From contig DAIDIW010000002.1 of the NCBI GenBank assembly GCA_027451665.1, positions 48,251 through 112,250 on the forward strand: a DNA stretch of 64,000 nt, in the 5' to 3' direction. The notes beneath the pieces are model-generated. The model worked only from the letters and a program-made list of their open reading frames with translations. It made no database searches and had not been told where the DNA came from. Source of the stretch: Candidatus Kaiserbacteria bacterium. Lineage in GTDB: Bacteria; Patescibacteriota; Minisyncoccia; Phycocordibacterales; Phycocordibacteraceae. Below, piece by piece: positions 1 to 64,000 of this stretch (position 1 is the stretch's first letter; each line of letters begins with the position of its first letter). The position numbers were made by a program, and so were the translations under genes.

Positions 1-1119
1 CTCTCGGCGCACGAAGAAGGACTGTCGCCGGTGAAGGTATCAGTTACCGAACGCGAGGGCTTCGTGACCGTCATAACCGCCCATAAGTCGAAGGGCATGG
101 AATTCGCCGAAGTGGTCATTCCGGATGCGACGGAACAGGCCTGGGAGAAGGGAGGTCGCGCCGGCATGATCCCGAGCCCGTTCGAACGTGCGCAGTCGCT
201 CGAGGATGCTCGGCGGCTCTTCTATGTGGCGCTCACGCGCGCCAAGGACCGGGCGTATCTTTCGTATGCCCATGAGAGCAGTGCCGGCCGCGAACGCGCG
301 CTGACCTCGCTTGTACCGCGAGGGCTACCGGAGATAGAAATCGAGAGTGAGGTGCTTCCGCTCCTCCATGCAAAAGTCAACGCGCCTCAAAAGGTACGCG
401 CGCTCGTCGAAACCTATCTTCAGACGGACGGGCTCTCGCCCTCGGCCGTGAACGAGTTCCTCTCCTCGCCGCCGACCTTCTTCGTGCGTCGCGTTCTGCG
501 TATCAAGGAACCGCCCGTTCCCGCGCTCGTGTACGGCTCGGCCGTCCACGCCGCGCTTGCCGTCGCACTCTCGGACAAATCGCTTCTCGCCGCCTACGCG
601 GCGCTCGAGCGCACGTTCTCACGCTCGCTTCTGCCGCGAGGCGCCGCTTTCGACAAGCTCCTCGCGGATGCGCGCCGCACATTCGATGCGGCTCGCGATG
701 AGCTTGCGTCGTTGGGTGAGCCGGTCGCTATAGAGAAGAGCCTCTCGATTGAGATACGCGTCGCAGATAAGCCGATAACGCTCAGCGGAAAGATTGACGC
801 GGTCTTCAAAGGCCCGCACGGCTTCATCGTCGCTGATTTCAAGACGGGCAGCGCCGTATCAGCAAAGAACGAAGAATATGCGCGACAGCTCGCATTCTAT
901 GCGGAGCTGCTTGCAGCGAATGACCTGCCGGTCGTCTCAGCACTCCTGCTCGGCGTCTCAGAGGACGGCATAAAACGGGTTGAATGCTCGATCGGGAAAG
1001 ACGACCGCGGGGCGGCTCTGCAGACGCTCAAGGGGATGGTCCAAGAACTCCGCTCAGGCGCGTGGCATACGGGTCAGCCGTCCGAATATGATGCGCTTCT
1101 GAAGCTATTCGAATCCTAG
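1..1119 (+). CDS. C-terminal part (5' truncated at the window edge) of a UvrD/PcrA-type helicase fused to a PD-(D/E)XK RecB/Cas4-like nuclease domain
   Basis: The frame is open from nt 1. Helicase motif VI-like 'VALTRAKDRAYLSY' and 'TAHKSKGMEF' are present. A C-terminal 'DFKTG...EY' nuclease-like motif (as in AddA/AddB/RecB) follows. Confidence 0.7.
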   Translation, partial: LSAHEEGLSPVKVSVTEREGFVTVITAHKSKGMEFAEVVIPDATEQAWEKGGRAGMIPSPFERAQSLEDARRLFYVALTRAKDRAYLSYAHESSAGRERALTSLVPRGLPEIEIESEVLPLLHAKVNAPQKVRALVETYLQTDGLSPSAVNEFLSSPPTFFVRRVLRIKEPPVPALVYGSAVHAALAVALSDKSLLAAYAALERTFSRSLLPRGAAFDKLLADARRTFDAARDELASLGEPVAIEKSLSIEIRVADKPITLSGKIDAVFKGPHGFIVADFKTGSAVSAKNEEYARQLAFYAELLAANDLPVVSALLLGVSEDGIKRVECSIGKDDRGAALQTLKGMVQELRSGAWHTGQPSEYDALLKLFES

Positions 1120-1799
1120 TGGTCAAGAGACTGGAGCGCGTGGTCCACGAGCTGCTTAACGGCTTCATAGGAATACGCGCCATCCATGACGATGGGCGGT
1201 TGGCCGGCTACGAGTATGAGGGAATAGGGCGTACCTTGCGCACCTGCAGCGAGCGCATTCGAGCGGTCGGCAGCGATGCGGGCGTCGACGGTTGAAGAGG
1301 CGTCGGCGAGACAGGTCGCGAAGGTATCGCTGCTGATGCCGGCGCGCGCCGCATACGTGCCGTAGTCCTGCGGATCTGCCGGCTGATTCGCGAACAACAG
1401 GTCGGCGAACTTCCAAAACGCTTCATTGCCGCCAACTTTCGACGCACATTCGGCGGCTTCGGCATCTTGTTCGGCGGTCGGGTGCAGCTCCATAATGGGG
1501 AACTCACGGAACACCCAATCTACCGCGCCATTTGCGCCCTCGTTCGCGATGATCGCGTGCAGTGTCGCGGAGAAGTTCTTGCAGTATTCGCAATCGAAAT
1601 CGGCATACTCGACGATCTTCACTGGCGCGGCAGGATTACCGAGGATATGATCGGCCGGCCCTACCGGGCGTACTGCTGCGGGATCTCCTTGCCCCGAGCT
1701 CGTCGAAGGCTCAGATCGATGGACCGAGAAATAGACCGCCGCGGCCACGATCACGCCGCCAAGGAGTATGGCGAGGGGAATCGTGGTTGAAGGCTTCAT
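1116..1799 (-). CDS. DsbA-like thiol:disulfide oxidoreductase, membrane anchored
   Basis: N-terminal TM helix and a CxxC motif 'CEYC' in a thioredoxin-like context. It ends convergent with, and overlaps by 4 nt, the upstream + gene. Confidence 0.65.
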   Translation of the reverse strand: MKPSTTIPLAILLGGVIVAAAVYFSVHRSEPSTSSGQGDPAAVRPVGPADHILGNPAAPVKIVEYADFDCEYCKNFSATLHAIIANEGANGAVDWVFREFPIMELHPTAEQDAEAAECASKVGGNEAFWKFADLLFANQPADPQDYGTYAARAGISSDTFATCLADASSTVDARIAADRSNALAAGAQGTPYSLILVAGQPPIVMDGAYSYEAVKQLVDHALQSLDH

Positions 1800-1838
1800 A
1801 CGCGTAGGATACCGCGGCGACGGTCGTCCTGTCTCCTG

Positions 1839-2429
1839 CTAAAGCGGGAGCGCGTGCGTGAGAGAAGGAGCGCCGTTTAACGCTTCACGCAGCCACCCGC
1901 TCGTGTCGAGCTTCACCTCGCGCTTTTCACGCAAATCCTTGTAGCGGAGCGAGCCTTTCTCGAGCGCGTGGTCGAAAAGCTCTTTCGTGATACGGACGTC
2001 CTGGATGCAATAGGCGCGCACCTTCTCGATTTCGCCGGCGGCCCACCATTCCTGGGCCAAAAGGCCGTCGGCGGACTTTCCCTTACCGAGCGTCGCTTCC
2101 GCGAGCGATTGGAGGCGCAGACGCCGTCCGAGCACGGCGTATACCTCGGCCATGAGATCGAGCGAACGGATGCGCGTGAGGTCACCTGGGTAGTAGCGAT
2201 TCAAGAGCGGTATGTCGAAGCTGTCAGAGTTATACCCGATGAACAGATCGGTTGATTCGAGTATCGGCCAGAGCGCGGGTAATTCTTCGCGCGTGTAGGA
2301 TTTATAGGTCGCATCCGCCGAATCGTAGAGTGCGAGGAGCGTCAATTCCTGATCGTCGAGATCGATACGACCGCGTACCAGAGTGCCGCTTTTCGAAATG
2401 CTCTCAATGTCGAAGACGAGATAGCGCAT
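1839..2429 (-). CDS. 3'-5' exonuclease, RNase H-like fold (DnaQ/PolB-exo-like)
   Basis: 'VFDIE' Exo I-like motif, 'YNSDSFDIPLL' and 'CIQDV'. Its start ATG overlaps the hisS stop (TAATG). Confidence 0.5.
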   Translation of the reverse strand: MRYLVFDIESISKSGTLVRGRIDLDDQELTLLALYDSADATYKSYTREELPALWPILESTDLFIGYNSDSFDIPLLNRYYPGDLTRIRSLDLMAEVYAVLGRRLRLQSLAEATLGKGKSADGLLAQEWWAAGEIEKVRAYCIQDVRITKELFDHALEKGSLRYKDLREKREVKLDTSGWLREALNGAPSLTHALPL

Positions 2430-3688
2430 TATCGTACGAAAGAGGGGAGCGCGTCGATCGAGAATGCCGTCTCCACACCGGTCGACAGCGTCTTCACGCG
2501 CATCGCATTATTTGCGAGTTCATCCGCTCCATAGGCGGCAAAGAAGGGTATGCCGCGCTTCACGGCATCTTTTACCTGGTCGCCGAGCCCCCTCTCGGTG
2601 AGATTCACGAATACCCGGACGCCGCGCGTGCGTAACTTCGCAGCGAACGCTTGGGCTGCGGGCACATCCTCCTGCCGAGGTGTCCCGAGATAGAGCTGCG
2701 GACGCGCTCTCCCGGTATCGAGCGGAAGCTTGTGCGCTTCGATGAAATCCGAGAGCGTGACGTCACCGAGCGCGAAACCGATTGCCGGGATGGGATCGCC
2801 TCCAAAAAGCGCGACGAGACGGTCATAGCGGCCGCCTCCAAAAAGCGCGCGCGGATTAGCGGGATCGGTGTCATAGAGCTCGAATACCATTCCGGTGTAA
2901 TAGTCGAATCCGCGTGTGATCGTCGGGTCGAAGACGGCATTGCTGACGCCGCGTGCGGAAAGCGCGGTGAGCCGGTCGAGGAGTCGCTTCTTCTCTTCCG
3001 CGACGGCCGGGTCCCGGCCGGCGTCCACGATGAATGCGAGCGGATCCTTGCTCGTAATCGCGCTTCGCGCCGCATTAAAGGCTTCAGGCGTCATCTTGTC
3101 CTTCTTATCGAGGAGCCGAAGATACGCGCGCACGCCGTCTTCGGTAAGACCGGCAGCGGTACACGCCGCGTTCAAGAGCGGACGTGCATTCACGCGGATT
3201 ACGAAGTCGCGCTCGGCCGCACCAAGATCCTTCATGAGCGTTGCGGCGAGCGCAAGCGTTTCGATGTCCGCTTCGCCCTCAGGAAGCCCGAGGACATCGA
3301 TGTCGCACTGGTAAAACTCACGGAGCCGTCCCTTCTGCGGTCGCTCATAGCGGAAACGGTTGCCAATTGAGAACCAGCGTAGCGGAAAGGCAAGTTCGCG
3401 GCGTTTGCCCGCGACCATGCGCGCCAAGGTCGGCGTCATCTCAGGGCGAAGCGTGACGCGGCGATCGCCGCGATCCGTAAAGGTATAGGTCTGCTCGTTC
3501 ACTATCTCTTCCGAGGTTTTCGCTTCGTAGAGCTCAGCGCGCTCGAGCGGGGATGCCTGGTATTCCTCGAAGCCGGCGAGCGCGAGCGTTTCCCGGAGCC
3601 GCGCGAACATAGCCTCCATTCGCGCCCAATCGGCAGGATAGAAGTCGCGCACCCCTTTGTACGGTTCTGTCGTAAGCTTTTCGCTCAT
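2429..3688 (-). CDS. hisS: histidyl-tRNA synthetase
   Basis: Class II aaRS motifs 'GVRDF', 'RPEMTP' and 'GGRYD', plus a C-terminal anticodon-binding domain. Confidence 0.9.
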   Translation of the reverse strand: MSEKLTTEPYKGVRDFYPADWARMEAMFARLRETLALAGFEEYQASPLERAELYEAKTSEEIVNEQTYTFTDRGDRRVTLRPEMTPTLARMVAGKRRELAFPLRWFSIGNRFRYERPQKGRLREFYQCDIDVLGLPEGEADIETLALAATLMKDLGAAERDFVIRVNARPLLNAACTAAGLTEDGVRAYLRLLDKKDKMTPEAFNAARSAITSKDPLAFIVDAGRDPAVAEEKKRLLDRLTALSARGVSNAVFDPTITRGFDYYTGMVFELYDTDPANPRALFGGGRYDRLVALFGGDPIPAIGFALGDVTLSDFIEAHKLPLDTGRARPQLYLGTPRQEDVPAAQAFAAKLRTRGVRVFVNLTERGLGDQVKDAVKRGIPFFAAYGADELANNAMRVKTLSTGVETAFSIDALPSFVR

Positions 3689-3759
3689 TCGACGATTTTA
3701 TCACGGCAGGTATCAGTCCGCAGTTTTCTGCGGCTGGACGCTTTCGCGCGCGCCGCTCG

Positions 3760-4299
3760 TCAGACCGACGGGTTCGGGCCGGCCTTCTCGGCGACGTACT
3801 TCAGGATGAGATCCCGCATCTGCATAGGGCGCGGTATGCCGTTCATGAGGAATTCCTCTTCCTCTCCCGCGGTCTGTACATGGATCGTACCGAGGTCGAG
3901 TAGCGAGGACAGGACGCCGGTTACCTCCGTGCTCACGTCCTGTACGCGATTGAGAAGGAGCGACGAGACCCTGCGATCGAAATAGCTGCGCTGCCGCACC
4001 TCCACGATGCGGCGGTCGGTAAGCACCCAGAGATTGAGGTAGTAGCGGGTGAACGCGCTGAAGGCGCCCGTCCAGGCCGCGAGGAGCCAGATGCCGAGTG
4101 CGAGCCGCATGAGCGGCTGCCGCACGTCGAGTGCGACCGCGTAAGGAGCGAAAAGTGGTGTGAGGCGTAAGAGCCCCGGAAGCGCGAAGGGGATGGCGAG
4201 CAGTATCGCGTAGGGAAGCAGGGTCGCAGCGAAGAGAAGCCAGTGCTTGCGCGCCTGCTTCACGACGTGTTCGCCCGGTTCGAGCTCGAATTCCTTCAT
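3760..4299 (-). CDS. bacterial PH-domain (YdbT/bPH_2-like) membrane protein
   Basis: Two TM helices followed by 'LTDRRIVEV...' typical of the membrane-flanked bPH domain. Confidence 0.5.
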   Translation of the reverse strand: MKEFELEPGEHVVKQARKHWLLFAATLLPYAILLAIPFALPGLLRLTPLFAPYAVALDVRQPLMRLALGIWLLAAWTGAFSAFTRYYLNLWVLTDRRIVEVRQRSYFDRRVSSLLLNRVQDVSTEVTGVLSSLLDLGTIHVQTAGEEEEFLMNGIPRPMQMRDLILKYVAEKAGPNPSV

Positions 4300-4556
4300 A
4301 CGAGCAGCGTTCCTGACAGGGCGTACGCCATGAGCGTAATCGAGAGGAAGATATGGACTGCGATCGCGGGGAAGGCAACGCGCGAGTCATGCGAGTACTT
4401 GAGCCAATGATAGATGATCACAATCGAATAGAACGCCCAGAGGCCGAATACGGCATAGAGGAAGTACTCAAGCGTGAGTCCGGCCGGTATCGTCCCGATC
4501 GGAAGATGGGCGAGGAGCGTCGCAGGCGACGATACAGAATGAAGCGGCTGGTTCAT
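4296..4556 (-). CDS. small membrane protein (trimmed to the internal Met 'MNQPLHS')
   Basis: Hydrophobic. Its ATG at 4556-4554 overlaps the prmC stop (ATGA), and its end overlaps the next gene (operon prmC-small-bPH). Confidence 0.35.
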   Translation of the reverse strand: MNQPLHSVSSPATLLAHLPIGTIPAGLTLEYFLYAVFGLWAFYSIVIIYHWLKYSHDSRVAFPAIAVHIFLSITLMAYALSGTLLV

Positions 4557-5311
4557 CTTGCTTTTGAGCGTACCACCAAGAGCCGGAGGATACCGTGCTG
4601 GTCCGGGGATAGCTCCGTCGCGAAGCCCTCCGACTCGAAGAGCGCTCGCGCGTTCTTGGCGTTCGCGTGATCGCACTCGATCCATGCCTGCCCGTCCGGC
4701 GAAAGATGCTCGGGCAGCTCGCGTGCGATGCGTCGCAAGATCGCGAGTCCATCATTCCCCGCGAAGAGCGCGGCGGGCGGCTCGAAGTCAGCGACGCTAG
4801 GGTCGAGTACGCGATGGGCAGGGATGTACGGAGGATTGCTCGCGATGACCTCGAAGCGCAGCTTCGGAAAAGGCTCGAACAGATCGCCGATCCCTACGTG
4901 CGCGCGCGAGCCGTCGAGCCCGTTCTCTCGTATATTCGCGCGGATGGTCGCCTCGTGCGCTCCGTCGAGTTCGCCGAAGTGGACATCCGCTTGCGGGAGT
5001 CTCGCGAGCGCAGCGCACCCGATCGCGCCGCTTCCCGAGCACAGGTCGAGAAACCGAATCTTGCTCGCTCCCCATTCATCCCGCACAGCCTTGAGCATGC
5101 GTTCCGTCCACCACTCGGTCTCGGAGCGGGGTATGAGCGGATGCGAATCGAGACGGATCGTAAGCCCGAGAAAGGGTGTGTGGCCGATAACGTAGGCCAC
5201 TGGCTCGCCGGCTGCAAGCCGGTGCCGGTCCTCTTCGAAGCCGGGGTTCGGCGTGCCGCCGTATTTCTCATCGAGCACCCAGCGCTCCTCGCGCGAGCCG
5301 TCCATGGGCAT
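4553..5311 (-). CDS. prmC: release-factor glutamine N5-methyltransferase (PrmC/HemK); the 150-codon N-terminal ORF extension is judged spurious
   Basis: 'LDLCSGSGAIG' SAM-binding motif and 'NPPY' catalytic motif. The start is set at the internal Met 'MPMDG' (cat at 5309-5311). Confidence 0.8.
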   Translation of the reverse strand: MPMDGSREERWVLDEKYGGTPNPGFEEDRHRLAAGEPVAYVIGHTPFLGLTIRLDSHPLIPRSETEWWTERMLKAVRDEWGASKIRFLDLCSGSGAIGCAALARLPQADVHFGELDGAHEATIRANIRENGLDGSRAHVGIGDLFEPFPKLRFEVIASNPPYIPAHRVLDPSVADFEPPAALFAGNDGLAILRRIARELPEHLSPDGQAWIECDHANAKNARALFESEGFATELSPDQHGILRLLVVRSKAR

Positions 5312-5341
5312 GCACGGTAGCACGCGTGGTAAGATTCGCCT

Positions 5342-5791
5342 ATGCGTTTCCACGTCTGGCACACGCTGCTGTCGGTCTTCTATGCGGCGCTCGCCGTCCT
5401 CGCGTATCTCTGGCTCGCCGCCACGCAGCGTCTCACGGGCTACCTGTCTGCGGGCGAATTCATCCTGATCGCGCTCGCGATACAGCGGCTCGTGCGTCTG
5501 TTCACGTACGACGCGATAACGGCATTCATCCGTGAGTGGTTCGCCGGTGCCGATCCCCGCAGTTTCCGCGGTTCGCTCGGGACGCTCATAAACTGCCCCT
5601 GGTGTACCGGTCTCTGGTTCGCGCTCGTCGTCGTATTCTGCTATTTCAGGTGGCCGACGGCGAGCTGGTATGCCATCCTCGTCCTCGCGCTCTCCTCGGT
5701 CGCTTCGATGCTGCAGCTCTTCGCGAACTATCTCGGATGGAGCGCCGAATCGCGTAAGCAAGCGTGCAAGCCGATGCCGCTCCCGCGCTAG
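5342..5791 (+). CDS. DUF1360-family membrane protein
   Basis: 'NCPWCTGLW' motif and four predicted TM segments. Confidence 0.5.
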   Translation: MRFHVWHTLLSVFYAALAVLAYLWLAATQRLTGYLSAGEFILIALAIQRLVRLFTYDAITAFIREWFAGADPRSFRGSLGTLINCPWCTGLWFALVVVFCYFRWPTASWYAILVLALSSVASMLQLFANYLGWSAESRKQACKPMPLPR

Positions 5792-5893
5792 CTTCCGACT
5801 GGTCTCGCGCGAGTCGCGTCTCTGTGCTCTACTGTGTGCAGCTTGTGAGATTCACAGGTCTTTGAGCGTAAGCTCTACGAGAGGGGGGCAGGT

Positions 5894-6361
5894 ATGGCTT
5901 GGACAGACGAACAAGTAGAGCGGCTTCGTTCCTTGTGGACCGAAGGACTTAGCGCGAGCGAGATCGCGGTGGCACTCCACCCCGTGACTCGGAACGCGGT
6001 CATAGGTAAGATACATCGCCTCGGGCTTGCGGGGAGGCGAGTCGCATCTCTCAGTGAGCGACCGCGGCTCTTAAGAGCTCCGCGGCTGCCAAAGCTCGGA
6101 CCGCAGGAGCTTCCTCCGTCTCCGGCGCTTCCAGTCACGTATGACGAGCCGCCGCCAGTGCGGCTTGATGACGGTGAACTGGTCGGCATCCTTGCAGTCA
6201 ACGATCGCACGTGCCGATGGCCGATTGGCGACCCGAGCGAGGATGGTTTCCACTTCTGCGGAAGAAAGCCGGAACCAGGCTCGCCGTATTGCGATCACCA
6301 TAAGCGCAGGGCGCATCAGCCGCCGAATGAGAAGCGGCTGAAAGGGACGATGCGCTCATGA
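5894..6361 (+). CDS. gcrA: GcrA-family cell-cycle/transcription regulator
   Basis: N-terminus 'MAWTDEQVERLRSLWTEGLSASEIA...VTRNAVIGKIHRLGL' and C-terminus 'CRWPIGDP...FHFCG...PYCDHH' match the two conserved GcrA domains. Confidence 0.8.
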   Translation: MAWTDEQVERLRSLWTEGLSASEIAVALHPVTRNAVIGKIHRLGLAGRRVASLSERPRLLRAPRLPKLGPQELPPSPALPVTYDEPPPVRLDDGELVGILAVNDRTCRWPIGDPSEDGFHFCGRKPEPGSPYCDHHKRRAHQPPNEKRLKGTMRS

Positions 6362-6429
6362 ACATACGTGCCGGCGGGGAGCGTTGCTCCCTGCCGGTTT
6401 TCTTCTGGGCATGCTGCGGATGTACGCAA

Positions 6430-6455
6430 GACGCCCGCGCATATGCGCGGGCGTC
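6430..6455. terminator. perfect 26-bp GC-rich palindrome between the convergent gcrA and RRM genes, likely a bidirectional terminator
   Basis: GACGCCCGCGCATATGCGCGGGCGTC followed by 'ttctgttcc'. A second hairpin plus T-tract lies at about 6375-6410. Confidence 0.5.
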
Positions 6456-6478
6456 TTCTGTTCCCAGCGAGGGAGCGA

Positions 6479-6814
6479 TTAGTAACCGCCGCGACCGAAG
6501 CCTCCGCGATCACCGCCGCCGAAACCGCCTTCGCGGCGCGGGGGGCGATCACCCTGCGGGCGAGCGAAGGAGACCGAGAGCGTGCGCCCGTCGAAGTCCT
6601 TGCCGTCCCAGCGATCGATAGCCGCCTGAGCCTCCTCCGGAGAGGACATCTCGACGAAACCGAAACCGCGCGAACGGCCGGTCATGCGATCGCTGATAAT
6701 GCTCGCGGAAACGACCGAGCCAGCCTCAGAAAAGGCCTTCTTGAGGTCATCTTCCGTCGAGCGGTAAGGGATACCGCCCACGTAGAGCTTGTTCCCCTGG
6801 ACTGAATTATCCAT
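6479..6814 (-). CDS. RRM-type RNA-binding protein with a Gly/Arg-rich tail (start trimmed to 'MDNSVQGNKLYVGG')
   Basis: RNP-2 'LYVGGI' and RNP-1 'RGFGFVEM' are present. The C-terminus is 'GGFGGGDRGGFGRGG'. Confidence 0.8.
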   Translation of the reverse strand: MDNSVQGNKLYVGGIPYRSTEDDLKKAFSEAGSVVSASIISDRMTGRSRGFGFVEMSSPEEAQAAIDRWDGKDFDGRTLSVSFARPQGDRPPRREGGFGGGDRGGFGRGGY

Positions 6815-6958
6815 GTGGATGTTGGGTGTGAACCGAGTAACCTCGCTGAAACTGAGCACTTGGGAGCAGGAGCGCCAAAGTTCGAATACTCTGCGAGTGC
6901 CTACAATATGCCAGAAATCCCTAGACCATGCAAGGGGAGTCGTCAAGAGTGGGGATAT

Positions 6959-7108
6959 CTAGCATTTGCGACCCATTCGTAGCGTATCGCCCTCGGCCAC
7001 GGGGAGCGCTTCTCCGTCTAGTGCGTGGTAAAGGCTGCAGGGAGCAGCGTAGCGATCATGCCGATGCCGAGAAGCACCACAATAATGATGGCGAATGCCC
7101 GCTTCATA
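6959..7108 (-). CDS. possible 49-aa single-TM small protein (absent from the ORF track, which only lists ORFs of 60 aa or more)
   Basis: Own reading: MKRAFAIIIVVLLGIGMIATLLPAAFTTHLDGEALPVAEGDTLRMGRKC. It sits in the gap between two minus-strand genes, and no clear SD was found. Confidence 0.2.
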   Translation of the reverse strand, partial: YEAGIRHHYCGASRHRHDRYAAPCSLYHALDGEALPVAEGDTLRMGRKC

Positions 7109-7163
7109 GGGCGAGCATAGCAGAAATCCCGTCCGGCCGCATGCAGCCGGGACGGAGTCTGTG

Positions 7164-7619
7164 CTACTGCAGGCGCGGCGTAGGGATCATGGGCGCGTTC
7201 GTGCCTGGTGCCATTGGTGCCGATCCTGCAGGGCGGATATCGATCGTCTGTGCGGAGATGCTGCCGTCGCTATTGTTTGATCCGGTCACAAGGACGTTCT
7301 CTCCTACGATAAGATCGGTCGTAGTCCCCGCGACGCTTTTAAGGATGGACGTGTCGGGCGCGAGCAGCACGAGATGTGATGAGCCGTCGCGGGTCGAGAG
7401 GGTGAGGCTGCCGTTGGCGGTCTTCGCGATTGAACCCACGAGAATGCCGCCCGATACTTGCGAGCCGAGACGCGCTGTGAAGCCGCCGCGGGCGGTGCCT
7501 GTTTGAGAACCGGCCGGGAAGGTCGGTTGCGCCCTCCCGCGCGGAAGGGCATAGCCGATGCCGCCGCCCATGAGGAATACCGCTATGAGCGCACTAATCA
7601 CTTTTGCGTCGAATTTCAT
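7164..7619 (-). CDS. secreted/anchored hypothetical protein, last gene of the ABC efflux module
   Basis: N-terminal signal/TM followed by a Gly/Ser/Thr-rich beta-like sequence. Confidence 0.4.
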   Translation of the reverse strand: MKFDAKVISALIAVFLMGGGIGYALPRGRAQPTFPAGSQTGTARGGFTARLGSQVSGGILVGSIAKTANGSLTLSTRDGSSHLVLLAPDTSILKSVAGTTTDLIVGENVLVTGSNNSDGSISAQTIDIRPAGSAPMAPGTNAPMIPTPRLQ

Positions 7620-7709
7620 ACGAGGATGGACAGTCTAAGAAGAGTAATGCTGCGTTCCCAGAGGATATCGCACCAGGGCGGACCCCATGCTCCTTTGGCG
7701 GTACGGGTA

Positions 7710-8945
7710 TCATTCATAGCGCAGCGCGTCGATGGGGTTAAGCGCGGCAGCTCGGCGCGCGGGATACCAGCCGAAGACGATGCCGATTGCCGCTGAGACG
7801 CCAAAGGCAAGGAGTACGGATTGCGAGGTAACCTGCGCTGTAACGACGCCCGTGGCAGTCACGAGATAGCTCGCGCCCCAGCCGAGCGCTACGCCGATGG
7901 TGCCTCCGATGAACGTGAGTGCGACCGCTTCGGCGAGGAATTGCGTATTGATATCGGCACGTGTTGCGCCGATGGCCTTACGCAGACCGATCTCGCGCAT
8001 CCGCTCGGTCACGTTCGTGAGCATCATGTTCATAATGCCGATACCGCCTACGATGAGCGAGATGCCCGCGACCGCTGCCAGAAGGGTAGTGAACGTGCTC
8101 GTGACCGAGGAGGCTGCGGAGACGAGATCCTGCTGGTTCAGGATGCTAAAGTCGGCCTTTGTCGGATCGCTTATCCCATGGCGCGAAAGCAGTAGAGCCG
8201 TGACGTCATTCTGCACCTGAGTCATCGATTGCTGCGAGGCGGCCTGGATGTCGATTGTCGAAAGGTATTGGTTGCCTTCGCCGGCAAAGTACTGAAGCGC
8301 GGTGCCAAGCGGTATGAACACCTCGTTATCCTGGCTTCCAAAGCCGGAGCCGCCTTTCGTTGACATCAGTCCGATAACCGTGAACAGGAGATTATTGATG
8401 CGGATCTTGTCCCCGACGAGATTTGTAGAGGTCGCGTTCGGACCCCAGAGATCAGTCGCAACTGTCGAACCGATGACCGCGACCTTTTGGAGCGATTGTG
8501 ACTCGACGTCATTCAGGAATGAACCTTGCGCCATAGTGATATTGCGGATCGTCGCGTAACTGCCGTTCACGCCATCGACGGTCGTGTTCGTATTCGCGCC
8601 GGCAACGGCGATTTGATAACGCGCCGCGTATTCTCCGGAAACGAGCGAAACATTAGAGACGCCGGCGATAGCTATCTCGTCGCTCGGCGTAAGCGATTTC
8701 GCGCTCCCGCGGCCGCCTGAAGCACCGAAACCAAATGTGCGTGCGGCACCTGGCATGACCTCGAGCAGGTTCGATCCGAGGGAATTAATGGAGTTGGAAA
8801 TCGTATTTTGCGCGCCTTGGCCGATCGCGGTAAGGGCTATGACCGAGGCGATCCCGATGACGATGCCGAGGATGGTGAGACCGCTCCGCACCTTGTTCGC
8901 GGAGAGCGCAGCATACGTCTCGTCAACCAGGTCGTTCGTGGTCAT
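7710..8945 (-). CDS. ABC transporter permease, MacB/FtsX family
   Basis: N-terminal TM, a large periplasmic domain and a C-terminal FtsX-like 4-TM region. It overlaps the upstream ATPase by 4 nt. Confidence 0.8.
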   Translation of the reverse strand: MTTNDLVDETYAALSANKVRSGLTILGIVIGIASVIALTAIGQGAQNTISNSINSLGSNLLEVMPGAARTFGFGASGGRGSAKSLTPSDEIAIAGVSNVSLVSGEYAARYQIAVAGANTNTTVDGVNGSYATIRNITMAQGSFLNDVESQSLQKVAVIGSTVATDLWGPNATSTNLVGDKIRINNLLFTVIGLMSTKGGSGFGSQDNEVFIPLGTALQYFAGEGNQYLSTIDIQAASQQSMTQVQNDVTALLLSRHGISDPTKADFSILNQQDLVSAASSVTSTFTTLLAAVAGISLIVGGIGIMNMMLTNVTERMREIGLRKAIGATRADINTQFLAEAVALTFIGGTIGVALGWGASYLVTATGVVTAQVTSQSVLLAFGVSAAIGIVFGWYPARRAAALNPIDALRYE

Positions 8946-9697
8946 GAGAGCTTGTTCGTTACCGATTCGTCGGTGCCGTCATAGAGCTTTGTTTCCTGCG
9001 TTGCGTCGCGCGGCGTCGGATTCTTCTCATCCGCTACGACGCGGCCATCCCTTAGGCGTATGAGACGGTCAGCGTGCTCGGCGATGTCCGGTTCGTGCGT
9101 GATGAGGACGATCGTGCGCCCATGCGCGCGGTTCAACTTCTGGAGCGTGCCAAGCACGACGAGCGAGGTTTTTGAATCGAGGTTGCCCGTGGGCTCGTCC
9201 GCGAGAATAAGAGCCGGATCGTTTACGAGGGCGCGAGCGATCGCGACACGCTGTATCTGCCCGCCCGAAAGCTGATTCGAGAGATGGGAGAAGTGGTCCT
9301 CGGAGAGTCCCGCTGAAACGAGCGCCGCGCGGGCCCGGCGCTCGCGTTCCTCTTCCGGGACGTTTGCGTAGACGAGAGGAAGCATGACGTTCCTCAGTAC
9401 TGTGGTGCGGGGAAGGAGATTGAATGCTTGGAAGACAAAGCCGATTTTGTCCTTGCGCACCTCCGCGAGCTCGTCGTCAGTCATGGTCGATACGTCGCGA
9501 TCCTCGAGCACGTAGGTACCGCTCGAAGGTGTATCGAGACATCCGATGATATGCATCAGAGTCGACTTGCCGGAGCCCGAGGGCCCCATAATGGACACGA
9601 ACTCGCCTTCACGGATTGTGAATGAGATGCCCTTGAGCGCCGTGTACGCCTCTTGTCCCTCCCCGTAGGTCTTTGTGATGTCTGAAAGCTCAATCAT
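8942..9697 (-). CDS. ABC transporter ATP-binding protein (MacB/LolD-like); start trimmed to 'MIELSDITKTYG'
   Basis: Walker A 'GPSGSGKST', signature 'LSGGQIQRVAIARAL' and Walker B 'ILADEPTGNLD'. The ATG at 9697 lies 1 nt after the upstream stop. Confidence 0.85.
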   Translation of the reverse strand: MIELSDITKTYGEGQEAYTALKGISFTIREGEFVSIMGPSGSGKSTLMHIIGCLDTPSSGTYVLEDRDVSTMTDDELAEVRKDKIGFVFQAFNLLPRTTVLRNVMLPLVYANVPEEERERRARAALVSAGLSEDHFSHLSNQLSGGQIQRVAIARALVNDPALILADEPTGNLDSKTSLVVLGTLQKLNRAHGRTIVLITHEPDIAEHADRLIRLRDGRVVADEKNPTPRDATQETKLYDGTDESVTNKLS

Positions 9698-9698
9698 G

Positions 9699-11495
9699 TT
9701 AGCCGCCGATGGCCCGGAAGGCCCCGCCGCCCCTGAAGCTTCCGTTTCCCCCGAAGCGCGAGGTGGCATTGGCAGCAGCTGACGGGACCGCTGCCGCGCT
9801 CGTCGTAGTCTCGGTCACTACCTCCTCACCGGCGACCAGGCCTTGTTCGACGATGGTATTCGTATCATCGGTGAGTCCTGTGCGCACGAACACGCGTTCG
9901 GGCGGCGTCGCGCTTGGCACACCGGGTGCGGTCTCGCTGCCGGCGAGCGGCGTTTTGAATACCTCCACATAGCTCTGACTGCCGGATGTCTTTATCGCGC
10001 TGCTCGGGACCGTAAGCCCCGTCTCGGTGCCGGTTACGATCTCGGCGGTCGCACTCATACCGGGCAGAACCTTAGCGTTCGGCGTATCAAAAGTGATGAT
10101 GGCGTCATAGGAGACGACGCCCTGGTTCGCCGATCCGAGCGTATCGACCGCGGAGACCGTGCCGGCAATCGTGACACTCGGCAGCGCATCGAAAGTGAGC
10201 GTTGCCTTCTGTCCCGTTTTCAGCTTCGCCGCATCGACCTCGTTCACGGAAATGTCGACGGTCTGTTGTCGGGAGACCAGCGTTGCGACGGCAGTGCCCA
10301 GCGCGGCTTCATCGAACCGCTTCACGTCGACTGAGGCGATCGTGCCGGAGAATGGCGCTGTCACCGTGTAGTCAGCTACCGTTTGTTGCGCATTTGTCAC
10401 CGCCTGTTCAGCCTGCTCGAGCGCGAGCTGCGCCTGCTGCACGGTGAGGGCGTTACTACCGCCCTGCGTCACCTGCAACGTATTCTGCGCCTGGGCGAGA
10501 GATTGTTCTGCAGAAACGATGTTCGACTGTATGGTAAGCGCGGTCGCGAGGTCGTTGCTCATGGTCGTCGCGTCGGATGCGGTTGTCGTGAGCAATGCAT
10601 TCAGGACCGTACTCGACTTCAGATTGTAAGTCGTGTAGTCGTTATTTACCCGATCAAAAAAATCGTGCACGTTTTTCACTGCTTCAGCCATCGCTTGGGT
10701 GGCGGTATAGGTGGTTTGGGCGAGCGAGACGAGCTCGTCATTGGTGGCGGTGAGCGCGGTGGCCTTATAGGAAGAGGCAGCCGTGTTATAGGCCGCTACG
10801 GCCGCGGTGTAGGACGTCTGTGCGGCATTCTTGTAGATGCCGATCGAGTTGTCATATTGCGAGACCGTATCGGCGAATGCGTCCACATTGTCCTGGGTCG
10901 TACGGCCAGGCACGTTCTGGTCGTTCAGCGAATGGTCAAGGTCGTTCTGGACCGTCGACAGATCGCTATAGATATTCGACAGGGAAGCGTACGACGCGTC
11001 ATGCGTCTTTTGAAGCGCAGTCTGCGCATTCGTAACGCCGTTCTGGGCCGTGAGCAGGTTGAGCGAGAGCGTGGAAGACGCGGTCGCCTGTTCGTAGGAG
11101 AGCTGCTCGTTCTTAAGCGACAGCTCGGCGTTATGAAGCGTTTGAAGCGCATCGGTCGCGTCAAGCTGTGCGACGGCTTGCCCGGCGATCACCTGTTCAC
11201 CAGGCGTGACATAGACGGCCGTCACTTGACCCGAGGCTTTCGGCGTCAAGGGAAGCTCGTCCGACGCGCTTACCTGGCCGGTCTCGGTCATGCTCGCGAC
11301 GACCGTACTGGTCGCGACCCGGGCGGTCACATACAGAGTCTGCGACGGTGCGGCGGTAATCGCGACATACGCTTCATACCCGCCGTACAGCAACGCGATT
11401 GCGATCAAGAAGCTCCAGAAAGGATGTGAGCGGGCGAAGGCGCGGGCGGCCAGGTATGCTGATTCGGGTACGCGGGAGCGCGAGGCGGCGGCCAT
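9699..11495 (-). CDS. periplasmic adaptor / membrane-fusion protein (HlyD/MacA-like) with a long coiled-coil insert
   Basis: N-terminal TM, a beta-barrel/lipoyl-like 'GQVTAVYVTPGEQVIAGQAVAQLD', and an extended Q/A/T-rich coiled coil. Confidence 0.65.
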   Translation of the reverse strand: MAAASRSRVPESAYLAARAFARSHPFWSFLIAIALLYGGYEAYVAITAAPSQTLYVTARVATSTVVASMTETGQVSASDELPLTPKASGQVTAVYVTPGEQVIAGQAVAQLDATDALQTLHNAELSLKNEQLSYEQATASSTLSLNLLTAQNGVTNAQTALQKTHDASYASLSNIYSDLSTVQNDLDHSLNDQNVPGRTTQDNVDAFADTVSQYDNSIGIYKNAAQTSYTAAVAAYNTAASSYKATALTATNDELVSLAQTTYTATQAMAEAVKNVHDFFDRVNNDYTTYNLKSSTVLNALLTTTASDATTMSNDLATALTIQSNIVSAEQSLAQAQNTLQVTQGGSNALTVQQAQLALEQAEQAVTNAQQTVADYTVTAPFSGTIASVDVKRFDEAALGTAVATLVSRQQTVDISVNEVDAAKLKTGQKATLTFDALPSVTIAGTVSAVDTLGSANQGVVSYDAIITFDTPNAKVLPGMSATAEIVTGTETGLTVPSSAIKTSGSQSYVEVFKTPLAGSETAPGVPSATPPERVFVRTGLTDDTNTIVEQGLVAGEEVVTETTTSAAAVPSAAANATSRFGGNGSFRGGGAFRAIGG

Positions 11496-11609
11496 AGGAG
11501 TTAGTAAGGTTATTTAAGTATCGGCTTTCATAGTACTACGTTTCCCGGCCCTCTTTCCTTCAGGAAAGAGGGAGCCCGTAGATCCGCATGATCGGATCTA
11601 CGGGCTTGT

Positions 11610-11975
11610 TCATTTACGCGATTGCCAGGGACCTTGCTTCTTTTCCTTCCGCCACATGACACGAGCGGCGATGCACAGAGCGAACGCCGCTGTCATCCCG
11701 CCCACGAAGGCACAATCGCTGTACCGCCATCCTTCGATAATCCCGACAAGTAAGCTGAAGCTGAAGCCCACGGCTAGCGCCGTGAACGCCAGGAATGCGA
11801 GCGCGATCTGCTTCGCACGCACATGATTCCATACGAGCAGAAATCCGCAGAAGCCGACCGCGAAAGAGATGGTAAGCGCTTCGTGCGGCCGCGTTGCCTC
11901 GTAGCGCATGACGACCGTCAGTATCCGGTGAGCTTCCATAGCCACCTCCTTCAATTTCTGCACCCATAGTGCCAC
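11610..11975 (-). CDS. hypothetical membrane protein
   Basis: Three or four hydrophobic segments and no recognisable motif. Confidence 0.3.
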   Translation of the reverse strand: MALWVQKLKEVAMEAHRILTVVMRYEATRPHEALTISFAVGFCGFLLVWNHVRAKQIALAFLAFTALAVGFSFSLLVGIIEGWRYSDCAFVGGMTAAFALCIAARVMWRKEKKQGPWQSRK

Positions 11976-12006
11976 GGACGGCGCGGGAAGGGAACCCAGG
12001 TTCCGG

Positions 12007-13704
12007 TCAGACTCCGGTGATCATGTCTTTCCGGATATCCTCGAATGTGCCGCCCACTTTTTTCCCCGGGTTCAGGATGTTAAGCGGATCGAACGCGTTT
12101 TTCGTGCGCTCGAAGAGCGCTTCCATCTCCGGCCCGAAAAGCTGCGCGAGATACGGGGTCCGGATAATGCCGTCGTTATGTTCGCCGGTCGTCGTCCCGC
12201 CCGCCCCGATTACCAGGTCGTAGACTTTCGGCGCAAGCTCGAGCACTACCTCGCGATTTTCCTTCCTCGAGAGATCCATGAGCGGAATGATATGGAAATT
12301 GCCATTACCGATGTGGCCCGCGATCGTATAGATGAAATGACTCTTGTATTGATCGAGCAGCGCGTCGAGTTTCGGAAGAAAGGTGGGATAGGTCTCCGGC
12401 GGGACGACGAAGTCATCAATGAACGGGCTCGCATAGAGGCCATGCAGGTTCTTGCGCAGCAAGGAGAAGGATTCTCGTCGCACGATCCAGAATTTCTCAG
12501 ACTCCCTCTCGTTGCGCTCGATCTTCGTGCGGATAGGCAGTCCAAGCAGAGCATTTTTCGCCGCGACCGCCTTGCGGTCGGCTTCAGCCGTCGAGTCTTC
12601 GGCAAATTCCGCCATGAGCACGAGTTTCGGCACGCCGCCTGCGGCCACCATGGCGGCCTCCGGTATGAAATCGATGCCAAGCCGTACCGCGCGCGTCCAG
12701 CCCATCTGGCGGAGCATATCCGGAAGGAAACGGACGGCGAGTTCGAACGTCTTATCGTCGTAGCTCTCGAACGACTCGGGCTTCGTCGGGAGCACGCGCT
12801 TCACCACTTCGGGCAGGATGGCAAGATCCGAGAGGAAGATGACGAGCATCGCGCGGTGCTCCTTCGGTGTCACGAGTCCGAGTCGCGCCTTGGTCCAGAG
12901 CGCGAGTGTCCCCTGGCTGCCGCACACGAGTCGCGCGAGATTCATGTTGCCGGTCGTGAAGTCGCGTACATTCCAGAGGGCGTACCCGGCGGAATTCTTC
13001 GATACGCGCGGCGTATGGGCAGCGATGACATCTGCGTGTTTTGTAAGCAGCTCGTCCATTTCGCGATAGATCGCACCCTCGAGATCCTGCTGACGCTTCT
13101 TGTCCCCGACCTCTTCGGGAGAGAGCGGTTTGAACGTGGTCTGCGTGCCGTCAGAGAGCACGACATCCATCTCCTCGATGTAGTTTTCCGTCTTGCCGTA
13201 TTCGAGCGTACGTTCGCCGCCGGAATTGTTGGCGACGATGCCGCCCATGGCACAGAGTTCGCGACTCGCGGGGTAGGAGGGAAGGATGAGATTTTCTTTG
13301 AGCGTCTCCCTCTCAAAGTCACGATAGTAGACGCCCGGCTCGGTAACCGCATAGCCGGTCGGGTCGGTCGGTGCGTGCGCCTGCGCGCCGCTACGCGCGA
13401 CGTCAAGCACACGATTCATGTGCTCGGTGAAGGATATGACGACGCCGGGCGTGAGCGGTCCGCCGCTCATATCCGTGCCGGCCGAACGACCGGCGAGGCA
13501 GATGTTGGCGCCTGCGCGTTTCGCGTCATATATCTCCTTCACAACGGCTGCCACATCAGCTGCATCTTTCGGACAGACGACGAGCTCCGGCCGTACCTCA
13601 AAGAGCGAGGTGTCGCGGCTGTTTTTGGCGAGCGTGGCCTCATCGTCCTTCACCTCGCCTTTCACACGACGCGAGAGCTCCTGCTTCAGGTCGTATTCCG
13701 TCAT
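12007..13704 (-). CDS. FAD-linked oxidase (GlcD/D-lactate dehydrogenase-like; FAD_binding_4 plus FAD-oxidase C domain); start trimmed to 'MTEYDLK'
   Basis: 'CLAGRSAGTDMSGGPL' FAD-binding region and a C-terminal 'GEHNDG...LNPGK' oxidase-C motif. Confidence 0.7.
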   Translation of the reverse strand: MTEYDLKQELSRRVKGEVKDDEATLAKNSRDTSLFEVRPELVVCPKDAADVAAVVKEIYDAKRAGANICLAGRSAGTDMSGGPLTPGVVISFTEHMNRVLDVARSGAQAHAPTDPTGYAVTEPGVYYRDFERETLKENLILPSYPASRELCAMGGIVANNSGGERTLEYGKTENYIEEMDVVLSDGTQTTFKPLSPEEVGDKKRQQDLEGAIYREMDELLTKHADVIAAHTPRVSKNSAGYALWNVRDFTTGNMNLARLVCGSQGTLALWTKARLGLVTPKEHRAMLVIFLSDLAILPEVVKRVLPTKPESFESYDDKTFELAVRFLPDMLRQMGWTRAVRLGIDFIPEAAMVAAGGVPKLVLMAEFAEDSTAEADRKAVAAKNALLGLPIRTKIERNERESEKFWIVRRESFSLLRKNLHGLYASPFIDDFVVPPETYPTFLPKLDALLDQYKSHFIYTIAGHIGNGNFHIIPLMDLSRKENREVVLELAPKVYDLVIGAGGTTTGEHNDGIIRTPYLAQLFGPEMEALFERTKNAFDPLNILNPGKKVGGTFEDIRKDMITGV

Positions 13705-13865
13705 TTGTTTGAGTATACCCCGGGAGTAAGGTACGAACGTGTGTACAGCGCGCAGGCGCTTTACGCGCACGTTATGAGACGGCGAGCAGGGTGGGAGGAG
13801 GCCTCCAATCGAACATGCTTCGTGTCGTATACTCTGGATGTTGCGATACGCGCACGGAAATCCTC

Positions 13866-14297
13866 ATGAAGCACCTAGTCCGTATCCTGGTCTATGCCGT
13901 CGTAACCATCGCGGGCCTCACGCTCCCCTATTATGGGCACGATTATGGGCACGAACAGGGCCCGCAGCCGGTTGTGCCGAGTATGTCGCGCGCTACGTCG
14001 ATCGCTACAGGCGTGCGCGGTTCCGTGCTGCTCGGAGCAGCCTGCCCGTTCCCTTTGGGCGCCATAACCGGCACGCCTTACCGAGCTGCAGTGACTGCCG
14101 TACGCCGCGGCACCACGAAGCCGATTGCAAACGTGCGCGCCGGCGCTGACGGGAGCTTCTTGCTCGCGCTTACGCCTGGCGCGTATACGCTCTCCGCGTA
14201 TACCGCGAAGACCTCCCCGGTCTGTCTGCCGCTCGAACTCACGGTGCCCGCGACAGGCTATGCGCTCGCAACAATCTGTTGTACGGCCGCCCCCTGA
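13866..14297 (+). CDS. secreted hypothetical protein (start at 'MKHLVRIL')
   Basis: Signal peptide and a beta-rich sequence with paired cysteines near the C-terminus. Confidence 0.3.
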   Translation: MKHLVRILVYAVVTIAGLTLPYYGHDYGHEQGPQPVVPSMSRATSIATGVRGSVLLGAACPFPLGAITGTPYRAAVTAVRRGTTKPIANVRAGADGSFLLALTPGAYTLSAYTAKTSPVCLPLELTVPATGYALATICCTAAP

Positions 14298-14327
14298 GCC
14301 CTCGACCACTTTGTTACAATCGGGAGC

Positions 14328-16001
14328 ATGACGCAGGCGGAAGCGCTTTCCATACTGAAGACCGGCGCGAACGTCTTCCTCACGGGAGAGCCGGGGAGCG
14401 GGAAAACGCACACTGTAAACGCGTTCATCACCTGGCTGCGCTCCTGCGGCATCGAGCCGTCCGTGACTGCCGCGACCGGCATCGCCGCTACGCACGTCTC
14501 GGGCATGACGCTCCATTCCTGGAGCGGTATCGGCATCCAGGACGCGCTCTCGCCCGCGGATATCGATCGCATCGCGTCCCACGAATCGGTGGCGCGCCGC
14601 ATAACGAAGGCAAAGTTGCTCATCATCGACGAGATATCGATGCTCTCTGCGTCTACGTTCGAGGCCGCGGATGCGGTCTGTCGGGAGGTCCGGCGCGATA
14701 CACGTCCGTTCGGCGGCCTCACACTCATCCTCGTCGGAGACTTCTTCCAGCTGCCGCCCGTATCGCGAGGCGCGGACGCCGCATTCGCGTTCACTTCGGA
14801 GACCTGGCGCGCCCTCAATCCGATCACGTGCTACCTCACCGAACAGTACCGCCAGGATGACGACGTGTTCCTCTCGGTGCTCTCCGCGATACGCGAAGGC
14901 TGCGTCGAAGAGCTCCAGTACGAAGTGCTCATGCGGCGGCAGGTGACGGACGGACCGCCCGCAGATGCACCGAGGTTGTTCTCCCATAATGCTGACGTGG
15001 ACCGTCTGAATGCCGAGGCACTCGCGGCGCTGCCAGGCGCTTCCCGGAAATTCCTCATGAGATCGAGCGGGAAGGAGACGCTCGTCGAAGCCCTGAAGCG
15101 CGGATGCCTGTCGCCGGAAGTGCTCGAGGTGAAGGAGGGCGCGCGCGCGATGTTCACGAAGAACTCGCCGCAAGGGAAGTTCGTCAACGGCACTCTCGGC
15201 ACTGTCGTCGGGTTTGCGCCGGGGAGCGCGCTTCCGATCGTTGAGACGTCGACGGGACGCACGGTTGAAGCTGAACCTATGGAGTGGCAGATCGAAGAGA
15301 ACGGAAAAGTGCGGGCCACGGTGACGCAGGTGCCGCTTCGGCTCGCGTACGCGATGACCGTTCATAAAAGCCAGGGACTCTCGATGGATGCGGCCGTCAT
15401 TGACCTATCGCGCGCCTTCGAGTACGGGCAAGGGTATGTCGCCCTCAGCCGCGTCAGACGTCTCGACGGGCTTCACCTGCTCGGCATGAATCAGCGCGCG
15501 CTCGAAGTGCACCCGCAGATCCGCGAGCAGGATTTTTCCTTCCGGCAAGCGTCAGAAACCGCTGCGGAGACATTCGCGGCGCTGCCGCGCGCAGAGCTCG
15601 AAGGGCTTCAGAAGCAGTTCGTGAAGGCGTTCGGTGGCGCCTGGCCCAAGGAGGGTTTCGCGACGCCGGCGTCTAAAGGCCGCATCCGCATGGACGGCGG
15701 CTTGCCTGGGCGGCTCGCGGAAACCTTGCAGACCGTGCGCGACACGAAGGATCTGAAAGAGGCCGCACGAGCGCGCGGCCTCGCGGTCTCGACCATTCTG
15801 CGCCACCTCGAAGAGCTTAACGAGCTCGGTCAGCTCGCGCGCGCGGACTTCGAGCACTTGTTCACTGATCGCCGCGGGCTTCACGAAATCCGTGAAGCGT
15901 TCCGGCAGGAACCGGGCGATACGCTCTCCCCGGTATTCCACGCCCTAGGCGGGAAGTACTCCTTTGAGACCATCCGTCTTGCGCGCTTGCTGAGATCCTG
16001 A
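14328..16001 (+). CDS. PIF1/RecD-family ATP-dependent DNA helicase
   Basis: Walker A 'GEPGSGKT', 'LIIDEISM' and 'GDFFQLPPV' PIF1 signature, plus a C-terminal HTH-like tail. Confidence 0.8.
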   Translation: MTQAEALSILKTGANVFLTGEPGSGKTHTVNAFITWLRSCGIEPSVTAATGIAATHVSGMTLHSWSGIGIQDALSPADIDRIASHESVARRITKAKLLIIDEISMLSASTFEAADAVCREVRRDTRPFGGLTLILVGDFFQLPPVSRGADAAFAFTSETWRALNPITCYLTEQYRQDDDVFLSVLSAIREGCVEELQYEVLMRRQVTDGPPADAPRLFSHNADVDRLNAEALAALPGASRKFLMRSSGKETLVEALKRGCLSPEVLEVKEGARAMFTKNSPQGKFVNGTLGTVVGFAPGSALPIVETSTGRTVEAEPMEWQIEENGKVRATVTQVPLRLAYAMTVHKSQGLSMDAAVIDLSRAFEYGQGYVALSRVRRLDGLHLLGMNQRALEVHPQIREQDFSFRQASETAAETFAALPRAELEGLQKQFVKAFGGAWPKEGFATPASKGRIRMDGGLPGRLAETLQTVRDTKDLKEAARARGLAVSTILRHLEELNELGQLARADFEHLFTDRRGLHEIREAFRQEPGDTLSPVFHALGGKYSFETIRLARLLRS

Positions 16002-18395
16002 GCCGCCCGGCTCCTTCAGGTGACCGAGCACGGCGAAGGTCAGCATCTTGAATACCTCCGCGCTCTGCATCCAGAAGAACGACCAGATCCATACGAATCC
16101 GACGACCCAGAGTGGTATCGCTGCCGTGAAGAACCCGGCAAGCGCCCAGGCGGTCGCCAAGAGTTGTGTGGCGCTCGTCGCGGAAATGACCTGCCAGGAG
16201 GGGAGGTAATCGAACCAGCGCCGTTCGGTGTGCGCGACGTAGATGAGCATGTGGCCTGACACGACGAGCTGGAGGAAGAAGAGCGTTTGGATCCATGGCC
16301 ACGGCAGGTGCAGGTAGTAATAGACGATGACCAGGAGCAGCACGCTGTTCAAGACGCCGGAAAGCCCGTAGAGGAACGAGAGCACCGCGCGGCGCATGCG
16401 ATCGATGGCGGCGGGTGCCCGCGGGACCTTCACGCGATCGAAGGCTATGGAAATGATCGGTACATCGTTCAGGAAGGCGAGCAAGAGCACCTGGATCGGC
16501 GTGAGCGGATAATTGCCGACCCACACGCCGATGATGAGTATCGTCATGACGAGCGCTGCACTCTCGGACATACGGTAGAGAGAATAGTGGTACACGCGCA
16601 TGAAGACCATGCGCGCCTGGTGGATTGCGGTTGCGATCACGGAGAGCCCGTTCGTGAGGAGCACGATATCCGCCGTCTCGCGCAATGCGTCGACCGAGTG
16701 TGCGACTGCGATACCGACGTCCGCATCGGAAACCGACGGGATATCGTTCGCACCATCGCCCGTAACCGCGACGCGGTAACGTTTCTTCGCCGCTTCGACG
16801 GCGGCGTATTTGTCCTTCGGCAGTACTTCGGCGAATCCTGCCGCGTCGGGAAGTGCTTCTTCGAGGCGTGCTTCGTCGGCAAAGACCGAACGGTCGTAGA
16901 TTTTTCCTTCGAGCCCAAGTTCGCTCGCGACTTCCCGCGCGATCGGAAGGCCGTCGCCAGTGAGCATCTTCACTGTTATGCCGCGTTCGCGCATCGTCGC
17001 TACGGTGGACGACGCGTCAGCACGCAGGGTATCCGCAAGGAAAAGGACGCCGACCGGTTCCATCCCTTTCTCCTCGAGGCCGTGCGCATTCACCGAGACG
17101 AGGAGAGATCGATCGCCGCGGCCTGCCGCCTTATCAATCGCCTCCTTGAACACTCGGCTCGTGACTGAGGTGAAGCGCGAGAGATCCGCCACGGTAGGTG
17201 GCGCGCCGAGGGTCACGATCCAGGTCTTACCCTCGCGCTCGATCGTCGCGGTGCTGCGTTTGCGTACCGAGTCGCCCGGGATGAGCTTCTTCTGGAGCGG
17301 CAGCGCGAGATGCCTCTTGGCCGCCGCTTCGCGGATCGCGGTCTCGAGCGGATTCGTTTCTGCGGCGTCGGTCGCAGCGGCTGCAAGCGCAAGCGCGTCA
17401 TCCTCCTTCCAGCTCCCGAAGGTGACGAGCGAAGCCACCTTTATCTTATTTTCCGTAAGCGTCCCCGTCTTGTCAGAGAGCAGGAGATTCACGTTCGCAA
17501 AATCCTCGAGCGCCGAAAGACGCCGGACGGCAGCGCCCCCTTCCGCGACCTTAATGACGCCTGCGGTGATGATGAGGGACATAACCGTCGGGAGAGCGAC
17601 CGGAATGCCGGCGATAAGGAGCGAGATATCGAGCGTCGCGAGGTCCGTGAGCGAACTGCCGTGGAGGAGCAATACGACCGTGAGCAGGGCGATCGCGACG
17701 AGCGCGAGCGCAGCAAGGAGCTTCGAGATGGAGAGGATGTCTTCCTCGAGGAGGCTGCGCTTGCGCGCAAACTCGAGCGTCTTCACGGCAGCGCCGAAAT
17801 AGGTGCGATTGCCGGTCTTTGTGACGAGGGCTTCCGCAGCGCCTGCCGTGACGAACGCCGCCGAATAGACGGTATCGCCCTCCGACTTGTCCTTCGGGAG
17901 CGATTCACCGGTGAGCATCGATTCATTCACACTCAGGTTGGTCGCGGTGAGGAGCTGGGCGTCCGCGGGTATCCTCGTGCCGACACGCAGCGCGATTCGG
18001 TCGCCCGGGACAATTTGTGCGGCCGGGAGCTGCTTCCACGCGCCATCGCGGAGCACGCGCGCGGTCGCTGCGAGATGTTGTTCGAGCTTCTCTACGGCCT
18101 GATCGGCCTTGTGCTCATGCCAGACCTGGATGCCGTAATTGGCGAGAAGCAGGAAAAGTATGAGACCGCCGTCCGCTTCCTTCCCGGTTGCGTAAGAGAG
18201 TCCTGCTGCTGCGAGCAGCATGAGCGGGATGGGGGAGAAGAACCAGCGCAGGAACTTGAGGATAGCGCTTTCCCGTTTTGTGGCGAGCTCGTTCGGTCCG
18301 TACTGTGCAAGACGGCGGCTCGCCTCGGCCTCGGAGAGACCGGTAGAAGCGTCCGCGTGCGAGCGCGCGGCGTACGTGACAGCGGCAGTACTCAC
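15945..18395 (-). CDS. P-type cation-transporting ATPase (type III H+/Mg2+-like)
   Basis: 'DKTGTLT' phosphorylation motif, 'GDGANDIPS' hinge and about 10 TM segments. Confidence 0.85.
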   Translation of the reverse strand: MSTAAVTYAARSHADASTGLSEAEASRRLAQYGPNELATKRESAILKFLRWFFSPIPLMLLAAAGLSYATGKEADGGLILFLLLANYGIQVWHEHKADQAVEKLEQHLAATARVLRDGAWKQLPAAQIVPGDRIALRVGTRIPADAQLLTATNLSVNESMLTGESLPKDKSEGDTVYSAAFVTAGAAEALVTKTGNRTYFGAAVKTLEFARKRSLLEEDILSISKLLAALALVAIALLTVVLLLHGSSLTDLATLDISLLIAGIPVALPTVMSLIITAGVIKVAEGGAAVRRLSALEDFANVNLLLSDKTGTLTENKIKVASLVTFGSWKEDDALALAAAATDAAETNPLETAIREAAAKRHLALPLQKKLIPGDSVRKRSTATIEREGKTWIVTLGAPPTVADLSRFTSVTSRVFKEAIDKAAGRGDRSLLVSVNAHGLEEKGMEPVGVLFLADTLRADASSTVATMRERGITVKMLTGDGLPIAREVASELGLEGKIYDRSVFADEARLEEALPDAAGFAEVLPKDKYAAVEAAKKRYRVAVTGDGANDIPSVSDADVGIAVAHSVDALRETADIVLLTNGLSVIATAIHQARMVFMRVYHYSLYRMSESAALVMTILIIGVWVGNYPLTPIQVLLLAFLNDVPIISIAFDRVKVPRAPAAIDRMRRAVLSFLYGLSGVLNSVLLLVIVYYYLHLPWPWIQTLFFLQLVVSGHMLIYVAHTERRWFDYLPSWQVISATSATQLLATAWALAGFFTAAIPLWVVGFVWIWSFFWMQSAEVFKMLTFAVLGHLKEPGGSGSQQARKTDGLKGVLPA

Positions 18396-18410
18396 GATTC
18401 CCTGAAGCGA

Positions 18411-18839
18411 TTAGCGGCGCGCGCGTGCGAAATGGAAGCTCGAGTACGACAGATACGCCGCGACGAATACGCCAACCCACGAGAGCCAGAGCGGGATCGC
18501 AAAGCCGCCAAGTATGAGATTCCAGCCGAACATGAGGCGGCAGAGATGCACGAGAGCCACGATAAGGAAGATGAGTCCGGCGAGATTGAGGAGCGTGCGC
18601 TCGGACGGGGAAGAGATGGGGAGCTTCATGTTCCAGCCGAAATGTATGAGCAGGAGCAGCAGCGCACCATCAAAGACAACGATCTCAGGGATTGCCTGGC
18701 TGGTCCAGGTGACGCCGAGGAGCGTCATGGGCAAAAGTCCGGTGGCCGAGAGCCAGAGCGCGCTGATAAGGTCTGCGAGCACGAGACCAGAACCTACTTT
18801 CGCGATCTCACGGAGCGTTCGATGATTCATAGATGGCAT
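18411..18839 (-). CDS. small membrane protein, 16 nt upstream of and co-oriented with the P-type ATPase
   Basis: Four hydrophobic helices and no motif. Confidence 0.35.
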   Translation of the reverse strand: MPSMNHRTLREIAKVGSGLVLADLISALWLSATGLLPMTLLGVTWTSQAIPEIVVFDGALLLLLIHFGWNMKLPISSPSERTLLNLAGLIFLIVALVHLCRLMFGWNLILGGFAIPLWLSWVGVFVAAYLSYSSFHFARARR

Positions 18840-18908
18840 GCTGAGCGGATATGCCTTCAGTATGACGTACTCATTGACGCAGGAAAGCAGTGAACGTGCA
18901 TAACTTTG

Positions 18909-20876
18909 CTACGGCGCGGGATTGCAGTCGTCGCAGATGCCGAGCCGTTCGAGCGCGTCGAGGTAATCGAGCGTCGTGTTCACGAACGCGGCATGGCTCC
19001 ACGCCAGCGGTGCGACCGAACGCTGCGTGCGTGTGTCGAAGTCGAGCTGTTCCGAGAGAACGCCGGAATCCTGTGCATGCGCAGCCACCCAGGCGAGAAT
19101 GGCACGGGCTGGTTCGAGATCGGCATCCTCTTTCGCGCGCGCGATGAGAAATTGCGCGTGCCAGAGGGTCGCGATGAACCAGGGATTCCCGCGCCCTCCG
19201 CTCCGGAAATACTGATCGCCTTCGTAGCGCATGAGGCCGCCAGCTGCTGTGAGACGCTGCGTGGTCGCGGTGAACGCATCGACGAGCCGCGGATCGTCCG
19301 GCGCGAGTACGCCGAACGCGAAGAGCCCGTATACGCTCGAGATATCAGGCGTCCGATCATAGACGGTCTTCTCCTCGAACGTCTCGATGAGCTTCACGAA
19401 TCCGCCTGCTTCTTCGGAAGCGAAATGCGCAAGGATCGCCTCGCGTATCTCTCGCGCAGCGCGTTCGTACTCCTGCGCGCGGTCTTCTTTCCCAAGCACG
19501 CGCGCGATCTCCGCAGTCGCCGTGAGCGCGCCGAACACCGCCGCAGAGGTGAAGGTGGAGATGCCGTGTTTCTCCTCCCAGAGATCGTAGGAGGCGTGGG
19601 GCAGCCCGGTCGCCGCGTCGCGGTAGCGCACCATGAAATCCGCCGCCTTTGCGATGAGCGGGTTATAAAGCTTCTCGATGAATTCGAGATCCTTGCTGTG
19701 CCGGTACTGTTCCGTGATCGTCCATACGACGAGCGCGGTCTCGTCCTCCTGGATCGGCAGCTGGAGTTCGCCGTCGCGAATCCAGGGATGCCACGAAGAG
19801 CCGAGCGAACGGTCCGGAAGATACTTGTGCATGAAATAGCCTTCGTCCGAGATGACTTTCTCGCAGAACGCAAAGAACCGCTCGGCGACGTTCGGATCGC
19901 CCGCGCGCAAGAGCGCGCGAGCCGCGAAGCTCGCGTCGCGCGGCCAGACGTAGGCGTAGGTGTCCTCATTGTATTGGAGCGTCTCCGCGTCTGCGCTCGC
20001 GATGATGCCGCCATCATCGTCGGCGTGCGCACGCACGAACATGAGCGACCTGCGGAAGAGGGCGGCAACCGCCGGTGAAAGGCCATGGAAATCCCAGTCG
20101 TACCGATGCACCCATGCCTTCCAGTAATCGCTCGTGGTCGTGAGGAGGTGCGTGGGGCTCTTGGCGAGCACGTAGGCATTGAGGGCTGTGGCTTCAGGGA
20201 TGCCTTCGGCGGCGGTGAGCCAATAGTGGACGGTGCCCGACGAGTCAGGCGCGAGCGCAAGGGTGAATCCCATGACCGAATCGACGGACCCGTGCTCGAC
20301 GGCGTTCTTCGAGAGCACCCCGTCTTCCGCATCGCGGAAGGTGCCATCCTTGCCGGCGATGCCGAATAAGCCGACGGCATACTCGTCGAATGGTGTCTCA
20401 CCCGCGCGACCGTTCGCGAGGAAGGCGCGGGCGCCCTTGTAGTGGATGAGGGAATGGCTCGCGGGGTCGAAGTAGGCGGTGTCGCCTCCCGGCGAATGGC
20501 TGATCTCGAACTCGTGACCGAGGAAGAGTTTCACCGTGCGCGGCTCATCGCGAAGATTGCGGATCTCGATCTTACGCACGAGTATAGGACGTTCATTGTA
20601 GACGACATCGGTAAACGATAGGCGTAGCCCGAGCGCCTCGTGTTCGGCGGTGATGCGGCTCTCGAGGGAATCCTCAGCACTGCCGACGCGCACGCGCCAG
20701 CGGGTATCTTCCGAGAGCCAGGAACAGCTTCCGTCGGCGTAGATGCCGATGCGGTGCCGCATCGCGCCGCCCGCATGATTCTCGAGTCCGACGTGAGGAA
20801 AATAAAGGTCGCGCACCTCGCCTCGGTCATCGAGCGTCACGAGGAGCGAACCGTTGCCGAGGATGAGCGATCTCAT
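18909..20876 (-). CDS. glycoside hydrolase family 15 (glucoamylase/glucodextranase-like)
   Basis: N-terminal beta domain, then an (alpha/alpha)6-type region with the 'LWEEKHG' general-acid motif. Confidence 0.7.
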   Translation of the reverse strand: MRSLILGNGSLLVTLDDRGEVRDLYFPHVGLENHAGGAMRHRIGIYADGSCSWLSEDTRWRVRVGSAEDSLESRITAEHEALGLRLSFTDVVYNERPILVRKIEIRNLRDEPRTVKLFLGHEFEISHSPGGDTAYFDPASHSLIHYKGARAFLANGRAGETPFDEYAVGLFGIAGKDGTFRDAEDGVLSKNAVEHGSVDSVMGFTLALAPDSSGTVHYWLTAAEGIPEATALNAYVLAKSPTHLLTTTSDYWKAWVHRYDWDFHGLSPAVAALFRRSLMFVRAHADDDGGIIASADAETLQYNEDTYAYVWPRDASFAARALLRAGDPNVAERFFAFCEKVISDEGYFMHKYLPDRSLGSSWHPWIRDGELQLPIQEDETALVVWTITEQYRHSKDLEFIEKLYNPLIAKAADFMVRYRDAATGLPHASYDLWEEKHGISTFTSAAVFGALTATAEIARVLGKEDRAQEYERAAREIREAILAHFASEEAGGFVKLIETFEEKTVYDRTPDISSVYGLFAFGVLAPDDPRLVDAFTATTQRLTAAGGLMRYEGDQYFRSGGRGNPWFIATLWHAQFLIARAKEDADLEPARAILAWVAAHAQDSGVLSEQLDFDTRTQRSVAPLAWSHAAFVNTTLDYLDALERLGICDDCNPAP

Positions 20877-20879
20877 GAG

Positions 20880-22157
20880 CTATACGCCGACTCCGACGGC
20901 CGCTTCGCGGGACGGCTGCGTACGCGCGGCGGTCGCGGATCCATGCGGGGACGTTTGCACGGAGGATTCGTTCACGCGCAGGCGCCACTCGAGATCCTTG
21001 AGCACATGCATGTAGATCTTATAGGCCTCATAGGGCGATCCATAGGGGGAGAAGTACGCATGTACGTCGCCGTCCGCAGACCACTTCGTGCACAGATAAT
21101 AGAAATGATCAGACGTCTGAAGCCGTCGCCAATCCTCGAGGAGCGACGCGTCCGAGGCCGCATGCACGCGCGCCTCGAGGCCGTAGAGCGTCCCGATCGC
21201 TGCTTGTTGCAGTTCGTTCCCGAGCCAGGCGGTGAGATCACGGTCGGTGTCGGCCCAGGTAGTCACGTGCGGTACGTCGATGACGCCGCGGTCTGGAAGT
21301 GCGGCGATAGCGCCGGATGGCGTCATGAACGTGATTTGCGGGTTCTTGAGCAGTTCGCCCGGAAGCGCCGAGAGGAAATCGAAGATTCCGGTATCTTCCC
21401 ATTGATGCTCGCCGAACGTTTCGTAATCCATAAAGAGATTCATGGTCTCGCCGTCGGCTGCGGAGAGCCACTGGCCAAATTTCTCCGTCGTAAGCGGCCA
21501 CTCGTTCCAGTCGCGCGAGGAGAAGCGGAAGGCGACATCATCTGAAAGCTTGTAGTTTTTGAGTAGGAGTTTCGTGCGGCGCGCGTTCATCGGGCGATAC
21601 ACATGATTCGGACTTCGTCCGCCGAGTACCGGATCCCACCCCTCGGCGAGAATGCCGAGATAACCGTGTTCGTCGGCCCACGCGCCGAGTGCGTTCGTAT
21701 ACGATAGTTCCGTATTGCGGAAGACGCGCGGCGACTGCTCGAAAAGCCGTTCGATCGTCTCGGCATGCATGCGTACTTGGCGCTCGAATTCGGGGCGCGA
21801 GTAGAAGAAAGAAAGCGAATGGTAGTACGTCTCGCCGAGGAATTCGACGCGCCTGCTCTTCGCGAACAAACGGAAGAGATCGATAACGTCCGGGGCATCG
21901 CGCTCGAGCTGCTCGAGCGCGATGCCCGAGATGGAAAGCGAGAATCGGAATTGCGGATAGCGCTCAAGCAGCGCGAGCAGACGCTGAGCGGTAGGCAGGT
22001 ATGACTTCGCTGCTACTTTTTGTAAGACGCGAGCATTATTCAGGTCGTTCTCTTCATCGCCGCCGAAATATGCGTGGTCGTGTCCGATATCGAAAAGGCC
22101 GTACCGCTTCACGCGGTAGGGCTGGTGCACTTGCAGGTAGATGCAGACGTTCTTCAT
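20880..22157 (-). CDS. glycoside hydrolase family 57 (alpha-amylase/4-alpha-glucanotransferase-like)
   Basis: 'YLQVHQPYR' GH57 N-terminal signature. It lies 3 nt from GH15 and overlaps GT4 by 4 nt. Confidence 0.7.
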   Translation of the reverse strand: MKNVCIYLQVHQPYRVKRYGLFDIGHDHAYFGGDEENDLNNARVLQKVAAKSYLPTAQRLLALLERYPQFRFSLSISGIALEQLERDAPDVIDLFRLFAKSRRVEFLGETYYHSLSFFYSRPEFERQVRMHAETIERLFEQSPRVFRNTELSYTNALGAWADEHGYLGILAEGWDPVLGGRSPNHVYRPMNARRTKLLLKNYKLSDDVAFRFSSRDWNEWPLTTEKFGQWLSAADGETMNLFMDYETFGEHQWEDTGIFDFLSALPGELLKNPQITFMTPSGAIAALPDRGVIDVPHVTTWADTDRDLTAWLGNELQQAAIGTLYGLEARVHAASDASLLEDWRRLQTSDHFYYLCTKWSADGDVHAYFSPYGSPYEAYKIYMHVLKDLEWRLRVNESSVQTSPHGSATAARTQPSREAAVGVGV

Positions 22158-23476
22158 ATGCCCGACAGCGCGAGCTCGTCCATGATCGCGCGAATCTCGC
22201 TCGCGGCGCGATCCCAGGACAGCCGCGCGGCCGCGTTGTGTCCGCGCACGGCATGGGCTTCGCGTTCCTTAGGCCGTGCGGCGAGCACCTGCTCGATCGC
22301 CTGCGCGAGCGCATCGGCATCCCAGAAATCGACCTGTATCGCTTCGGGTACTGCTTCCGCGACACCGGACTGCTTCGAGATGATGACCGGCGTACCGAGG
22401 CGCATGGCCTCAAGGGCGGATATGCCGAACGGCTCCGAAACGCTCGGCATGACGTAGACGTCGGCAGACGCGTATGCTTCATGGAGATCGTGGTCGCGCA
22501 GGAAGCCTGGGAAGAGCACGCGGTTCCCGATGCCAAGACCCGCCGCTTGCCTCAGGAGTTGAGCTTCCATGTCGCCCGAACCTGCCATAACGAACAGCAC
22601 GTCCGGGTCCTTTGCTGCCACTTTTGCCGCGGCGTTCAGGAAGTGATCCGGACCTTTCTGGAGCGTGAGCCGGCCGGCGAACAATACAAGCGTATGACCA
22701 GCGCGAGTCAGCTGGGCGAGGCGTCCGGCACGCATTTCGTCATACGCAGGTGCCGTCTCGTCGTCTACACCGTTCCACACCGCGTGCGTCTTTTCTCTCG
22801 GAACGCCATAATGCTGTATGGCCATGTCTCTAGTGCGACGCGATACCGCGATCACCCGATCGGCGGCGTGCATGCCCTCGCGCTCGAGATCGTATACCGT
22901 TTGGTTCACGCGCCCGCCGCCCGAGCGATCGAATTCGGTCGCATGCACGTGCGAAATGAGCGGCTTCTTTGAGATGCCCTTCGCAGCCTTTCCCGCACCG
23001 AACGCGAGCCAGTCATGCGCGTAGATGATGTCATGTGGTTCTCGCTTTGCGATCTGCGCGCCCGCTTTCGCATACCGCTTCACCTGGCCGATCATGTCCT
23101 CGCCGTAGAGCGGCGTGCCGTCAGCTGCCGTTGCAGAAGGGTAGGCATACGTCACCTTCGCGCCTGCTTCCTCAAGCTCGGCAGCGACCATCTTGGCGTA
23201 GGGAACGGAGAGCGGGTACGCTTTCGGCAGGACGAACGTGATATCGACGTCTTGCCTCGAGAGCGCCCGCGTAAGGCCAAGAGAAGCGACACCCAAGCCG
23301 CCGCTGTTAAACGGGGGGAACTCCCAGCCGAAGATGAGCGCCCGCAGGCGACGCCTAGCGCCGTCTACAGCCGCGCGACCCGAGCGCGTATGCGTGAAAA
23401 CCGCACCAAGCAACGCTCCGGCGACGAAAAGCGAGAGGAAGAGTGCCAGAAGGTTAGCTATGAAAATAGTACTCAT
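22154..23476 (-). CDS. GT4/GT5-type glycosyltransferase, glycogen/alpha-glucan synthase-like, with an N-terminal TM
   Basis: 'GWEFPPFNSGGLGV' and 'EPFGISALEAM' GT-B motifs. It is the first gene of the GT4-GH57-GH15 operon. Confidence 0.7.
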   Translation of the reverse strand: MSTIFIANLLALFLSLFVAGALLGAVFTHTRSGRAAVDGARRRLRALIFGWEFPPFNSGGLGVASLGLTRALSRQDVDITFVLPKAYPLSVPYAKMVAAELEEAGAKVTYAYPSATAADGTPLYGEDMIGQVKRYAKAGAQIAKREPHDIIYAHDWLAFGAGKAAKGISKKPLISHVHATEFDRSGGGRVNQTVYDLEREGMHAADRVIAVSRRTRDMAIQHYGVPREKTHAVWNGVDDETAPAYDEMRAGRLAQLTRAGHTLVLFAGRLTLQKGPDHFLNAAAKVAAKDPDVLFVMAGSGDMEAQLLRQAAGLGIGNRVLFPGFLRDHDLHEAYASADVYVMPSVSEPFGISALEAMRLGTPVIISKQSGVAEAVPEAIQVDFWDADALAQAIEQVLAARPKEREAHAVRGHNAAARLSWDRAASEIRAIMDELALSGI

Positions 23477-23552
23477 GGCCGACGAGCTATTTCCATCGTA
23501 ACACTGTGTACATGCTCGTAGTGCTAGAAATGCACAAGCTGTTGCACAAATA

Positions 23553-23580
23553 TTGACAATTTTCGCATGGCATGTATAGT
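23553..23580 (+). promoter_or_regulatory. strong sigma70-like promoter: TTGACA, 16-bp spacer, TATAGT
   Basis: TTGACA at 23553-58 and TATAGT at 23575-80. An AGGAGG Shine-Dalgarno sits at 23596-23601, 5 nt before the ATG at 23607. Confidence 0.55.
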
Positions 23581-23606
23581 ATTCTCAGAGTTTCCAGGAG
23601 GCAACC

Positions 23607-23816
23607 ATGTCGAAATGGTTCACACGCATACGTTCGTTATGTTTGATCAGCATGATTACGACCGGGGCCCCCTTGCTATCCCTGGCGTGCTTCTGCAGGG
23701 CTTTTCACTGTAGGGTCCCTGTGTCTGAACAGGGATACCTCGTCATCGCAATTGCCGTTATGACTATCTCGGCAATCTTATGGATGACGCTTGAGTGGAT
23801 CGCTCAACAATACTGA
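23607..23816 (+). CDS. 69-aa two-TM small protein in an AT-rich islet
   Basis: It has the best promoter and RBS signals in the window. Sequence: MSKWFTRIRSLCLISMITTGAPLLSLACFCRAFHCRV...ILWMTLEWIAQQY. Composition is atypically AT-rich. Confidence 0.45.
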   Translation: MSKWFTRIRSLCLISMITTGAPLLSLACFCRAFHCRVPVSEQGYLVIAIAVMTISAILWMTLEWIAQQY

Positions 23817-23824
23817 CGGGAACT

Positions 23825-23870
23825 AAGCCGGCTTCTGCGTAACAGGAGCCGGCTAAACATTTTATTTATA
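23825..23870 (+). terminator. rho-independent terminator
   Basis: 12-bp stem AGCCGGCTTCTG / CAGGAGCCGGCT with one G-U pair and loop cgtaa, followed after 5 nt by 'ttttatttat'. Confidence 0.5.
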
Positions 23871-24414
23871 GGTGGACCGTGAGGCTAAAGGTTCCGCGCC
23901 AGGGGAGGACCTCCTCGATGATTGGATGCGCGTAGCGCGCGTTACCGGGCGCCTCGACTGCGGTAGGGAGCTGGGAATCGTAACAGAGGAAGTCGAGCGC
24001 TTCGGGTGTTTCTTCGTGGCCCCACGAGCTTATCCAGTGTAAGTCGCCGTTCCCCCAGATGGAATCGATGACGAAGAGCGTCGGCTTATCCTCATGGATC
24101 GCTTCAACGAGGCGGTCCTTGAATTTCCGGCGCGTCCAGAAGTGCACGTCGGAATCGATGCCGAAGCGGCCAAGTATGTGCGGCATGAAATAGGGGAGCG
24201 AGATGTCGTGCTTGCGGAAGAGATCGTTCAGGTACAGCTTCTCGACTGCTGCGTCGTGCCCGAACGCACGCAACACTGCCTGTAGCTGGTAGGCGCCGCA
24301 CTGCTGATGGATATCCTCGGCCATCGGGAATATGTTCGGTTGCTTCGAGACGAGTACCATTGCGCGCACTATATCATATGGTGTCAAGGATTCTGACATG
24401 GAAGCGCTATACAC
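23866..24414 (-). CDS. papain-like (peptidase C39-like) cysteine peptidase domain protein; start may be at the internal Met (24399)
   Basis: 'HQQCGAYQLQAVLRAFG' resembles the C39/papain catalytic Cys segment (Q...CG.A). A candidate His lies in 'HWISSWGHEE'. Confidence 0.4.
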   Translation of the reverse strand: MYSASMSESLTPYDIVRAMVLVSKQPNIFPMAEDIHQQCGAYQLQAVLRAFGHDAAVEKLYLNDLFRKHDISLPYFMPHILGRFGIDSDVHFWTRRKFKDRLVEAIHEDKPTLFVIDSIWGNGDLHWISSWGHEETPEALDFLCYDSQLPTAVEAPGNARYAHPIIEEVLPWRGTFSLTVHL

Positions 24415-24473
24415 GGGCCTCCCAGGTGGTCATACGGATTCTGCTCGCCGCAGGGTATACTGCTTTCACCTTC

Positions 24474-25073
24474 ATGGTGCTCACGCATTTCATTGATTTC
24501 ATCGTGACGGGTTCCTTGCCGCACGTCTACCTTATTCCGGTTGCGATTATCGTCGGGACCTTCATCCTCGAGGACGCGACCACGTTGCTTGTCGGTGTGC
24601 TCGCCGCTGACGGGTCTATCGGGATTCCGCTCGCCATCATTTCGCTCTACGCCGGAATCATTCTCGGTGACTTTTGGCTTTATGGCATGGGCTATCTCGC
24701 TGCGAACCATAAGTGGGCGGTGCGTCTCGTGAATCATCACCGGTACGACCATATCCGGAGTTGGCTCGAAGAGCGGTTTGAAAGCGCGGTATTCACGAGC
24801 CGCTTCGTACCGGGTATGCGGCTGCCCACCTATACGGCCGCCGGTTTCCTGAAGCTTCCGTTCCGGCGGTTCGTGCCTCCTGTAGTCATCGGGACGCTCA
24901 TCTGGACATCTGCGTTCTTCGGAACGGCGTATCTTTTCGGTAATCTCACCGAACAGTGGCTCGGCGTGTGGCGATGGCCGCTCGCGTTCTCCCTCATCAT
25001 CGGCTGGTTCCTTTTCACTCAGTGGCGCATTCGCCGCAAGATGCGCGAGGAGGATCGAGAAAAGCAGCGGTAA
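24474..25073 (+). CDS. DedA/VTT-domain (SNARE-associated) membrane protein; start trimmed to 'MVLTHF'
   Basis: 'FVPGMRLPTYTAAG' DedA signature. Confidence 0.7.
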   Translation: MVLTHFIDFIVTGSLPHVYLIPVAIIVGTFILEDATTLLVGVLAADGSIGIPLAIISLYAGIILGDFWLYGMGYLAANHKWAVRLVNHHRYDHIRSWLEERFESAVFTSRFVPGMRLPTYTAAGFLKLPFRRFVPPVVIGTLIWTSAFFGTAYLFGNLTEQWLGVWRWPLAFSLIIGWFLFTQWRIRRKMREEDREKQR

Positions 25074-25098
25074 GCCTGAGATACGGTATACTGGCGGT

Positions 25099-25488
25099 AT
25101 GTTGCTGAATGTCTGTATAGCGAAATTGCATCGCGCGACCGTTACCGATGCCGACCTGAATTACATCGGCTCCATAACGATCGATGAGAAGCTACTGGAA
25201 GCTGCGGGTCTGCGGGAAGGGCAGATGGTACAGATCACGAACGCGAGCAACGCCGTGCTCTGGCGCACCTACATTCTGAAAGGGGAGCGCGGCAAGGGCC
25301 AGATTGTGCTGAACGGCCCGCCGGCCCGCCTATTCCAGAAGGGCGATAAGGTGGTCATCCTGGGCGAAGCCTGGGTCACGCCCGAGGAGGCGGACGCCAT
25401 GAAGGGTCCGACGGTCGTCTTCTTTACCGAACAGGGTCCGAATCCGAATGAGATCAGGGAAGTGAAGAGGGTTGAGCGTCCGGTCTAA
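25099..25488 (+). CDS. panD: aspartate 1-decarboxylase (pyruvoyl-dependent)
   Basis: 'KLHRATVTDADLNYIGSITID' with the Gly-Ser self-cleavage site, co-linear with E. coli PanD. A strong 11-bp-stem hairpin plus T-tract follows at about 25493-25550. Confidence 0.85.
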   Translation: MLLNVCIAKLHRATVTDADLNYIGSITIDEKLLEAAGLREGQMVQITNASNAVLWRTYILKGERGKGQIVLNGPPARLFQKGDKVVILGEAWVTPEEADAMKGPTVVFFTEQGPNPNEIREVKRVERPV

Positions 25489-25625
25489 TACCGGCTGGAA
25501 GCCGGCTGTGCAGCGGCTTCCAGCCGCGGCGTTTGCTTTTCCAACAATCCGGCGTAGAGTCAAATCCGGATGGCCTTTTAGGTAAAAGGCTGTATCGTGT
25601 AACTACACCTGCGAAGGGGAATGCA

Positions 25626-26720
25626 ATGCAAACGACTTGGCAACAGGAAAAGCTTGCGGATCCGGTCTTTGATCCGATCCGCTATCACGAGCAGATATTG
25701 CTCGCGACTACGTCAGATCCGTTCCTGCCGGCGTTCGTCCCTCCGCATCACGCTGCACTGGGGGTCGAATATAAAGCGGTGAGTGCCGCGCGTGGCACGA
25801 GCAGCATGAGCGGCAAGCGCATGATGGCGCTCTTCGCGTTCTTCGACGCGATCAAGGAGGGTCTTCTCGGCCCTGGAATGACCGGCGTTGAAGCGTCGAG
25901 CGGCAACACAGGCCCGGAGATGCAGATGGTCGCGATGCAACTTGGCATCACGTTCATCCTCATCCTGCAAAACTCCATGCCGCGTCCAAAGCTTGAGCGC
26001 GCAAGCGTTCTCGTGGATCGAAACGTACAAACCCTAAATGTCTCGGGCGGGGGCGCAAAGCTCGCGCGCGAGATGGGGAACGATGCGGATAAGCATAACT
26101 TCGATCAATATCGTGGCAATGCTAACGGGTGGAATGCAACAGCGCAGGGCACATTCCTCGCGCCACAAGTGTTCGCTGGCAATGAAGATGCTGCTGCGAT
26201 TGTCCTCGTTGGCGGTTCTTGGGGTACGGCGCTCGGCTTTCGTAACTACGTGAAAGCCCAGGGTCTCCGCACCAAGGTGGTGCCCGTGATTGCGGCAGGA
26301 CGTCAAGATATCTCTGGCGGGAAAAACATGGAACAGACCGAGCAGGACATTCTCGAGAGCGTGTTTCCGATTTTCCCGAAAGAGAGCATTCTGCGTTGCC
26401 CGCGCGATCAGGCCACACTGCTTTCGTGGTTATCGTGGCCGTACGTTGTGAGCCGCAAGCGCGGCGTACAGTTCATGTTCGGACAATCATTTGGTGCCAC
26501 GGTTCGTGGTGCGTATGAGTGGGTCGAAGCGCGTATCAAGGACGGCACGCTCGATAGCTATCGCAACGCTGAAGGCAAGGTTGTCGTGCTTACGTTCGGC
26601 ATGGACGACTTCCAAGGCTATACGAATATTTATCTAAGCGAACTTCCTGACTTCGTGCTCAATGGGTCGCGGGTACTTCCGTCTCTCGAAGAGCTGTTCC
26701 AGTTTGGTCGGGTAGTCTGA
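25626..26720 (+). CDS. divergent PLP-dependent enzyme of the tryptophan-synthase-beta/cysteine-synthase (PALP, fold type II) superfamily; start trimmed to 'MQTTWQQEK'
   Basis: 'VEASSGNTG' glycine-rich PLP-phosphate loop (compare 'PTSGNTG' in CysK) and a candidate Lys in 'SMSGKRM'. AGGGGA Shine-Dalgarno 8 nt upstream, and a terminator hairpin at about 26735-26785. Confidence 0.5.
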   Translation: MQTTWQQEKLADPVFDPIRYHEQILLATTSDPFLPAFVPPHHAALGVEYKAVSAARGTSSMSGKRMMALFAFFDAIKEGLLGPGMTGVEASSGNTGPEMQMVAMQLGITFILILQNSMPRPKLERASVLVDRNVQTLNVSGGGAKLAREMGNDADKHNFDQYRGNANGWNATAQGTFLAPQVFAGNEDAAAIVLVGGSWGTALGFRNYVKAQGLRTKVVPVIAAGRQDISGGKNMEQTEQDILESVFPIFPKESILRCPRDQATLLSWLSWPYVVSRKRGVQFMFGQSFGATVRGAYEWVEARIKDGTLDSYRNAEGKVVVLTFGMDDFQGYTNIYLSELPDFVLNGSRVLPSLEELFQFGRVV

Positions 26721-26876
26721 CTTGTTCTTACCCGTTACTCAATAGATAGATCCCCGGCGCCGTAAAGGCGGTCCGGGGATTCTTTTTACGCACCGAGTGC
26801 GCAAACGCGTTCACGATGACGGTTATGTCGATGATTTCCTGAAGGCTGACAGTGATGACCAGCCGATTTTCTTACG

Positions 26877-27395
26877 TTGTATGATACGCTTCATCCCATG
26901 AAGCGCTCATTCCCGCTCTATCTCGGCACCATCATCTTCGGCATCACTGACGGCATCGTCTCGACCGTGGGACTCCTCGCCGGTATCACGGTGGGCGGCG
27001 CATCCTCGCGCATCATCATCCTCACGGGGATGGTGTATGCCTTTGTTGAAGCGTTCTCGATGGCGGTAGGGAACTTCCTTTCCGAGGAATCATCAGAAGA
27101 ATATGTCGCGAAGGCTGACGTGGCTGATGGTTTGCCGATTCTTGTCGGCCTGCTCATGTTCATTGCGTTCGTGCTCGCATCGCTCATACCGCTCGTGCCG
27201 TATCTGCTGCTCTCGTCCGCTACCGCCCTGCCGGTTTCTATAGCCGTGTCCTTCGCCGCGCTCTTCGTTGCCGGTGCAGTGGGAGCGCGCCTCTCACGCC
27301 TCCCGCTCTTCTGGCGGGGCGTCCGCATGGCGCTCCTTGGCGGATTCGCGATATTGCTTGGTATCGTGATCGGCCGCCTGTTCCCCGGGGTCTAA
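26877..27395 (+). CDS. VIT1/CCC1-family iron/manganese transporter-like membrane protein
   Basis: 'GITDGIVSTVGLLAG' VIT-family signature. An alternative start at 26898 is possible. Confidence 0.65.
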   Translation: MYDTLHPMKRSFPLYLGTIIFGITDGIVSTVGLLAGITVGGASSRIIILTGMVYAFVEAFSMAVGNFLSEESSEEYVAKADVADGLPILVGLLMFIAFVLASLIPLVPYLLLSSATALPVSIAVSFAALFVAGAVGARLSRLPLFWRGVRMALLGGFAILLGIVIGRLFPGV

Positions 27396-27401
27396 GATTA
27401 A

Positions 27402-28214
27402 TTAAAGGAAGAGCCACGCGGCGAACACGAGCGAAAGGACGATACGGTACCAGCCGAAGCTCTTGAAAGAGTGGCTGCGTACATAGCCGAGAAACCAGCG
27501 CACGATCGGCATGGCCACGAGGAATGCGATGACGAATCCCACGCCAAGCGCGGTCCACTCGTGTGGGGTATAAGAGAACGCATGTGATTTATAGAGGGAA
27601 TAGAGGGTAGCGGCGAACATGGTAGGCACGGCAAGCAGGAAGGAAAATTCGACGATCGCCGGCCGCGAGATACCCATCGACATGCCGCCCACGATAGTGG
27701 CGCCGCTGCGGGAGACGCCCGGGATGATGGCGACCGCCTGCGCGAACCCAATGCCGACCGCTTGCGGATAGGAGATCTTGTCGAGCTCGGGCACTTCAAG
27801 GCCCGGAGCAGCCCCAGAGCCTTGATCCGCAGCCGCCGCATCTTCTCGCGAACCGTAGAACGATTCGAACGCGATGAGGATGATGCCGCCCACGAAGAGC
27901 GTCGCGAGCACGACGAGATCGCTCCCGAGCAGTTCCTTCACGAGGTGATAAGCGAGCAGTCCAATGATGCCGGTCGGGACGAATGCCGCGATGAGCTTTC
28001 CGATCCGATCCCAGTGCCAGAATTTCTCCCAGAAGACGATAACAACCGCGAGGATCGCGCCGAGTTGTATTGCGATATCAAAATTCTTCGCGAAGTCGGT
28101 CGCCGGGACGCCGAGCAGGGAAGAGGCGAGGATGAGGTGTCCGGTCGATGATACCGGGAGGAATTCCGTGAGCCCTTCAACCAGCCCGAGGATGACCGCA
28201 TGTAGGATAGTCAT
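27402..28214 (-). CDS. uppP: undecaprenyl-diphosphatase (UppP/BacA); start trimmed to 'MTILHAV'
   Basis: 'GLTEFLPVSSTGHL' and 'PGVSRSGATI' BacA motifs. Confidence 0.85.
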   Translation of the reverse strand: MTILHAVILGLVEGLTEFLPVSSTGHLILASSLLGVPATDFAKNFDIAIQLGAILAVVIVFWEKFWHWDRIGKLIAAFVPTGIIGLLAYHLVKELLGSDLVVLATLFVGGIILIAFESFYGSREDAAAADQGSGAAPGLEVPELDKISYPQAVGIGFAQAVAIIPGVSRSGATIVGGMSMGISRPAIVEFSFLLAVPTMFAATLYSLYKSHAFSYTPHEWTALGVGFVIAFLVAMPIVRWFLGYVRSHSFKSFGWYRIVLSLVFAAWLFL

Positions 28215-28263
28215 GACGGAATCGTAGCATGCAAAAAGACGGCTCTCGTGAGAGCCGTCTTTT

Positions 28264-28662
28264 TTACTTGCTTGCGACGACGATACTGACCTGCGCGGTT
28301 CCTTCGGTGAGGAACCGAAGATCCTGCGCAGCAGCCCGGGTGAGGTCGATGCGACGACCTTTCCGTACCATGGCTTCCGACGGCCCGAGATCATGCGAGA
28401 CGGTTCGCACTTTCTTACAATTCCGTAGATTCGTCACGATGAGCTCGGTTCCGAACGGGAAATCGACGGTCGCGGCAATGTGCGGATTGTTCGCATTGAA
28501 CCGCGTGCCGTCCGCCGTATGAGCATTACAACAGTCGTACCATGATGCCTGTGTAATGAGCGCACCGCGTGGCGGAGGACAGGACGTCTTCGTGACCGGA
28601 TCCGTGGCGAGAGCCGCCGGCACGCACACGAGTACGCCGAGTAGAATGAACAACGGTTTCAT
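28264..28662 (-). CDS. RlpA-like double-psi beta-barrel (DPBB) secreted protein
   Basis: Signal peptide, then 'ASWYDCC...TADGTRF' DPBB/RlpA motif. Confidence 0.55.
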   Translation of the reverse strand: MKPLFILLGVLVCVPAALATDPVTKTSCPPPRGALITQASWYDCCNAHTADGTRFNANNPHIAATVDFPFGTELIVTNLRNCKKVRTVSHDLGPSEAMVRKGRRIDLTRAAAQDLRFLTEGTAQVSIVVASK

Positions 28663-28874
28663 TTGCACCTCAATTCGTAGGTTTAGGGCGTCTTTTCATT
28701 AAGACGCATACCTGCAGGCTTTTCTTTCGCGCTCGCCGGAACCTCCATAAAACGGCTATTTTACAAGCTTTTATGAACAGCGCGCAGGCCTGTCAAGGTA
28801 TAATAACTATTGACTTTTGTTTGTCAATGTGCTAGCGTATAACCACGGAAGCTAGCTTCCTCTAATCCAAATCG

Positions 28875-29477
28875 ATGCCTATCCTTGGAGCCCTAGTGGG
28901 CTTTTTTGCTTTGTCTGGCGCTATTGCCGCACTGCCGGCCACGGCAGTAGCTCTTGCGCCAGCCCCGGTACCGGTTGCGCATACCATCGCGCTGCCGATG
29001 AATCTCCCGACTTATGCCGTGACAATGACTGGCTATAATGCGGTCCCGGCCCAGACGGACAACAACCCGACCATCACGGCGTCCGGCGCATTCGCGAACC
29101 CGCAGGTGGTAGCGGCACGCTCACAGGACCTCGGGAAGGAACTCCCCTTCGGCACCATCATCGAGGTGGAAGGACCGTCCAAAACGCCTGGCGGCGGCTG
29201 CGGGTACGGCATAGTCCAGAACGATATCGGCTATCGCGTCATCGCCGATACCATGAACCGTAAATTCACGGATCGCGTCGATGTCTTGTTCGCCACAAAG
29301 GATAACTATCTTCTTATGGGTAACGGTCATGTGTTGAACGCTGCGACTATCATGGGCGTCTGTCCGGCGATGCGGATTCGGGTGGTCGGATTCGTGAACA
29401 TCAGCAATCCGGCGAACTTGCCGACAAGTCAGGCCGCGCTTGCCGCGCTAGTGCGAGGCAGGACGGCGTCAAATTAA
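28875..29477 (+). CDS. 3D-domain (MltA-like) secreted protein
   Basis: 'MTGYNAVPAQTDNNPTITASG' 3D-domain signature. It is divergent from the RlpA-like gene, with which it shares a 206-nt regulatory region. Confidence 0.55.
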   Translation: MPILGALVGFFALSGAIAALPATAVALAPAPVPVAHTIALPMNLPTYAVTMTGYNAVPAQTDNNPTITASGAFANPQVVAARSQDLGKELPFGTIIEVEGPSKTPGGGCGYGIVQNDIGYRVIADTMNRKFTDRVDVLFATKDNYLLMGNGHVLNAATIMGVCPAMRIRVVGFVNISNPANLPTSQAALAALVRGRTASN

Positions 29478-29533
29478 TCGTCGTCCTTAGGATAGGAAGA
29501 AAGCAATAAGAAAACCGCCGTTCGGCGGCCTTC

Positions 29534-30232
29534 TTACATCATGACCTCCGCCTCTTCGGATTCGATTTGGTCGACAATCCTCCGGGCGACGGCTTCAGCG
29601 GTATCCACCTGCATGCCGGGACGCCCTGCGGACGAGTCGTAGGTGGTGCCGAGCGCGTTCGCCCCAAAATCAGTCGCGGTCATCTTCGGGTGAAAGACGC
29701 AGACTGCGATGCCTTCATGCGAGAGCTCTGCGCGCGCCGTGAGCGAGAGCGCGTTCAGGGCGTATTTAGTCGACGCGTACGCGGCAAGTCCGGGGAAATA
29801 ATTCTTCGAAACGAGGGAACTGACGTTCAGTATGACTCCGCGCTCCCGTTCTCGCATCACAGGGATGGTTGCTTGCATTGCCTCGAGTACGGCGAAGACA
29901 TTAAGCTCGACGATAGCGCGGTACGCCTTGAGGTCGATGGATTCGACCGGTGCGAGGAGGCCCTGTCCGGCATTGTTCACGAGAATGTCGATCCGCCGGA
30001 AGATCTCGTGCGTGCGGCTGATAAGGCGGGTGACCTCTTCAGGCTTGCGTAGGTCAGTAACAATCGCGGTTGCGCCCGGCATCTCGGCGGCAAGCGCTTC
30101 GAGCCGTTCGGCAGATCGTGCGGCGAGCACTACCTGTGCTCCGCGTTTCGCAAGCTCCCTGGCTGTGGCGCGTCCGATTCCGCCTGAAGCTCCGGTCACG
30201 ATCGCGACTGCGTCACGTACTTCCATAGGCAA
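29534..30232 (-). CDS. short-chain dehydrogenase/reductase
   Basis: 'TGASGGIGRATA' Rossmann motif and 'YASTKYAL' catalytic YxxxK. Confidence 0.8.
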   Translation of the reverse strand: MPMEVRDAVAIVTGASGGIGRATARELAKRGAQVVLAARSAERLEALAAEMPGATAIVTDLRKPEEVTRLISRTHEIFRRIDILVNNAGQGLLAPVESIDLKAYRAIVELNVFAVLEAMQATIPVMRERERGVILNVSSLVSKNYFPGLAAYASTKYALNALSLTARAELSHEGIAVCVFHPKMTATDFGANALGTTYDSSAGRPGMQVDTAEAVARRIVDQIESEEAEVMM

Positions 30233-30297
30233 AAGCTTAACATCGCGCCTGCATAGGTGCGGTGGGGAAAAGCACGGCTCTGCTATACTCTGCGCAT

Positions 30298-31020
30298 ATG
30301 TTTCAGACGCTTTTCAATACGGTGACCGGGGAGCAGAAAAAGGATGCAATCGAGAAGATCATCTCGCACGCGAGCCCGCGGCCGGATTTTTTCCTCATGA
30401 TAATGCTTGCGGTCGCGATGGCGGCCATGGGGGTCGTCACGAATTCGGTCGTCGTCCTCATCGGGAGCATGCTTATCGCGCCGATGCTCTATCCGCTGCT
30501 CTCGTTCTCGCTCGGGATCGTTATAAGCGACCAGGCTGTGCTCGGCCGCTCGCTCTATACGATCGTGAAGTCAGTGATGCTTGCGCTTGCAGCCTCTTTC
30601 GTCATCGGCGTCTTCTTCACGAGCGCTGATCTCTCCTCGTCTCTCATTAACGGCAGCGTGCCGACGCTCGCGTACGCTCTCATCGCTGGCATCGCTGGAT
30701 TCGCCGCGGCGTTCGCCATGACCAAGGAGAATCTGAACGAGATGCTTCCCGGAGTTGCCATCTCGGTGGCGCTCGTGCCGCCCCTTGCTGTGGCGGGGAT
30801 TGGGCTCGCGCACTTCGACTGGGCCGTCTTCGTGAATGCCATCCTTCTTTTCCTCACGAACGTCATCGGCATCGTACTCTTTTCGACGGTGGTCTTTTCT
30901 CTCATGGGCTTCTCGACGAAGCGTCATGTCGCACGCGAGGCGGTGAAGGCAGACGAGAAGCAGATACAGCAGGAAGCGCAAACGGCATCTGCCACGTCCG
31001 CCTCGAAGAGCGCCGTCTAG
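30298..31020 (+). CDS. DUF389/TIGR00341-family membrane protein (start at 'MFQTLF')
   Basis: Multi-TM with a 'GSMLIAPML' segment. Family assignment is by overall pattern only. Confidence 0.45.
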   Translation: MFQTLFNTVTGEQKKDAIEKIISHASPRPDFFLMIMLAVAMAAMGVVTNSVVVLIGSMLIAPMLYPLLSFSLGIVISDQAVLGRSLYTIVKSVMLALAASFVIGVFFTSADLSSSLINGSVPTLAYALIAGIAGFAAAFAMTKENLNEMLPGVAISVALVPPLAVAGIGLAHFDWAVFVNAILLFLTNVIGIVLFSTVVFSLMGFSTKRHVAREAVKADEKQIQQEAQTASATSASKSAV

Positions 31021-31046
31021 CAGAAGTCAGACTTCTGCAGCAGGCG

Positions 31047-31760
31047 TCAGGCCTTCCGGATGAGCATGAATGGCGTCATCTCGCTGTCCTGTCCTGCGGG
31101 ATTATCGCGCAACAGCTTGTAGATGAACGCCTCCGTGATCGCGGACGTGGATTTCCCGAGCGAGATGGCGCCGCGGTAGTTCGCGTCGACGACGACCGTT
31201 TCAACTCCGTAGCGCGTTTTGAGCGACCGTGCGACCCCGTCTGGATCATGCGGCGCAAGCTTTGCCTTATCCTTATATTCCTCAATTGTCCAACTCATCG
31301 GACAATCGATGGATTTCGCTTGCTTGCCAACAAGGTAATAGAAGGCGCCATTCACGCCGAGCGGGCGCGTGAGCGCTGAAACGAATGCCGCGAAGAGCAC
31401 ACGCGGGTAGCCGGCTTCATCGATGAGCAGTTGCATGGCGGGCGCCGTCCCGTGTCCGAGACCGCGGAATTGAGGCGTACCGACATAATTGCGCACCTTC
31501 GACGCGAGGAATCGCGCGAGCTTGCCGGTCTTCACGTCCGCCGTATTCACGATCCGACCTTGCGTGATACATACGATCTTCTCAGAGACGAAAAGATAAT
31601 CGCCCGAGCGTATGTGGGGCCGGACGAATTCGTCGAGAAGCGCGAACAGGTCGTCACCCGGTTCGACGAGGCGCGACTTCAGGGGTATGCGAAGATAGCA
31701 CGTCCCGTCTACCTCCCGGGCGAGTTCTTTGCCGGGATTCGGCGCAAAGCGTTCGTTCAT
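31047..31760 (-). CDS. CofE-like (F420-0:gamma-glutamyl ligase fold) protein, tentative
   Basis: 'YLFVSEKIVCITQGRIV' resembles the CofE 'SK..S..QGR' segment. Assignment is weak. Confidence 0.35.
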   Translation of the reverse strand: MNERFAPNPGKELAREVDGTCYLRIPLKSRLVEPGDDLFALLDEFVRPHIRSGDYLFVSEKIVCITQGRIVNTADVKTGKLARFLASKVRNYVGTPQFRGLGHGTAPAMQLLIDEAGYPRVLFAAFVSALTRPLGVNGAFYYLVGKQAKSIDCPMSWTIEEYKDKAKLAPHDPDGVARSLKTRYGVETVVVDANYRGAISLGKSTSAITEAFIYKLLRDNPAGQDSEMTPFMLIRKA

Positions 31761-31927
31761 GCCGAGCAGTATACCGCGGGAAGGTGTCTATGCGCACAAA
31801 GAGCCTCGTGGCGGGACGCGCAATCGTTGCAAGGGCGACGAAGCTCGAGGCGCTCGCGTGCCGATTGCACCGAATCGGCGGTAAAACCGAGACAGTAGCT
31901 GCGTCTATCTGCTAGAATGCCGCGGCT

Positions 31928-32377
31928 ATGGCTCACACACCTAAACATCCCCACGCACGCGCGAGACGCACCGCGGCTGTGCAGGTCGGCATGGCCGTAC
32001 GACGTTCTTCGGCCGGGCTCGGGCTCTTTGCGACGCGCCCGTATAAGAAAGGAGAGACGGTAATCGAGTACGTGGGGCGCGAGCTTCCGGAAGCGGAGTG
32101 GTATACGAGCCGCAGCCGCTACCTTTTCGAAGTGAATGCGAGAAAGACGATCGATGGGAAGCCGGCGTGGAATATTGCTGGATACATCAATCATTCCTGC
32201 CGTCCGAATTGCGAGCCGGTGATCCGTAACGCGCGCGTCTTTATCAAAACGCGCCGGGCGATCATACCGGGTGAGGAGTTCACCTACGATTACGGTAGGG
32301 AATATTTCGACGATTACATCAAGCCGTTTGGCTGCCGTTGCGCCGCATGCGCACGTAAGCGGCGAAAGGGGAGCTAG
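31928..32377 (+). CDS. SET-domain protein-lysine methyltransferase
   Basis: 'GYINHSCRPNC' SET core, 'EELTYDY'-like 'EEFTYDYG', and post-SET Cys cluster 'CRCAAC'. TAGAAT at 31913-18 ends 10 nt before the ATG, suggesting a near-leaderless mRNA. Confidence 0.8.
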   Translation: MAHTPKHPHARARRTAAVQVGMAVRRSSAGLGLFATRPYKKGETVIEYVGRELPEAEWYTSRSRYLFEVNARKTIDGKPAWNIAGYINHSCRPNCEPVIRNARVFIKTRRAIIPGEEFTYDYGREYFDDYIKPFGCRCAACARKRRKGS

Positions 32378-32486
32378 ACAGTTGTTCGGGACGCCTCGTT
32401 GCAGAATCTCGTGCGCGTCCTACCATGGGGGTGGCGGGCTCGCCCGCTCGTGCGGATCGGAACCTTACCCGCTAACAATTTCGATT

Positions 32487-32678
32487 ATGTGGCAGGATTG
32501 GGTTAATGGCATCCTCGGTCTCTGGGTCATCCTTCTTCCGTTCATCGGCATGACGGACCAGACGACGCTTATTATCACGGGTATCGTCATCGCGATCCTC
32601 GGATTCTGGGCAGCCGCTTCCGGCGGTTCGTCGAGTTCGAAGTCTATGGGCGGCGGAGCTCCGATGAAGCAGAGCTAG
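32487..32678 (+). CDS. small membrane protein (63 aa)
   Basis: Two hydrophobic helices: 'MWQDWVNGILGLWVILLPFIG...'. Confidence 0.3.
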   Translation: MWQDWVNGILGLWVILLPFIGMTDQTTLIITGIVIAILGFWAAASGGSSSSKSMGGGAPMKQS

Positions 32679-32750
32679 GACGCTATCGCACGTTCAATCG
32701 CGGCGCCTCCGGGCGCCGCGATCATTTTCGTTTTCCCCTTGTCCTTGTAT

Positions 32751-32768
32751 GGTGAACCATGGTTCACC
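32751..32768 (+). promoter_or_regulatory. LexA operator (Cheo-type SOS box) in the lexA promoter spacer, with the -10 TATAAT at 32769-74
   Basis: Perfect 18-bp palindrome GGTGAACCATGGTTCACC containing GAAC-N4-GTTC. It lies between TTGTAT (-35, 32745-50) and TATAAT. Confidence 0.7.
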
Positions 32769-32781
32769 TATAATGTATCGT

Positions 32782-33351
32782 ATGTCATACGAAGAACAAC
32801 GCGGGAGATTGCTTATGTTCTATGCGCGGCACAGGCGTATGCCGGGGTATCAGGAGCTCATGCGGCTCATGGGATTCCGCTCGAAGAACGCAGCCTACAA
32901 GCTTATCGGTCGATTCGTTGAGGACGGCGTTCTCGACAAGGACGCGAAAGGACACATTGCGCCGGGTAGGATCCTCCGTGGCGCGCGATTACTGGGAGTG
33001 GTCGAGGCTGGATTCCCGTCGCCGGCGGAAGAAGAACTCCTCGACATCATGGATTTCGATGAATATCTCGTTCCGAATAAAGAAGCCGCGTACATTCTTA
33101 AGGTGAAGGGGGATTCGATGATTGAGGCCGGCATTCAGCCGGGGGACATGGTCATCGTCGAGCGCCGGCAGACGTATAAGCCCGGGCAGATCGTCATCGC
33201 GAACGTGGACGGTGAGTACACCATGAAATACCTGCGCCGTGAGCGCGATCGTTATTATCTTGAGCCGGCAAATGCGAAATATAAGCCCCTCTACCCGGCG
33301 GAGCACCTCGACATCGAGGCGGTCGTGACCGGGGTCGTGCGCAAATACTGA
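32782..33351 (+). CDS. lexA: LexA repressor (S24 peptidase); start set at the ATG just after the -10 box (leaderless)
   Basis: N-terminal wHTH, then 'VKGDSMIEAGI' (catalytic Ser) and '...K...' of the S24 LexA/UmuD family. Confidence 0.85.
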   Translation: MSYEEQRGRLLMFYARHRRMPGYQELMRLMGFRSKNAAYKLIGRFVEDGVLDKDAKGHIAPGRILRGARLLGVVEAGFPSPAEEELLDIMDFDEYLVPNKEAAYILKVKGDSMIEAGIQPGDMVIVERRQTYKPGQIVIANVDGEYTMKYLRRERDRYYLEPANAKYKPLYPAEHLDIEAVVTGVVRKY

Positions 33352-33421
33352 CGAGTATGCGCGCACTGCCTCCGGTCCGCACCGTACGCCGTATTTTTCC
33401 TCCAGGGGATCGGTTCGCTCT

Positions 33422-34726
33422 ATGACGTGGGGAATCTCGCAATCGTATCCGCGCGCGATACTCCATGTCGACGGAGATGCGTTTTTTGCGTCCTGCGAAG
33501 TGGCGAAGGAACCTGCGCTACGCGGGAAGCCGGTTATTACGGGGAAGGAACGCGGCATCGTTTCGGCTGCGACCTACGAGGCGAAGGCGCGCGGCGTTGT
33601 GCGCAGCATGAAGCTCCATGAGGCGAAACGGGTCTGCCCGGACGCAATCATCCTGCCTTCCGATTATGAGACGTACGCGCTCTTCTCGGCCCGCATGTAT
33701 GCGGTTGTCCGTCGCTATACGAATTCGGTCGAGGAGTACGGCATCGACGAATGCTTCGCGGACATTACGGGACTCAGGCGCACTCATCGTATGGGGTATG
33801 CGGAAATCGCCGCGGCGATTAAGCGGGAACTCGAAGCGGAGCTCGGCATGACGTTCTCGGTGGGACTCTCCTGTACGAAGACCTTGGCGAAGGTTGGCTC
33901 GAAATGGCAGAAGCCTTCCGGGCTCACGTGCGTCCCGCTGTTTGCCGCGTCGCGCTTTCTCGATGGGCTCTCGGTAGGGAAGGTTTGGGGTATCGGCCCC
34001 AATACCGCTGCGTTTCTCGCACTGCACGAGGTCACCACCGCAGGACAGTTCGCGAGGAAGGATGAGGCGTGGGTGAAGGCAAAACTCACGAAGCCGTCCA
34101 TCGAGACCTGGCAGGAATTGAACGGCGTCGTAGCGCTTCCGCTCGATACAAAAGGACGCGAGGGCTATCAATCCATCTCGAAGACGAAGACGTTCACGCC
34201 GCCGTCAATCGATCCGGTCTTTATCCTCGCACAGCTTTCTAAGAACGTAGAGAACGCGTGTATCAAGGCACGGCGCTGGAATCTCGCGACAGCGAAGGTC
34301 TTCTTTTTCCTGAAGACGCAGGATTTCCGGTATCACGGTTGCGAGGTGCGGCTTCCATACGCGACTAATCAGCCGCATGAGATACTCACCGAGGTGAAGC
34401 AATACGTGCCGAAGGTATTCAGAAAGGGAACCGCCTATCGCGCAACCGGCATCACGCTCTGCGAGCTCAAGGAAGCAGCGAGCGTGCAGCTCGACCTTTT
34501 CGGTGCAGTGGCGACCTCGTCAGCGCGCGCAGCGGTCTATGCGAGTGTCGATGAGATCGCGGCGAAGTACGGGAAGCATGCGGTTTTCCTCGGCTCTTCC
34601 TGGTACGCGATGCAGCATGTCGCGCATGAAGGCGCGCGCGGCGATACGCCCGTCCGTACGAAGAATCTTTTCAAAGGCGAGACCGCACGCAAGCGGCTCA
34701 ACCTGCCGCTGCTGGGGGAGGTTTGA
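33422..34726 (+). CDS. dinB: DNA polymerase IV (Y-family)
   Basis: 'ILHVDGDAFFASCE' and 'SIDECFADITG' Y-family palm motifs. It lies 70 nt downstream of lexA. Confidence 0.85.
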   Translation: MTWGISQSYPRAILHVDGDAFFASCEVAKEPALRGKPVITGKERGIVSAATYEAKARGVVRSMKLHEAKRVCPDAIILPSDYETYALFSARMYAVVRRYTNSVEEYGIDECFADITGLRRTHRMGYAEIAAAIKRELEAELGMTFSVGLSCTKTLAKVGSKWQKPSGLTCVPLFAASRFLDGLSVGKVWGIGPNTAAFLALHEVTTAGQFARKDEAWVKAKLTKPSIETWQELNGVVALPLDTKGREGYQSISKTKTFTPPSIDPVFILAQLSKNVENACIKARRWNLATAKVFFFLKTQDFRYHGCEVRLPYATNQPHEILTEVKQYVPKVFRKGTAYRATGITLCELKEAASVQLDLFGAVATSSARAAVYASVDEIAAKYGKHAVFLGSSWYAMQHVAHEGARGDTPVRTKNLFKGETARKRLNLPLLGEV

Positions 34727-34876
34727 GCGGTCGCCTTTCTCGTTGAATGGATTCCACGATGCAGTTCAGTCGTTCGCAGTCGGTACGCGCAAGGGCGATC
34801 GGGGGATGCGAGGATTTTGCCTCTGGACGTGCGGTATCATGCAGGCATAGGGTGCCGACTGGAGCCCGTTCTGTTC

Positions 34877-35758
34877 ATGAATCGCTACCTCTTCCTTATC
34901 ATCCTTGGGATCATGGCCTCGATTGCGCTCTTCGCGCTCTCGCTTGGGGGCAGCCATATCGTGCTGTTCTCTCCGCAGGGTTATATCGCGAAGCGCGAAG
35001 TCGCGCTCATGGCGCTCGCACTTCGGCTCATGCTTATCATTGTGATTCCGGTGTTCGCGCTCACTTTCGCCATCGCCTGGCACTATCGCGCGGGGAACGC
35101 TAAGGCACGCTACCTTCCAAACTGGGAGCATAACCGGCTGGAAGAAGCGATCTGGTGGGCAGTGCCGTTCCTCATCATTATCGCGCTCGCGAGCATCACC
35201 TGGACTTCCTCGCACGCGCTCGATTCGTACAAGGGGATCGCAACGTCGACGCCGGCGCTCGAAATTGATGTCGTTGCGCTCGATTGGAAATGGCTGTTCA
35301 TCTATCCCGCACAAAGGATCGCCACCGTGAACACGCTTACAATCCCGACGGGCACGCCGATTGCCTTCAAACTCACTGCGGATGCGCCCATGAATGCGCT
35401 TTGGATACCGCAGCTCTCGGGGCAGGAGATGGCGATGCCCGGCATGGTGACCGAGCTTCATATCGAGGCTGACGCGCCCGGAGCGTACCACGGGCTCTCT
35501 GGCAATTACAGCGGCGCCGGGTTCGCCGGGATGCAGTTCACCGCGCATGCGGTATCGAAGTCTGCTTTCGGCGCTTGGGTCGCCGAGACGCGTATGTCCA
35601 CCTCGACGCTTGATCGCGTAACGTATGCGTCGCTCGCCGCGCCGAGCGAGAATGTCGCGCCCGAGCGCTACGTGCTCGGTGATCCGGGCTTGTATACTTG
35701 GATCGTGATGAAATACATGACGCCGCCGGCCGCCTCGTCGACGCCGGCCTCCGGATGA
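34877..35758 (+). CDS. cyoA: quinol oxidase subunit II (CyoA/QoxA-like; no obvious CuA ligands)
   Basis: Two N-terminal TM helices, then a cupredoxin-like domain. It is adjacent to cyoB. Confidence 0.7.
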   Translation: MNRYLFLIILGIMASIALFALSLGGSHIVLFSPQGYIAKREVALMALALRLMLIIVIPVFALTFAIAWHYRAGNAKARYLPNWEHNRLEEAIWWAVPFLIIIALASITWTSSHALDSYKGIATSTPALEIDVVALDWKWLFIYPAQRIATVNTLTIPTGTPIAFKLTADAPMNALWIPQLSGQEMAMPGMVTELHIEADAPGAYHGLSGNYSGAGFAGMQFTAHAVSKSAFGAWVAETRMSTSTLDRVTYASLAAPSENVAPERYVLGDPGLYTWIVMKYMTPPAASSTPASG

Positions 35759-35760
35759 CT

Positions 35761-37716
35761 ATGCTTGGAAGACTCACGTTTGCCGCCCTCGAGCAGGGCC
35801 CCATCGTCTTCGCCGCACAGATGCTCGTGCTTTTCGGCGCGCTCGGTGTTGCTGCGCTCATTACCTATCTGAAACGCTGGAAGTGGCTCTGGAACGAGTA
35901 TCTCACATCGCTCGATGCGAAGAAGATCGGCATCATGTATCTCGTCGTTGCGGCCGTAATGCTCGTCCGCGGCGGCATCGACGCGCTTATGATGCGCGCA
36001 CAGCAGGCGGTCGCGGTGGGGAATAATGCCGGCTACCTACCGCCGGAGCACTTCGCGCAGGTATTCACCGGGCACGGCGTCATCATGATTTTCTTCGTTG
36101 CGATGCCGCTCATGTTTGGCATCATGAACGTGATCCTGCCAGTCATGCTCGGGACGCGCGATGTCGCGTACCCGTTCCTGAACTCGGTCTCGTTCTATCT
36201 CTTTACCGCGGGTGCGGCGCTTGTGATGGCTTCGCTTGTGATAGGGCAGTTCGCGACGACCGGATGGACTGCCTACCCGCCGCTCTCAGAGCTCGCCTAT
36301 AGTCCGGGCGTCGGCGTCGACTACTACATCTGGGCGCTCCAGATCTCGGGCATCGGGACCCTTCTCGCCGGCATCAATTTTATAGTGACGATCCTTAAGA
36401 AGCGTGCGCCCGGCATGTCTCTCATGAAGATGCCGATGTATGCCTGGACGGTGCTCGGAAGCATGATGCTTGTCGTCACTGCGTTTCCGGTGCTTACGGC
36501 TACGCTCGGATTGCTCACCCTCGATCGCTATCTCGGCATGCATTTTTTCACGGCGGGCGGCGGCGGCAATATGATGATGTACGTGAACCTGTTCTGGGCG
36601 TGGGGCCACCCTGAGGTCTATATCCTCGTACTTCCGGCGTTCGGCGTCTTCAGCGAGGTCGTTGCAACGTTCTCTGGGAAGCGGCTCTTCGGCTATACCT
36701 CCATGGTGATCGCAACGATGGCGATTACGATTCTTTCGTGGCTCGTCTGGCTACATCATTTCTTCACCATGGGCGCGGGCGCGGATGTGAACGCCTTCTT
36801 CGGCATTATGACGATGATCATTGCCATTCCGACGGGCGTGAAGATCTTCAACTGGCTCTTTACCATGTATCGTGGCCGCGTACGCTTCACGACGCCGATG
36901 CGCTGGTTCCTCGGATTCGTCGCGCTCTTTACGATTGGCGGCATGGCGGGCGTGCTTATGGCAGTGCCGCCGGCAGATTTCGAGCTCCACGAAAGCCTGT
37001 TCCTTGTCGCGCACTTCCACACGATGATCGTCTCCGGCGTTCTTTTCGGCGATTTTGCGGCGCTCGCGTACTGGTTCCCGAAAGTGTTCGGATTCACGCT
37101 CTCGGAAAAGTGGGGGATACGCGCGTTCTGGGCCTGGACGGTGGGGTTCATGCTCGCCTTCATCCCGCTTTATGTGCTCGGCTTCATGGGCGCCACGCGC
37201 CGGCTTGATCACTATCCGGCCGGGCTCGGATGGAATCCGCTCTTCATCGTCGCTGGCGTTGGTGCGCTTGTAATCGCTTCGGGCGTCGTATGCCAGGCGA
37301 TTCAACTCTATGTGAGCATTCGCGACCGTCGGAAGAATCGAGACTTGACCGGAGATCCGTGGGACGGACGGACGCTCGAGTGGTCGACTCCCTCTCCCGT
37401 CCCGTTCTATAACTTCGCAAGGACGCCAATAGTCGCTATCCGTGATCCGTTCTGGGCGGTGAAGTACGGTCTGGCGCCTCAGACGCCGGAGAACGACTAT
37501 CTTTCCATCGAGCTGCCGCGCGGGAGCGGTCTTGGGCTCGTCATTGGCGGAGCCGCCTTCGCCTTCGCCTTCGCGATGGTCTGGCATATCTGGTGGCTCG
37601 TGATGCTCGGCGCGCTCGTGATGCTCGGCGCGCTCTTTGTGCGCTTCCTCGACGAGGATACCGAGTCAATCATCTCTGCCGATACTCTGCGCCGCTTTGA
37701 TACCGCTACCGTATGA
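35761..37716 (+). CDS. cyoB: quinol oxidase subunit I (heme-copper oxidase catalytic subunit)
   Basis: 'WAWGHPEVYILVLP' CuB/His region and 'HFHTMIVSG' conserved HCO motifs. Confidence 0.9.
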   Translation: MLGRLTFAALEQGPIVFAAQMLVLFGALGVAALITYLKRWKWLWNEYLTSLDAKKIGIMYLVVAAVMLVRGGIDALMMRAQQAVAVGNNAGYLPPEHFAQVFTGHGVIMIFFVAMPLMFGIMNVILPVMLGTRDVAYPFLNSVSFYLFTAGAALVMASLVIGQFATTGWTAYPPLSELAYSPGVGVDYYIWALQISGIGTLLAGINFIVTILKKRAPGMSLMKMPMYAWTVLGSMMLVVTAFPVLTATLGLLTLDRYLGMHFFTAGGGGNMMMYVNLFWAWGHPEVYILVLPAFGVFSEVVATFSGKRLFGYTSMVIATMAITILSWLVWLHHFFTMGAGADVNAFFGIMTMIIAIPTGVKIFNWLFTMYRGRVRFTTPMRWFLGFVALFTIGGMAGVLMAVPPADFELHESLFLVAHFHTMIVSGVLFGDFAALAYWFPKVFGFTLSEKWGIRAFWAWTVGFMLAFIPLYVLGFMGATRRLDHYPAGLGWNPLFIVAGVGALVIASGVVCQAIQLYVSIRDRRKNRDLTGDPWDGRTLEWSTPSPVPFYNFARTPIVAIRDPFWAVKYGLAPQTPENDYLSIELPRGSGLGLVIGGAAFAFAFAMVWHIWWLVMLGALVMLGALFVRFLDEDTESIISADTLRRFDTATV

Positions 37717-38327
37717 CGCGCGATCTCCTCGTACCGTCCGTTCAGGTCACCGTGCCGCCGTTCACGGAACGTCGCGAGATAACGCTGCTCGGTTTCTGGA
37801 TCTATCTCCTCTCGGATGCCATCATCTTCGCCTGTCTGTTTGCAACCTATGCCGTCCTGCACGTCAACACATTCGGCGGCCCTGGGGCCCGCGATCTCTT
37901 CTCGCTGCCCTATGTGCTTCTAGAGACCTTCGTGCTTCTCGTCTCAAGCTTCACGGCTGGGCTCGGGGCGCTTGCCGCCTATCGCGGCAATGCGCGACAG
38001 GTACTCGGCTGGTTCTCCGTGACGCTCCTCCTCGGGCTCGCATTCCTCTCCCTTGAGGCGCACGAATTCGTCGGCCTTGTCGCGGGAGGACACGGACCCG
38101 CGCAAAGCGGATTCCTCTCTTCCTACTTCACGCTCGTCGGAACGCACGGGCTTCACGTCGCCCTCGGATCATTCTGGATGCTCTTTATGCTCATCGCTGT
38201 CTACCTTCGGGGGCTTACGGAAACGAACGTGCGCCGTCTCACGATGCTCTCGCTGTTCTGGCATTTCCTCGATGTGATATGGATCTTCATCTTTACCATC
38301 GTGTATCTGCTCCCCTTCATTAAGTGA
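37713..38327 (+). CDS. cyoC: quinol oxidase subunit III
   Basis: Five TM segments and a 'WHFLDVIW' subunit III motif. It overlaps cyoB by 4 nt. Confidence 0.85.
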   Translation: MTRDLLVPSVQVTVPPFTERREITLLGFWIYLLSDAIIFACLFATYAVLHVNTFGGPGARDLFSLPYVLLETFVLLVSSFTAGLGALAAYRGNARQVLGWFSVTLLLGLAFLSLEAHEFVGLVAGGHGPAQSGFLSSYFTLVGTHGLHVALGSFWMLFMLIAVYLRGLTETNVRRLTMLSLFWHFLDVIWIFIFTIVYLLPFIK

Positions 38328-38677
38328 ATATGGATTCTTACCGCGGCACATTTGGGACCTATATCGCCGGCTTCGTCGGTTCGCTCGTGTGTACGTGTGC
38401 CGCATACTATCTTGTGGTCGTGCATCCGGCTGCGCCCGCGCTCATTCTCGCAGCGGTAATCGCGCTCGCAACGTTCCAGTTTGGTGTGCAGCTCGTACTG
38501 TTTCTTCACTTGGGACGCAGTGCGAAGGTCTGGAATGTCGTCGCCTTTGCCTTCGCGTTCATCATTGTATGCATCGTGGTCGCCGGGTCGCTTTGGATCA
38601 TGCAGAACCTGAGCGGCCGGATGATGCCGTCGCAGGCGCAGATGATGCAATATATGAACAATCAGGATTCTCTGTGA
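38324..38677 (+). CDS. cyoD: quinol oxidase subunit IV
   Basis: Small three-TM protein overlapping cyoC by 4 nt. Confidence 0.65.
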   Translation: MNMDSYRGTFGTYIAGFVGSLVCTCAAYYLVVVHPAAPALILAAVIALATFQFGVQLVLFLHLGRSAKVWNVVAFAFAFIIVCIVVAGSLWIMQNLSGRMMPSQAQMMQYMNNQDSL

Positions 38678-38679
38678 GT

Positions 38680-39531
38680 ATGCCTCGGGACTATTACGCG
38701 CTCCTGAAGCCGGGCATCATCTACGGAAACGCGATCACCGCGGCAGGCGGCTTCATGCTTGCGGCAGGCGGGCATCCCGATTGGCTGCTCCTGCTCGCAA
38801 CTCTCGTGGGACTCTCGCTCGTCATCGGCAGCGGCTGCGTCTTCAATAATTGCGTCGATCGCGATATTGATGCGCTCATGCAGCGGACACAATCGCGGCC
38901 GCTCGTGCGTGGCACAATCACGTTCCGCGCCGCGTTCGTATATGGGGCGGTCGTTGGCCTCGCCGGATTTGCCATCCTGCTTACATTCACCAACATTCGT
39001 GCGACTCTCGTCGCGCTGTTCGGATTTGTCGCATATGTATTCGTCTACAGCCTCTGGGCGAAGCGGCGCACCGTATACGGAACGCATCTCGGCGCGCTTT
39101 CAGGCGCGGTACCGCCGGTCGTTGGATATGTGGCGGTGGCGAACCGTCTCGATCTCGCCGCGCTCATCCTGTTCCTTATACTATTTTTTTGGCAGATGCC
39201 GCATTTCTTCGCGATTGCGATTCGTCGTGAGGAGGACTATCGTGGAGCGCGTATTCCGGCGCTCCCTCTCGTGCGGAGCGCACAAGAAACCCGTCTACAG
39301 ATACGGCTCTATATCTTTGCGTTCCTCTTTGCGGCGCTCTCGCTCTGGTATGCGGGATTCGCGAGCGCGACCTATGCGGTTGCTGCGTGCCTACTCGGTC
39401 TTTTCTGGCTCATGAGTTCGCTGTTGCCGGCAACGAATGAACGCGTGTGGGCTGCGCGCATATTTTCCTTTTCGCTCATTGTGCTCACGCTCCTCTCGGT
39501 CGCGTGGATGCTCTCACCAATCACCCCTTGA
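38680..39531 (+). CDS. cyoE: protoheme IX farnesyltransferase (heme O synthase); start trimmed to 'MPRDYYALLKPG'
   Basis: UbiA-family motifs 'NCVDRDIDALMQRT' and 'YSLWAKRRT'. Confidence 0.85.
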   Translation: MPRDYYALLKPGIIYGNAITAAGGFMLAAGGHPDWLLLLATLVGLSLVIGSGCVFNNCVDRDIDALMQRTQSRPLVRGTITFRAAFVYGAVVGLAGFAILLTFTNIRATLVALFGFVAYVFVYSLWAKRRTVYGTHLGALSGAVPPVVGYVAVANRLDLAALILFLILFFWQMPHFFAIAIRREEDYRGARIPALPLVRSAQETRLQIRLYIFAFLFAALSLWYAGFASATYAVAACLLGLFWLMSSLLPATNERVWAARIFSFSLIVLTLLSVAWMLSPITP

Positions 39532-40018
39532 AGGGTCCGCTGAGCGGGAGTTCGAGGAATCGCGCTACGCGAACCGCGGGCGCCATAGGGTGCGTTGTAA
39601 GTCGCGGTCGCGCGTCGCCGATACGTATTCGGGTGCCGTCAGCGAGCACGAGAAATGCTTCGACGCGCGATACGAGGGGGGTCGCCGTCATGCGCGCTTC
39701 CCGAAGCTCTACACGTGTAGCGGCAGCGAGAGGATAGGAGTGTGTCCTCGTGAGCAGGAATCGCCGTGTCCGTCTCCGGATTTGGCCTCCGCGCTTATCG
39801 AGCTCTACGGTTTCGGCCATGTTCGCGAAAAGTACTACCAGCCCGAGCGCAAACAGGGCTGCCGCTGCTTGCGCCATGGCAAGTGCATCGCTCGTACCGA
39901 GCACGGATGCCGTAAATAGCACCATGCCAAGAATGGTCAGGCTGCCTCCCGCGGTCAATTGCGCCACGCTCGCATGGATGAGCGACAGTTCGTCTGTGGT
40001 CTCATTGAGTACCCTCAT
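39521..40018 (-). CDS. hypothetical membrane-anchored protein
   Basis: No motif recognised. It is convergent with and overlaps cyoE. Confidence 0.3.
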   Translation of the reverse strand: MRVLNETTDELSLIHASVAQLTAGGSLTILGMVLFTASVLGTSDALAMAQAAAALFALGLVVLFANMAETVELDKRGGQIRRRTRRFLLTRTHSYPLAAATRVELREARMTATPLVSRVEAFLVLADGTRIRIGDARPRLTTHPMAPAVRVARFLELPLSGPFKG

Positions 40019-40115
40019 TACGCCATATGATAGCGCATGCGCTCGGCGTTACAGATACGTGCGAGTATAAAAGAATCCCGCCATTTCGGCGGGATTCGTA
40101 GCACCTCCACGGGAT

Positions 40116-40652
40116 TTAGGCATGGGTGGTATACCGTGCGCGTAGGCGTTTGGATCGGCGCCGCCAGAGTGCGTGCGTAGCGAGCAGTACGATGCACGCA
40201 ATGACGCTGAGCATGCGCGTCGCACGGCCAAGCGCGGGGAAGCTCGCGATGCCGTAGAACGCGGCAAGAAGCGAGATGCCCCAGACGATTCTCCTGAATC
40301 GGTCGCTACGGATAAAGATCCGAATCCGATCCTTTCTACGTACCCCGTACGGGGAGGATGCAAGGAGAAGCGTCACACAGACGATTCCAATCGACCACGA
40401 GCCCGTCCACGGAAGTCCGGTGTTGAGGGAAAGCACGGGAGATAGTATGAGCATACTGAGTCCCGCCGTGATGATTCCCGCAGGTATGTTCTGCAAGGTA
40501 CGGTCCATCATTTGTACACTCCTGATGGTGTTTCGTAGTGCATAGTACCCATCGGTTAAGGAAGACGTCAACCGCAGTGCGTGCTCGCGCGAGAACACGC
40601 CTAGGTGGTGTAAGCTTTGTACATGCAGCGAAAGCGCTTCCAACTGTGGCAC
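40116..40652 (-). CDS. hypothetical membrane protein
   Basis: Hydrophobic segments only. Confidence 0.3.
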   Translation of the reverse strand: MPQLEALSLHVQSLHHLGVFSREHALRLTSSLTDGYYALRNTIRSVQMMDRTLQNIPAGIITAGLSMLILSPVLSLNTGLPWTGSWSIGIVCVTLLLASSPYGVRRKDRIRIFIRSDRFRRIVWGISLLAAFYGIASFPALGRATRMLSVIACIVLLATHALWRRRSKRLRARYTTHA

Positions 40653-41105
40653 TCCATCCTGGGTGTCGGGATACTTCTTGTGGGCGAGGCCGTCGTACTT
40701 TCTGTCTCGGCGAATTTTCCAGGCGAGATAATGGTGCTACTTGGCGCGAGCGTCGGCGGAGCGGGCATCATATTCGTGGCCACAGAAGTTATTGAAGAAG
40801 TGCGTAACGCGCGCCGCATGCTTTTTCTGCTTTCGGCGATTGTCTTTGAGTTCATTCTTTTCTTTGGCTTTCAGTACGGGTATCTCATCAATGTGCTGCC
40901 GGGCGCGTTCCAAGGTCTTTCCGCGGATCCCATGAGCATTTTGCTGCAAAGTGTGATGGTCTTCGTATTTAATCCGCTCTATCTGCCGATAACTGCTGCT
41001 GGAAAGGCGCTCATGCTTCTCAACACCGCGGAGGCGCTTATTCTGGTTTTCTTCGTATTGCAGAATATCTGGCAATTTCGTACGCGCACGTTCATCAGTT
41101 CCTAA
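40617..41105 (+). CDS. hypothetical membrane protein
   Basis: Five hydrophobic segments. Confidence 0.3.
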   Translation: MYMQRKRFQLWHSILGVGILLVGEAVVLSVSANFPGEIMVLLGASVGGAGIIFVATEVIEEVRNARRMLFLLSAIVFEFILFFGFQYGYLINVLPGAFQGLSADPMSILLQSVMVFVFNPLYLPITAAGKALMLLNTAEALILVFFVLQNIWQFRTRTFISS

Positions 41106-41111
41106 CTATCC

Positions 41112-41861
41112 TCATGATGGCGGATGGGCGGCGAGTGACGCTTCTTGCGCAGCCGTGAGATAGCGGTTGCGGCGTAGGGTAGAAAGCACGTGGAGATAGC
41201 GTGCGGCCGCAGCTGATGGGTGGGAACCGAAATAGCTCGGTGCTTGCGGCAGGCCCGTGAGGTAGTAGCACTGCGCACGCGAGAGCTGCGCAGGCGACTC
41301 ATTGAAGTAAGTACGCGCCGCTGCGGCAAACCCCAGCGCACCGCGGCCGTAGTAGACGCTGTTCAGATAAAGCTCAAGTATCCGTTGCTTGGAGAAATCG
41401 TGTTCGAGTATGAGCCCGTATTTAACTACCCTCAGCTCGCTCCATATCTCGGCAGGGAGCGAAGGCTGTGCGCGGGGTTCGTCGATTATAATGCGGGAGA
41501 GCTGTTGCGTGATCGTGCTACCACCGTGATCCTGGTGATCGTTCTTGAAGGTGGCGAATCCGGCGCGCACGAGCGCGATCGGATCGACCCCCGGATTATA
41601 GAAGAATCGTTTGTCTTCGACCGAGGTCGTTCCCTGCACGGCACAGTGGGGGATTGCGCTGAAGGGCAGATAGGTGCCGCCGCGCTCGGCATACGCGGCT
41701 TCGAGCTGCGCGGGGTATCGCGCGACGATGCCGCCGCTCGTAAGCGCAAAGATCGCGCCGAAAAAGTATGCCGCGAGGTAGAAGACGGCGACGCATCCTG
41801 CGGCGCCCGCAATCGCGTACACGGCAAAGCGCAGTGCCGTATATATCCTTTGCATCGGCAT
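41112..41861 (-). CDS. mtgA: monofunctional peptidoglycan glycosyltransferase (GT51)
   Basis: 'EDKRFFYNPGVDP' and 'GGSTITQQL' GT51 motifs. Confidence 0.8.
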   Translation of the reverse strand: MPMQRIYTALRFAVYAIAGAAGCVAVFYLAAYFFGAIFALTSGGIVARYPAQLEAAYAERGGTYLPFSAIPHCAVQGTTSVEDKRFFYNPGVDPIALVRAGFATFKNDHQDHGGSTITQQLSRIIIDEPRAQPSLPAEIWSELRVVKYGLILEHDFSKQRILELYLNSVYYGRGALGFAAAARTYFNESPAQLSRAQCYYLTGLPQAPSYFGSHPSAAAARYLHVLSTLRRNRYLTAAQEASLAAHPPS

Positions 41862-41914
41862 AAGATTCCTTACGATACCGAACCAGACGATGATAGGGAA
41901 GGCGCGTCCCGCTT

Positions 41915-43378
41915 TCAGCGTCGCGTTCTTCGCCAGATGAACGGGGCGAGGCCAATTTTCTCGGGGAGGCGGTTGAGGTACGGTATGTAGGGGAAGGTAA
42001 TCACCACAATCATAAGCAGGCCAAGTATCTCCGCGGCGTCTCTATCGCCGTACGCCTTGTCCGGCAGATCGAAGACGTAATTCGAGAGGGCTAGCGGCAT
42101 GAGCCACCACGATCCTGGAGGCAGCTTATAGACGCTCCCAGTTTCGTCTTTCACCATGCCCCATTCGACAGTGCTCATGTGGAGCGCCGCCGCGCGCTCT
42201 TCGGGAATTCCCATGTCGTCGAGAAAACGTAGGCTATAGGTGTAGTTGATGCTCGGGTTCTCGTTATCCAGGATCGATTCATAGAGGCCGCTCTTTGTCA
42301 TAGGAATGAGCGTTTGCAGCATCTCAATAACCGGGTTCGAGCTCGTCGCGTACCTGGTCTCGTCTGAGGACGATGCGAACCGATATGCCTGTGCGATATA
42401 CGCGCGCTGTGCGTCCGGGGAAGCGTGCGTAAATGCCTCCCACGCATCTGGCGTGACTACGGGCGGCGTCCCTGATGCGGTCAAAGCAGGCTGCCTGCTT
42501 TGGAGGTACGTCTCATAGGGAGACACCACATATACTCGCCGCGTATCGAAGGAGTATGGGTCAATAGAGTCAAGATAGGTTGCGGTATCGGAGGTATGAT
42601 CGAATTCCTGGAGGAGGGTGGTCGTCACGAGTGGCTGGCGCACGCGGGCAATGTCTGCGATACGTACCGACGGTACGTACGGCGAATGGAAAAAGAAGGC
42701 AAGCGTAAGTATGACGAGCAAGAGCGCAAGTCCGCGCTCATACATGATGCGGTGATTCGCCGCTTCCATCGTATAAGAAATGTCCGACCGGTATGGTTTT
42801 GCGATGCCGTACGTATGTTCAAGCAAATAGTGCGCAATGAAGAGTACGAAGATCGTGAGAGGGATAAGCGCGACGTGTATCAGGAACGTCTGCGAATAGT
42901 TTAAGGGGTTCAGCCAATAGCCGAGGTATGCACCGTTCCAGAAATCAGCTCCGGAGACGGCCCGGAATTGCGACGCGAAATCTCCGCGTAACCCATAGCC
43001 GAATTCCGTCTGAATGAGCGCTAGACAGAAGATGGTTGCCCCGAACACCCAGACCATGCGCCGCGGCTTCCGAAAGCCGCTCGTCGTGAAGCCTACGAGC
43101 CCATGCAGGATAAGGATGAAAATAAAGGCCTGGACTGTCCACAGATGCACGCTGCGTACGTAAATGCCCCAAGGGTTAAAAAGCCACCAATTTTGACCCA
43201 TAAAGGCCAACGTGAGACCTGAAATACCGAGAAGGACGAGACAGGTGAGCGCGAGAAAACCGAGACCGTAGAATATGGTGTTGCCGTAGGAGGGAAGTCG
43301 GTGAAAATAGACTTTATCGAGGATTGTATGCAGCGCATTGGTATCGGGACTATACTCGTGAACCTCGTCGGGTGTCAT
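41915..43378 (-). CDS. di-heme cytochrome b N-terminal domain fused to a non-canonical, mostly hydrophilic ~280-aa C-terminal region
   Basis: Paired His in 'VRSVHLWTVQAFIFILILH' and 'FLIHVALIPLTIFVLFIAHYLL' (cyt b/b6 helices B and D). No Rieske or cytochrome c gene is adjacent. Confidence 0.55.
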   Translation of the reverse strand: MTPDEVHEYSPDTNALHTILDKVYFHRLPSYGNTIFYGLGFLALTCLVLLGISGLTLAFMGQNWWLFNPWGIYVRSVHLWTVQAFIFILILHGLVGFTTSGFRKPRRMVWVFGATIFCLALIQTEFGYGLRGDFASQFRAVSGADFWNGAYLGYWLNPLNYSQTFLIHVALIPLTIFVLFIAHYLLEHTYGIAKPYRSDISYTMEAANHRIMYERGLALLLVILTLAFFFHSPYVPSVRIADIARVRQPLVTTTLLQEFDHTSDTATYLDSIDPYSFDTRRVYVVSPYETYLQSRQPALTASGTPPVVTPDAWEAFTHASPDAQRAYIAQAYRFASSSDETRYATSSNPVIEMLQTLIPMTKSGLYESILDNENPSINYTYSLRFLDDMGIPEERAAALHMSTVEWGMVKDETGSVYKLPPGSWWLMPLALSNYVFDLPDKAYGDRDAAEILGLLMIVVITFPYIPYLNRLPEKIGLAPFIWRRTRR

Positions 43379-43667
43379 ACTCGAAAAATATCACAGACTA
43401 AGGGGATCCGGCGCGGAATTCACTCGCGACTCAAAATGTGCATCGACGTGGAACAACGTAACGGAGAAGGGTCCGAGCCTAACGGGGAGCCGCGATACAT
43501 CTTTGCGTTCAGACCTGCGTCTGCTTGCTAGCGTGTTTTTTGCCCCGGAGGAGAAGAACAAAAGGATGCAGGGAACTCGTTACCGGCCCAGGCTGAACGC
43601 ATAACAGCGTACGGAGCACGCCAAAGCAGACCATGACTACAAACGAGAGCGCTTCTACCTCGCGAAC

Positions 43668-44123
43668 GTGCGGCAGTTGCTCGCTATTGACCCAGACATG
43701 CCAGTGCGTGAATTGCAGCGGCAGCTTGCCGACAACGGCATCGAACTGAGCCGCGAATACCTTACGAAGCTCGTGAAGAAGCAGGAGCGCGGGCTCGCGC
43801 ACCGCTTCGACTGCGCGACCGCGAAGAAAGCCGTCGCGCAGATCCATGACGTCCTCACCGAGACCACGCGGCGCATCTGGCCGATCCTCCTCGCGAAGAC
43901 TTCCACGAACAAAGAAAAAATCTCGGCAGCGGCCGAAATCCGCGGGGCGCACATGACTGCATTCAAGCTCGCGCGGCTCGCAAACATTCTCGAAGAACCC
44001 GCACCCGGCAGCGCCAGCACGAGCCTATGGAGGAAGGAGGACGAAACCACCGAACAGCTCGTTGCCGACCTTCGTAAGCTGTGGGGTTACCCTCCCCAGG
44101 AGAGCACTACCGGCTCGCGCTGA
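43668..44123 (+). CDS. hypothetical protein (GTG start in the ORF track; Met at 43698 is an alternative)
   Basis: No motif recognised. Confidence 0.3.
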   Translation: MRQLLAIDPDMPVRELQRQLADNGIELSREYLTKLVKKQERGLAHRFDCATAKKAVAQIHDVLTETTRRIWPILLAKTSTNKEKISAAAEIRGAHMTAFKLARLANILEEPAPGSASTSLWRKEDETTEQLVADLRKLWGYPPQESTTGSR

Positions 44124-44162
44124 TCGCGCGATCAAAACCCGCAACCACCCGCAATTCTCGCG

Positions 44163-44567
44163 CTACTTCGTCTCGATTACCACGTCCGCTTTCTTGAACT
44201 TGTTGCCCGCGATTGAGCCGAGGATCGCATAGACGATGCTGATCAAGAACGCAAAGGCTATGCCGCCAGCCGTGTGCGCGCTCGCCCCTCCCGTTGCCTG
44301 TGACAAGCCGCCGCTGATACCCGCCCCGATCACGCCGCCGATTACCCCGAGGAACATGAGTATGCCCGCCGTGATCGTGAGGCCGATGGCCCGGTACCCG
44401 GTGAAGAGGACGATGAAGGCGAGAACGAGGCCGATGAGGTACGTGAGCGAGAACGGCACGACGTAGTTGAGGCCGGTGTAGGTCGCGGTGCCCATGCGGC
44501 TCCATGGCGAAAAGAACGCCCAGAGCGCGAGCAATGAGAGAATGCCGTACGTGATGCGCCATTTCAT
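44163..44567 (-). CDS. membrane protein with an SPW-like motif
   Basis: 'FFSPWSRMG' followed by Gly-rich TM helices. Confidence 0.35.
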   Translation of the reverse strand: MKWRITYGILSLLALWAFFSPWSRMGTATYTGLNYVVPFSLTYLIGLVLAFIVLFTGYRAIGLTITAGILMFLGVIGGVIGAGISGGLSQATGGASAHTAGGIAFAFLISIVYAILGSIAGNKFKKADVVIETK

Positions 44568-44680
44568 ATGGAAGCCATTATAACCTCTGGTGCTAACCTA
44601 AGTGGCGGGCGCTTTACTTTACACAATAGGTTTGCTATCTTAGCAAGTAGCAATCCGCTCCTTGGAAACGAGATTCACAG

Positions 44681-44749
44681 GGCATGAGACGAGCTTTTTA
44701 CGGCTTACTTTTTACAATCTACTAGGCCGTAGACAGCTCGTCTCATGCC
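44681..44749 (+). promoter_or_regulatory. long imperfect hairpin (15-bp perfect outer stem plus 6-bp inner stem) whose right arm contains the ATG at 44745
   Basis: GGCATGAGACGAGCT (44681-95) pairs with AGCTCGTCTCATGCC (44735-49), and TACGGC (44699-704) pairs with GCCGTA (44726-31). The left arm starts a 13-codon mini-ORF, MRRAFYGLLFTIY. Confidence 0.45.
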
Positions 44750-44801
44750 GAGACAGCCGTTCTCTCGCAGCGCAATGCGGGTTCACCTATGGAGGCATCC
44801 G

Positions 44802-45620
44802 ATGCCAGACATCGCACCCCTCAGTCTTGCCAGCAACGCACTCGACACCTTCGCCAAGTGGGCGCGGGTCATGGAGAGGGCGGGCGTCACGTACGACCAG
44901 CTCGTGCTGCCAATCAACAGCCGGACGGCGCGCCGGAACCTCGCCGAATACCTGAAGGCGGGCTGCCCGAAGCTGGGAAACGCAACCGCAACAGCCGATC
45001 CCGCACCGCTCACCGGCTACGACCTCGCCTCGATCATCCTCGGGAAGGATTTCATTCGTCCCGACGAGGTCGCGGCGAACCGCCCCGGCGTCGTATACAG
45101 CGACGAGCAGTTCGAATCGTTCGAGAACATGCTGCCCGGCCGCGAGGAACTCGAAGAGCTTCGCGACGATGGCTATATGCTCGTCCCTGGTCCCGCGCAA
45201 CCGATGGCGCTCCTCGACATCCGCAGCCTCAAACCCGGCTACTTCTACACGAAAACGGGCGGCTGGTATGCGGAGGAGAAGCAGCGCTTCTCGCGCGAAG
45301 ATCGCGCCCCGACGAAGTGGCTCAAGCTCCGCAAGGGGCCGGTGCCGAACTCGACGGGCAAGAACTGGGACGAACAAAGCCCGCTCCTCTCGGCCGTCGA
45401 GCACGTCCCGAACGACGCCGAAGTCGAATGGGCCGTGACGACGTACAAGGCCGTCCGGGGCATCTACCTGCTCCCGAACGTCTACGTGCGCACGTCCAGT
45501 CGCACCGCTGGCGGCAGTCGCGTCGACGTGGGCCGCTTCGACGCCGAGGGTCTCGACGTCAACGACGTCTGGGGCGACGGCCGCTTCTCTTACTTGGGCC
45601 TGGCGTCTGCTCGGGAGTGA
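44802..45620 (+). CDS. hypothetical protein (start 44802 'MPDIAPL', or the ATG at 44745 inside the hairpin)
   Basis: No motif recognised. Hairpins followed by T-tracts at about 45640-45720 look like terminators. Confidence 0.35.
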   Translation: MPDIAPLSLASNALDTFAKWARVMERAGVTYDQLVLPINSRTARRNLAEYLKAGCPKLGNATATADPAPLTGYDLASIILGKDFIRPDEVAANRPGVVYSDEQFESFENMLPGREELEELRDDGYMLVPGPAQPMALLDIRSLKPGYFYTKTGGWYAEEKQRFSREDRAPTKWLKLRKGPVPNSTGKNWDEQSPLLSAVEHVPNDAEVEWAVTTYKAVRGIYLLPNVYVRTSSRTAGGSRVDVGRFDAEGLDVNDVWGDGRFSYLGLASARE

Positions 45621-45969
45621 ATCTCGAAGCCTTGAGGGCTTGTCCCTCTTGATCTCTTGACTCCTTGAGCCCTCTCGTTTTTTGCGGATACAACTGCAAA
45701 AGCGCGAGGGCTTTTTCTTTGGTCACTTTTTGGGCAACCCGTGGGCAACCGCGGGCATTACCAACCAACGCAACGCGGACAAAAAGTGGCCAGAGAAAAC
45801 GTTACACCCTCCCAACTTGGGAAGGGTGTTTCGCTTTGACTGCTTCAGAGGCAGAACAGTCCGGGAGCCTTTTGAGGACTGCGTAACGTTCACGATGCGC
45901 ACTTGTTCATCACCTCCTGTATGCGATCTGATTGGTGGGAATCCTGACCATTTGGGATATAATCAACAC

Positions 45970-46317
45970 GTGTCCGATATAAAGAAACTAACTAAGGACT
46001 TGGTCAAATTTCGAGATGCGCGGGATTGGAAACAATTCCACAACCCCAAGGACTGCGCCATCTCTCTGTCGCTCGAGGCCGCAGAGGTACTCGAGCATTT
46101 TCAATGGAAGGATACGAAAGAAGTAGAGCAATACCTAAAGACAAACAAGGCTGATATTGGCGAGGAACTCGCAGACGTTTTGTACTGGGTACTGCTCATC
46201 TCTCACGACCTAAAAATTGACCTCGCGCGGGCATTCGAGAAAAAGATGGAAAAGAACAGTGCCAAGTATCCCGTTGCGAAGGCGAAAGGGAAGCATACCA
46301 AATACACTGAACTATGA
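45970..46317 (+). CDS. MazG-like all-alpha nucleotide pyrophosphohydrolase (YpjD-like); GTG start 6 nt after a TATAAT box
   Basis: 'LSLEAAEVLEHFQWK...IGEELADVLYWVLLISH' with the paired EExxE/D metal-binding helices of the MazG family. TATAAT at 45958-63. The stop overlaps the next start (ATGA). Confidence 0.55.
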   Translation: MSDIKKLTKDLVKFRDARDWKQFHNPKDCAISLSLEAAEVLEHFQWKDTKEVEQYLKTNKADIGEELADVLYWVLLISHDLKIDLARAFEKKMEKNSAKYPVAKAKGKHTKYTEL

Positions 46318-47162
46318 GATTGTTCTCGGGCTCGTCAACAGAGTTTATTAGCGACGCGATACATAACCAGATTGCTGACAAACTCAAAAACGCATTCTTC
46401 CAGTACTACCGATACAATCCCTCGCCCGGCGAGATCCGCTCTTGGCAGAACTCCTTACGAGCCCTGTCGCAGGTTTTTACATACTCGAATCTCGACGACA
46501 ACGGGGTGATTCTTGAATACCAGCTCCCGCTAACCTCGAAGCGGCTTGATTGCCTCATTACGGGTCACGACGAGGAGAGATCAAATGCAGTCATAATCGA
46601 ACTCAAACAATGGGAGAAGTGTGAAATGTCCGAAAGCGAAAATGAGGTCCTCACTTGGGTCGGTGGAGCAAAGCGCGAGGTGTTACACCCCTCCGTTCAA
46701 GTCGGTCGCTATCAAATGTACCTAAAGGATACGCATACAGCTTTTAATATCGATAACCCGGTACAGCTCGAAGCGTGCTCTTATCTACACAACTACACTC
46801 CGCACCCCCACGACGAGATATATTCAACGAAATTCCAGAATTTGCTCGAAACCTTCCCGGTCTTTACGGCTGACGACGTAGATCCCTTCCGGGAGTACCT
46901 AACTTCCAAACTCTCTCGAGGCGGCGGGATGGAGATTTTGGATCGTATCGAAAAAAGCGAGTACAAGCCGAGCAAACAACTCATGGATCACGTGAGCAAG
47001 ATTATCCGCGAACGAAGCGAGTACATTCTGCTCGATGAGCAACTCATTGTGTATGACAAGGTACTCTCCATTGTAAAAAAAGGACTGGATAGCCAGAAGA
47101 AGACGGTCGTTATTGTCCGTGGAGGTCCAGGGACAGGGAAATCCGTGATAGCTATAAACTGA
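46314..47162 (+). pseudogene. N-terminal 282 codons of a PD-(D/E)xK-like plus P-loop NTPase (DUF2075/Schlafen-like ATPase architecture), cut off immediately after Walker A by an IS3 insertion
   Basis: Putative nuclease motif 'RLDCLITGHDEE...IIELKQW' and Walker A 'VIVRGGPGTGKSVIA'. The stop TGA at 47160-62 is the first triplet of the IS left inverted repeat. Confidence 0.55.
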
Positions 47163-47227
47163 CCCGTACCCCAAATTTTGCACACCCTCTTGGGAGGATT
47201 AACCTGTGCGCATAACCCTCCCGCCAT

Positions 47228-47482
47228 ATGAAGCAGCGACGCATCGCTCCAGAACTCAAGGAGCAGATACTTGGGCGCATTAAGAACGACGGCGTCTCCG
47301 TCTCGCAGGCGGCCGCCGATCACGGCGTGAACCCCACCACCATATATGAGTGGCTCAAGGCAGGCATCGAAAGCGGTCCCTCATACGCAGAACGCTCCCG
47401 CCTGAAGAGGGAGAACCTCGACTTGAAGCTCCTCGTGGGCGAGATGACGCTCCGCCTCTCCGAGGCCCAAAAAAAGAGGTGA
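47228..47482 (+). CDS. IS3-family transposase OrfA (HTH)
   Basis: 'SVSQAAADHGVNPTTIYEWLK' HTH and a leucine-zipper-like C-terminus. A slippery A AAA AAG heptamer at 47470-47476 is followed by the stop. Confidence 0.8.
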   Translation: MKQRRIAPELKEQILGRIKNDGVSVSQAAADHGVNPTTIYEWLKAGIESGPSYAERSRLKRENLDLKLLVGEMTLRLSEAQKKR

Positions 47483-48294
47483 GGAGCGCATACCGTGCGA
47501 ACACCGCGCTCCTCGCGCGGCAGCTCGGCGTGTCTCGCCGGAGCCTGTACCACCGCCCCCGCATGGAAGCGAAGGATTGGGCGCTCAAGGTGCGGATCGA
47601 AGAAGCGCTCAGAGAATTCCCCGCATACGGGCACCGCCGCTTGGCGCTTCACCTTCGCGCCAACAAGAAGCGGGTGCGCCGCGTGATGAAGAAGTTCGGC
47701 ATCAAGCCGTATCGAAGGAGGGTACGGCACTGGAAGAAACCGAGGAAACTGCTCGGTATCTATCCGAACCTCCTCATGACCATGCGGCCGTCCTTCCCGC
47801 ACCACGCCTGGGCGGCAGACTTCACGCATATCCTCTGGCGGGAACACGACATCCGCATGGCGACCGTGGTGGACATCTTCACGCGCAGGATCGTGGGCCT
47901 CGCGATTGGGACCCGCGGCGGCACCGCCCTCGTGACCGCCGCGCTCTGCAACGCGCTCCTGGCACATCCCCGCCCTGTCCTCTTCCACAGCGACAATGGG
48001 GTTGAGTATGACGCATGTTCCTTCCGGAGACTTCTCGATTCGCTTGACATCCGCATCTCACGGAGCAAGAAGGGCTGTCCCTGGGAGAACGGGTACCAGG
48101 AGAGCTTCTATGACAAGTTCAAGATCGACCTCGGGGATCCGAACCGCTTCGAGACGCTCGGCGAACTCACCGCAGAACTCTATGCGGCCGTGCATGCATA
48201 CAACACCCGCCGCATACATTCCACGCTTCGCATGCCGCCACAAGAATTCGCAGCAAGGCACGCACGTGCTACGCTATTAGCAATCCCAAGTTAG
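47350..48294 (+). CDS. IS3-family transposase OrfB (DDE integrase core), expressed as OrfAB by -1 frameshifting at 47470-47476
   Basis: After the frameshift the reading continues 'KKEVRSAYRANTALLARQ'. DDE motifs 'HSDNGVEY' and 'CPWENGYQES' are present. Confidence 0.8.
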   Translation: MAQGRHRKRSLIRRTLPPEEGEPRLEAPRGRDDAPPLRGPKKEVRSAYRANTALLARQLGVSRRSLYHRPRMEAKDWALKVRIEEALREFPAYGHRRLALHLRANKKRVRRVMKKFGIKPYRRRVRHWKKPRKLLGIYPNLLMTMRPSFPHHAWAADFTHILWREHDIRMATVVDIFTRRIVGLAIGTRGGTALVTAALCNALLAHPRPVLFHSDNGVEYDACSFRRLLDSLDIRISRSKKGCPWENGYQESFYDKFKIDLGDPNRFETLGELTAELYAAVHAYNTRRIHSTLRMPPQEFAARHARATLLAIPS

Positions 48295-48347
48295 TGTGCA
48301 AGAAAAGGGGTGCATTCCAATTACCGCTGGAATGTCCTTTGTTTCCC

Positions 48348-49106
48348 TTACGCATTACTCGCGATAGGACTCGAACCGCGTATATTCTCCAGAAATTGCT
48401 CCCAAGATTCCTGCGAGTTAATGCCAAGGATTTCTTGGTATGCTCGCTCGTTCTCTTGCGGAGTAGATTTTCTTTGAAGAGTTTTATAGAGCAGAAGATA
48501 CTTTTCTTTCCCGAAATTATTGAGGAGGTATTCGGAAAAAAGAGCTGCGAGTGCGTAGTATTGGCGAGCGAGGTCGTCATTGGTTGCAATCCAAGCATCG
48601 TGGCTCGTTAGTAAATCAGGAGAGATGACGAAACGTTCATTTGTGAACGCTTCTTTTACAACATCTGCAAAGTCATTGCCGTACCAGTCGTGTCCGACCA
48701 TACGCTCCGCAAGTCCTTCTTGAAGGAAACCGATTGAAAGGCCAAGGGGAAGCGAGAGAAGGTGGGTATCTTCGTGAGGTCCTATCACTCGGTCTTTTTC
48801 GGTATAGAGCGCATGCACGGCAAAATCATTGTAAATAGATTGAGCGAACCATGGAGTGCCCATTAATTTCTCCTTTGTCTCGGCGTCAGGATAAAGATAG
48901 TAGGAGATTTTCTTATCAACAGATGGAAGTTCAAGAAATGCGACTATCTGCCGGTACGCGCGTTCCTGAACCTCAACGATTTTCTCGATTTCCTTCTCGG
49001 CCAAGGAATTTTTAAAGTAATGAAAGCGATAGTGCGCAGAATCTCGTGCCTCCCACGGGGCATCTTTAAATGCAGTGGTATAGCCGGGTAACTGCTGTTC
49101 GTACAT
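48348..49106 (-). CDS. hypothetical protein with an HExxH motif (possible zincin-like metallopeptidase)
   Basis: 'GPHEDTHLLS' HExxH, AT-rich codon usage. It lies directly downstream of the radical-SAM gene. Confidence 0.35.
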   Translation of the reverse strand: MYEQQLPGYTTAFKDAPWEARDSAHYRFHYFKNSLAEKEIEKIVEVQERAYRQIVAFLELPSVDKKISYYLYPDAETKEKLMGTPWFAQSIYNDFAVHALYTEKDRVIGPHEDTHLLSLPLGLSIGFLQEGLAERMVGHDWYGNDFADVVKEAFTNERFVISPDLLTSHDAWIATNDDLARQYYALAALFSEYLLNNFGKEKYLLLYKTLQRKSTPQENERAYQEILGINSQESWEQFLENIRGSSPIASNA

Positions 49107-49117
49107 GGACCCACTTT

Positions 49118-49160
49118 ACTACAAGAAGAAAACGGCCGCATGTCTGTGACATACGGCCGC
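49118..49160 (-). terminator. rho-independent terminator after the radical-SAM gene
   Basis: Stem CGGCCGCATGTC/GACATACGGCCG with one mismatch, followed on the minus strand by 'uuuucuucuu'. Confidence 0.5.
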
Positions 49161-49175
49161 CAAGTGTGAAAGACC

Positions 49176-50480
49176 TCATGAATGCACGATCCGGAGGAGA
49201 CCCCGATTCATACGGTCAAGAAGCGCTTTTTGACAGAATCGTCGCGCACCGCCTTGCTCGGGTCCGTGTTCGACCATCGCCTCGAACGTGCACCCACCAC
49301 CGCAGACCGGTAGATATGTGCAGCGTTCTTTGATGCAGTCATCGGTTCGTTTCCACTGTTCAAACCGCGGATCCTTCGTATACGTCGTCGGTTTTGCGGC
49401 GACGTTCGCGAAGTTGAACTCAGGTCGACCGCTGGTGCAGAAGCATTTTTGCAGGTTGCCATCCGGCTGTAGAACTGCTGCGTGTTTTGCCACGGCTACA
49501 CAGAGCGGACCGGCGATGAACTCATCCGGAACTTCGAACCCCTTAGCTTTCGCATACTCCCACGTGGAGAGCGCTGCGTCTGCCAGTTGTTCTTGCGTCA
49601 TGCGACCGGGCGTTACCGAAAGCGATGGCGTGGTGAGTCCGAGCGAAAGGCGTATGCGAGAATGCCTCCCGAGCGCATCAAGCTCGTCGATGAGACGGGC
49701 CAAGTGGTTCTTAGTTCCGGTGTCGAGTGTCAGCCGGATGTCGACGGCCGGAATGTAGTCAGTCGACAGCAGCATCCGAACGTTCTTCATGATGTTTGCG
49801 AATGTCGGACGGTTCTTCCGCCCGAAACGCCGCGTGTCATGAATCTCCGCCGGTCCATCCAGCGTAATCTGTACTCGTCGCCAGTTATAGCGGGAGAACA
49901 TCTCGGCTGTTTTTTCGTCGAGTAGTTCACCGTTCGTCGTAATTTCGACCCAGAAGTCGAGACCAAGTTCTCGACAGAGCGATTGGTAGGCTTCAAGAGC
50001 TTGGGCGATAACCCCCTTGCAGAGAAGCGGTTCGCCACCGAAGAACTTGAGACGCAGCGAATCGACCTCTGGATGGAGCCGAACGTATTCTCGGAACCAC
50101 GTGAGCGAGTGTTCCAGGATTTCCGGCCTCATTGGACGGCCCCTGTCAGCGCCATTCTCGAAGCAATACGGACACTCGAACTGGCACTGAATGGTTGGTT
50201 CGAAATGAAGCGTAAACACATGCGCTTCATCGTTCCGGGTCGTGAGCATGAGTTTGTGCCACTCGGCGATTTCGTCGATATCGCCTTCGACGAGGAAGCC
50301 GTTCTCGATGAGGTCGTCAAGACCTTTCGGGACCGGATTCTCGTCTTGTCGGGCGAGCCATTGGTCGAGTTCAAGCTTGGCCTCGTGACTCATCAAGATG
50401 GCCGCTTCGGTGAAGGTGTTCTTGGCGAGCACTCCTCGAGGTAGATTTTCAAAGATCGTGAACGCACTGAGTAACCACAT
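49176..50480 (-). CDS. radical SAM/SPASM-domain peptide-modifying enzyme with a ~95-aa N-terminal RRE-like extension
   Basis: 'CQFECPYC' CxxxCxxC, 'FFGGEPLL', and a C-terminal SPASM cysteine array 'C...CFC...CIKERCTYLPVCGGGC'. AGGAGA Shine-Dalgarno 7 nt upstream. Confidence 0.8.
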   Translation of the reverse strand: MWLLSAFTIFENLPRGVLAKNTFTEAAILMSHEAKLELDQWLARQDENPVPKGLDDLIENGFLVEGDIDEIAEWHKLMLTTRNDEAHVFTLHFEPTIQCQFECPYCFENGADRGRPMRPEILEHSLTWFREYVRLHPEVDSLRLKFFGGEPLLCKGVIAQALEAYQSLCRELGLDFWVEITTNGELLDEKTAEMFSRYNWRRVQITLDGPAEIHDTRRFGRKNRPTFANIMKNVRMLLSTDYIPAVDIRLTLDTGTKNHLARLIDELDALGRHSRIRLSLGLTTPSLSVTPGRMTQEQLADAALSTWEYAKAKGFEVPDEFIAGPLCVAVAKHAAVLQPDGNLQKCFCTSGRPEFNFANVAAKPTTYTKDPRFEQWKRTDDCIKERCTYLPVCGGGCTFEAMVEHGPEQGGARRFCQKALLDRMNRGLLRIVHS

Positions 50481-50564
50481 GGAACATTCTCCTTTTCGGT
50501 TTGCATGAATAGTGCCCGGAGCTAAAAAGCCCCGGGCACTAAGGTGAAGGAGGTAGGCCTGGCT

Positions 50565-50705
50565 TCAGTAGCCGCAGCCGTCCTTGCCGAACTTGGTGGC
50601 GCCGACGATGCGACGCTTCCCGGGTTTCAGCACCTGCACCGCAGGCTTGGCTTCCGGCTCGATCGCCTTCGTGGCAGTCGAAACGGAGGAGGGGATTGCA
50701 TTCAT
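50565..50705 (-). CDS. 46-aa candidate RiPP precursor peptide (not in the ORF track)
   Basis: Own translation: MNAIPSSVSTATKAIEPEAKPAVQVLKPGKRRIVGATKFGKDGCGY. GAGAGG Shine-Dalgarno 7 nt upstream. It is on the same strand as, and 84 nt upstream of, the radical-SAM gene, with a GC hairpin between them. Confidence 0.4.
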   Translation of the reverse strand: MNAIPSSVSTATKAIEPEAKPAVQVLKPGKRRIVGATKFGKDGCGY

Positions 50706-50779
50706 GGCAAAACCTCTCTATTGAGGAGGACCATTCCTCCACGATACAGAGTGCCACAAAAACGTATGCTTTTCAATAG

Positions 50780-50909
50780 AAAAAGTTCGAGTCCTATCCG
50801 CGAGCGGATGGGACTCGAATTTTTTGACTCATTTCTAAGTCACGATATGTTGCATTTCCTCACTATTTTCTGGACGGGAATGGGTCGGATGCACAGGAAT
50901 CATCTGCTC
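50780..50909. repeat. copy A of a ~130-bp imperfect direct repeat; contains a bidirectional terminator-like hairpin (50780-50826)
   Basis: About 80% identical to 52282-52412. Hairpin GTTCGAGTCCTATCCGC/GCGGATGGGACTCGAA flanked by AAAAA and TTTTTT. Confidence 0.6.
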
Positions 50910-50985
50910 TGGGGATGCGATCCTAACTCTCAAAATATCCTTGCTTTATCTCGCACTCGATGGCGATGGGATTCGAACCTGGATC

Positions 50986-51017
50986 ATAAAAAAGAGCCAC
51001 TGGATTCCCAGCGGCTC
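50986..51017 (-). terminator. rho-independent terminator of purM
   Basis: 10-bp stem GAGCCGCUGG/CCAGUGGCUC (one G-U), loop gaau, then UUUUUU on the minus strand. Confidence 0.6.
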
Positions 51018-51035
51018 TCAAGTCTGTCGACGGTG

Positions 51036-52151
51036 CTATTCGCCCGGAGGCTCGAGCACCATGTCGTTTATCGGTCCAAAGACAGTTTTGCGTTCGCCAT
51101 CTTCGACGCAGCCGACTTCAAGCGCTTCGTAGCCGGCCGTTTTCGCGATGGCCAGAACCCGATCGGCTTCGTTCACTGGAACGAAGACGTAGTAGCCAAC
51201 GCCCCAGTTGAAGGTGGTAATGCAATCCTTGTCCGAGACCCCGAGCTCCCACATGAAGCGGAAGAGCGGCGGCACCTCCGGCCAGGAGTGGATGCGGTAG
51301 GTGTGCGGGCGATGGTCGAAGGCGACCTTCGCGACGCCGCTCCCCGTTCCTGGCAGGAGCGCGTGGATGTCCACCCCGTGATTGAGGAGCGTCTCAACGA
51401 GTCCGACATAACACCGCGTCGGAATAAGCGCCTCATCGCCGAGCGTATTGCCACCCGGCAGTTTAGCGAGGAACTTATCCGGAAGATCCATCGCCCGCTT
51501 GATAACGAGCGATACACCATTGGCGTGCAAGCCGGAGCTCGTAATGCCGATGATGCGATCGCCGGTCGCGAGCTTGCTGCCGTCAATCAGGTTGCTAAGC
51601 GGCGCGATGATGCCTGTGACGCAGCCGCTCAACGATGGCGCACTCTTGACCGGTTCCTGCGCACGAACCAGATATTTGAGCGCAGGAGATTCGCCGGCGA
51701 CGAGTGCCATGCCAGACATCTTGCAGGCCTCGTAAAAGCCCTGCGCGAGGTCTTGAGCACGCTTCACATCTTGGAACCATTCACTGTCTCCGGCGGCGAC
51801 CTCGTCCACATACGCCACGGGCATTGCGCCCTGGGCGATGCAATCGTTCACCGCCATCATTGCGTTGTCGATGCCGATGCCGCGATAGTGCGGGTCGCCG
51901 GTACCGTCGTTCTGCTACATCCACTCGGCGATCCAATTCTTGTTCCCGAGGCCTTCCATGGTATTGCACCAGGCGTGTTTGTAGTTGCCCTCGTAGCGGA
52001 AGATGCCGCCGTGTGAGTGCAGCACGCTGGTGTTGATGAATACCTGTCGTGCTTCGGGGAAGCCGACAGTACGTTTGGCGGTCGCAATCATTGCGTCCTT
52101 GAAGGGCTCGATCTTGGTGTAATCGACTCCAGCCTTCGCATATTCGCTCAT
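51036..52151 (-). pseudogene. purM: phosphoribosylformylglycinamidine cyclo-ligase (AIR synthase) interrupted by an in-frame TAG at 51915-51917
   Basis: The N-terminal ORF 'MSEYAKAGVDYTKI...' and the C-terminal ORF '...GITSSGLHANGVSLV...' are in the same frame, and the 18 codons between them also align to PurM. A single amber codon separates them. Confidence 0.65.
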
Positions 52152-52281
52152 TTTTACTCTCGCTTTCGTTGAGTTTTGGTGGTTTGTGCTGGTCTGTCGG
52201 TCATCCTACAGACGTCTCTCGGGAAGGCAAGCAACGACACAATATCGGGCGGGGGAATTTTGTAATCCGGACTCGGGATAT

Positions 52282-52412
52282 AAAAAGTTCGAGTCCCATC
52301 CAAGGGCGGATAGGACTCGAACTTTCTTGACTCTTCACGAATCTAGAATGTGTTGCGATTGCTCGCTTTTTTCCGGACGGGAATGGGTCGGTTGCACAGA
52401 AATCATCTGCTC
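52282..52412. repeat. copy B of the ~130-bp direct repeat; this copy is the 3' trailer of tRNA-Asn and carries a minus-strand terminator hairpin (52284-52329)
   Basis: Alignment with 50780-50909; the hairpin position has compensatory differences. Confidence 0.6.
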
Positions 52413-52481
52413 CGCGGGTAGGATTCGAACCTACGACCAATCGGTTAACAGCCGACCGCTCTACCACTGAGCTACCGCGGA
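52410..52481 (-). tRNA. tRNA-Asn (anticodon GTT)
   Basis: Folded by hand: acceptor TCCGCGG/CCGCGGA, D-arm GCTC-AGTGGTA-GAGC, anticodon loop CTGTTAA, T-arm GTAGG-TTCGAAT-CCTAC, discriminator G. No encoded CCA. Confidence 0.85.
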
Positions 52482-52576
52482 ATATCGAATCGAATATGTA
52501 CGCCTCCCAAAGGAGGCCAGGGCATTGTAGCGGAAAAGGGGAAGGAAGTGAAGACACACTGATATACTGGCAGATA

Positions 52577-52849
52577 ATGTACATCCTGTATTATCGACCC
52601 ACGTGCCCGTACTCGAAGAAGGTGCTCGCCGCCGCAAAGGAATATGGCGTCGGTATGGAACTTCGCGACGTGGCTGAATCTTGCCATGCCGATGCACTCA
52701 GGAAACGTGGCGGGAAGCTACAGGTACCGTACCTCATTGATACCGCGCGAGGGAAGGAGATGTATGAATCGGATGACATCGTCGCCTATTTGAAGGGTGA
52801 ACCGCTTCCTCATACGAAGGATGAATCGAAGGTCTGTGCATCGCAATAA
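52577..52849 (+). CDS. glutaredoxin/NrdH-like thiol-disulfide protein (start at 'MYILYYRPTCPYS')
   Basis: 'CPYS' active site. Confidence 0.6.
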   Translation: MYILYYRPTCPYSKKVLAAAKEYGVGMELRDVAESCHADALRKRGGKLQVPYLIDTARGKEMYESDDIVAYLKGEPLPHTKDESKVCASQ

Positions 52850-52891
52850 CGTAAGACCCCACGATGAAGTCGCGGGGTCTTACGTTATTGT
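52845..52891. terminator. 17-bp perfect-stem hairpin between the convergent grx-like and peroxiredoxin genes
   Basis: CAATAACGTAAGACCCC pairs with GGGGTCTTACGTTATTG around a 13-nt loop. The grx stop codon lies in the left arm. Confidence 0.45.
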
Positions 52892-52904
52892 GCATCGGAT
52901 CAGC

Positions 52905-53456
52905 TTACGCTGCTGAGCCCTTCACGTAGGCGAGTATGGTATCGGCATCCGAGACCTCGAACGGATCGTCCGGACAATTGTCCGTGAGACCGGGCTCGAT
53001 GAAGAGCTTCTTGATCTTGCCGTCCTCAACGAGCATGGAGTAGCGCCAGGAACGATCGCCGAAGCCGAGGTTCTCCTTCGAGACGAGCATGCCCATGCCC
53101 TTGGTAAACGCCGCGTTGCCGTCGGGGAGCATTTTCACCTTTTTGATGCCGAGCTTATCGGCCCACTGCTTCATCACGAATGCATCATTAACAGATAGAC
53201 AATACACTTCGTCGATACCTGCGGCCTTGAAGTTGTCATAGCGCGCTTCATAACCCGGCAGATGGGTGGATGAGCAGGTGGGCGTGAACGCGCCCGGCAG
53301 GCCGAACACTACGATCTTCTTTCCGCCGAAGATCTCATCCGAGCTGACGTCCTGCCAACGGTACGGATTCTCGCCGCCCACGGATTCGTCGCGGACGCGC
53401 GTCTTGAAGACTACGGAAGGGACTCGCGTGCCTTCTTTGAGGGGTTCTTGCGCCAT
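52905..53456 (-). CDS. peroxiredoxin (Prx5-like, AhpC/TSA family)
   Basis: 'GLPGAFTPTCS' peroxidatic Cys motif. Confidence 0.85.
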   Translation of the reverse strand: MAQEPLKEGTRVPSVVFKTRVRDESVGGENPYRWQDVSSDEIFGGKKIVVFGLPGAFTPTCSSTHLPGYEARYDNFKAAGIDEVYCLSVNDAFVMKQWADKLGIKKVKMLPDGNAAFTKGMGMLVSKENLGFGDRSWRYSMLVEDGKIKKLFIEPGLTDNCPDDPFEVSDADTILAYVKGSAA

Positions 53457-53524
53457 ACGGTATACTTAATCATGAGTAAAGGATGCTTGTACTATAACGG
53501 TAGCTGCGGTTGACGCAAAATCAT

Positions 53525-53890
53525 ATGAAAATCTCCATCAATGCCACTCAGTTCATTGCGCTTCCGCAGGCATCGCGGGATGCCGTGGAAGAGAAGCTCA
53601 CTCCGATCGCGAGACTCCTCGGGACGGATGAGCCGGTCGCTTTGCTCGAGGTGGAAATTGCAACCGCTCCTCCCGAAGGACGAAGCGCGACGCCGACGCG
53701 GATTACCGCGCGTCTCGCGATAGGCAATGATGTTCTGCGTGCCGAAGCGGTGAAGCCGACCGCTGAAGCAGCAGCCGATCGCGTGCGGAGCACGCTTGAG
53801 CATGAGATTCGGAAGACGCGCGGAAAGGGAAAAAGCGTCTGGAGGCGCGGTGCCGAACGTCTTAAGGACATGTTGCGCGCCGTAGATTAA
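53525..53890 (+). CDS. hpf: ribosome hibernation promoting factor / RaiA family
   Basis: 'MKISINATQF...' with the short-HPF beta-alpha-beta-beta-beta-alpha pattern. A terminator hairpin follows at 53897-53925. Confidence 0.7.
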   Translation: MKISINATQFIALPQASRDAVEEKLTPIARLLGTDEPVALLEVEIATAPPEGRSATPTRITARLAIGNDVLRAEAVKPTAEAAADRVRSTLEHEIRKTRGKGKSVWRRGAERLKDMLRAVD

Positions 53891-53914
53891 ATTAATAAGA
53901 GCCCCCATGGGCTC

Positions 53915-54757
53915 TTATGCTTTTAGGTCGACATACGCGATCTCGCGCCTGCCTTCGGGGATGACGCGATCGATCACGAAGCGGTCACCGTCCAGGTGCG
54001 CGGCAGTAATCTTCACGCGCGTACCATCTGCCGTAAAGAAATGCGTTCCGATGGTATCGAGATAGCCACGGTACTTGTTCCAATTTGCGATACCTGACGC
54101 ACCGAGGTCAATCTGCCCGTCTTCTTTCTTGAATTTCCCCGAATGGGTGGCGAGCGCCGGGTCCTGCGGGATGGGCGTAAGCTCGCCGCGCTCGAAGCGC
54201 GGCAGAGCCTCGACGAGTAATTTCGAGCCGAGCGAAATGAGCCGCGGCCGCAGCTCGAGAACGGTCTCATTGGGCGCGATGGGAAGCTTCTCCTGCACGA
54301 GAATATCGCCTGCGTCGAGTTCTTTCGTCATTTTCTGGACGGTAATGCCGGTCTCGATATCGCCGTGTAAAAGAGCAGCTTCGGTCGGAGTGGCGCCTCG
54401 ATATCTCGGAAGGAGCGAATAGTGGACGTTCAATACGCCCTTTGGGAACGCCTGTATGAGCGCCTCGGGAAAGATCTTCCCGTAGGCGACGACTACCGCG
54501 TACTCCGCACCAAAGGCGCGGATTGCTTCTTGCGTCGCGTCATCAAGCTTTACCGGGGTGCGCACTTCGATGTTGCGCGCGAGCGCGAGTTCCTTTACCG
54601 GAGAAGGCGCGAGCGCAAGTCCGCGCCCCTTGGGAGCATCGGGGTTCGTGATGACCGCGTGCGGCACGAAGCCGGCATCGAGGAGCGCGCGCAAGGTCTC
54701 CGCGGCTACGTGCGGCGTTCCGAAGAAGAGGAACGGTACGCGGGAATCATTCGGCAT
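53915..54757 (-). CDS. fmt: methionyl-tRNA formyltransferase (start trimmed to 'MPNDSRV')
   Basis: 'FFGTP', 'NVHYSLLPRYRGATP' and 'HGDIETGITVQKM' formyltransferase motifs. Confidence 0.85.
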   Translation of the reverse strand: MPNDSRVPFLFFGTPHVAAETLRALLDAGFVPHAVITNPDAPKGRGLALAPSPVKELALARNIEVRTPVKLDDATQEAIRAFGAEYAVVVAYGKIFPEALIQAFPKGVLNVHYSLLPRYRGATPTEAALLHGDIETGITVQKMTKELDAGDILVQEKLPIAPNETVLELRPRLISLGSKLLVEALPRFERGELTPIPQDPALATHSGKFKKEDGQIDLGASGIANWNKYRGYLDTIGTHFFTADGTRVKITAAHLDGDRFVIDRVIPEGRREIAYVDLKA

Positions 54758-55286
54758 GGTCACGAGTGTCTTGTAGATGCGACGGCTGCACATGCACGAG
54801 ATCGGTCGCATGATCGATGAAAAGCGCACCGTTCAGGTGGTCGATCTCGTGCTCGAAAATCTGCGCGAGCAAGCCGCCGCCGCCGCGTGTGAAGGAGGAA
54901 CCGTCTTCGCGACGCGCCCTCACCATGACGCGCTCATGCCGGTCGGTCGTACCGTAGACGCCGCGCACGGACAAGCATCCCTCGTCTGCTTGCTGTCGCC
55001 GCCGCGACGTCTTTATAATTTCCGGGTTGATGTAGACGTCATTCTGCGGCGCGTGAGGCGGCGCATTCACCGGCGGCGGAAGCGTCCGATCGGTACGCAC
55101 GATAAAGATGCGGTAGGAAATGCCGATCTGAGGCGCAGCGATGGCGACGCCATCCGGCTCCGCGTCGAGGGCCTCGGCCATGTCCGCAATGATACGCGAC
55201 AGATCCTCGGTGCCGAACAGGCCTTCCGGGATCGGTTTTGCGCTCTGTCGCAAGACGGGCGCGTCCTGCTGCACGATCGGCTTCAT
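54747..55286 (-). CDS. def: peptide deformylase
   Basis: 'GVAIAAPQIG', 'EGCLS' and 'HEIDHLNG' metal-binding motifs. It overlaps fmt by 11 nt. Confidence 0.85.
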   Translation of the reverse strand: MKPIVQQDAPVLRQSAKPIPEGLFGTEDLSRIIADMAEALDAEPDGVAIAAPQIGISYRIFIVRTDRTLPPPVNAPPHAPQNDVYINPEIIKTSRRRQQADEGCLSVRGVYGTTDRHERVMVRARREDGSSFTRGGGGLLAQIFEHEIDHLNGALFIDHATDLVHVQPSHLQDTRDHAE

Positions 55287-55352
55287 GTCGAAACAGTAGC
55301 AGATTCGGTGAGTAATTGCCGCTCCGCATCAGCGGCGTGCGCGCATCGCAGG

Positions 55353-55652
55353 TCAGAACGGATTCTCCTGGAGGTGCTTTTTCGGATCAATCTCCCACCA
55401 GAAACGCTTCGAGAAATTCTTCGCCTTCGAGCAGACGCTCTGGAGATAATACAGGTCTTCGGTGGGAATGGATTCGAGGATGAATCCCATGCGCGCCATA
55501 CTTATCTCGGGCAGCCCGTCGAGCTTCCGTGCGTGGTTCAAGTGCCGGCAAAAAAAGCGCATGAGCTCGCCGCGTTCGGTCTTTTTGCCGCGGCCCTTCG
55601 CGACCGCGAACTTCTTCCGATACTCGCCTGAGAGATCACCGAGCGGCTGCAT
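55353..55652 (-). CDS. hypothetical small protein
   Basis: No motif recognised. Confidence 0.3.
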   Translation of the reverse strand: MQPLGDLSGEYRKKFAVAKGRGKKTERGELMRFFCRHLNHARKLDGLPEISMARMGFILESIPTEDLYYLQSVCSKAKNFSKRFWWEIDPKKHLQENPF

Positions 55653-55709
55653 GTCTCTATGATACCGGAATGCGGAGGGCGGGAAAATTGAAAGCGGGCC
55701 GTGCGCGCG

Positions 55710-57038
55710 TCACTCCCCGGAGGCGTCGATGGACGCGCCCAAGGATTTCAGACGTGCGACGATGTCTTCATATCCGCGGTTGATGGAGTAGACGCTCCGC
55801 AGTACTGAACGACCCTGCGCTGCAAGCATGCCGACCAGAATGATAGTCGCCGGCCGGAGCGCGGGTGGGCAGATGACCTCCGCCGCTTTTAGGCGCGTCG
55901 GACCTTCGATACTGATGCGGTGCGGGTCGTACAGATGGGTAGTGGCACCGAGGCGGTCAAGTTCGGTGTAGTAGATGGCGCGTTTTTCGAATACCCAGTC
56001 GTGGATGACGGTCGTTCCGTCCGCCTGCGTGGCGATCACGGCGAAGAAGGGGAGATTATCAATGTTCAGTCCCGGGTAAGGTCGGGGATGGATCTTCTCC
56101 GGGAAGGCGGTGAGCTCTGACGGCTCGAGGTGGAGGTCGACGAGGCGGGTAATGCCGTTTTCACTCGTCCGCTCGTTTGTTGCGGCATAGCGCAGCCCCA
56201 TCTTCTCGAGGATGAAGAGCTCGATCTCAAGGAAGTCGAGTGGCGCGCCCACGATGGTGATTGCTGACTTCGTGACGATCGCGGACGCGATGAAGAACAT
56301 CGCATCGGTCGGATCTTGCGCTACAGAATAGGACACATTCATCTCGATATGCTCCTTGCCGCGCACACGCAGGGTTGACGTGCCGATGCCTTCGACCGAG
56401 ACGCCGAGCTGCTTCAGAAACCCGCAGACCTCCTGCACCTGATAGTTCGGCGACGCATACTTGATGACCGTCTCGCCCGGGATGCCCGCCGCCGCGAAGA
56501 GTGCATTCTCCGTGGCCGTATCGCTTGATTCGTGCAAGATGATCTCTGCCGCACGCAATCCGTCATGCGCAACGACGTAACGGTCAGAGCGCGCCTCGAT
56601 AGAGACGCCGAGCTTCTCGAGTGCGTAAAGATGCGGCCGCACCGTTCGCGTGCCGAACGAGCAGCCGCCGGATTGGGGAATATCGAATTCCTTGAACCAG
56701 TGGAGGAGTGGGCCGATAAACATAAGGATGCTCCGCGTTCTCGTCGCGGCCTCTTTGTCCATAGCCTCGAGATTGAGCGAGGCGGGCGGCGTGATGACGA
56801 CATCATGGTCCGTGCGCGCGACTGAGACGCCGATTGATCGGAGCACTTCAATGAGACGATTCACCTCTTCGATCTTCGGTACGTTTCGGAGCGTCGTGAT
56901 GCCGCGGTTAAGGAGCGAAGCGGCCAGGAGCGCGACGGCTCCGTTCTTTGAGCGACTCGTCTCGACCGCGCCAGAGAGAGAGTTACCGCCGTCAATTACG
57001 AAATTCAATCCTTCCTGCATGCCCGTCCATACTACCAC
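55710..57038 (-). CDS. murA: UDP-N-acetylglucosamine 1-carboxyvinyltransferase
   Basis: EPT-family fold motifs including 'KNGAVALLAASLL' and a catalytic Cys region 'GGCSFG'. Confidence 0.85.
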   Translation of the reverse strand: MVVWTGMQEGLNFVIDGGNSLSGAVETSRSKNGAVALLAASLLNRGITTLRNVPKIEEVNRLIEVLRSIGVSVARTDHDVVITPPASLNLEAMDKEAATRTRSILMFIGPLLHWFKEFDIPQSGGCSFGTRTVRPHLYALEKLGVSIEARSDRYVVAHDGLRAAEIILHESSDTATENALFAAAGIPGETVIKYASPNYQVQEVCGFLKQLGVSVEGIGTSTLRVRGKEHIEMNVSYSVAQDPTDAMFFIASAIVTKSAITIVGAPLDFLEIELFILEKMGLRYAATNERTSENGITRLVDLHLEPSELTAFPEKIHPRPYPGLNIDNLPFFAVIATQADGTTVIHDWVFEKRAIYYTELDRLGATTHLYDPHRISIEGPTRLKAAEVICPPALRPATIILVGMLAAQGRSVLRSVYSINRGYEDIVARLKSLGASIDASGE

Positions 57039-57098
57039 TCGCGGCCCGCAGCCTTCGGGATAACGCCGTTTTGCGCCGCGAGCGGGAAACGCGGTAGA

Positions 57099-58133
57099 AT
57101 GCGGCTAATGGCATTCTTCTCGCCCAAGCTCGGCATCGATCTCGGTACCACGAATGTGCTTGTTTTTGTCCCTGGCAAGGGCGTCGTCATAAACGAGCCG
57201 TCAGTCGTCGCGGTCGGCAAGGATCGCGGGAAGGGCGGCAAGAGCAAGATCCTCGCCATTGGGAGTGCGGCGAAGGAGATGATAGGCAGGACGCCCGAAG
57301 ACATCATCGCGTACCGTCCGATGAAGGATGGCGTCATCGCAGATTATCGCGTTACGGAAGCGATGCTGCGTTACTTCATCCGCAAGGCGCTCGGCTGGAA
57401 TCCCTTCAAGCCGACCGTGCTCGTCTCGGTGCCGGCGGGTGTGACCTCTACGGAGAAGCGCGCGGTCATCGAGGCTGCGATCAAGGCAGGGGCGAAGAAC
57501 GCGTATGTGGTAAAGGAGCCGATCCTTGCCGCGATTGGCGCAGGGATACCGATCCACGAACCTATGGGACGAATGGTCGCGGACATCGGCGGCGGGACGA
57601 TCGACGTCGCCGTGATATCGCTCGGCGGGATCGTCGCAAGCACGTCCGTCAAATGCGCAGGCAACCGCCTTGACCGCGCCATCGTGGATTACGTGAAGCG
57701 TCAGTACAACCTTGCGATAGGCGATAAGACCGCAGAGGAGATAAAGATCCGAATCGGCGCCGCAGTGCCGATGAACGAGGAGCTCACAATTGCCGTGAAG
57801 GGGCGCGATCAGGTATCAGGACTGCCGCGCACGGTTGAACTCTCAACGAACGATATTGCGCAGGCGATGGTGCGCGAGTTGCGCGAGATGACGCAGGCGG
57901 TCCGGAAGGTCCTTCAGGATACGCCGCCGGAACTTGCCGCGGATATCATCGACAATGGCATCATTCTCACAGGTGGCACCTCGCAGCTCCGCCAGATTAC
58001 GGAACTCATCTACCGGCGGACTGGGGTCATCGCGAAGCTCGCGAACGATCCGTATTACTGCGTGGCGCGCGGCACGGGCATAGCGCTGAAACATCTCGAT
58101 ACGTACGAGAAAAGCGTGATGGCGAAGGGGTAA
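57099..58133 (+). CDS. mreB: rod-shape determining actin homologue MreB (copy 1)
   Basis: 'GIDLGTTNVLVFV', 'DIGGGTIDVAVIS' and 'TGGTSQL' actin-fold motifs. Confidence 0.9.
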   Translation: MRLMAFFSPKLGIDLGTTNVLVFVPGKGVVINEPSVVAVGKDRGKGGKSKILAIGSAAKEMIGRTPEDIIAYRPMKDGVIADYRVTEAMLRYFIRKALGWNPFKPTVLVSVPAGVTSTEKRAVIEAAIKAGAKNAYVVKEPILAAIGAGIPIHEPMGRMVADIGGGTIDVAVISLGGIVASTSVKCAGNRLDRAIVDYVKRQYNLAIGDKTAEEIKIRIGAAVPMNEELTIAVKGRDQVSGLPRTVELSTNDIAQAMVRELREMTQAVRKVLQDTPPELAADIIDNGIILTGGTSQLRQITELIYRRTGVIAKLANDPYYCVARGTGIALKHLDTYEKSVMAKG

Positions 58134-58208
58134 GCGCAAAACAAGTGCGACTCAGATAAAAATGCGGCGGCACGAATGTGCCGCCGCATGTTTTGAGACA
58201 TATCCTCT

Positions 58209-58703
58209 TTACCATCGCGCGGTGAACTGGAATGCGAGGATAAGACGATAGCTTCGTCCCTGGCCGAAACGCGTGTCCGCCGGGACGAGCCCAAACGGAT
58301 CGGGATGTACCGGCTTGTCGGCGACGGCATACACCGTGAATCCGCTGCCGACGTAGTGCACGAGCTCCGCGTGCATCGAAGAATCGCTATATCCGAGACC
58401 GCCCGGAAGCTCGGCGAGCAGCGTATCCCGAAACGGCAGGATCCGTGGTTGCAACCGGTACGGATTCCTGTCGCTTAACGCCGGATTCTGATCGCTTATG
58501 ACGACCTTCGTCGTCGGAATGCTGAGATCGAGCGGCTGGGTCCTGGATGGATAACGATTCAACAGTGCGATATCCTGTGAAGCATCTTCCAGAGTGAACG
58601 GGTAATGGGTGGGTATAATGAGCTTCAGCGGGTGGGCGGTCGCGATCGTTGCCGTGAGGCTGAGGATACAGAAGATAAGCGTATTCAGGGCATTCGCACG
58701 CAT
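58209..58703 (-). CDS. secreted hypothetical protein (trimmed to the internal Met 'MRANALNTLIF')
   Basis: Signal peptide. The upstream ORF extension overlaps holB and is judged spurious. Confidence 0.3.
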   Translation of the reverse strand: MRANALNTLIFCILSLTATIATAHPLKLIIPTHYPFTLEDASQDIALLNRYPSRTQPLDLSIPTTKVVISDQNPALSDRNPYRLQPRILPFRDTLLAELPGGLGYSDSSMHAELVHYVGSGFTVYAVADKPVHPDPFGLVPADTRFGQGRSYRLILAFQFTARW

Positions 58704-58796
58704 GATCTCCCCCTTTCGCGCATGAGTCTCGCGCCATACTCGCACATCCCGCACGGGCGTCAATCGCGCTATGCACCGGCACGGTATACTGGCCGT

Positions 58797-59501
58797 ATGC
58801 GGCATCACGCCACCGTCATCGAGGCGAAGAATGAGGCAGGCATAGCCGAGGCGCTTCGGATCGTCGAACGCGAGCTCGGGCTTGCGGTGAAGGGGAATCC
58901 GGACGTCCTCGTGCGAAGGTATGGATTGTTTTCCGTTGAGGATGCGCGGAGGCTCCGGGAACGTGCGCACGACGCTCCGTTTTCGGGCGAAGCACGGGCG
59001 CTCATTATCGCTGTCGAGCGGTTTTACCATGAAGCGCAGAACGCGCTCCTGAAGCTCCTTGAGGAACCGCCGAAGGGCACCTACGTTTTTCTCGTCGTAC
59101 CGGCCGCCGGTACGCTCTTGCCCACTATCCGATCGCGCGTACATCTTCTGCGCCTCGATGAGGAACGCGATGCGAGATCAATAAAACCGTCTGTCGGAGA
59201 AGACGCTGAGGGCTTCATCCGGGGAGGGAAGGAGATGCGCGCGAAGATCATAAAGCGCCTCACCTCCGGGACCGACGACGAGGATCGGCGTAAGAAGCGC
59301 GATCAAGCAATCGCCCTCGTGAATGGGATCGAACAAACCGTTCACGTGCGTGCCGTCCGCGTTGGATGTACGGAACCGGACGTCCGGCTGCTTGTGGAAC
59401 TTCAAACCATGCGCGGGTATCTCTACGACCGCTCATCGCCCCTGAAGCTCATGCTCGAGCATCTGGCACTCGTGACGCCCCGTGTTACTCGCGAGGCATA
59501 G
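58797..59501 (+). CDS. holB: DNA polymerase III delta-prime subunit, minimal form (start at 'MRHHATV')
   Basis: 'ALLKLLEEPP' and 'TIRSRV' clamp-loader motifs. Confidence 0.65.
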   Translation: MRHHATVIEAKNEAGIAEALRIVERELGLAVKGNPDVLVRRYGLFSVEDARRLRERAHDAPFSGEARALIIAVERFYHEAQNALLKLLEEPPKGTYVFLVVPAAGTLLPTIRSRVHLLRLDEERDARSIKPSVGEDAEGFIRGGKEMRAKIIKRLTSGTDDEDRRKKRDQAIALVNGIEQTVHVRAVRVGCTEPDVRLLVELQTMRGYLYDRSSPLKLMLEHLALVTPRVTREA

Positions 59502-59588
59502 GCAACGGAAGCCAAATCCAGGCCGCCATGGCGGCCTGGATTTGGTATCATTTCCGTACCCTTTACCCGCTTTTCCTTATTACTGCAC

Positions 59589-60137
59589 ATGGCCTACGAT
59601 TTTTCCGGACTCAAGAAGCAGATCGCAGATACCGAGCAATGGCTTTCCCATGAGCTTGCCGGAGTGCGTACGGGACGCGCGACGCCGCTCCTTCTCGATA
59701 GTGTGAAAGTCGCCGCCTATGGCGCCCTCACGCCCTTGACTCAGGTGGGGAATATTTCCGTAGAGGATGCGCGTACGCTTCGCGTCATTCCGTGGGACGC
59801 GTCTCTCGTGAAAGACATCGAGAAGGCCATTACCGATGCGAACCTCGGTGTCGGCGTCTCGACCGATGATCAAGGCCTGCGCGTGTCATTCCCGGAATTG
59901 ACCGCTGAACGCCGCACGCAGCTCGTGAAGCTCGCTGGCGATAAGACGGAGCAGGCGAAGGTGACGCTGCGCGGTCACCGTACGGAGGCCGTAAAGGAGA
60001 TCGAGGCGCTCAAGAAAGAAGGCATGAGCGAAGACCAGGCGAAGCGCGATAAGGAGGAACTCCAGAAGCTTATTGATGCCGGTAATGAGGCGCTCGGGAA
60101 GCAGCTTACGAGGAAGGAGGAGGAGATCTCGCTCTAG
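59589..60137 (+). CDS. frr: ribosome recycling factor
   Basis: Full-length RRF pattern: 'LSHELAGVRTGRATP' and 'TEERRKELVK'-like 'TAERRTQLVK'. Confidence 0.9.
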   Translation: MAYDFSGLKKQIADTEQWLSHELAGVRTGRATPLLLDSVKVAAYGALTPLTQVGNISVEDARTLRVIPWDASLVKDIEKAITDANLGVGVSTDDQGLRVSFPELTAERRTQLVKLAGDKTEQAKVTLRGHRTEAVKEIEALKKEGMSEDQAKRDKEELQKLIDAGNEALGKQLTRKEEEISL

Positions 60138-60200
60138 ACCTTCGGATGAGGCACAGACGGGACGCGGCATCGGACGCGTCCCGTTCCCCTTCGTCCTGGC

Positions 60201-61322
60201 GTGTCGATACCGTGTAGTACACTGCTCGTCATGGAAGTCCTCATCTTCGTCATCGTCATCATCGCGCTCATCGTCGTGCATGAGTTCGGACACTTCGTTG
60301 CGGCGAAGCTCTCGGGGATGCGGGTGGATGAATTCGGTATCGGGTATCCGCCGCGGGCGCTCACGATAGGGAAATGGGGCGAAACGGAATACACCCTGAA
60401 CTGGCTCCCGTTCGGCGGATTCGTGAAGATTTACGGAGAGGACGGCGAGGACCACGGCCCGCGTTCGTTCGCCTCGCGCCCGCGCATCCTGCAGGCGATC
60501 GTATTGGTGGCCGGGGTGACGATGAACCTCGTGTTTGCGTATGTGCTCATCACGGGTGCTCTCGTCTCCGGTACCCCCCGAGCGCTCTCCGTAGTCGAGA
60601 TTCCGCACGCGACGGATCTGCAGATCGTGGTTGCCGCCGTCCTACCGGGCTCTCCTGCCGCCCGCGCGGGACTGAACGAGGGGGATTTGATCAACGCGGC
60701 GGCGGACGCGCATGGATCCTGGACGGCGCGTTCAAGCGAATCGTTTCCGGATTTCGTGACGGCGAGCCAGGGTGCGCCGATTACACTCGCGGTCGAGAAA
60801 GCGACTGGCGAGAAGACATCGATAGTCGTCCGCCCTACAACCGGCCTCATCCCGCATGATCCGTCGCGTTATGCGCTCGGCATCGACGAAGGTATCGTTG
60901 GCGTCGTACCGGTCGCGCTCGGGGCGGCTATCATCCAGGGAGCGAATCTTACGTGGGGGATGACCATACTCACGGCACAGGGGCTCTGGCATTTCTTTTA
61001 CGGTCTGTTCACGCTGCATGCGAACCTCTCGCAGGTTTCGGGGCCGGTCGGCATCGCCGGTGCGGTGGGTGCCGCAAGCCGACAGGGGTTTGGAGACCTG
61101 CTTTCGCTTATGGCAGTCATTTCCGTCAATCTCGCTCTCATAAACCTTATTCCCGTGCCGGCGCTCGACGGCGGTCGTCTGCTCTTCGTCATTATCGAAG
61201 GCGTCTCCCGCAGGCGCATTAAACCCGTCATCGGGCAGGCCGTGAACAGTATCGGCTTTGTAGCGCTCGCCCTGCTTATGGTGGTCGTGACGGTCCACGA
61301 TCTCCTGAAGCTCGTCCACTAA
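60201..61322 (+). CDS. rseP: RIP site-2 metalloprotease
   Basis: 'HEFGHF' HExxH in TM1, a PDZ region and a C-terminal 'NLIPVPALDGG' LDG motif. Confidence 0.85.
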   Translation: MSIPCSTLLVMEVLIFVIVIIALIVVHEFGHFVAAKLSGMRVDEFGIGYPPRALTIGKWGETEYTLNWLPFGGFVKIYGEDGEDHGPRSFASRPRILQAIVLVAGVTMNLVFAYVLITGALVSGTPRALSVVEIPHATDLQIVVAAVLPGSPAARAGLNEGDLINAAADAHGSWTARSSESFPDFVTASQGAPITLAVEKATGEKTSIVVRPTTGLIPHDPSRYALGIDEGIVGVVPVALGAAIIQGANLTWGMTILTAQGLWHFFYGLFTLHANLSQVSGPVGIAGAVGAASRQGFGDLLSLMAVISVNLALINLIPVPALDGGRLLFVIIEGVSRRRIKPVIGQAVNSIGFVALALLMVVVTVHDLLKLVH

Positions 61323-61378
61323 GCGCGGAGGGGCGTCTGGTTACGGGATTTTTAGGGTTCAGGTATACTGGTGCGCAT

Positions 61379-62632
61379 ATGCGGCAATCGAGACTCTTCA
61401 CGAAGACGCGGCGGGAGGCGCCGAAGGATGAAGTATCGAAGAATGCGCAGCTCCTCATCCGTGCGGGGTTCATTCATAAGGAGATGGCTGGCGTGTACGC
61501 GTATCTGCCGCTCGGGCTGCGCACGCTCGAAAAGATAAAAGCGATCGTTCGCGAAGAGATGGACGCGCTCGGGGCGCAGGAGCTCATCATGACGAGCCTC
61601 CAACGCAAGGAAGTGTGGGAAAAGACGGACCGTTGGGACGAAGCGAAGGTCGATGTGTGGTTCAAATCGAAGCTCGCAGCTGGCGGTGACGTCGGCTTCG
61701 GCTGGTCACACGAAGAGCCAATCACCGAGATGATGACGCAGTACCTCTCGAGCTATCGGGACCTGCCGGTGTACGTCTATCAGTTCCAGACAAAACTGCG
61801 CAACGAGCTGCGCGCGAAGAGCGGCATCATGCGCGGCCGCGAGTTCGTGATGAAAGACATGTATTCCTACACGGCAGACGCGGCCGAGCACAAGAAAATC
61901 TATGATGCGGCCATCGACGCCTATCTTCGCATATACCGCCGCGTCGGACTCGGCGATCGTACCTTCCTCACATTCGCTTCCGGTGGGGCGTTTACGGAGT
62001 TTTCGCACGAGTTTCAGACGCTCTCCGATGTCGGCGAGGATACCGTATACGTGCATCGCGGGAGGGGCATCGCCATAAACGAAGAGGTAATGCGCGACGA
62101 TGTCCTTTCAAAGCTTGGGGTGGCGCGGAACGAGCTTGAGAAAGCAAAAGCCATAGAGGTGGGCAACATTTTCGATTTTGGCGGCGCAAAATCCGAGCAG
62201 CTCAGCCTCTTCTTTAAGAATGAAGCGGGTGAGAACGTGCCGGTTCACCTCGGTTCCTACGGTATCGGCGTCACGAGACTCATGGGCGTGCTCGCCGAGG
62301 TATTCGCTGACGATAAAGGTCTCGTGTGGCCGGCGACGGTGGCGCCGTTCCGGATCCATCTCATTTCGCTTGGCAAGGACGGCGACGAAGTCGCGCGCGC
62401 GGCGGAAGACCTTTACGAGGTATTCAAGAATGCTGGCCTAGAGGTGCTCTTCGACGATCGTGATCTGCGTGCCGGCGAGAAATTCGCAGACGCGGATCTT
62501 ATCGGCATCCCGACGCGCGTCGTCGTTGGCCGGGACGCGCTCGCGAAAGGAGCGCTTGAGGTCACAGACCGCGCGACCGGCGCAGTGGAGCTCATTACCC
62601 GGGAAGAAATCCTCCGCACCTACCATGCCTAA
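61379..62632 (+). CDS. proS: prolyl-tRNA synthetase, short bacterial form lacking the INS editing domain
   Basis: Class II motifs and a C-terminal anticodon-binding domain. At 417 aa it has no room for the editing insertion. Confidence 0.9.
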   Translation: MRQSRLFTKTRREAPKDEVSKNAQLLIRAGFIHKEMAGVYAYLPLGLRTLEKIKAIVREEMDALGAQELIMTSLQRKEVWEKTDRWDEAKVDVWFKSKLAAGGDVGFGWSHEEPITEMMTQYLSSYRDLPVYVYQFQTKLRNELRAKSGIMRGREFVMKDMYSYTADAAEHKKIYDAAIDAYLRIYRRVGLGDRTFLTFASGGAFTEFSHEFQTLSDVGEDTVYVHRGRGIAINEEVMRDDVLSKLGVARNELEKAKAIEVGNIFDFGGAKSEQLSLFFKNEAGENVPVHLGSYGIGVTRLMGVLAEVFADDKGLVWPATVAPFRIHLISLGKDGDEVARAAEDLYEVFKNAGLEVLFDDRDLRAGEKFADADLIGIPTRVVVGRDALAKGALEVTDRATGAVELITREEILRTYHA

Positions 62633-63677
62633 GTTTTCGAAGAATTCGCTCTTCTCGTCAGACATCGCAATCGACCTCGGTACGGCGAATACGCTTGTCT
62701 ACGTGCGTGGGAAAGGGGTCATCATCAACGAACCGTCTGTCGTTGCCGTTAACGATAAGACCGGACAGGTGGTAGCGGTCGGAAAAGAGGCAAAGCAGAT
62801 GCTCGGCAAGACGCCGCCGCATATCCGCACGGTGCGGCCGCTCTCGCATGGCGTCATCAGCGATTTCGAGGTGACGGAGGAACTTCTCACGTATCTCATC
62901 AATAAGGCGCAGGGAGGTCGCGCGCGTCTGTTCGGTCCACGCGTGGTAATCGGAGTCCCGACCGGTGTGACGAATGTCCAGAGCCGGGCGGTACGCGATG
63001 CGGCGAAGAACGCCGGTGCGCGCGAGGCGATCATTCTCGAAGAGCCGGTCGCGGGCGCAATCGGCGCGAAGCTTCCGGTTTCCGAAGCCGTCGGCACCAT
63101 GGTGCTCGATATCGGCGGGGGCACGACCGATATCGCAGTGATCGCCCTTAAGGGTTCGGTTGCCGCGAAAAGTTCGCAAGTCGCCGGGGATCGGTTCAAT
63201 GAGAACATCATCGATTTCGTACGCAGCGAATTCAAGCTTGGTATCGGCGAACGGACCGCTGAGGAAGTAAAGATAACGATCGGTGCGGTCATGCCGCTTA
63301 CGGAAACCTTGACCCACGCCGTCCGTGGACGCGATCTTGCTACCGGTCTCCCGCGGGAGGTCACGCTTACCGACGCGCATGTGCGCGAGGCGCTCGCCCC
63401 ATCTCTCGACGCGCTCATGGATGCGATGAAAGAGGTCATCGAAGTAACGCCTCCGGAACTTCTTTCAGACGTGCTTGAGCGCGGCGTCACCGTGTTCGGT
63501 GGCGGTGCACTCTTGCGGGGGTTGCCGCAGATCCTCGCGAAAATGCTCGGAGTGCCGGTAAAGGTCGCACCGGATCCCTTGACAGCGGTCGTGCGCGGGG
63601 CCGGCATGGTGACCGAGAACCCCACGCCGTTCGCTGATTTCTTTATCGATGAAGAAGACATACTTAGCGAAACGTAA
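62625..63677 (+). CDS. mreB: MreB paralogue (copy 2), start overlapping the proS stop by 8 nt
   Basis: 'AIDLGTANTLVYV', 'DIGGGTTDIAVIA' and 'FGGGALL'. Confidence 0.85.
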   Translation: MPKFSKNSLFSSDIAIDLGTANTLVYVRGKGVIINEPSVVAVNDKTGQVVAVGKEAKQMLGKTPPHIRTVRPLSHGVISDFEVTEELLTYLINKAQGGRARLFGPRVVIGVPTGVTNVQSRAVRDAAKNAGAREAIILEEPVAGAIGAKLPVSEAVGTMVLDIGGGTTDIAVIALKGSVAAKSSQVAGDRFNENIIDFVRSEFKLGIGERTAEEVKITIGAVMPLTETLTHAVRGRDLATGLPREVTLTDAHVREALAPSLDALMDAMKEVIEVTPPELLSDVLERGVTVFGGGALLRGLPQILAKMLGVPVKVAPDPLTAVVRGAGMVTENPTPFADFFIDEEDILSET

Positions 63678-64000
63678 TGCGCTCCTGTCGCCCTCAGGTT
63701 TCTCGGGAGGCGTGCTAGCGCTCATCATCATCGGACTCCTCGTGGTCTGCCGGTTCCTGCTGCCCGGTCTCTTCCTCACCGCCACGATGCCGTTCGTGCG
63801 CGCCGGCGATTCGGTCAGCCGTTCGTTCGGTGATGCGCTCGGCGGTTTCGGCAACCGAGTTGCGCTTACTGTCTCGAACGAGCACCTTACGCAGCAGAAC
63901 GAAGCGCTCGCCGTCGAGAATCGTACGCTTGCGGATAAGATCGCGAGCCTGACGGCGCTCCTCGGCGCGACGAGCGCCCCCGCCGCGCAACCTGCTGTCG
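63649..64000 (+). CDS. mreC: rod-shape protein MreC, N-terminal part (runs off the window)
   Basis: The ATG at 63649 gives 'MKKTYLAKRNALLSP...' with a TM then a coiled-coil 'LTQQNEALAVENRTLADKIASL'. It overlaps the mreB 3' end by 29 nt. Confidence 0.55.
   Translation, partial: MKKTYLAKRNALLSPSGFSGGVLALIIIGLLVVCRFLLPGLFLTATMPFVRAGDSVSRSFGDALGGFGNRVALTVSNEHLTQQNEALAVENRTLADKIASLTALLGATSAPAAQPAV

Follow-up and report, generated by a model that had tools for sequence, protein, structure and literature searches.

A full-length GcrA-family gene in a Paceibacteria contig, nearest to those of Rhizomicrobium-like Alphaproteobacteria

In the literature GcrA is an alphaproteobacterial cell-cycle regulator, paired with the CcrM methylase and with a specific sigma70 surface (PMC3667746, PMC5887438, PMC4647560). 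A gcrA-like gene in a stretch of CPR DNA raises the questions of whether the protein belongs to the family, how the gene came to be there and whether it could work outside its native partnership. The window is the whole stretch of DNA analysed, 64,000 nucleotides in length. In the literature library searched, no paper mentions GcrA together with Patescibacteria.

Host, gene and flanking region

The HisRS of the window is 68-76% identical to those of Paceibacterota/Parcubacteria MAGs and ∼30% identical to anything else. A Paceibacteria MAG shares the gene order dnaG-rpoD-...-HisRS-...-RRM-FtsX-...-PIF1, with 16 kb of synteny. Judged by these genes the host is a member of the Paceibacteria/Parcubacteria (CPR). 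The sequence-only reading that the host is not an alphaproteobacterium is supported; an alphaproteobacterial placement was not obtained. The further observations on which that proposal was based were recovered. A COX1/COX3 oxidase, GH57 and GH15 were matched, two mreB paralogues were located, and the Cheo-type lexA operator GAAC-N4-GTTC was found upstream of a LexA-like gene (Table 1). No GTTC-N7-GTTC direct repeat was found near lexA.

The interval first proposed for gcrA, 5762-6361, contains one long family-supported ORF, which ends where proposed and starts at 5894. The sequence from 5762 up to this start is filled by the last codons of the DUF1360 gene (stop 5791) and the spacer. The DUF1360 gene and gcrA may be co-transcribed, since they lie on the same strand with no terminator between them. 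No sigma-70 consensus promoter was detected by a scan of the spacer.

The spacer had also been described as carrying TGTGA-gat-TCACA centred on a GATTC site, with an implied link to CcrM-type methylation. The palindrome exists, but the centre of its GANTC site (5851) is 1 nt away from its own (5850) and the motif is within chance. The same pattern with ≤1 mismatch was seen in 55 of 100 shuffles, and ∼0.4 GANTC sites are expected per 102 bp because 236 sites occur in 64 kb. Palindrome and GANTC were therefore rejected as a regulatory signal. YGAKTCG sites clustered around gcrA (5746, 5810 and 6038, the last being a second CGAGTCG at 6038-6044 in the linker-coding part) were likewise rejected, a similar cluster being present at 12.77-13.27 kb inside an oxidase gene.

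Table 1. Coordinates of features in the 64-kb window
Feature	Position	Strand	Remarks
DUF1360 membrane-protein gene, upstream of gcrA	5342..5791	+	Pfam PF07098
Spacer upstream of gcrA	5792..5893	+	102 bp; from sequence and motif searches
Second GANTC (GAGTC)	5811-5815		Within CGAGTCG (5810-5816) and 11-bp palindrome CGCGAGTCGCG (5808-5818)
Palindrome TGTGAGATTCACA	5844-5856		Contains GATTC at 5849-5853
RBS-like G-rich GAGGGGGG	5881-5888	+	Upstream of gcrA
gcrA-family gene	5894..6361	+	155 aa; 468 bp including stop codon
N-terminal DNA-binding domain (DBD), aa 1-48	5894..6037	+	Three-helix bundle; ∼70% identical to Caulobacter GcrA DBD
Linker, aa 49-95	6038..6178	+	Pro/Arg-rich, unstructured; AF2 pLDDT <50
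Sigma-interacting domain (SID), aa 96-146	6179..6331	+	Aligns to 5YIX_B
C-terminal basic tail EKRLKGTMRS	6332..6358	+	Short; by alignment, counterpart of GcrA basic patch
Intrinsic terminator of gcrA	6370..6408	+	Directly 3' of stop; 13-pair stem, 10 GC pairs, then T-run TTTCTTCT
Terminator hairpin of RRM gene	6428-6457		Hairpin search
RRM RNA-binding protein gene	6479..6814	-	Pfam RRM_1; convergent, conserved CPR flank of insertion; 60-84% identical in relatives
lexA operator GAACCATGGTTC (GAAC-N4-GTTC)	32754-32765		Inside GGTGAACCATGGTTCACC; abuts TATAAT, just upstream of Peptidase_S24 ORF
LexA-like gene (Peptidase_S24)	32783-33351		Downstream of operator
Y-family polymerase gene	33422-34726		Follows LexA-like gene
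mreB paralogue	57099-58133		
mreB paralogue	62646-63620		

Family membership and domains of the protein

The ORF encodes an intact, full-length GcrA-family protein. The sequence-only reading had staked the assignment on a GcrA HMM; the Pfam GcrA profile (PF07750) was matched by a wide margin (146.5 bits, cutoff 26.9), residues 1-148 corresponding to profile positions 1-152 of 155. The NCBIfam model NF050816 (sigma70 cofactor GcrA equivalog) gave 138.1 bits, below its curated cutoff of 280. The GcrA of Caulobacter crescentus (CC_2245; PDB 5YIV, 5YIX, 7YE1), an m6A-GANTC-reading sigma70 cofactor, aligns end to end with the window protein (chain 7YE1_G, E 2.5e-34) at 48% identity overall. Both signature regions noted from the sequence, an N-terminal DBD and a C-terminal CCCH zinc SID, were found, and the full-length two-domain architecture, the CCCH ligands and the basic C-terminal tail are as in Caulobacter. 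Unlike Caulobacter GcrA, the window protein has a linker 20 residues shorter, a zinc spacing of C-X10-C in place of C-X9-C and His at Y151.

The AF2 model of the DBD (pLDDT >90) superposes on 5YIV_A with an rmsd of 0.9 Å and a TM of 0.92. W3, W15, S20, A21, S22, T32, R33, N34, I37, G38, K39, H41 and R42 are all kept. At no DNA-contact or methyl-pocket position (R33, N34, I37, G38, K39, H41, R42 and others) does the window protein differ from Caulobacter GcrA; 14 of 14 DNA/m6A-contact residues are retained together with the CCCH zinc ligands.

The zinc motif of the SID reads C107-X14-C122-X10-C133-X2-H136. The SID model matched the fold of 5YIX_B weakly (TM 0.58), because AF2 confidence is low there. 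Binding is abolished by mutation of eight sigma-contact residues (W120, G129, F130, F132, Y142, Y151, K119 and D124). Six of these are identical here, among them the equivalents of W120, G129, F130, F132 and Y142. K119 is replaced by Arg, a conservative change also seen in the nearest alphaproteobacterial clade (below). Y151, essential in two-hybrid assays, is replaced by His, as in 14 of 160 family members. The C-terminal helix HHKRRAH was considered as a basic adaptation to the acidic E133/E136 of CPR sigmaA and rejected; other family members also show H135, R139, H141 and a net charge of +2, so the helix is no evidence of re-adaptation. The role of the GcrA basic patch is described in PMC9976885.

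Donor clade, insertion and residence time

The nearest homologues of the window protein (∼63% identity) are encoded by chromosomal gcrA genes of Rhizomicrobium-like Alphaproteobacteria. The best-matching genes, named Rhizomicrobium/Alphaproteobacteria, sit in argD-argF-hslO and phoU-phoB neighbourhoods; the window gene lacks this alphaproteobacterial neighbourhood and lies between DUF1360 and RRM genes. This Rhizomicrobium-like (Micropepsales) subgroup (148-150 aa; P0001, P0003, P0018) remained closest among 150 diverse family representatives, at 61-67% identity against ≤56% for any other. It shares with the window protein the short type of linker, the GSPYC insertion, FHFCGRKP, the zinc loop that is one residue longer (X10 vs X9) and a C-terminal ending of the ..RMAS type. 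The donor-clade genes differ in their neighbours, in a contig GC3 near 0.8 and in strong GANTC depletion.

At the syntenic site, 8 of 10 CPR relatives have no GcrA gene and show tight junctions. In four (L005, L008, L009, L010) the RRM gene adjoins a PrmC-like gene, with neither DUF1360 nor gcrA, and in L003 the RRM and DUF1360 genes are adjacent without gcrA. Among the relatives compared, a GcrA-like gene at the RRM/DUF1360 site was found only in the window and in a sister lineage (L001/L125). These junctions and the donor affinity indicate that gcrA was acquired horizontally by the CPR lineage. An ancestral CPR gene lost in most members of the family would account for the two lineages sharing the locus, and the GcrA superfamily is very large (24,370 cluster representatives). 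Such an origin is nevertheless extremely unlikely, given the empty sites and the clade-specific indels and identity shared with a single alphaproteobacterial subgroup.

At 0.635, the GC3 of the window gcrA lies below the host mean (0.72) and further still below the values of donor-clade gcrA (0.82-0.85). By codon log-likelihood it fits the host table better, by +0.155 (window genes mean +0.092, donor contig mean -0.085). This host-like codon usage argues that the transfer was not recent, and such amelioration implies long residence without inactivating mutation. No GC or skew anomaly and no notable flanking direct repeats were found across gcrA, and a compositional island was rejected.

A mis-joined alphaproteobacterial fragment, introduced at assembly or binning, was given almost no weight. 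The closest homologues are alphaproteobacterial and the exact protein has no record elsewhere; in the assembly index neither it nor the HisRS of the window has an identical entry. Against this, gcrA spans only 468 bp with CPR genes in conserved order within ∼100 bp on both sides, GC and skew run through it without a break, its codons are host-like and unlike those of the donor clade, and a GcrA-like gene occupies the identical site in an independent MAG lineage.

Phages carry GcrA-family genes (Caulobacter phiCbK-like, Brevundimonas and Synechococcus phages; PMC3556154), also outside a cellular alphaproteobacterial chromosome, and the family is therefore known to move. A phage origin was rejected for the window gene. 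Viral homologues from phage records and IMG/VR are ≤43% identical (28-43% for the phage GcrA-like proteins), and the flanks are conserved housekeeping genes, with no phage genes around.

Sigma factor, GANTC sites and function of the gene

The docking groove of sigma70 for GcrA (L128, L129, G133, A136, K139, R140 and A143, with the NCR coiled coil) was compared with sigmaA of six relatives, the host's own rpoD being predicted just outside the window, upstream of position 1. All six, including the sister lineage L125, have LLTAAEERELAKRIEKG where Caulobacter sigma70 has LLSREGEIAIAKRIEAG. Their docking positions read L, L, E133, E136, K, R and K143, and no non-conserved region (NCR) is present. 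In Caulobacter sigma70, G133E, A136E and A143R each disrupt GcrA binding (PMC5887438). The canonical docking surface is thus absent from sigmaA of all six relatives. If GcrA activates transcription, it must either contact sigmaA by another mode or work through DNA binding alone.

Besides the sigmaA of the relatives, with E/E/K at 133/136/143, the CPR setting differs from the Caulobacter system in showing, over the 64 kb, neither a CcrM nor GANTC avoidance. No DNA methyltransferase, CcrM included, was found within the 64-kb window by Pfam profile and motif searches. The sole NPPY protein is a PrmC/HemK-like enzyme, which relatives without gcrA also carry. GANTC occurs at 3.69/kb in the window with an observed/expected ratio of 0.90 (Markov order 3), at 2.3-3.2/kb in CPR relatives without gcrA, and at 0.73-1.13/kb (observed/expected 0.43-0.59) on donor-like alphaproteobacterial contigs. 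GANTC is not avoided in the window, unlike on the alphaproteobacterial contigs with the nearest gcrA. The difference between intergenic (4.7/kb) and coding (3.5/kb) density is weak. The methylation link implied for the palindrome upstream of gcrA is not supported, in view of the chance level of the motif and of these two results.

Separately, a GANTC cluster at 52.27-52.34 kb was considered and set aside as unrelated to GcrA, being explained by a 150-bp repeat with tRNA T-arm-like hairpins.

The missing docking determinants in relatives, and a window with neither GANTC signature nor methyltransferase, would suit a functionless passenger, that is, a transferred ORF that finds no partner to work with in the CPR cell and is drifting to loss. 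The gene is missing from most relatives, and the terminal branch of the window protein (0.26, median terminal branch 0.03) makes it a long-branch outlier to the Rhizomicrobium-like clade. The replacement of 22 positions otherwise invariant in the clade points the same way. As a sign of selection, however, changes affect 22 of 87 clade-invariant positions but 38 of the 68 that vary (Fisher p = 1.3e-4), and all 18 DNA-contact and zinc residues are unchanged, whereas ∼25% of the other invariant positions are replaced. Together with codon amelioration, an intact terminator and RBS-like signals, this pattern speaks against drift.

The protein of the sister Paceibacteria lineage (P0121; GCA_027348575.1) bears on both sides. 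Its gene has the same locus and orientation, with DUF1360, the GcrA-like gene and a convergent RRM gene. Like the window protein it retains the zinc ligands, the W/F/F/Y aromatic core of the SID and GSPYC-type spacing. The two are 30% identical. The DBD of P0121 is degenerate: it carries a 24-aa insertion and has lost the equivalents of R33, N34, K39, H41 and R42. P0121 also has the WxxxxxERLxxLW motif in one additional C-terminal copy, and it passes the Pfam GcrA profile by a small margin (31.7 bits). A search of a 5.8-billion-cluster database with P0121 returned only P0121, and a CPR-specific GcrA family was rejected. The strongly degenerate DBD points to weak constraint in one lineage at least and, like the lack of relatives of P0121 in that database, fits a passenger; the identical sequence of P0121 on 9 contigs from several samples, with its zinc ribbon kept, does not. 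Taken together, a passenger is unlikely, though the chance of it is appreciable. In the window lineage the gene appears to have been kept intact by selection.

A GcrA that works in a CPR cell whose sigmaA lacks the known docking surface might engage RNA polymerase by an NCR-independent route, or might be a captured regulator directed against the sigma70 of an alphaproteobacterial host; we consider a GcrA working in either of these ways decidedly unlikely. The host-directed form, in which an episymbiont CPR cell disturbs the sigma70/CcrM-dependent cell-cycle transcription of its host, resembles the case of large Caulobacter phages carrying GcrA-like genes, GcrA homologues being encoded by phages. 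Nothing visible in the CPR genome matches the SID and DBD residues as well as alphaproteobacterial sigma70 and methylated GANTC do. The donor clade is Rhizomicrobium-like, and several relatives come from SMAG-named MAG sets, which we take to be soil samples. The N-terminus is the native MAWTDEQ, however, with no signal peptide or secretion-associated domain, no secretion genes lie near gcrA, the lineage has no known host, and we know of no demonstration of protein injection by Paceibacteria to date. Taken by itself, the host-directed form is very unlikely.

The reading that we favour, and hold to be probable, is that GcrA was gained from a Rhizomicrobium/Micropepsales-like alphaproteobacterium, has long been resident and is kept as a sequence-specific DNA-binding transcription factor. 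An ancestor of the Paceibacteria lineage would have taken up the gene, which would have been inserted between the DUF1360 and RRM-protein genes and have stayed long enough to assume host codon usage while selection kept it intact. Its unchanged DBD would most likely recognise GANTC-type (YGAKTCG-like) sites. The presence of its own terminator and an RBS-like G-run favours retained function, and we infer that GcrA is expressed and binds DNA in the CPR host. Counting against this reading are the sigmaA, methyltransferase and GANTC results above, His at Y151, the NCBIfam score below its cutoff, the undetected consensus promoter, the long branch of the window protein and the degenerate DBD of P0121.

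The gene adds a member to a known family, in a phylum where none was expected, and is most likely a retained DNA-binding regulator. It provides a concrete case of a CPR bacterium with a reduced genome gaining a regulatory gene by transfer from Alphaproteobacteria. If it is inert, it would be an ordinary relic of horizontal transfer. If GcrA uses an NCR-independent route and a GANTC methylase is present, an ultra-small CPR cell would have gained an m6A-reading transcription circuit. An intact, ameliorated and conserved GcrA in a phylum where sigmaA naturally has binding-abolishing substitutions constitutes a natural experiment on which of its activities, DNA/m6A reading or sigma docking, persist away from the native partners.

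Identity of the protein and its host

The product of the single family-supported ORF scored 146.5 bits over its full length against Pfam GcrA (PF07750; gathering score 26.9) and was aligned end to end (E 2.5e-34) with 7YE1_G, Caulobacter crescentus GcrA in the cryo-EM structure of the transcription-activation complex; this upholds the family assignment of the sequence-only reading. It was also alignable with the separately crystallised N-terminal DNA-binding domain (DBD; 5YIU/5YIV) and C-terminal zinc sigma-interacting domain (5YIX_B). The NCBIfam sigma70-cofactor GcrA equivalog model was matched at 138 bits, under its strict cutoff of 280. An AlphaFold2 model was generated from 32 sequences. 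The N-terminal three-helix bundle has pLDDT above 90 and superposes on 5YIV_A with an rmsd of 0.9 Å; the linker and zinc domain are of low confidence, as expected since metal was absent from the modelling.

G+C of the window is 59%. The histidyl-tRNA synthetase (HisRS) shares 68-76% identity with its counterparts in MAGs carrying the labels Candidatus Paceibacterota, Parcubacteria group (GW2011_GWA1_56_13) or Patescibacteria; outside these nearest MAGs identity is lower (∼47% Kaiserbacteria, ∼30% Firmicutes). Collinearity with a contig of the Paceibacteria MAG GCA_027348575.1 extends over at least 16 kb, in the order PDDEXK-DsbA-exonuclease-HisRS-bPH-PrmC-like-DUF1360-GcrA-RRM-DUF5666-like-FtsX-ABC-HlyD-...-FAD oxidase-...-PIF1. 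Judged from HisRS and gene order, the host is a CPR bacterium, as the earlier claim of a non-alphaproteobacterial genome had it. The SOS box was as described, lying ahead of a LexA-like gene that is followed by a Y-family polymerase gene, with no GTTC-N7-GTTC near the operator. The oxidase, GH57, GH15 and two mreB paralogues cited with it were all confirmed in the window. The respiratory genes are possibly another horizontal acquisition in a CPR genome.

Coordinates of features in the window and of the sister-lineage gene
Feature	Position	Strand	Remarks
HisRS gene	2429-3688	-	
CGAGTCG	5810-5816		inside 11-bp palindrome; fits Caulobacter GcrA consensus YGAKTCG
Palindrome TGTGAGATTCACA with GATTC	5844-5856		upstream of gcrA; palindrome and GATTC centres 1 nt apart
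gcrA-family ORF	5894..6361	+	155 aa; sole gene with family support in 5762-6361
SET-domain gene	31928-32377	+	76 bits; putative lysine methyltransferase; immediately 5' of lexA-dinB pair
lexA operator GAACCATGGTTC	32754-32765		within 18-bp palindrome abutting TATAAT, 5' of Peptidase_S24 (LexA-like) gene
Respiratory genes	35698-38677 and 41915-43378		heme-copper oxidase subunits I/III (COX1 466 bits; COX3), small subunit-IV-like ORF, cytochrome b-like protein
tRNA-Thr	45408-45484	-	ARAGORN call; absent from Rfam scan output
IS-type transposase ORF	47350-48294	+	rve integrase core and HTH_21; in sparsely annotated stretch 45.6-49.2 kb
150-bp direct repeat	50776-50927 and 52278-52430		76-85% identical, ∼1.5 kb apart
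tRNA-3'-half-like remnant	∼50957-50978		abuts one repeat copy
AIR-synthase-related gene	51036-51860		enclosed by the repeats
tRNA-Asn	52409-52481	-	abuts the other repeat copy
MreB paralogues	57099-58133 and 62646-63620	+, +	45% identical to each other
P0121 gene	L001 2004-2612 = L125 10001-10555	-, +	

DNA-reading residues and the sigma factor interface

Functional residues were taken from the Caulobacter structures (PMC5887438). All 14 DNA-backbone, base and methyl-pocket residues (M1, W3, W15, S20, A21, S22, T32, R33, N34, I37, G38, K39, H41, R42) are identical, and the four zinc ligands are retained at C-X14-C-X10-C-X2-H spacing. This fully conserved DNA-reading surface points to retained sequence-specific DNA binding, which GcrA would continue in the new host. 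Alanine at any of W120, G129, F130, F132, Y142 or Y151 abolishes sigma70 binding (PMC5887438); the first five are kept and Y151 is His. The protein ends in a short basic tail, and the equivalent basic patch of GcrA touches the discriminator region (PMC9976885).

The partner was compared on relatives. The window does not include its own rpoD, which synteny predicts immediately ahead of position 1. In Caulobacter sigma70, residues 128-147 are LLSREGEIAIAKRIEAGRDT, as checked in 7YE1_F, where chain numbering is shifted by one relative to the paper. SigmaA of five relatives and the sister lineage (GCA_027348575.1) reads LLTAAEERELAKRIEKGD(A/S)E, placing E, E and K at positions 133, 136 and 143, and runs directly into region 2.1 without the non-conserved region (NCR). 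In two-hybrid assays G133E, A136E and A143R each lowered GcrA binding, and the GcrA-sigma70 interface includes the NCR coiled coil (PMC5887438). Canonical sigma70 docking is thus unlikely in the new host unless the interface is altered. Such remodelling was sought in the GcrA C-terminal helix (HHKRRAH), where every replacement proved to be within the family's normal range. Across the Paceibacteria relatives (rpoD of L003, L005, L008, L009, L036, L125) sigmaA carries a long Lys/Ala-rich N-terminal extension, lacks the NCR and is near-invariant in genomes whose HisRS is only ∼70% identical.

The most serious rival is that gcrA is an inert passenger heading for decay. Of the 87 positions at which 120 alphaproteobacterial homologues do not vary, 22 are changed, vs 38 of 68 variable ones (Fisher p = 1.3e-4), and the 18 DNA-contact and zinc residues are all unchanged. 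The substitution pattern is non-random.

GANTC sites and the gcrA promoter

A CcrM-like GANTC methyltransferase had been proposed as a check; no DNA methyltransferase was found within the 64-kb window, whose sole NPPY protein is a PrmC/HemK-type enzyme also present in gcrA-less relatives. GANTC occurs 236 times (3.69/kb), equal to the mononucleotide expectation and 0.90 of the third-order Markov expectation; CPR relatives without gcrA have 2.3-3.2/kb. Two alphaproteobacterial contigs bearing the nearest gcrA genes, used as positive controls for depletion, gave 0.73-1.13/kb (ratios 0.43-0.59). The suggested over-representation in promoters stood only as a weak intergenic enrichment (4.7/kb vs 3.5/kb in coding DNA). 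With no depletion, weak intergenic enrichment and no methyltransferase, the genomic signature of the alphaproteobacterial CcrM/GcrA pair is absent here.

Local GANTC clusters are due to the 150-bp repeat, in which each copy starts as a perfect T-arm-like hairpin (AAAAAGTTCGAGTCC...GGACTCGAA). The repeat may have arisen by duplication of a tRNA flank or represent an att-like scar. Unlike GANTC, three motifs are far rarer than expected over the whole window: GGNCC (0.30 of expectation), CTNAG (0.36) and AGNCT (0.44). Restriction-modification pressure or codon effects could underlie this.

The promoter palindrome reported on a GATTC site is present, slightly off centre, but at chance level: the pattern with at most 1 mismatch was seen in 55/100 shuffles. 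Since ∼0.4 GANTC sites are expected in 102 bp at window density and a similar YGAKTCG cluster was found within an unrelated gene, autoregulation via the two upstream motifs is possible but unsupported.

Acquisition of gcrA

In four relatives (L005, L008, L009, L010) the RRM gene immediately adjoins the PrmC-like gene, and in L003 DUF1360 and RRM are neighbours ∼126 bp apart. Among the relatives examined, a GcrA-like gene stands between them only in the window and the sister lineage (L001/L125), in identical orientation; gcrA is an insertion. A 102-bp spacer with a G-rich RBS-like run precedes the window gene, which has an intrinsic terminator of its own; the DUF1360-gcrA interval has no terminator, making read-through from DUF1360 possible. 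GC content and skew show no break across gcrA.

The sister-lineage protein, P0121, shares 30% identity with window GcrA and keeps the zinc ligands and W/F/F/Y core, with a degenerate DBD carrying a 24-residue insertion. It was found unaltered on nine contigs from several samples, and had no relatives in a database of 5.8 billion clusters. Downstream of its zinc ribbon the GcrA N-terminal motif recurs as a short second copy (WSSAELERLQRLW), which suggests past tandem duplication or fusion. HisRS of the two lineages is 76% identical. The shared locus and clade-specific features argue for a single acquisition predating their split, although sequence similarity alone is no proof.

The best matches to window GcrA in a search of 5.8 billion protein clusters were only ∼63% identical, the named ones being Rhizomicrobium sp. 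or Alphaproteobacteria. The two inspected adjoin argD-argF-hslO and phoU-phoB-phoR genes and are therefore ordinary chromosomal gcrA genes. This Rhizomicrobium-like (Micropepsales) clade shares a short linker and the FHFCGRKP..GSPYC loop with the window protein. It was still clearly nearest (61-67% vs at most 56% identity) among 150 diverse representatives of the GcrA superfamily, which comprises 24,370 cluster representatives at E<=1e-3. Identity to phage and IMG/VR GcrA-like proteins does not exceed 43%. By neighbour joining, the window protein falls as sister to the entire clade on a long branch (0.26 vs a median terminal branch of 0.03); an unsampled donor lineage could account for part of this length. 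GC3 of gcrA is 0.635 (window genes 0.72 ± 0.05; nearest alphaproteobacterial gcrA genes 0.82-0.85), and its codon-usage likelihood is host-side (+0.155; window genes +0.092 ± 0.036; donor-contig genes average -0.085). Provided that the donor was similar to the clade sampled here, this host-like usage indicates residence long enough for amelioration.

An assembly artefact and a native CPR gene are both contradicted by synteny, composition and the clade-specific features. That a captured host regulator is turned against an alphaproteobacterial host is speculative, since no secretion signals were found. It is well supported that gcrA is a true member of its family, that it reached a Paceibacteria lineage by horizontal transfer from an alphaproteobacterium, and that it became fixed and has been kept there. 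The GcrA family, its mechanism and phage-borne copies are well known; no link between GcrA and Patescibacteria was found in the literature searched. GcrA is here a known family in an unexpected phylum, and its mismatch with the host sigma factor is testable.

Follow-up and report, generated by a model that had tools for sequence, protein, structure and literature searches.

A predicted stand-alone C39-like cysteine hydrolase gene abuts a probably unrelated ORFan reading frame for a small hydrophobic protein

We analysed a 64,000-nucleotide stretch of DNA (hereafter the window), and this study concerns the region between a glycan operon and the gene for a DedA/VTT-family membrane protein, both assigned by family search and synteny. 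The operon occupies 18909-23476 on the minus strand and comprises its first enzyme, GT4 (22154-23476), followed by GH57 (20880-22157) and GH15 (18909-20876), all read on that strand, and the DedA gene lies at 24474-25073 on the plus strand. Two convergent genes stand between them. On the plus strand, a 69-codon open reading frame, pep69 (23607-23816), is preceded by a promoter-like site and a Shine-Dalgarno sequence and followed by a hairpin. On the minus strand, a gene at 23866-24360 encodes a protein of 164 amino acids without a signal peptide, which profile searches, predicted fold and conserved residues mark as a candidate stand-alone, C39-like cysteine hydrolase of the papain fold. A first-pass annotation had read the two as one functional unit, a small peptide with its peptidase, and had suggested a bacteriocin-like or holin-like accessory role.

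The islet that holds the pep69 signals (23477-23866) is AT-rich, as first described, with a GC content of 0.482 compared with a window mean of 0.589 (sd 0.038); just 2.1% of the 390-bp windows in the 64 kb have a GC content as low or lower. It contains a sigma-70-type promoter-like site, TTGACA-16-TATAGT, at 23553-23580 on the plus strand, with 11/12 matches: the -35 hexamer TTGACA at 23553-23558, a spacer of 16 nt and the -10 hexamer TATAGT at 23575-23580. This site points away from the GT4 gene and gives a predicted transcription start at about 23587. It had been singled out as the best promoter of the window and, while its position and spacing stand, it is only joint best, because a second 11/12 site is found at 28827 on the minus strand. 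The AGGAGG Shine-Dalgarno sequence (23596-23601, plus strand) lies 5 nt before the ATG at 23607, as had been reported, and is unusual for this genome, given that 61/71 long ORFs lack a Shine-Dalgarno core within 20 nt of their first ATG. A 16-nt inverted repeat joins the 5' ends of GT4 and pep69 and is only weakly above chance.

Both expression signals recur in the closest relative, the locus L001, with a different coding sequence behind them. The promoter core common to the two loci is AAATATTGACA-N16/17-TATA[GC]T-ATT, and in L001 it drives mem171, a two-TM protein, together with a paralogue of the hydrolase. Because L001 has both the promoter and the Shine-Dalgarno site, we read these two elements of pep69 as inherited and its coding sequence, of lower GC, as apparently new.

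The pep69 frame would specify a protein composed almost entirely of hydrophobic, membrane-type sequence, with 1-2 predicted TM segments, 4 Cys and a CxCxxxHC cluster. It had been described as a Cys-containing two-helix peptide: the cysteines are there and the second helix is strong on the Kyte-Doolittle scale (2.6), whereas the first is marginal (1.7). A search of 5.8e9 proteins returned pep69 itself as the sole match, tblastn on all fetched loci revealed no homologue in those of the syntenic relatives, and none was found in viral contigs, PHROGs, plasmids or phages. In Smith-Waterman comparisons with shuffles, pep69 was unrelated to every neighbouring membrane protein or slot protein of the relatives (z <1.1). 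Profile libraries, PADLOC and PHROGs gave no demonstrable family membership, and the PADLOC defence models matched neither pep69, mem171 nor the hydrolase paralogue. The proposed pairing had been made to depend on conservation of the small ORF beside homologues of the peptidase, and this ORFan is conserved nowhere. We also ruled out pep69 as a remnant of the mem171-paralogue cassette, since no DNA or six-frame similarity extends past the promoter. Judged from sequence, pep69 would most likely be a small membrane protein specific to this lineage, not a precursor processed by the adjoining hydrolase.

Between the convergent genes lies a terminator-like element at 23826-23869, assigned to neither strand, in which a GC-rich hairpin (23826-23854) is followed by the AT-rich tail AAACATTTTATTTAT. 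The hairpin has a 12-bp stem and a dG of -22.9 kcal/mol (z -5.2), and 0/200 shuffles were equally stable. The terminator of the first-pass annotation is therefore real as a hairpin but is not called by a consensus terminator scan, strict scanning having missed it because the T-tract begins 5 nt past the stem. Likewise, the convergent gene overlaps it as described only by its stop codon, which falls in the T-tract and leaves the stem untouched. The full pep69 transcript with the hairpin folds at z -4.9, and at z -1.65 without it. No Rfam 15 family matched 22500-25500 at E up to 1, and one tRNA was the only match at gathering scores across the whole window. A structured noncoding RNA was thus rejected as the main reading of the islet, because the excess structure comes nearly wholly from the terminator hairpin.

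The same data bear on whether the 69-codon ORF is translated at all, or belongs to a noncoding or relic transcript, left over when a promoter outlived its mem171-paralogue cassette and that cassette disappeared or gave way to other sequence. That the promoter predates its present cargo follows from its presence in L001, and a relic would also agree with the lack of homologues, with the z score of the full transcript and with a codon-usage model that does not favour the pep69 frame, although the same model misassigns the DedA gene too. Other features are those of a coding unit. A perfect AGGAGG is ideally spaced, although Shine-Dalgarno sites are rare in this genome, the frame opens exactly at the ATG so spaced and stops 10 nt ahead of the hairpin, and GC3 in this frame (0.63) is above GC1 and GC2. 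Little excess structure is left once the hairpin is removed, Rfam offers no match and no DNA remnant of the L001 cassette survives. We therefore regard an untranslated ORF as unlikely, and treat pep69 below as a putative small membrane-protein gene.

The convergent protein had been given a length of about 180 amino acids. Its start was reassigned to the ATG at 24360 (164 aa) rather than the GTG at 24414 (182 aa) because all homologues open with M[VIL]LVS[KR]. A -10-like TATAGT box (24368-24373, minus strand) lies 7 nt upstream of this ATG, and a TATACT-like box 6-9 nt ahead of the ATG recurs at many long ORFs of the window, an arrangement that points to a start of the leaderless type at the hydrolase gene.

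Direct searches with the 164- or 182-aa protein in Pfam, NCBIfam, PADLOC, PHROGs and PDB sequences gave no family match, PADLOC returning only DpdF fragments at E 0.02 or worse. A profile search recovered its relatives, 24 clusters among 1.84 billion representatives, which makes the family extremely rare; it is also unannotated, and a literature search found no description of it or of its genomic context. Peptidase_C39_2 (PF13529) is matched by 13/25 family members, three of them above the gathering threshold of 24 bits (P0018 at 35.5, P0019 at 28.0 and P0025 at 24.9), with P0007 at 21.8; the members that pass are at 22-27% identity. The window protein does not match this model, even at E up to 1, but its core alignment (A5) aligns with the PF13529-positive group (A7) in hhalign with a probability of 99.8% (E 1.5e-27, 152 columns) and with the motifs in register. 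Peptidase_C39 (PF03412) is not matched by the window protein, and the best E in the family is 0.094, in one distant member. The earlier label of C39/papain-like peptidase consequently fits at the level of fold and superfamily and not for C39 proper. On these profile comparisons, the 164-aa protein is assigned to a C39-like branch of the papain fold, with Peptidase_C39_2 as its closest curated family.

The predicted structure and the conserved residues agree with this placement. AlphaFold2 gave a model with a pLDDT of 96.2 from an alignment of 23 sequences, which was needed for a confident result, as an alignment of 4 sequences reached only 44.6. The model has the papain-like alpha+beta fold of clan CA, with the Cys at the N-terminus of a helix, and its predicted fold is that of double-glycine C39 peptidase domains. 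QQCGAYQ, which the first-pass annotation took for the catalytic-Cys motif, corresponds to residues 19-25, and the putative triad that includes its near-invariant Cys runs in the order Cys21, His108, Asp128. All three residues are at least 90% conserved in 23-25 sequences, which bears out the Cys and His expected from the first reading, and are invariant in a core of 12 sequences; Asn140 and Trp113 are invariant or near-invariant in the family. A profile search of PDB sequences found a single solved protein, Alr0975 (E 3.5e-4), with its Cys, His and Asp aligned to the putative triad. In C39 and phytochelatin-synthase enzymes, an oxyanion-hole Gln lies about 6 residues before the Cys. The window protein has Glu15 at 6 residues upstream, a position that varies across the family, and another residue, e.g. 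the invariant Asn140 or Gln130, might be the oxyanion residue. We infer the function of the hydrolase from its modelled fold and these conserved residues.

With both genes described, we can weigh the proposal that the convergent C39-like protein is a peptidase which processes pep69 as the precursor of a bacteriocin or toxin. The shared fold with double-glycine C39 peptidase domains and the strong signals of the peptide gene fit this proposal, and a MacB/FtsX-HlyD exporter is encoded at 7710-11495, although 12 kb off. However, pep69 lacks a Gly-Gly leader, as had already been noted, and equally a Gly-Ala or Gly-Ser one, and is hydrophobic over nearly all its length. The genes are convergent, the peptidase is neither fused to nor adjoined by an ABC transporter in the window locus, where its neighbours are DedA, pep69 and GT4, or in the relatives, and the family has no significant match to PF03412. 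Above all, pep69 is found only in this genome and every relative keeps the peptidase gene without it, which largely refutes the pairing. A bacteriocin with its processing peptidase is thus highly improbable here.

A second possibility joins the two genes as a holin/endolysin-like lysis or autolysis pair, with pep69 as the pore former and the C39_2-like protein as a cell-wall peptidase. Peptidase_C39_2 is among the listed catalytic domains of endolysins (PMC8223927, PMC5017753), and the hydrolase model resembles phage lysin domains with TM scores of 0.6-0.68. Yet neither protein has a PHROG match and no phage genes lie near them, and the hydrolase carries neither a signal peptide nor a wall-binding domain. 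Its gene is chromosomal and syntenic in about 10 lineages, most of them without a small-ORF partner, and a pair read convergently, not in the same direction, with one half unique to this genome, makes a lysis cassette very unlikely. The holin-like and bacteriocin-like readings both go unsupported, for want of a leader, an adjacent transporter and conservation of pep69.

The setting of the hydrolase gene is better conserved than its small neighbour. About 10 related bacteria, all uncultivated and most of them from groundwater, carry it with a divergent DedA gene on one side and a glycan operon on the other. The order DedA, hydrolase, variable slot and anchored GT4 or GH130 operon is found in L001, L006, L007, L015, L018 and L020-L023, and is partly kept in L009, L011, L013 and L017. 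The anchor is an N-terminal TM segment, MSTIFIANLLALFLSLFVAGALLGAVFT, encoded by the first 28 GT4 codons (23393-23476, minus strand) and common to the GH130 enzymes of the relatives, with the motif A[LIV]xxS[LF]FVxG[AG]xxG[AT]. Each locus has a single copy, as does the 64-kb window, on the first enzyme of the operon, although GT4 and GH130 belong to unrelated catalytic families. Its conservation is seen in the protein sequence, third codon positions being close to random. The synteny falls within one narrow clade; the link between hydrolase and glycan cluster could be historical rather than functional, and GT4 appears to have a conserved upstream motif of its own.

The slot between the hydrolase gene and the operon, which pep69 fills in the window, is empty in four relatives and in L001 holds mem171 with the C39-like paralogue. 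mem171 is frequent there among the relatives; it has a conserved cytoplasmic C-terminal motif (RY..VQ...AAR..Y..G.K.EA) and no conserved GG in its N-termini. What survives of the first pairing is that a different small two-TM protein often stands beside this hydrolase family. In one alternative, pep69 would be a non-orthologous replacement of mem171, acting with the hydrolase and the anchored glycan enzymes in one membrane complex. It shares slot, promoter, Shine-Dalgarno site and first-gene position with the mem171 of L001, both proteins are predicted hydrophobic helical hairpins, and small two-TM ORFs also adjoin family members in L012 (53 aa), L013 (82 aa) and L015/L018 (150 aa, on the same convergent strand). 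On the other side, the two proteins have no sequence similarity, pep69 lacks the C-terminal motif, small hydrophobic ORFs are common by chance, and a membrane partner is dispensable, since four lineages have none. Such a replacement is accordingly a doubtful explanation.

The arrangement is probably explained by two unrelated units that abut, a stand-alone C39-like hydrolase gene and a leadered ORFan unit. The first (23866-24360, minus strand) would encode a cytoplasmic cysteine hydrolase in which Cys21, at a helix start, serves as the nucleophile and Asp128 orients His108, which lies on a beta-strand 20 residues before it. Most likely it acts on amide bonds, peptide or isopeptide, by cleavage or transfer, and its substrate or partner presumably belongs to the membrane-associated glycan cluster. 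The second unit (23553-23869, plus strand), with promoter, AGGAGG, ORF and hairpin, would be self-contained, with a leadered transcript, and occupy the variable slot. A bolder proposal, to which we assign a low probability, is that the hydrolase cleaves the shared anchor or juxtamembrane module, or mem171, and so releases, activates or turns over the glycan enzyme, pep69 having displaced mem171 under the ancestral promoter; hydrolase, mem171 and anchor would then make up an undescribed membrane-tethering or processing module.

The main value of these results is corrective, as a plausible pair of peptide and C39 peptidase proves not to be a bacteriocin unit. The hydrolase adds one member to a fold family already known and is modestly interesting as an unannotated and extremely rare stand-alone C39-like subfamily with an intact putative triad. 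It also keeps strict synteny with membrane-anchored glycan enzymes whose two catalytic families are unrelated but whose N-terminal anchor is the same, a hint that one module may serve to target or process them. pep69, in turn, offers a clean case in which promoter and ribosome-binding site are inherited while the small-membrane-protein gene that follows them is an ORFan, useful for studying the origin of new small genes. No long-standing question is answered by these findings, and the functions stay inferred.

Among known proteins, those of Peptidase_C39_2 (PF13529), for example the putative C39-like peptidase 3ERV (PDB) from Bacillus anthracis, resemble the window protein in having a stand-alone domain of the papain fold, about 150-200 aa long, in which the Cys precedes the His and the Asp comes last. 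The window protein and its closest relatives nevertheless score nothing against the model itself, and the window protein has motifs of its own (CG.YQ, LHWIS.WG, YDSQ and GN), no signal peptide or extra domain, and a distinctive genomic setting. The C39 domains of PCAT/AMS transporters (LahT150 6MPZ, ComA 5XE8, PCAT1 8VP3/7S5J) show the same Cys-His-Asp order and work in the cytoplasm, where the hydrolase is also predicted to reside. In contrast to them, the window protein lacks both a fused transporter and a double-glycine substrate gene and does not match PF03412, and its family has no conserved oxyanion Gln.

Alr0975 (NsPCS; PDB 2BTW, 6TH5), a prokaryotic phytochelatin-synthase-like protein, shows about 12% identity to the window protein; enzymes of the phytochelatin synthase family work with a Cys-His-Asp triad (PMC9265389). 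The window protein is about 50 residues shorter, lacks the glutathione-binding insertions and lies in a context without sign of thiol-peptide metabolism. Cell-wall peptidase domains, such as the pseudomurein endoisopeptidase PeiR (8Z4H) and the N-terminal domains of phage Lysin A and endolysins, have the same fold, but unlike them the window protein has no export signal, wall-binding module, phage context or PHROG match. As for pep69, there is no sign of an antisense RNA or of lysis genes, unlike the case of type I toxins and holins; it nonetheless resembles type I toxins, class II holins and small membrane regulators in its 69-aa size, in having a hydrophobic hairpin behind a basic N-terminus and in its strong, self-contained expression unit.

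The 69-aa hydrophobic ORF, pep69 (ATG 23607 to 23816, +), is preceded by a Shine-Dalgarno AGGAGG (23596-23601, +) placed 5 nt before the ATG and by a sigma-70-type promoter-like site with 11/12 consensus matches (TTGACA at 23553-23558, a 16-nt spacer and TATAGT at 23575-23580, +). These elements agree with the first-pass annotation, except that the promoter is not the sole best of the window but the joint best, as a scan of both strands over its whole length found one further 11/12 site at 28827 (-). The proposed terminator was confirmed as a GC-rich hairpin 3' of pep69 with a 12-bp stem (23826-23854; dG -22.9 kcal/mol, z -5.2), but not by a strict terminator scan, since the T-rich tail starts 5 nt past the stem. 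The islet (23477-23866, 390 bp) is indeed AT-rich: its GC is 0.482, the mean of the window being 0.589, and only 2.1% of segments of that length are as low. A broader, GC-poorer stretch at ~45900-52200 (minima 0.44-0.47) contains the two tRNA genes (Thr 45408-45484, Asn 52409-52481) together with a radical-SAM gene. Of the two helices attributed to the peptide, hydropathy shows one as a strong hydrophobic segment (residues ~43-62, KD 2.6) and the other as marginal (~10-30, KD 1.7). A 16-nt inverted repeat (14/16 matches; 23387-23402 and 23617-23632) makes the mRNAs of pep69 and of the divergent glycan-operon gene GT4 near-identical there (GGTT..CACGCATACG), encoding FTHTRS in GT4 (codons 27-33) and FTRIRS in pep69 (codons 5-10). 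It is weakly above chance, with ~0.2 such repeats expected from shuffles in the 700-bp region, and may be the trace of a small inverted duplication.

The convergent gene (23866-24360, -) encodes the C39-like hydrolase. Its mechanical ORF of 182 aa begins at GTG 24414, but all homologues begin at a Met equivalent to ATG 24360 (M[VIL]LVS[KR]), so the protein has 164 aa and not the ~180 first reported. A TATAGT box, read in the sequence 7 nt 5' of ATG 24360 (-), fits a window-wide leaderless-type start pattern: taking the first ATG as the start of each long ORF, no Shine-Dalgarno core was found at 61 of the 71, and many have, 6-9 nt ahead of the ATG, a box resembling TATACT (e.g. 30298, 61379, 13704-, 31760-, 57020-, 14328, 24360-), which suggests that leaderless mRNAs predominate in the source genome. 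The pep69 unit, leadered, AGGAGG-bearing and of lower GC, is atypical of this genome. A like exception, with a leader and AGGAGG, is the L001 member of mem171, a family of 2-TM proteins met beside hydrolase genes in relatives.

Both pep69 and the L001 mem171 gene lie on the strand opposite the hydrolase gene, in the variable slot that separates it from the first gene of the glycan operon, and they share the string AAATATTGACA-N16/17-TATA[GC]T-ATT...(A)AGGAGG-N5-ATG, which indicates that their promoters and ribosome-binding sites are homologous. No sequence common to the window and L001 was found 3' of the ATG. Moreover, pep69 had no match in any fetched locus of the relatives (tblastn, blastn) nor among viral contigs, plasmids, phages and PHROGs, matched only itself in 5.8 billion proteins, and resembled none of the slot proteins significantly (z below 1.1). 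Its frame opens exactly at the perfect Shine-Dalgarno and shuts just ahead of the hairpin, with a GC3 of 0.63 that is above GC1 and GC2; a codon-likelihood model does not favour this frame, but the same model fails on the DedA gene too. The transcript region had no Rfam match, and its folding z is -1.65 with the hairpin removed. On these sequence features, the most probable reading of pep69 is a gene for a small membrane protein specific to this lineage, placed behind an inherited promoter, with the peptide predicted to be translated and membrane-inserted; that the transcript is an untranslated relic seems unlikely, though by no means negligible. Functionally, pep69 could conceivably replace mem171, but this finds no positive support in the sequences.

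Among relatives, the slot is empty (about 80 bp) in L006, L007, L009 and L017, and contains a 138-143-aa 2-TM protein in the same direction as the hydrolase gene in L020-L023, that 2-TM protein together with a 4-TM protein of 150 aa encoded on the other strand in L015 and L018, and the 2-TM protein followed by a paralogous C39-like gene in L011. In the closest relative (L001/L008, 81% identity), the gene for the 171-aa family member runs into the start of one for a C39-like paralogue of 167 aa; the two lie on the opposite strand. The mem171 family (L001 7042-7557, -; L011 2-370; L015 4532-4996; L018 4001-4420; L020 873-1304; L022 2935-3351) comprises seven clusters in 5.8 billion proteins, has no Pfam match and shares a conserved cytoplasmic tail (RY..VQ...AAR..Y..G.K.EA...AI..TTP). 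Every member examined is in this locus type, beside C39-like genes and the glycan operon with its anchor and nowhere else; neither a mem171 homologue nor a second C39-like gene is present in the window.

All relatives whose flanking DNA is long enough show the order divergent DedA gene, hydrolase gene, variable slot and glycan-enzyme operon. The operon reads GT4-GH57-GH15 in L001, L006, L007, L011 and the window, and GH130-GH130(-HAD) in L009, L013, L015, L017, L018, L020 and L022. GT4 and GH130 are unrelated enzyme families with one common anchor, a hydrophobic N-terminus of ~28 residues (MS.IF.AN.LAL..S.FV.GA..GA.F[ST]) forming a TM segment whose core (LAL..S.FV.GA..GA.F) is GxxxG-like. Each locus has a single copy, as does the 64-kb window (23393-23476, -, on GT4), invariably on the gene that comes first after the C39-like gene slot; on GH130 it lies at L009 726-815, L013 929-1018, L015 5107-5196, L017 577-666, L020 1420-1509 and L022 3455-3544. 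A GH130 N-terminus retrieves that of the window GT4 in tblastn (E 3e-5), and the segment is kept at the protein level, as amino-acid identity between GT4 and GH130 versions (39-68%) is above third-codon-position identity (25-54%). Motifs 5' of the GT4 start, at 23527-23536 (+ strand GAAATGCACA) and 23483-23505, are kept in the window, L001, L006, L007 and L011, reading TGTGCATTTC...TGCTAC..TGG...TAGCTC in the GT4 sense; this suggests a conserved promoter or operator belonging to the operon itself, also where it begins just 82 bp past the hydrolase gene. In the literature searched there was no description of the recurring combination of the hydrolase with mem171 and a glycan enzyme that bears the anchor, and we consider it very unlikely that the three form a true processing or tethering module.

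The DedA/VTT gene (24474-25073, +) belongs to the UptA-like undecaprenyl-phosphate transporter family, and a BacA/UppP gene (27402-28394, -) flanks the locus on the same side beyond PanD (25099-25488, +; in L009 and L013, too, a neighbour of the C39-like gene), so that lipid-carrier recycling genes lie beside the glycan operon. A MacB/FtsX-type permease and an HlyD-family adaptor (7710-11495, -), 12 kb from the pep69 unit, showed no link to it. Cytochrome oxidase subunit I (35698-37716, +) and a cytochrome b-like gene (41915-43378, -) indicate a respiring organism; related contigs are largely from groundwater metagenomes.

The 164-aa hydrolase itself is without a match among the models of Pfam, NCBIfam, PADLOC and PHROGs or the sequences of the PDB, and has only three other close homologues in 5.8 billion proteins; profile searching brought up 24 relatives in 1.84 billion cluster representatives. 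Family alignments show Cys21, Gly22, His108, Trp109, Trp113, Gly114, Tyr127, Asp128, Gly139 and Asn140 to be invariant or nearly so, the Cys and His of the dyad among them. Peptidase_C39_2 is matched by 13 of 25 family members, three exceeding the gathering score, and some also match BtrH_N, GtgE or DUF3335. The core group aligned to the PF13529-positive group in hhalign (probability 99.8%, E 1.5e-27), and among PDB sequences the family profile picked out Alr0975 (E 3.5e-4), which is phytochelatin-synthase-like and has its Cys, His and Asp in register, the triad of the phytochelatin synthase family being Cys-His-Asp (PMC9265389). AlphaFold2 gave no usable model from a four-sequence alignment (pLDDT 44.6), but with 23 sequences reached a pLDDT of 96.2 and a pTM of 0.91, with Cys21 at a helix start, and Foldseek concurred with a C39-like papain fold. 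Together, these profile comparisons and the predicted model establish that the protein belongs to the papain fold's C39-like branch, and the original C39/papain-like call was right at the level of fold and superfamily.

Several relatives carry two C39-like family members within a few kb (L013 194-775 and 5001-5498; L012 89-604 and 891-2027, -; L001 6001-6495 and 6542-7045, -), among them one of 378 aa in which the domain is C-terminal. Members P0012 and P0008 are followed by small 2-TM ORFs (53 and 82 aa). In L017 (26-484), the orthologous ORF stops at 152 aa, past the WGYD motif and short of the catalytic Asp, and may reflect a frameshift, pseudogene or assembly error.

Phage lysin domains were also matched by Foldseek, and this fold resemblance is the sole point in favour of a holin/endolysin pair of pep69 and hydrolase, against which stand the arrangement of the genes, the chromosomal synteny of the hydrolase gene, surroundings free of phage genes and a hydrolase that carries no export signal. 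Having no signal peptide, the hydrolase is predicted to be cytoplasmic. The bacteriocin model suggested by the first-pass annotation, with pep69 as precursor and the C39-like protein as its processing peptidase, fails as well: pep69 is not conserved beside the homologues, it has no Gly-Gly leader and there is no transporter. C39 proper, whose model PF03412 the hydrolase does not match, is characterized by a transporter fusion, a double-glycine substrate gene and an oxyanion Gln upstream of the Cys, whereas the hydrolase has no such fusion, no such substrate gene was found and the Gln position is not conserved in its family. It is instead a new, previously unannotated member of the stand-alone C39-like clan-CA hydrolases; it would act on an amide bond in the cytoplasm, and its partner would belong to the membrane-associated glycan cluster.

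Follow-up and report, generated by a model that had tools for sequence, protein, structure and literature searches.

The low-G+C region in the window (the whole 64-kb stretch of DNA that was analysed) contains an acquired two-gene cassette, formed by a MazG-like pyrophosphohydrolase gene and an Nhi-like nuclease-helicase gene, which has been cut by an IS3-family element, probably with deletion of adjacent DNA; the cassette would be dead here and anti-phage when intact. The features of the region are as follows:

45621-45969, no strand: left transition zone, intergenic, in which G+C drops from about 0.64 to 0.51
45970-46317, plus strand: MazG-like all-alpha NTP pyrophosphohydrolase, 115 aa, GTG start, PF12643, DCTPP1/RS21-C6-like
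46314-47159, plus strand: remnant of the nuclease-helicase gene, codons 1-282, with a PD-(D/E)xK-like domain and a Walker A motif
47160-48319, plus strand: IS3-family insertion sequence, 1160 bp, apparently intact, with TG...CA ends
47228-47482, plus strand: OrfA of the insertion sequence, 84 aa, HTH_Tnp_1 (PF01527)
47476-48294, plus strand: OrfB frame of the insertion sequence, DDE/rve transposase core with rve domains, reached via a -1 frameshift
48348-49106, minus strand: HExxH protein, 252 aa, divergent MA-clan (gluzincin-like) metallopeptidase with a HEDTH motif
49176-50480, minus strand: radical SAM/SPASM peptide maturase, 434 aa, PF04055
50565-50705, minus strand: candidate precursor peptide, 46 aa (…KFGKDGCGY), upstream of the maturase
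50776-50927, plus strand: copy A of the direct repeat, sharing 78% identity with 52278-52430, at the right-hand limit of the deviant composition

A MazG-like gene coupled to a truncated nuclease-helicase gene

The product of the first gene is a member of the MazG-like (PF12643) pyrophosphohydrolases, as indicated by a profile match above the cut-off (60.9 bits versus 27) and by the ExxE...ExxD metal ligands (E36, E39, E42, E66 and D69), which are intact and conserved. Its structural homologues include PDB 4qgp (E 3.7e-21) and dCTP pyrophosphatase 1 (6sqw; E 3.8e-17). The protein aligns over its full length with DCTPP1/RS21-C6 and with the archaeal 4qgp, from which it differs in being encoded in an operon, translationally coupled with a nuclease-helicase. 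A TATAAT at 45958-45963 lies 6 nt ahead of the GTG start at 45970, and the exact 115-aa product deduced from this start is present in the public protein collection; a 211-aa ORF was considered as the MazG product and rejected. The MazG stop overlaps the start of the nuclease ORF as ATGA (46314-46317), in agreement with the coupling described in an earlier note on this DNA.

The second ORF, of 282 aa, belongs to the PD-(D/E)xK restriction-endonuclease-like class, with an E...D...ExK signature (E68 at 46515, D79 at 46548, E96 at 46599 and K98 at 46605) in an alpha-beta-beta-beta-alpha-beta core, followed by a Walker A motif (with K276) at 47121-47144. The PD-(D/E)xK-like N-terminus and P-loop of DUF2075/Schlafen-like architecture that the earlier note had proposed are thus confirmed by the domain content and by full-length homologues. 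Membership of the ORF itself in PF09848 is not reached, as it matches profile positions 1-20 only (18.1 bits versus a cut-off of 24); the match falls short owing to the truncation. In intact homologues, which may or may not have a Peptidase_S24 domain, PF09848 is matched at positions 1-354 with 284-301 bits.

Alignment to the full-length proteins stops at 47159, and the left inverted repeat of the IS3 element opens with the stop codon itself, TGA at 47160-47162, as had been claimed. No helicase remnant was found anywhere in the 64-kb window, which upholds the further claim that no remainder of the gene follows the insertion sequence. Hence the combination of intact nuclease and intact helicase that characterizes Nhi-type proteins is present in the homologues and is missing from the window copy. 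An alternative genetic code with TGA as a sense codon was rejected, given that 34 of the 60 frames that run for 250 codons or more from stop to stop within the window are closed by TGA.

The interrupting element is assigned to the IS3 family by its HTH-containing OrfA and its DDE/rve OrfB, joined by a -1 frameshift at the heptamer A-AAA-AAG (47470-47476, within OrfA), and by its TG...CA inverted repeats; OrfB scores 198 bits against NF033516 (IS3 family transposase; cut-off 160). The repeats are imperfect and about 36 bp long (47160-47195 and 48284-48319), the left end TGACCCGTACCCC... pairing with the reverse complement of ...GGGGTGCATTCCA, which ends at 48319. The right end is pinned to within 3 bp by two related metagenome contigs (L055 and L056). 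The transposase is at most 35% identical to plasmid-borne IS3 transposases. Compared with the IS3 family at large, the window element is short (1160 bp) and has no 3-4 bp target duplication here, AAC (47157-47159) on the left facing ATT (48320-48322) on the right. The missing duplication is consistent with an adjacent deletion or recombination.

The 282-aa product could in principle be a functional stand-alone nuclease, naturally short or neo-functionalised, that has been retained with MazG. Its 282 codons run without further stops or frameshifts, every invariant nuclease residue is retained, and several database homologues are about 280-297 aa long. These short homologues, however, end in divergent frameshift tails, at varied points near the P-loop, or at contig ends; those of about 280 aa are frameshifted or end-of-contig fragments, one locus (P0002) having helicase and S24 fragments downstream. 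Nor is there an excess of short lengths (21 of the 120 listed matches versus about 20 expected under a flat length distribution), and the 46 complete homologues from genome loci all measure 556-817 aa and include a full PF09848 helicase domain, which argues against a naturally short family. A truncation hotspot at the P-loop in homologues was likewise rejected: the hit list was confined to proteins up to about 1.75 times the query length, which the short matches reflect, and the frameshift and contig-end positions are scattered. Moreover, the stop codon is borne by the insertion sequence, the ORF ends inside the first strand-loop motif of the helicase, and, for Nhi (SERP2475) of Staphylococcus epidermidis, nuclease and helicase are both needed for immunity, which a helicase mutant loses (bioRxiv 10.1101/776245). 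Taken together, these observations make a stand-alone nuclease highly improbable. Because Nhi immunity needs both activities, we infer that the window module, of which only MazG and a helicase-less nuclease stub are left, is dead.

Composition of the low-G+C region

Relative to 1-kb windows outside the region (mean G+C 0.595, sd 0.022, minimum 0.527), two blocks lie far below the G+C of the window, namely 45.65-47.16 kb (0.48) and 48.32-49.1 kb (0.46), with z of about -5 to -6. The tetranucleotide distance rises to z = 8 between 45.6 and 47.1 kb and to z = 7 between 48.0 and 49.2 kb, and the region has the deviant composition of a genomic island. By feature, G+C is 0.481 for the MazG and nuclease genes (z -5.1), 0.457 for the HExxH peptidase gene (z -6.1, the lowest in the region), 0.556 for the radical-SAM gene (z -1.7) and 0.465 for the region of direct-repeat copy A. 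This sliding-window analysis substantiates the AT-richer region that had been noticed from about 45.8 kb, the deviation being strong. The proposed edge at 45780 is approximate, as the left edge lies somewhere in 45.62-45.97 kb. On the right the deviation stops at about 51.0 kb, in keeping with the proposed boundary at direct-repeat copy A, which contains, besides a terminator-like hairpin, a degenerate version of the 3' end of tRNA-Asn. The IS3 element, on the other hand, had been taken to be of intermediate composition and is in fact host-like (G+C 0.607).

No integrase gene was found between 43 and 52.5 kb, and the sole tRNA-derived repeat pair (50776-50927 and 52278-52430, at tRNA-Asn) brackets a purM-like gene and not the island, so that the integrase and bounding tRNA 3'-end repeats of tRNA-associated islands are missing. 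A tRNA-Thr called by ARAGORN at 45408-45484 was discarded as a false positive, having a poor acceptor stem and no Rfam hit and lying within a coding ORF. Overall, the "island" is composed of two or more foreign blocks that meet at the insertion sequence, as a mosaic, and the single coherent unit of the earlier note has to be given up.

The genes of the RiPP module lie to the right of the insertion sequence. The 252-aa HExxH protein has no Pfam hit of its own and belongs to a family of 436 representatives, 7 of 8 members scanned giving sub-threshold Peptidase_MA_2 matches; it is probably the leader peptidase of the RiPP module. The best NCBIfam match of the radical SAM maturase, TIGR04463, reaches 174 bits and lies under the 525 cut-off, and the exact 46-aa candidate precursor peptide is present in the public protein collection.

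Origin of the junction at the insertion sequence

The contigs L055 and L056 are 94.7-97.7% identical to the right flank down to window position 48323 and carry no insertion sequence; past this point they diverge into a DNA_alkylation (DNA-alkylation-repair) gene that is absent from the window. The comparison with related genomes thus yielded the right flank without the element, and not the window's arrangement without it. No relative more than 75% identical with an intact cassette was found. The nearest core relatives (L063 and L064; 71% and 67% cytochrome b identity) share only the cytochrome b gene with the window, without synteny, the closest core relative (L073) is a 1.9-kb contig, and for the flanking proteins no relative reaches 90% identity. 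Two cytochrome b cluster mates (P0126 and P0127) were dismissed as unrelated 52-aa genes in other organisms, and a putative orphan C-terminal fragment (P0296) was rejected, as it comes from an unrelated genome that has its own pseudogenised N-terminus.

The window comes from a Patescibacteria (Paceibacteria-like) genome that has gained a low-G+C two-gene cassette, a DCTPP1-like MazG coupled to an Nhi-like nuclease-helicase. The original second protein combined an N-terminal PD-(D/E)xK nuclease with an SF1 DUF2075/Schlafen-group-3 helicase and, judged from its closest relatives, was about 770 aa long with a C-terminal LexA/UmuD-type S24 self-cleaving domain. Such a domain is present in the closest homologue class, in which the GDSM serine, the lysine and the Cys-Gly site are conserved and the domain matches LexA/UmuD structures; close homologues of the helicase part alone number more than 7,000. 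A resident IS3-family element of host-like G+C now abuts codon 282, just past Walker A, and provides the stop codon. All sequence between codon 282 and the intergenic stretch that follows the RiPP peptidase gene would have been lost, with no less than 1.0-1.5 kb coding for helicase and S24 and probably also the DNA-alkylation-repair gene of the relatives. The likeliest route of loss would be an IS-mediated adjacent deletion, which would explain the absent target duplication.

Of the insertion plus deletion proposed in the earlier note, the interruption by the insertion sequence stands and deletion is the likeliest course, yet an inversion or a MAG mis-join would look identical inside the window. 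The 3' part of the gene might survive elsewhere beside a second copy of the element, either after an IS-IS inversion or because the metagenome assembler bridged two copies, linking what lies left of one with what lies right of the other. Assemblies are classically mis-joined at repeats, the window's source appears to be a MAG contig, the flanks of the element are unrelated in relatives, and there is the mismatch between AAC and ATT. In addition, the window covers 64 kb of a 286,732-nt contig, and the missing part could sit elsewhere in the genome. Adjacent deletion by IS3-family elements, however, likewise leaves no target duplication. No second copy of the element occurs within the 64 kb, its OrfA product is found on one contig only in the collection, and, with the last 484 aa of the closest intact homologue as query, the best 120 matches included no orphan C-terminal fragment from the 286,732-nt contig. 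We therefore consider a rearrangement or assembly artefact unlikely and retain the adjacent deletion as the probable origin of the junction.

Possible function of the intact cassette

MazG lies directly upstream of the nuclease-helicase in 41 of 55 other loci, in bacteria, archaea and two viral contigs (Omnitrophota, Patescibacteria, Bacteroidota, Bacillota, Methanosarcinales and Woesearchaeota), and is the only widely conserved neighbour. The intact cassette is thus widespread in bacteria and archaea, and it is not a named defence system: the pairing is absent from PADLOC v2, and the searchable literature yielded nothing joining DUF2075 or Nhi with MazG and only irrelevant material for Schlafen with MazG.

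PADLOC matches are weak and partial (PDC-S41, AbiO and Nhi, 21-63 bits) and do not establish family membership. The Nhi and AbiO models match at 21-50 bits from Walker A to motif II only, short of full length, in the window fragment and the intact homologues alike. Nhi and Nhi-like proteins share the domain order of the cassette protein, an N-terminal PD-(D/E)xK nuclease followed by an SF1 helicase overlapping DUF2075/PF09848. The cassette family differs in its remote similarity (Nhi model 21-44 bits, P-loop region only) and in its conserved MazG partner and frequent C-terminal S24 domain, two features that descriptions of Nhi do not include; the window copy also lacks the helicase. The best match, PDC-S41, is colinear at both ends of its 657-position model (residues 5-104 of the window protein, N-terminal, and 533-608 of intact homologues), whereas the score is 31-63 bits with less than 30% of the model covered, and PDC-S41 is a single-gene candidate without a MazG partner, itself uncharacterised. 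Eukaryotic Schlafen group III proteins (SLFN11/13) differ in nuclease type, the window family having a PD-(D/E)xK-like fold, and in the prokaryotic operon context of the latter. Nhi-like proteins confer single-protein nuclease-helicase immunity and are experimentally anti-phage (Millman et al. 2022; bioRxiv 10.1101/2022.05.11.491447), and mutation of a phage DNA methylase abolishes Nhi-like defence (10.1101/2022.08.27.505566).

The locus had been described as a decayed defence or accessory locus; decay through the insertion sequence is borne out, and the evidence for defence consists of architecture and gene neighbourhood. From these we infer an anti-phage role for the intact cassette. The nuclease-helicase would act by degrading incoming DNA, which may carry modified bases. 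Hydrolysis of dCTP, or of its modified forms, by MazG would either deprive the phage of nucleotides or prevent modified ones from entering the host's DNA. In proteins with an S24 domain, autoproteolysis would control the activity.

The same genes might instead form an SOS-linked DNA-repair or nucleotide-pool-sanitising module, of which the window would hold a decayed accessory gene: MazG would clean non-canonical dNTPs, the nuclease-helicase would process damaged DNA, and S24 would tie the module to RecA. In favour of this reading, house-cleaning is the role of DCTPP1-type MazG enzymes, the S24 domain of LexA/UmuD-like type is conserved, and a DNA-alkylation-repair gene adjoins the right flank in a relative. 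Nevertheless, the cassette is patchy across domains of life at 60-69% identity, its G+C is below that of its hosts, and below its flanks in other hosts too, and its other neighbours are variable and defence-like (HNH, a second DUF2075 paralogue, SNF2-NOV_C and NACHT), all of them hallmarks of mobile defence genes and not of conserved repair pathways. In addition, Nhi and Nhi-like proteins, which have this architecture, act against phages in experiments. A repair module accordingly appears improbable, and anti-phage defence remains the favoured role.

More tentatively, the cassette could represent an undescribed two-gene anti-phage system, a DCTPP1-like MazG plus a PD-(D/E)xK-DUF2075 helicase with or without S24, common in Patescibacteria, Omnitrophota, Bacteroidota and methanogenic or DPANN archaea, whose window copy was killed by the insertion sequence. 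In such a system, a (modified-)dCTP pyrophosphatase would act with a modification-sensitive Nhi-like nuclease-helicase, the long form of which would be released by RecA*-type autoproteolysis at the Cys-Gly site.

The window locus alone, a routine kill of an accessory gene by an insertion sequence with removal of adjacent DNA, matters little. The wider interest lies in the consistent coupling of a DCTPP1-related pyrophosphatase to an Nhi-like nuclease-helicase, often fused to a self-cleaving LexA-like domain. Intact copies occur in cultivable hosts, e.g. Pedobacter (the short form in Pedobacter caeni DSM 16990) and Sphingobacterium, and are directly testable; Patescibacteria and Omnitrophota have a form of 770-805 aa. 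If the cassette is a defence system, it would link nucleotide-pool manipulation and nucleic-acid degradation in one operon and would offer a testable route to how Nhi-like proteins handle modified phage DNA.

Composition and coupled genes of the region

The earlier note had described 45780-50780 as a lower-G+C accessory island. We compared its segments with a baseline of 1-kb windows outside the region (mean G+C 0.595, sd 0.022, minimum 0.527).

Base composition of the segments (z relative to the baseline)
45970-47160: MazG-like gene and nuclease stub; G+C 0.481, z -5.1
47161-48319 (as measured): IS3 element; G+C 0.607, z +0.5
48320-49106: HExxH peptidase gene; G+C 0.457, z -6.1
Radical-SAM gene; G+C 0.556, z -1.7
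50761-51035: region of repeat copy A; G+C 0.465, z -5.8

Together with tetranucleotide distances to the remaining window sequence, which reach a z of 8 at 45.6-47.1 kb and of 7 at 48.0-49.2 kb, these values indicate that the compositional deviation is real; the IS, however, is host-like rather than intermediate, and the island is in fact at least two foreign blocks adjoining it.

The first block opens with a MazG-like gene (PF12643, 60.9 bits; cut-off 27), for which the 211-aa ORF at 45682-46317 was rejected as over-extended, since homologues start at the GTG at 45970 and the public collection includes the exact 115-aa product from this codon. A TATAAT (45958-45972 region) lies 6 nt 5' of the GTG with no obvious Shine-Dalgarno, and the transcript may, judging from this arrangement, carry no leader or only a very short one. 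Among solved structures, its nearest relatives are 4qgp, an archaeal pyrophosphatase (E 3.7e-21), and dCTP pyrophosphatase 1/RS21-C6 (E ~4e-17). The acidic ligands E36, E39, E42, E66 and D69, which 90% or more of 42 sequences share, are all retained. As previously proposed, the gene is translationally coupled to the downstream nuclease gene, stop and start overlapping as ATGA (46314-46317). An ARAGORN tRNA-Thr(tgt) call (45408-45484, -) inside a 272-aa ORF was discarded as a false positive because its acceptor stem is mismatched and it has no Rfam match.

Truncation of the nuclease-helicase gene by an IS3 element

The coupled 282-aa ORF had been read as a fragment of a DUF2075 protein with a PD-(D/E)xK-like N-terminus plus P-loop. 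Searching 5.8 billion proteins gave 1087 homologues, the listed matches all being at most 493 aa long, which looks like a length filter at ~1.75x the query, so that fragments are over-represented. Matches of ~280 aa carry unrelated tails and end at scattered points around the P-loop; the locus of the closest one (P0002, a short database homologue, 75% identical) is frameshifted and followed by pieces of helicase and S24 sequence. All 46 complete homologues on genome contigs span 556-817 aa, ruling out 282 aa as a length natural to the family. They comprise an N-terminal domain of ~260 aa followed by a full PF09848 SLFN-g3/DUF2075 helicase (284-301 bits), and those of 767-817 aa additionally carry a C-terminal Peptidase_S24 domain. 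Homologues show no variation at E68, D79, E96, K98 or the Walker A residues G270-S277, supporting the proposed architecture; the AlphaFold model of the N-domain (pLDDT 83.8) gave no significant Foldseek match in the PDB. Elsewhere in the window, 29804-29962 (+) has weak similarity to the PD-(D/E)xK core (E 0.001, 36% over 53 aa), the overlapping ORFs having no Pfam match.

Using five intact homologues in tblastn, residues 1-283/284 aligned to 46314-47159 and the helicase remainder was absent from the whole window, the sole other match above noise being to an unrelated LexA-like gene at ~33 kb, in its S24 domain. The final native codon is AAC (47157-47159), where homologues continue ...INLMA..., and TGA 47160-47162 begins the left inverted repeat TGACCCGTACCCCAAATTTTGCACAC, which pairs with the reverse complement of the right end, ...GGGGTGCATTCCA, finishing at 48319. 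An IS-borne stop cuts the gene off at Walker A. The 1160-bp element looks intact:

OrfA, HTH_Tnp_1
47470-47476: A-AAA-AAG heptamer
OrfB, rve/DDE core (NF033516, 198 bits; cut-off 160)

Its transposase is at most 35% identical to IS3 transposases of sequenced plasmids, and its OrfA is present on one contig in the collection. With AAC on the left and ATT on the right, the flanks show no target duplication.

The right flank in relatives

On the right, the IS ends in intergenic sequence 3' of the peptidase gene of the adjacent RiPP module, which consists of a 252-aa HExxH protein, a radical SAM/SPASM maturase and a 46-aa candidate precursor. The HExxH protein itself has no Pfam match; sub-threshold Peptidase_MA_2 matches occur in 7/8 family members scanned. 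Two ENA metagenome contigs match this flank and lack the IS: L055 (3.3 kb) is 94.7% identical from 50330, and L056 (1.2 kb) 97.7% identical from 49508, both down to 48323, 3 bp from the IS end. Beyond this point, L055 carries two genes that the window lacks, one of the DNA_alkylation family (PF08713) and one ORF of 65 aa, and L056 departs into the same sequence in its short tail; the IS therefore sits at a junction of segments that are not neighbours in relatives.

An IS-mediated adjacent deletion, in line with the insertion plus deletion suggested earlier, would have joined the nuclease stub to this intergenic region, and would explain both the non-neighbouring junction and the missing target duplication. 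Alternatively, two IS copies could have recombined by inversion, or the MAG could be mis-joined within the IS. There is no second IS copy within the window, and the last 484 aa of the closest intact homologue, used as query, retrieved no orphan fragment from this contig among the matches listed. The IS right terminus (48307-48319, reverse complement TGGAATGCACCCC) resembles the native insertion-point sequence of L055 (2014-2028, TAGAATCGCATCCCC), perhaps because the element inserted beside an IR-like target, which has been described for certain IS3 members, or perhaps by chance.

The RiPP maturase/peptidase segment (48323-50330) is 95-98% identical to L055/L056 at the nucleotide level, whereas the closest core relative found, L073 (an ERZ272… accession like L055/L056), is only 82% identical across the cytochrome b region (41560-43359), and no other window protein looked up had a cluster mate of at least 90% identity from a real relative; this hints at recent horizontal movement of the segment. 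Going by how cytochrome b homologues are named, the host is Patescibacteria/Paceibacteria-like. Further right, only a purM-like gene lies between the two copies of a 153-nt direct repeat (78% identity), which resembles an old att-site or a duplication scar, and there is no integrase nearby:

50776-50927: copy A, with a degenerate tRNA-Asn end (~14/21 nt)
51036-52151 (-): purM-like (AIR-synthase-related) gene, in-frame TAG at 51915-51917, two recorded products (78 and 274 aa); probably a pseudogene, or a sequencing error
52278-52430: copy B, overlapping the final 21 nt of tRNA-Asn (52410-52481, -) and the downstream terminator hairpin

The cassette across genomes and its predicted role

The two-gene cassette is conserved: a MazG-like gene lies immediately upstream of the nuclease-helicase in 41/55 other loci, where stop and start usually overlap, and is its sole widely conserved neighbour. 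Hosts include Omnitrophota, Patescibacteria, Bacteroidota (Pedobacter, Sphingobacterium), Bacillota, Methanosarcinales and Woesearchaeota (45-69% identity); viral contigs rarely carry it (7 loci in 2.9 million). Cassette G+C is below that of the flanks also in L001, L002 and L008. Other neighbours vary (HNH endonucleases directly downstream, a second DUF2075 paralogue, SNF2/ResIII-NOV_C, NACHT, large UvrD/DEAD helicases). A conserved 232-242-aa HNH-endonuclease gene directly follows the long-form helicase gene in L002, L005, L018, L020 and L028 and may be a third component; L009 has a non-clustering 238-aa ORF in this position, and L007, L013 and L026 a second, 658-aa DUF2075 paralogue.

With PADLOC, the nuclease-helicase gave weak partial matches to PDC-S41 (colinear at both termini, 31-63 bits) and, in the P-loop region, to AbiO and Nhi; the MazG protein gave none. 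Its architecture is that of Nhi and 'Nhi-like', in which nuclease and helicase are both required (10.1101/776245; 10.1101/2022.05.11.491447). Phages escape Nhi-like defence by methylase loss (10.1101/2022.08.27.505566), suggesting that it targets modified DNA, and other conflict systems that target NTPs are predicted to include MazG-like effectors (10.64898/2026.01.15.699771). In the literature searched, DUF2075 or Nhi was not found together with MazG, and Schlafen with MazG gave nothing relevant.

We infer that the cassette is a defence module whose nuclease-helicase would degrade invading, possibly modified, DNA, while the DCTPP1-like MazG would hydrolyse dCTP or 5-modified dCTP and the S24 domain would gate activity. 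In the closest relatives, the GDSM serine and the lysine of the S24 domain are retained, as is a UmuD-like Cys-Gly site; in L002, L005, L008 and L009 (residues ~640-767), Cys-Gly stands where LexA is cleaved at Ala-Gly, next to a conserved Ser/Lys dyad in the same domain, residues that suggest RecA*-type self-cleavage of a defence-like helicase. The window encodes a 200-aa LexA-like S24 protein (32749-33351, +), so the host probably has an SOS-type circuit into which an S24-gated module could plug.

Overall, the observation and interpretation of the earlier note stand with minor corrections, such as the host-like G+C of the IS. The window copy is presumably non-functional and the locus itself ordinary; its source cassette is plausibly an apparently unnamed variant of Nhi-type nuclease-helicase defence.
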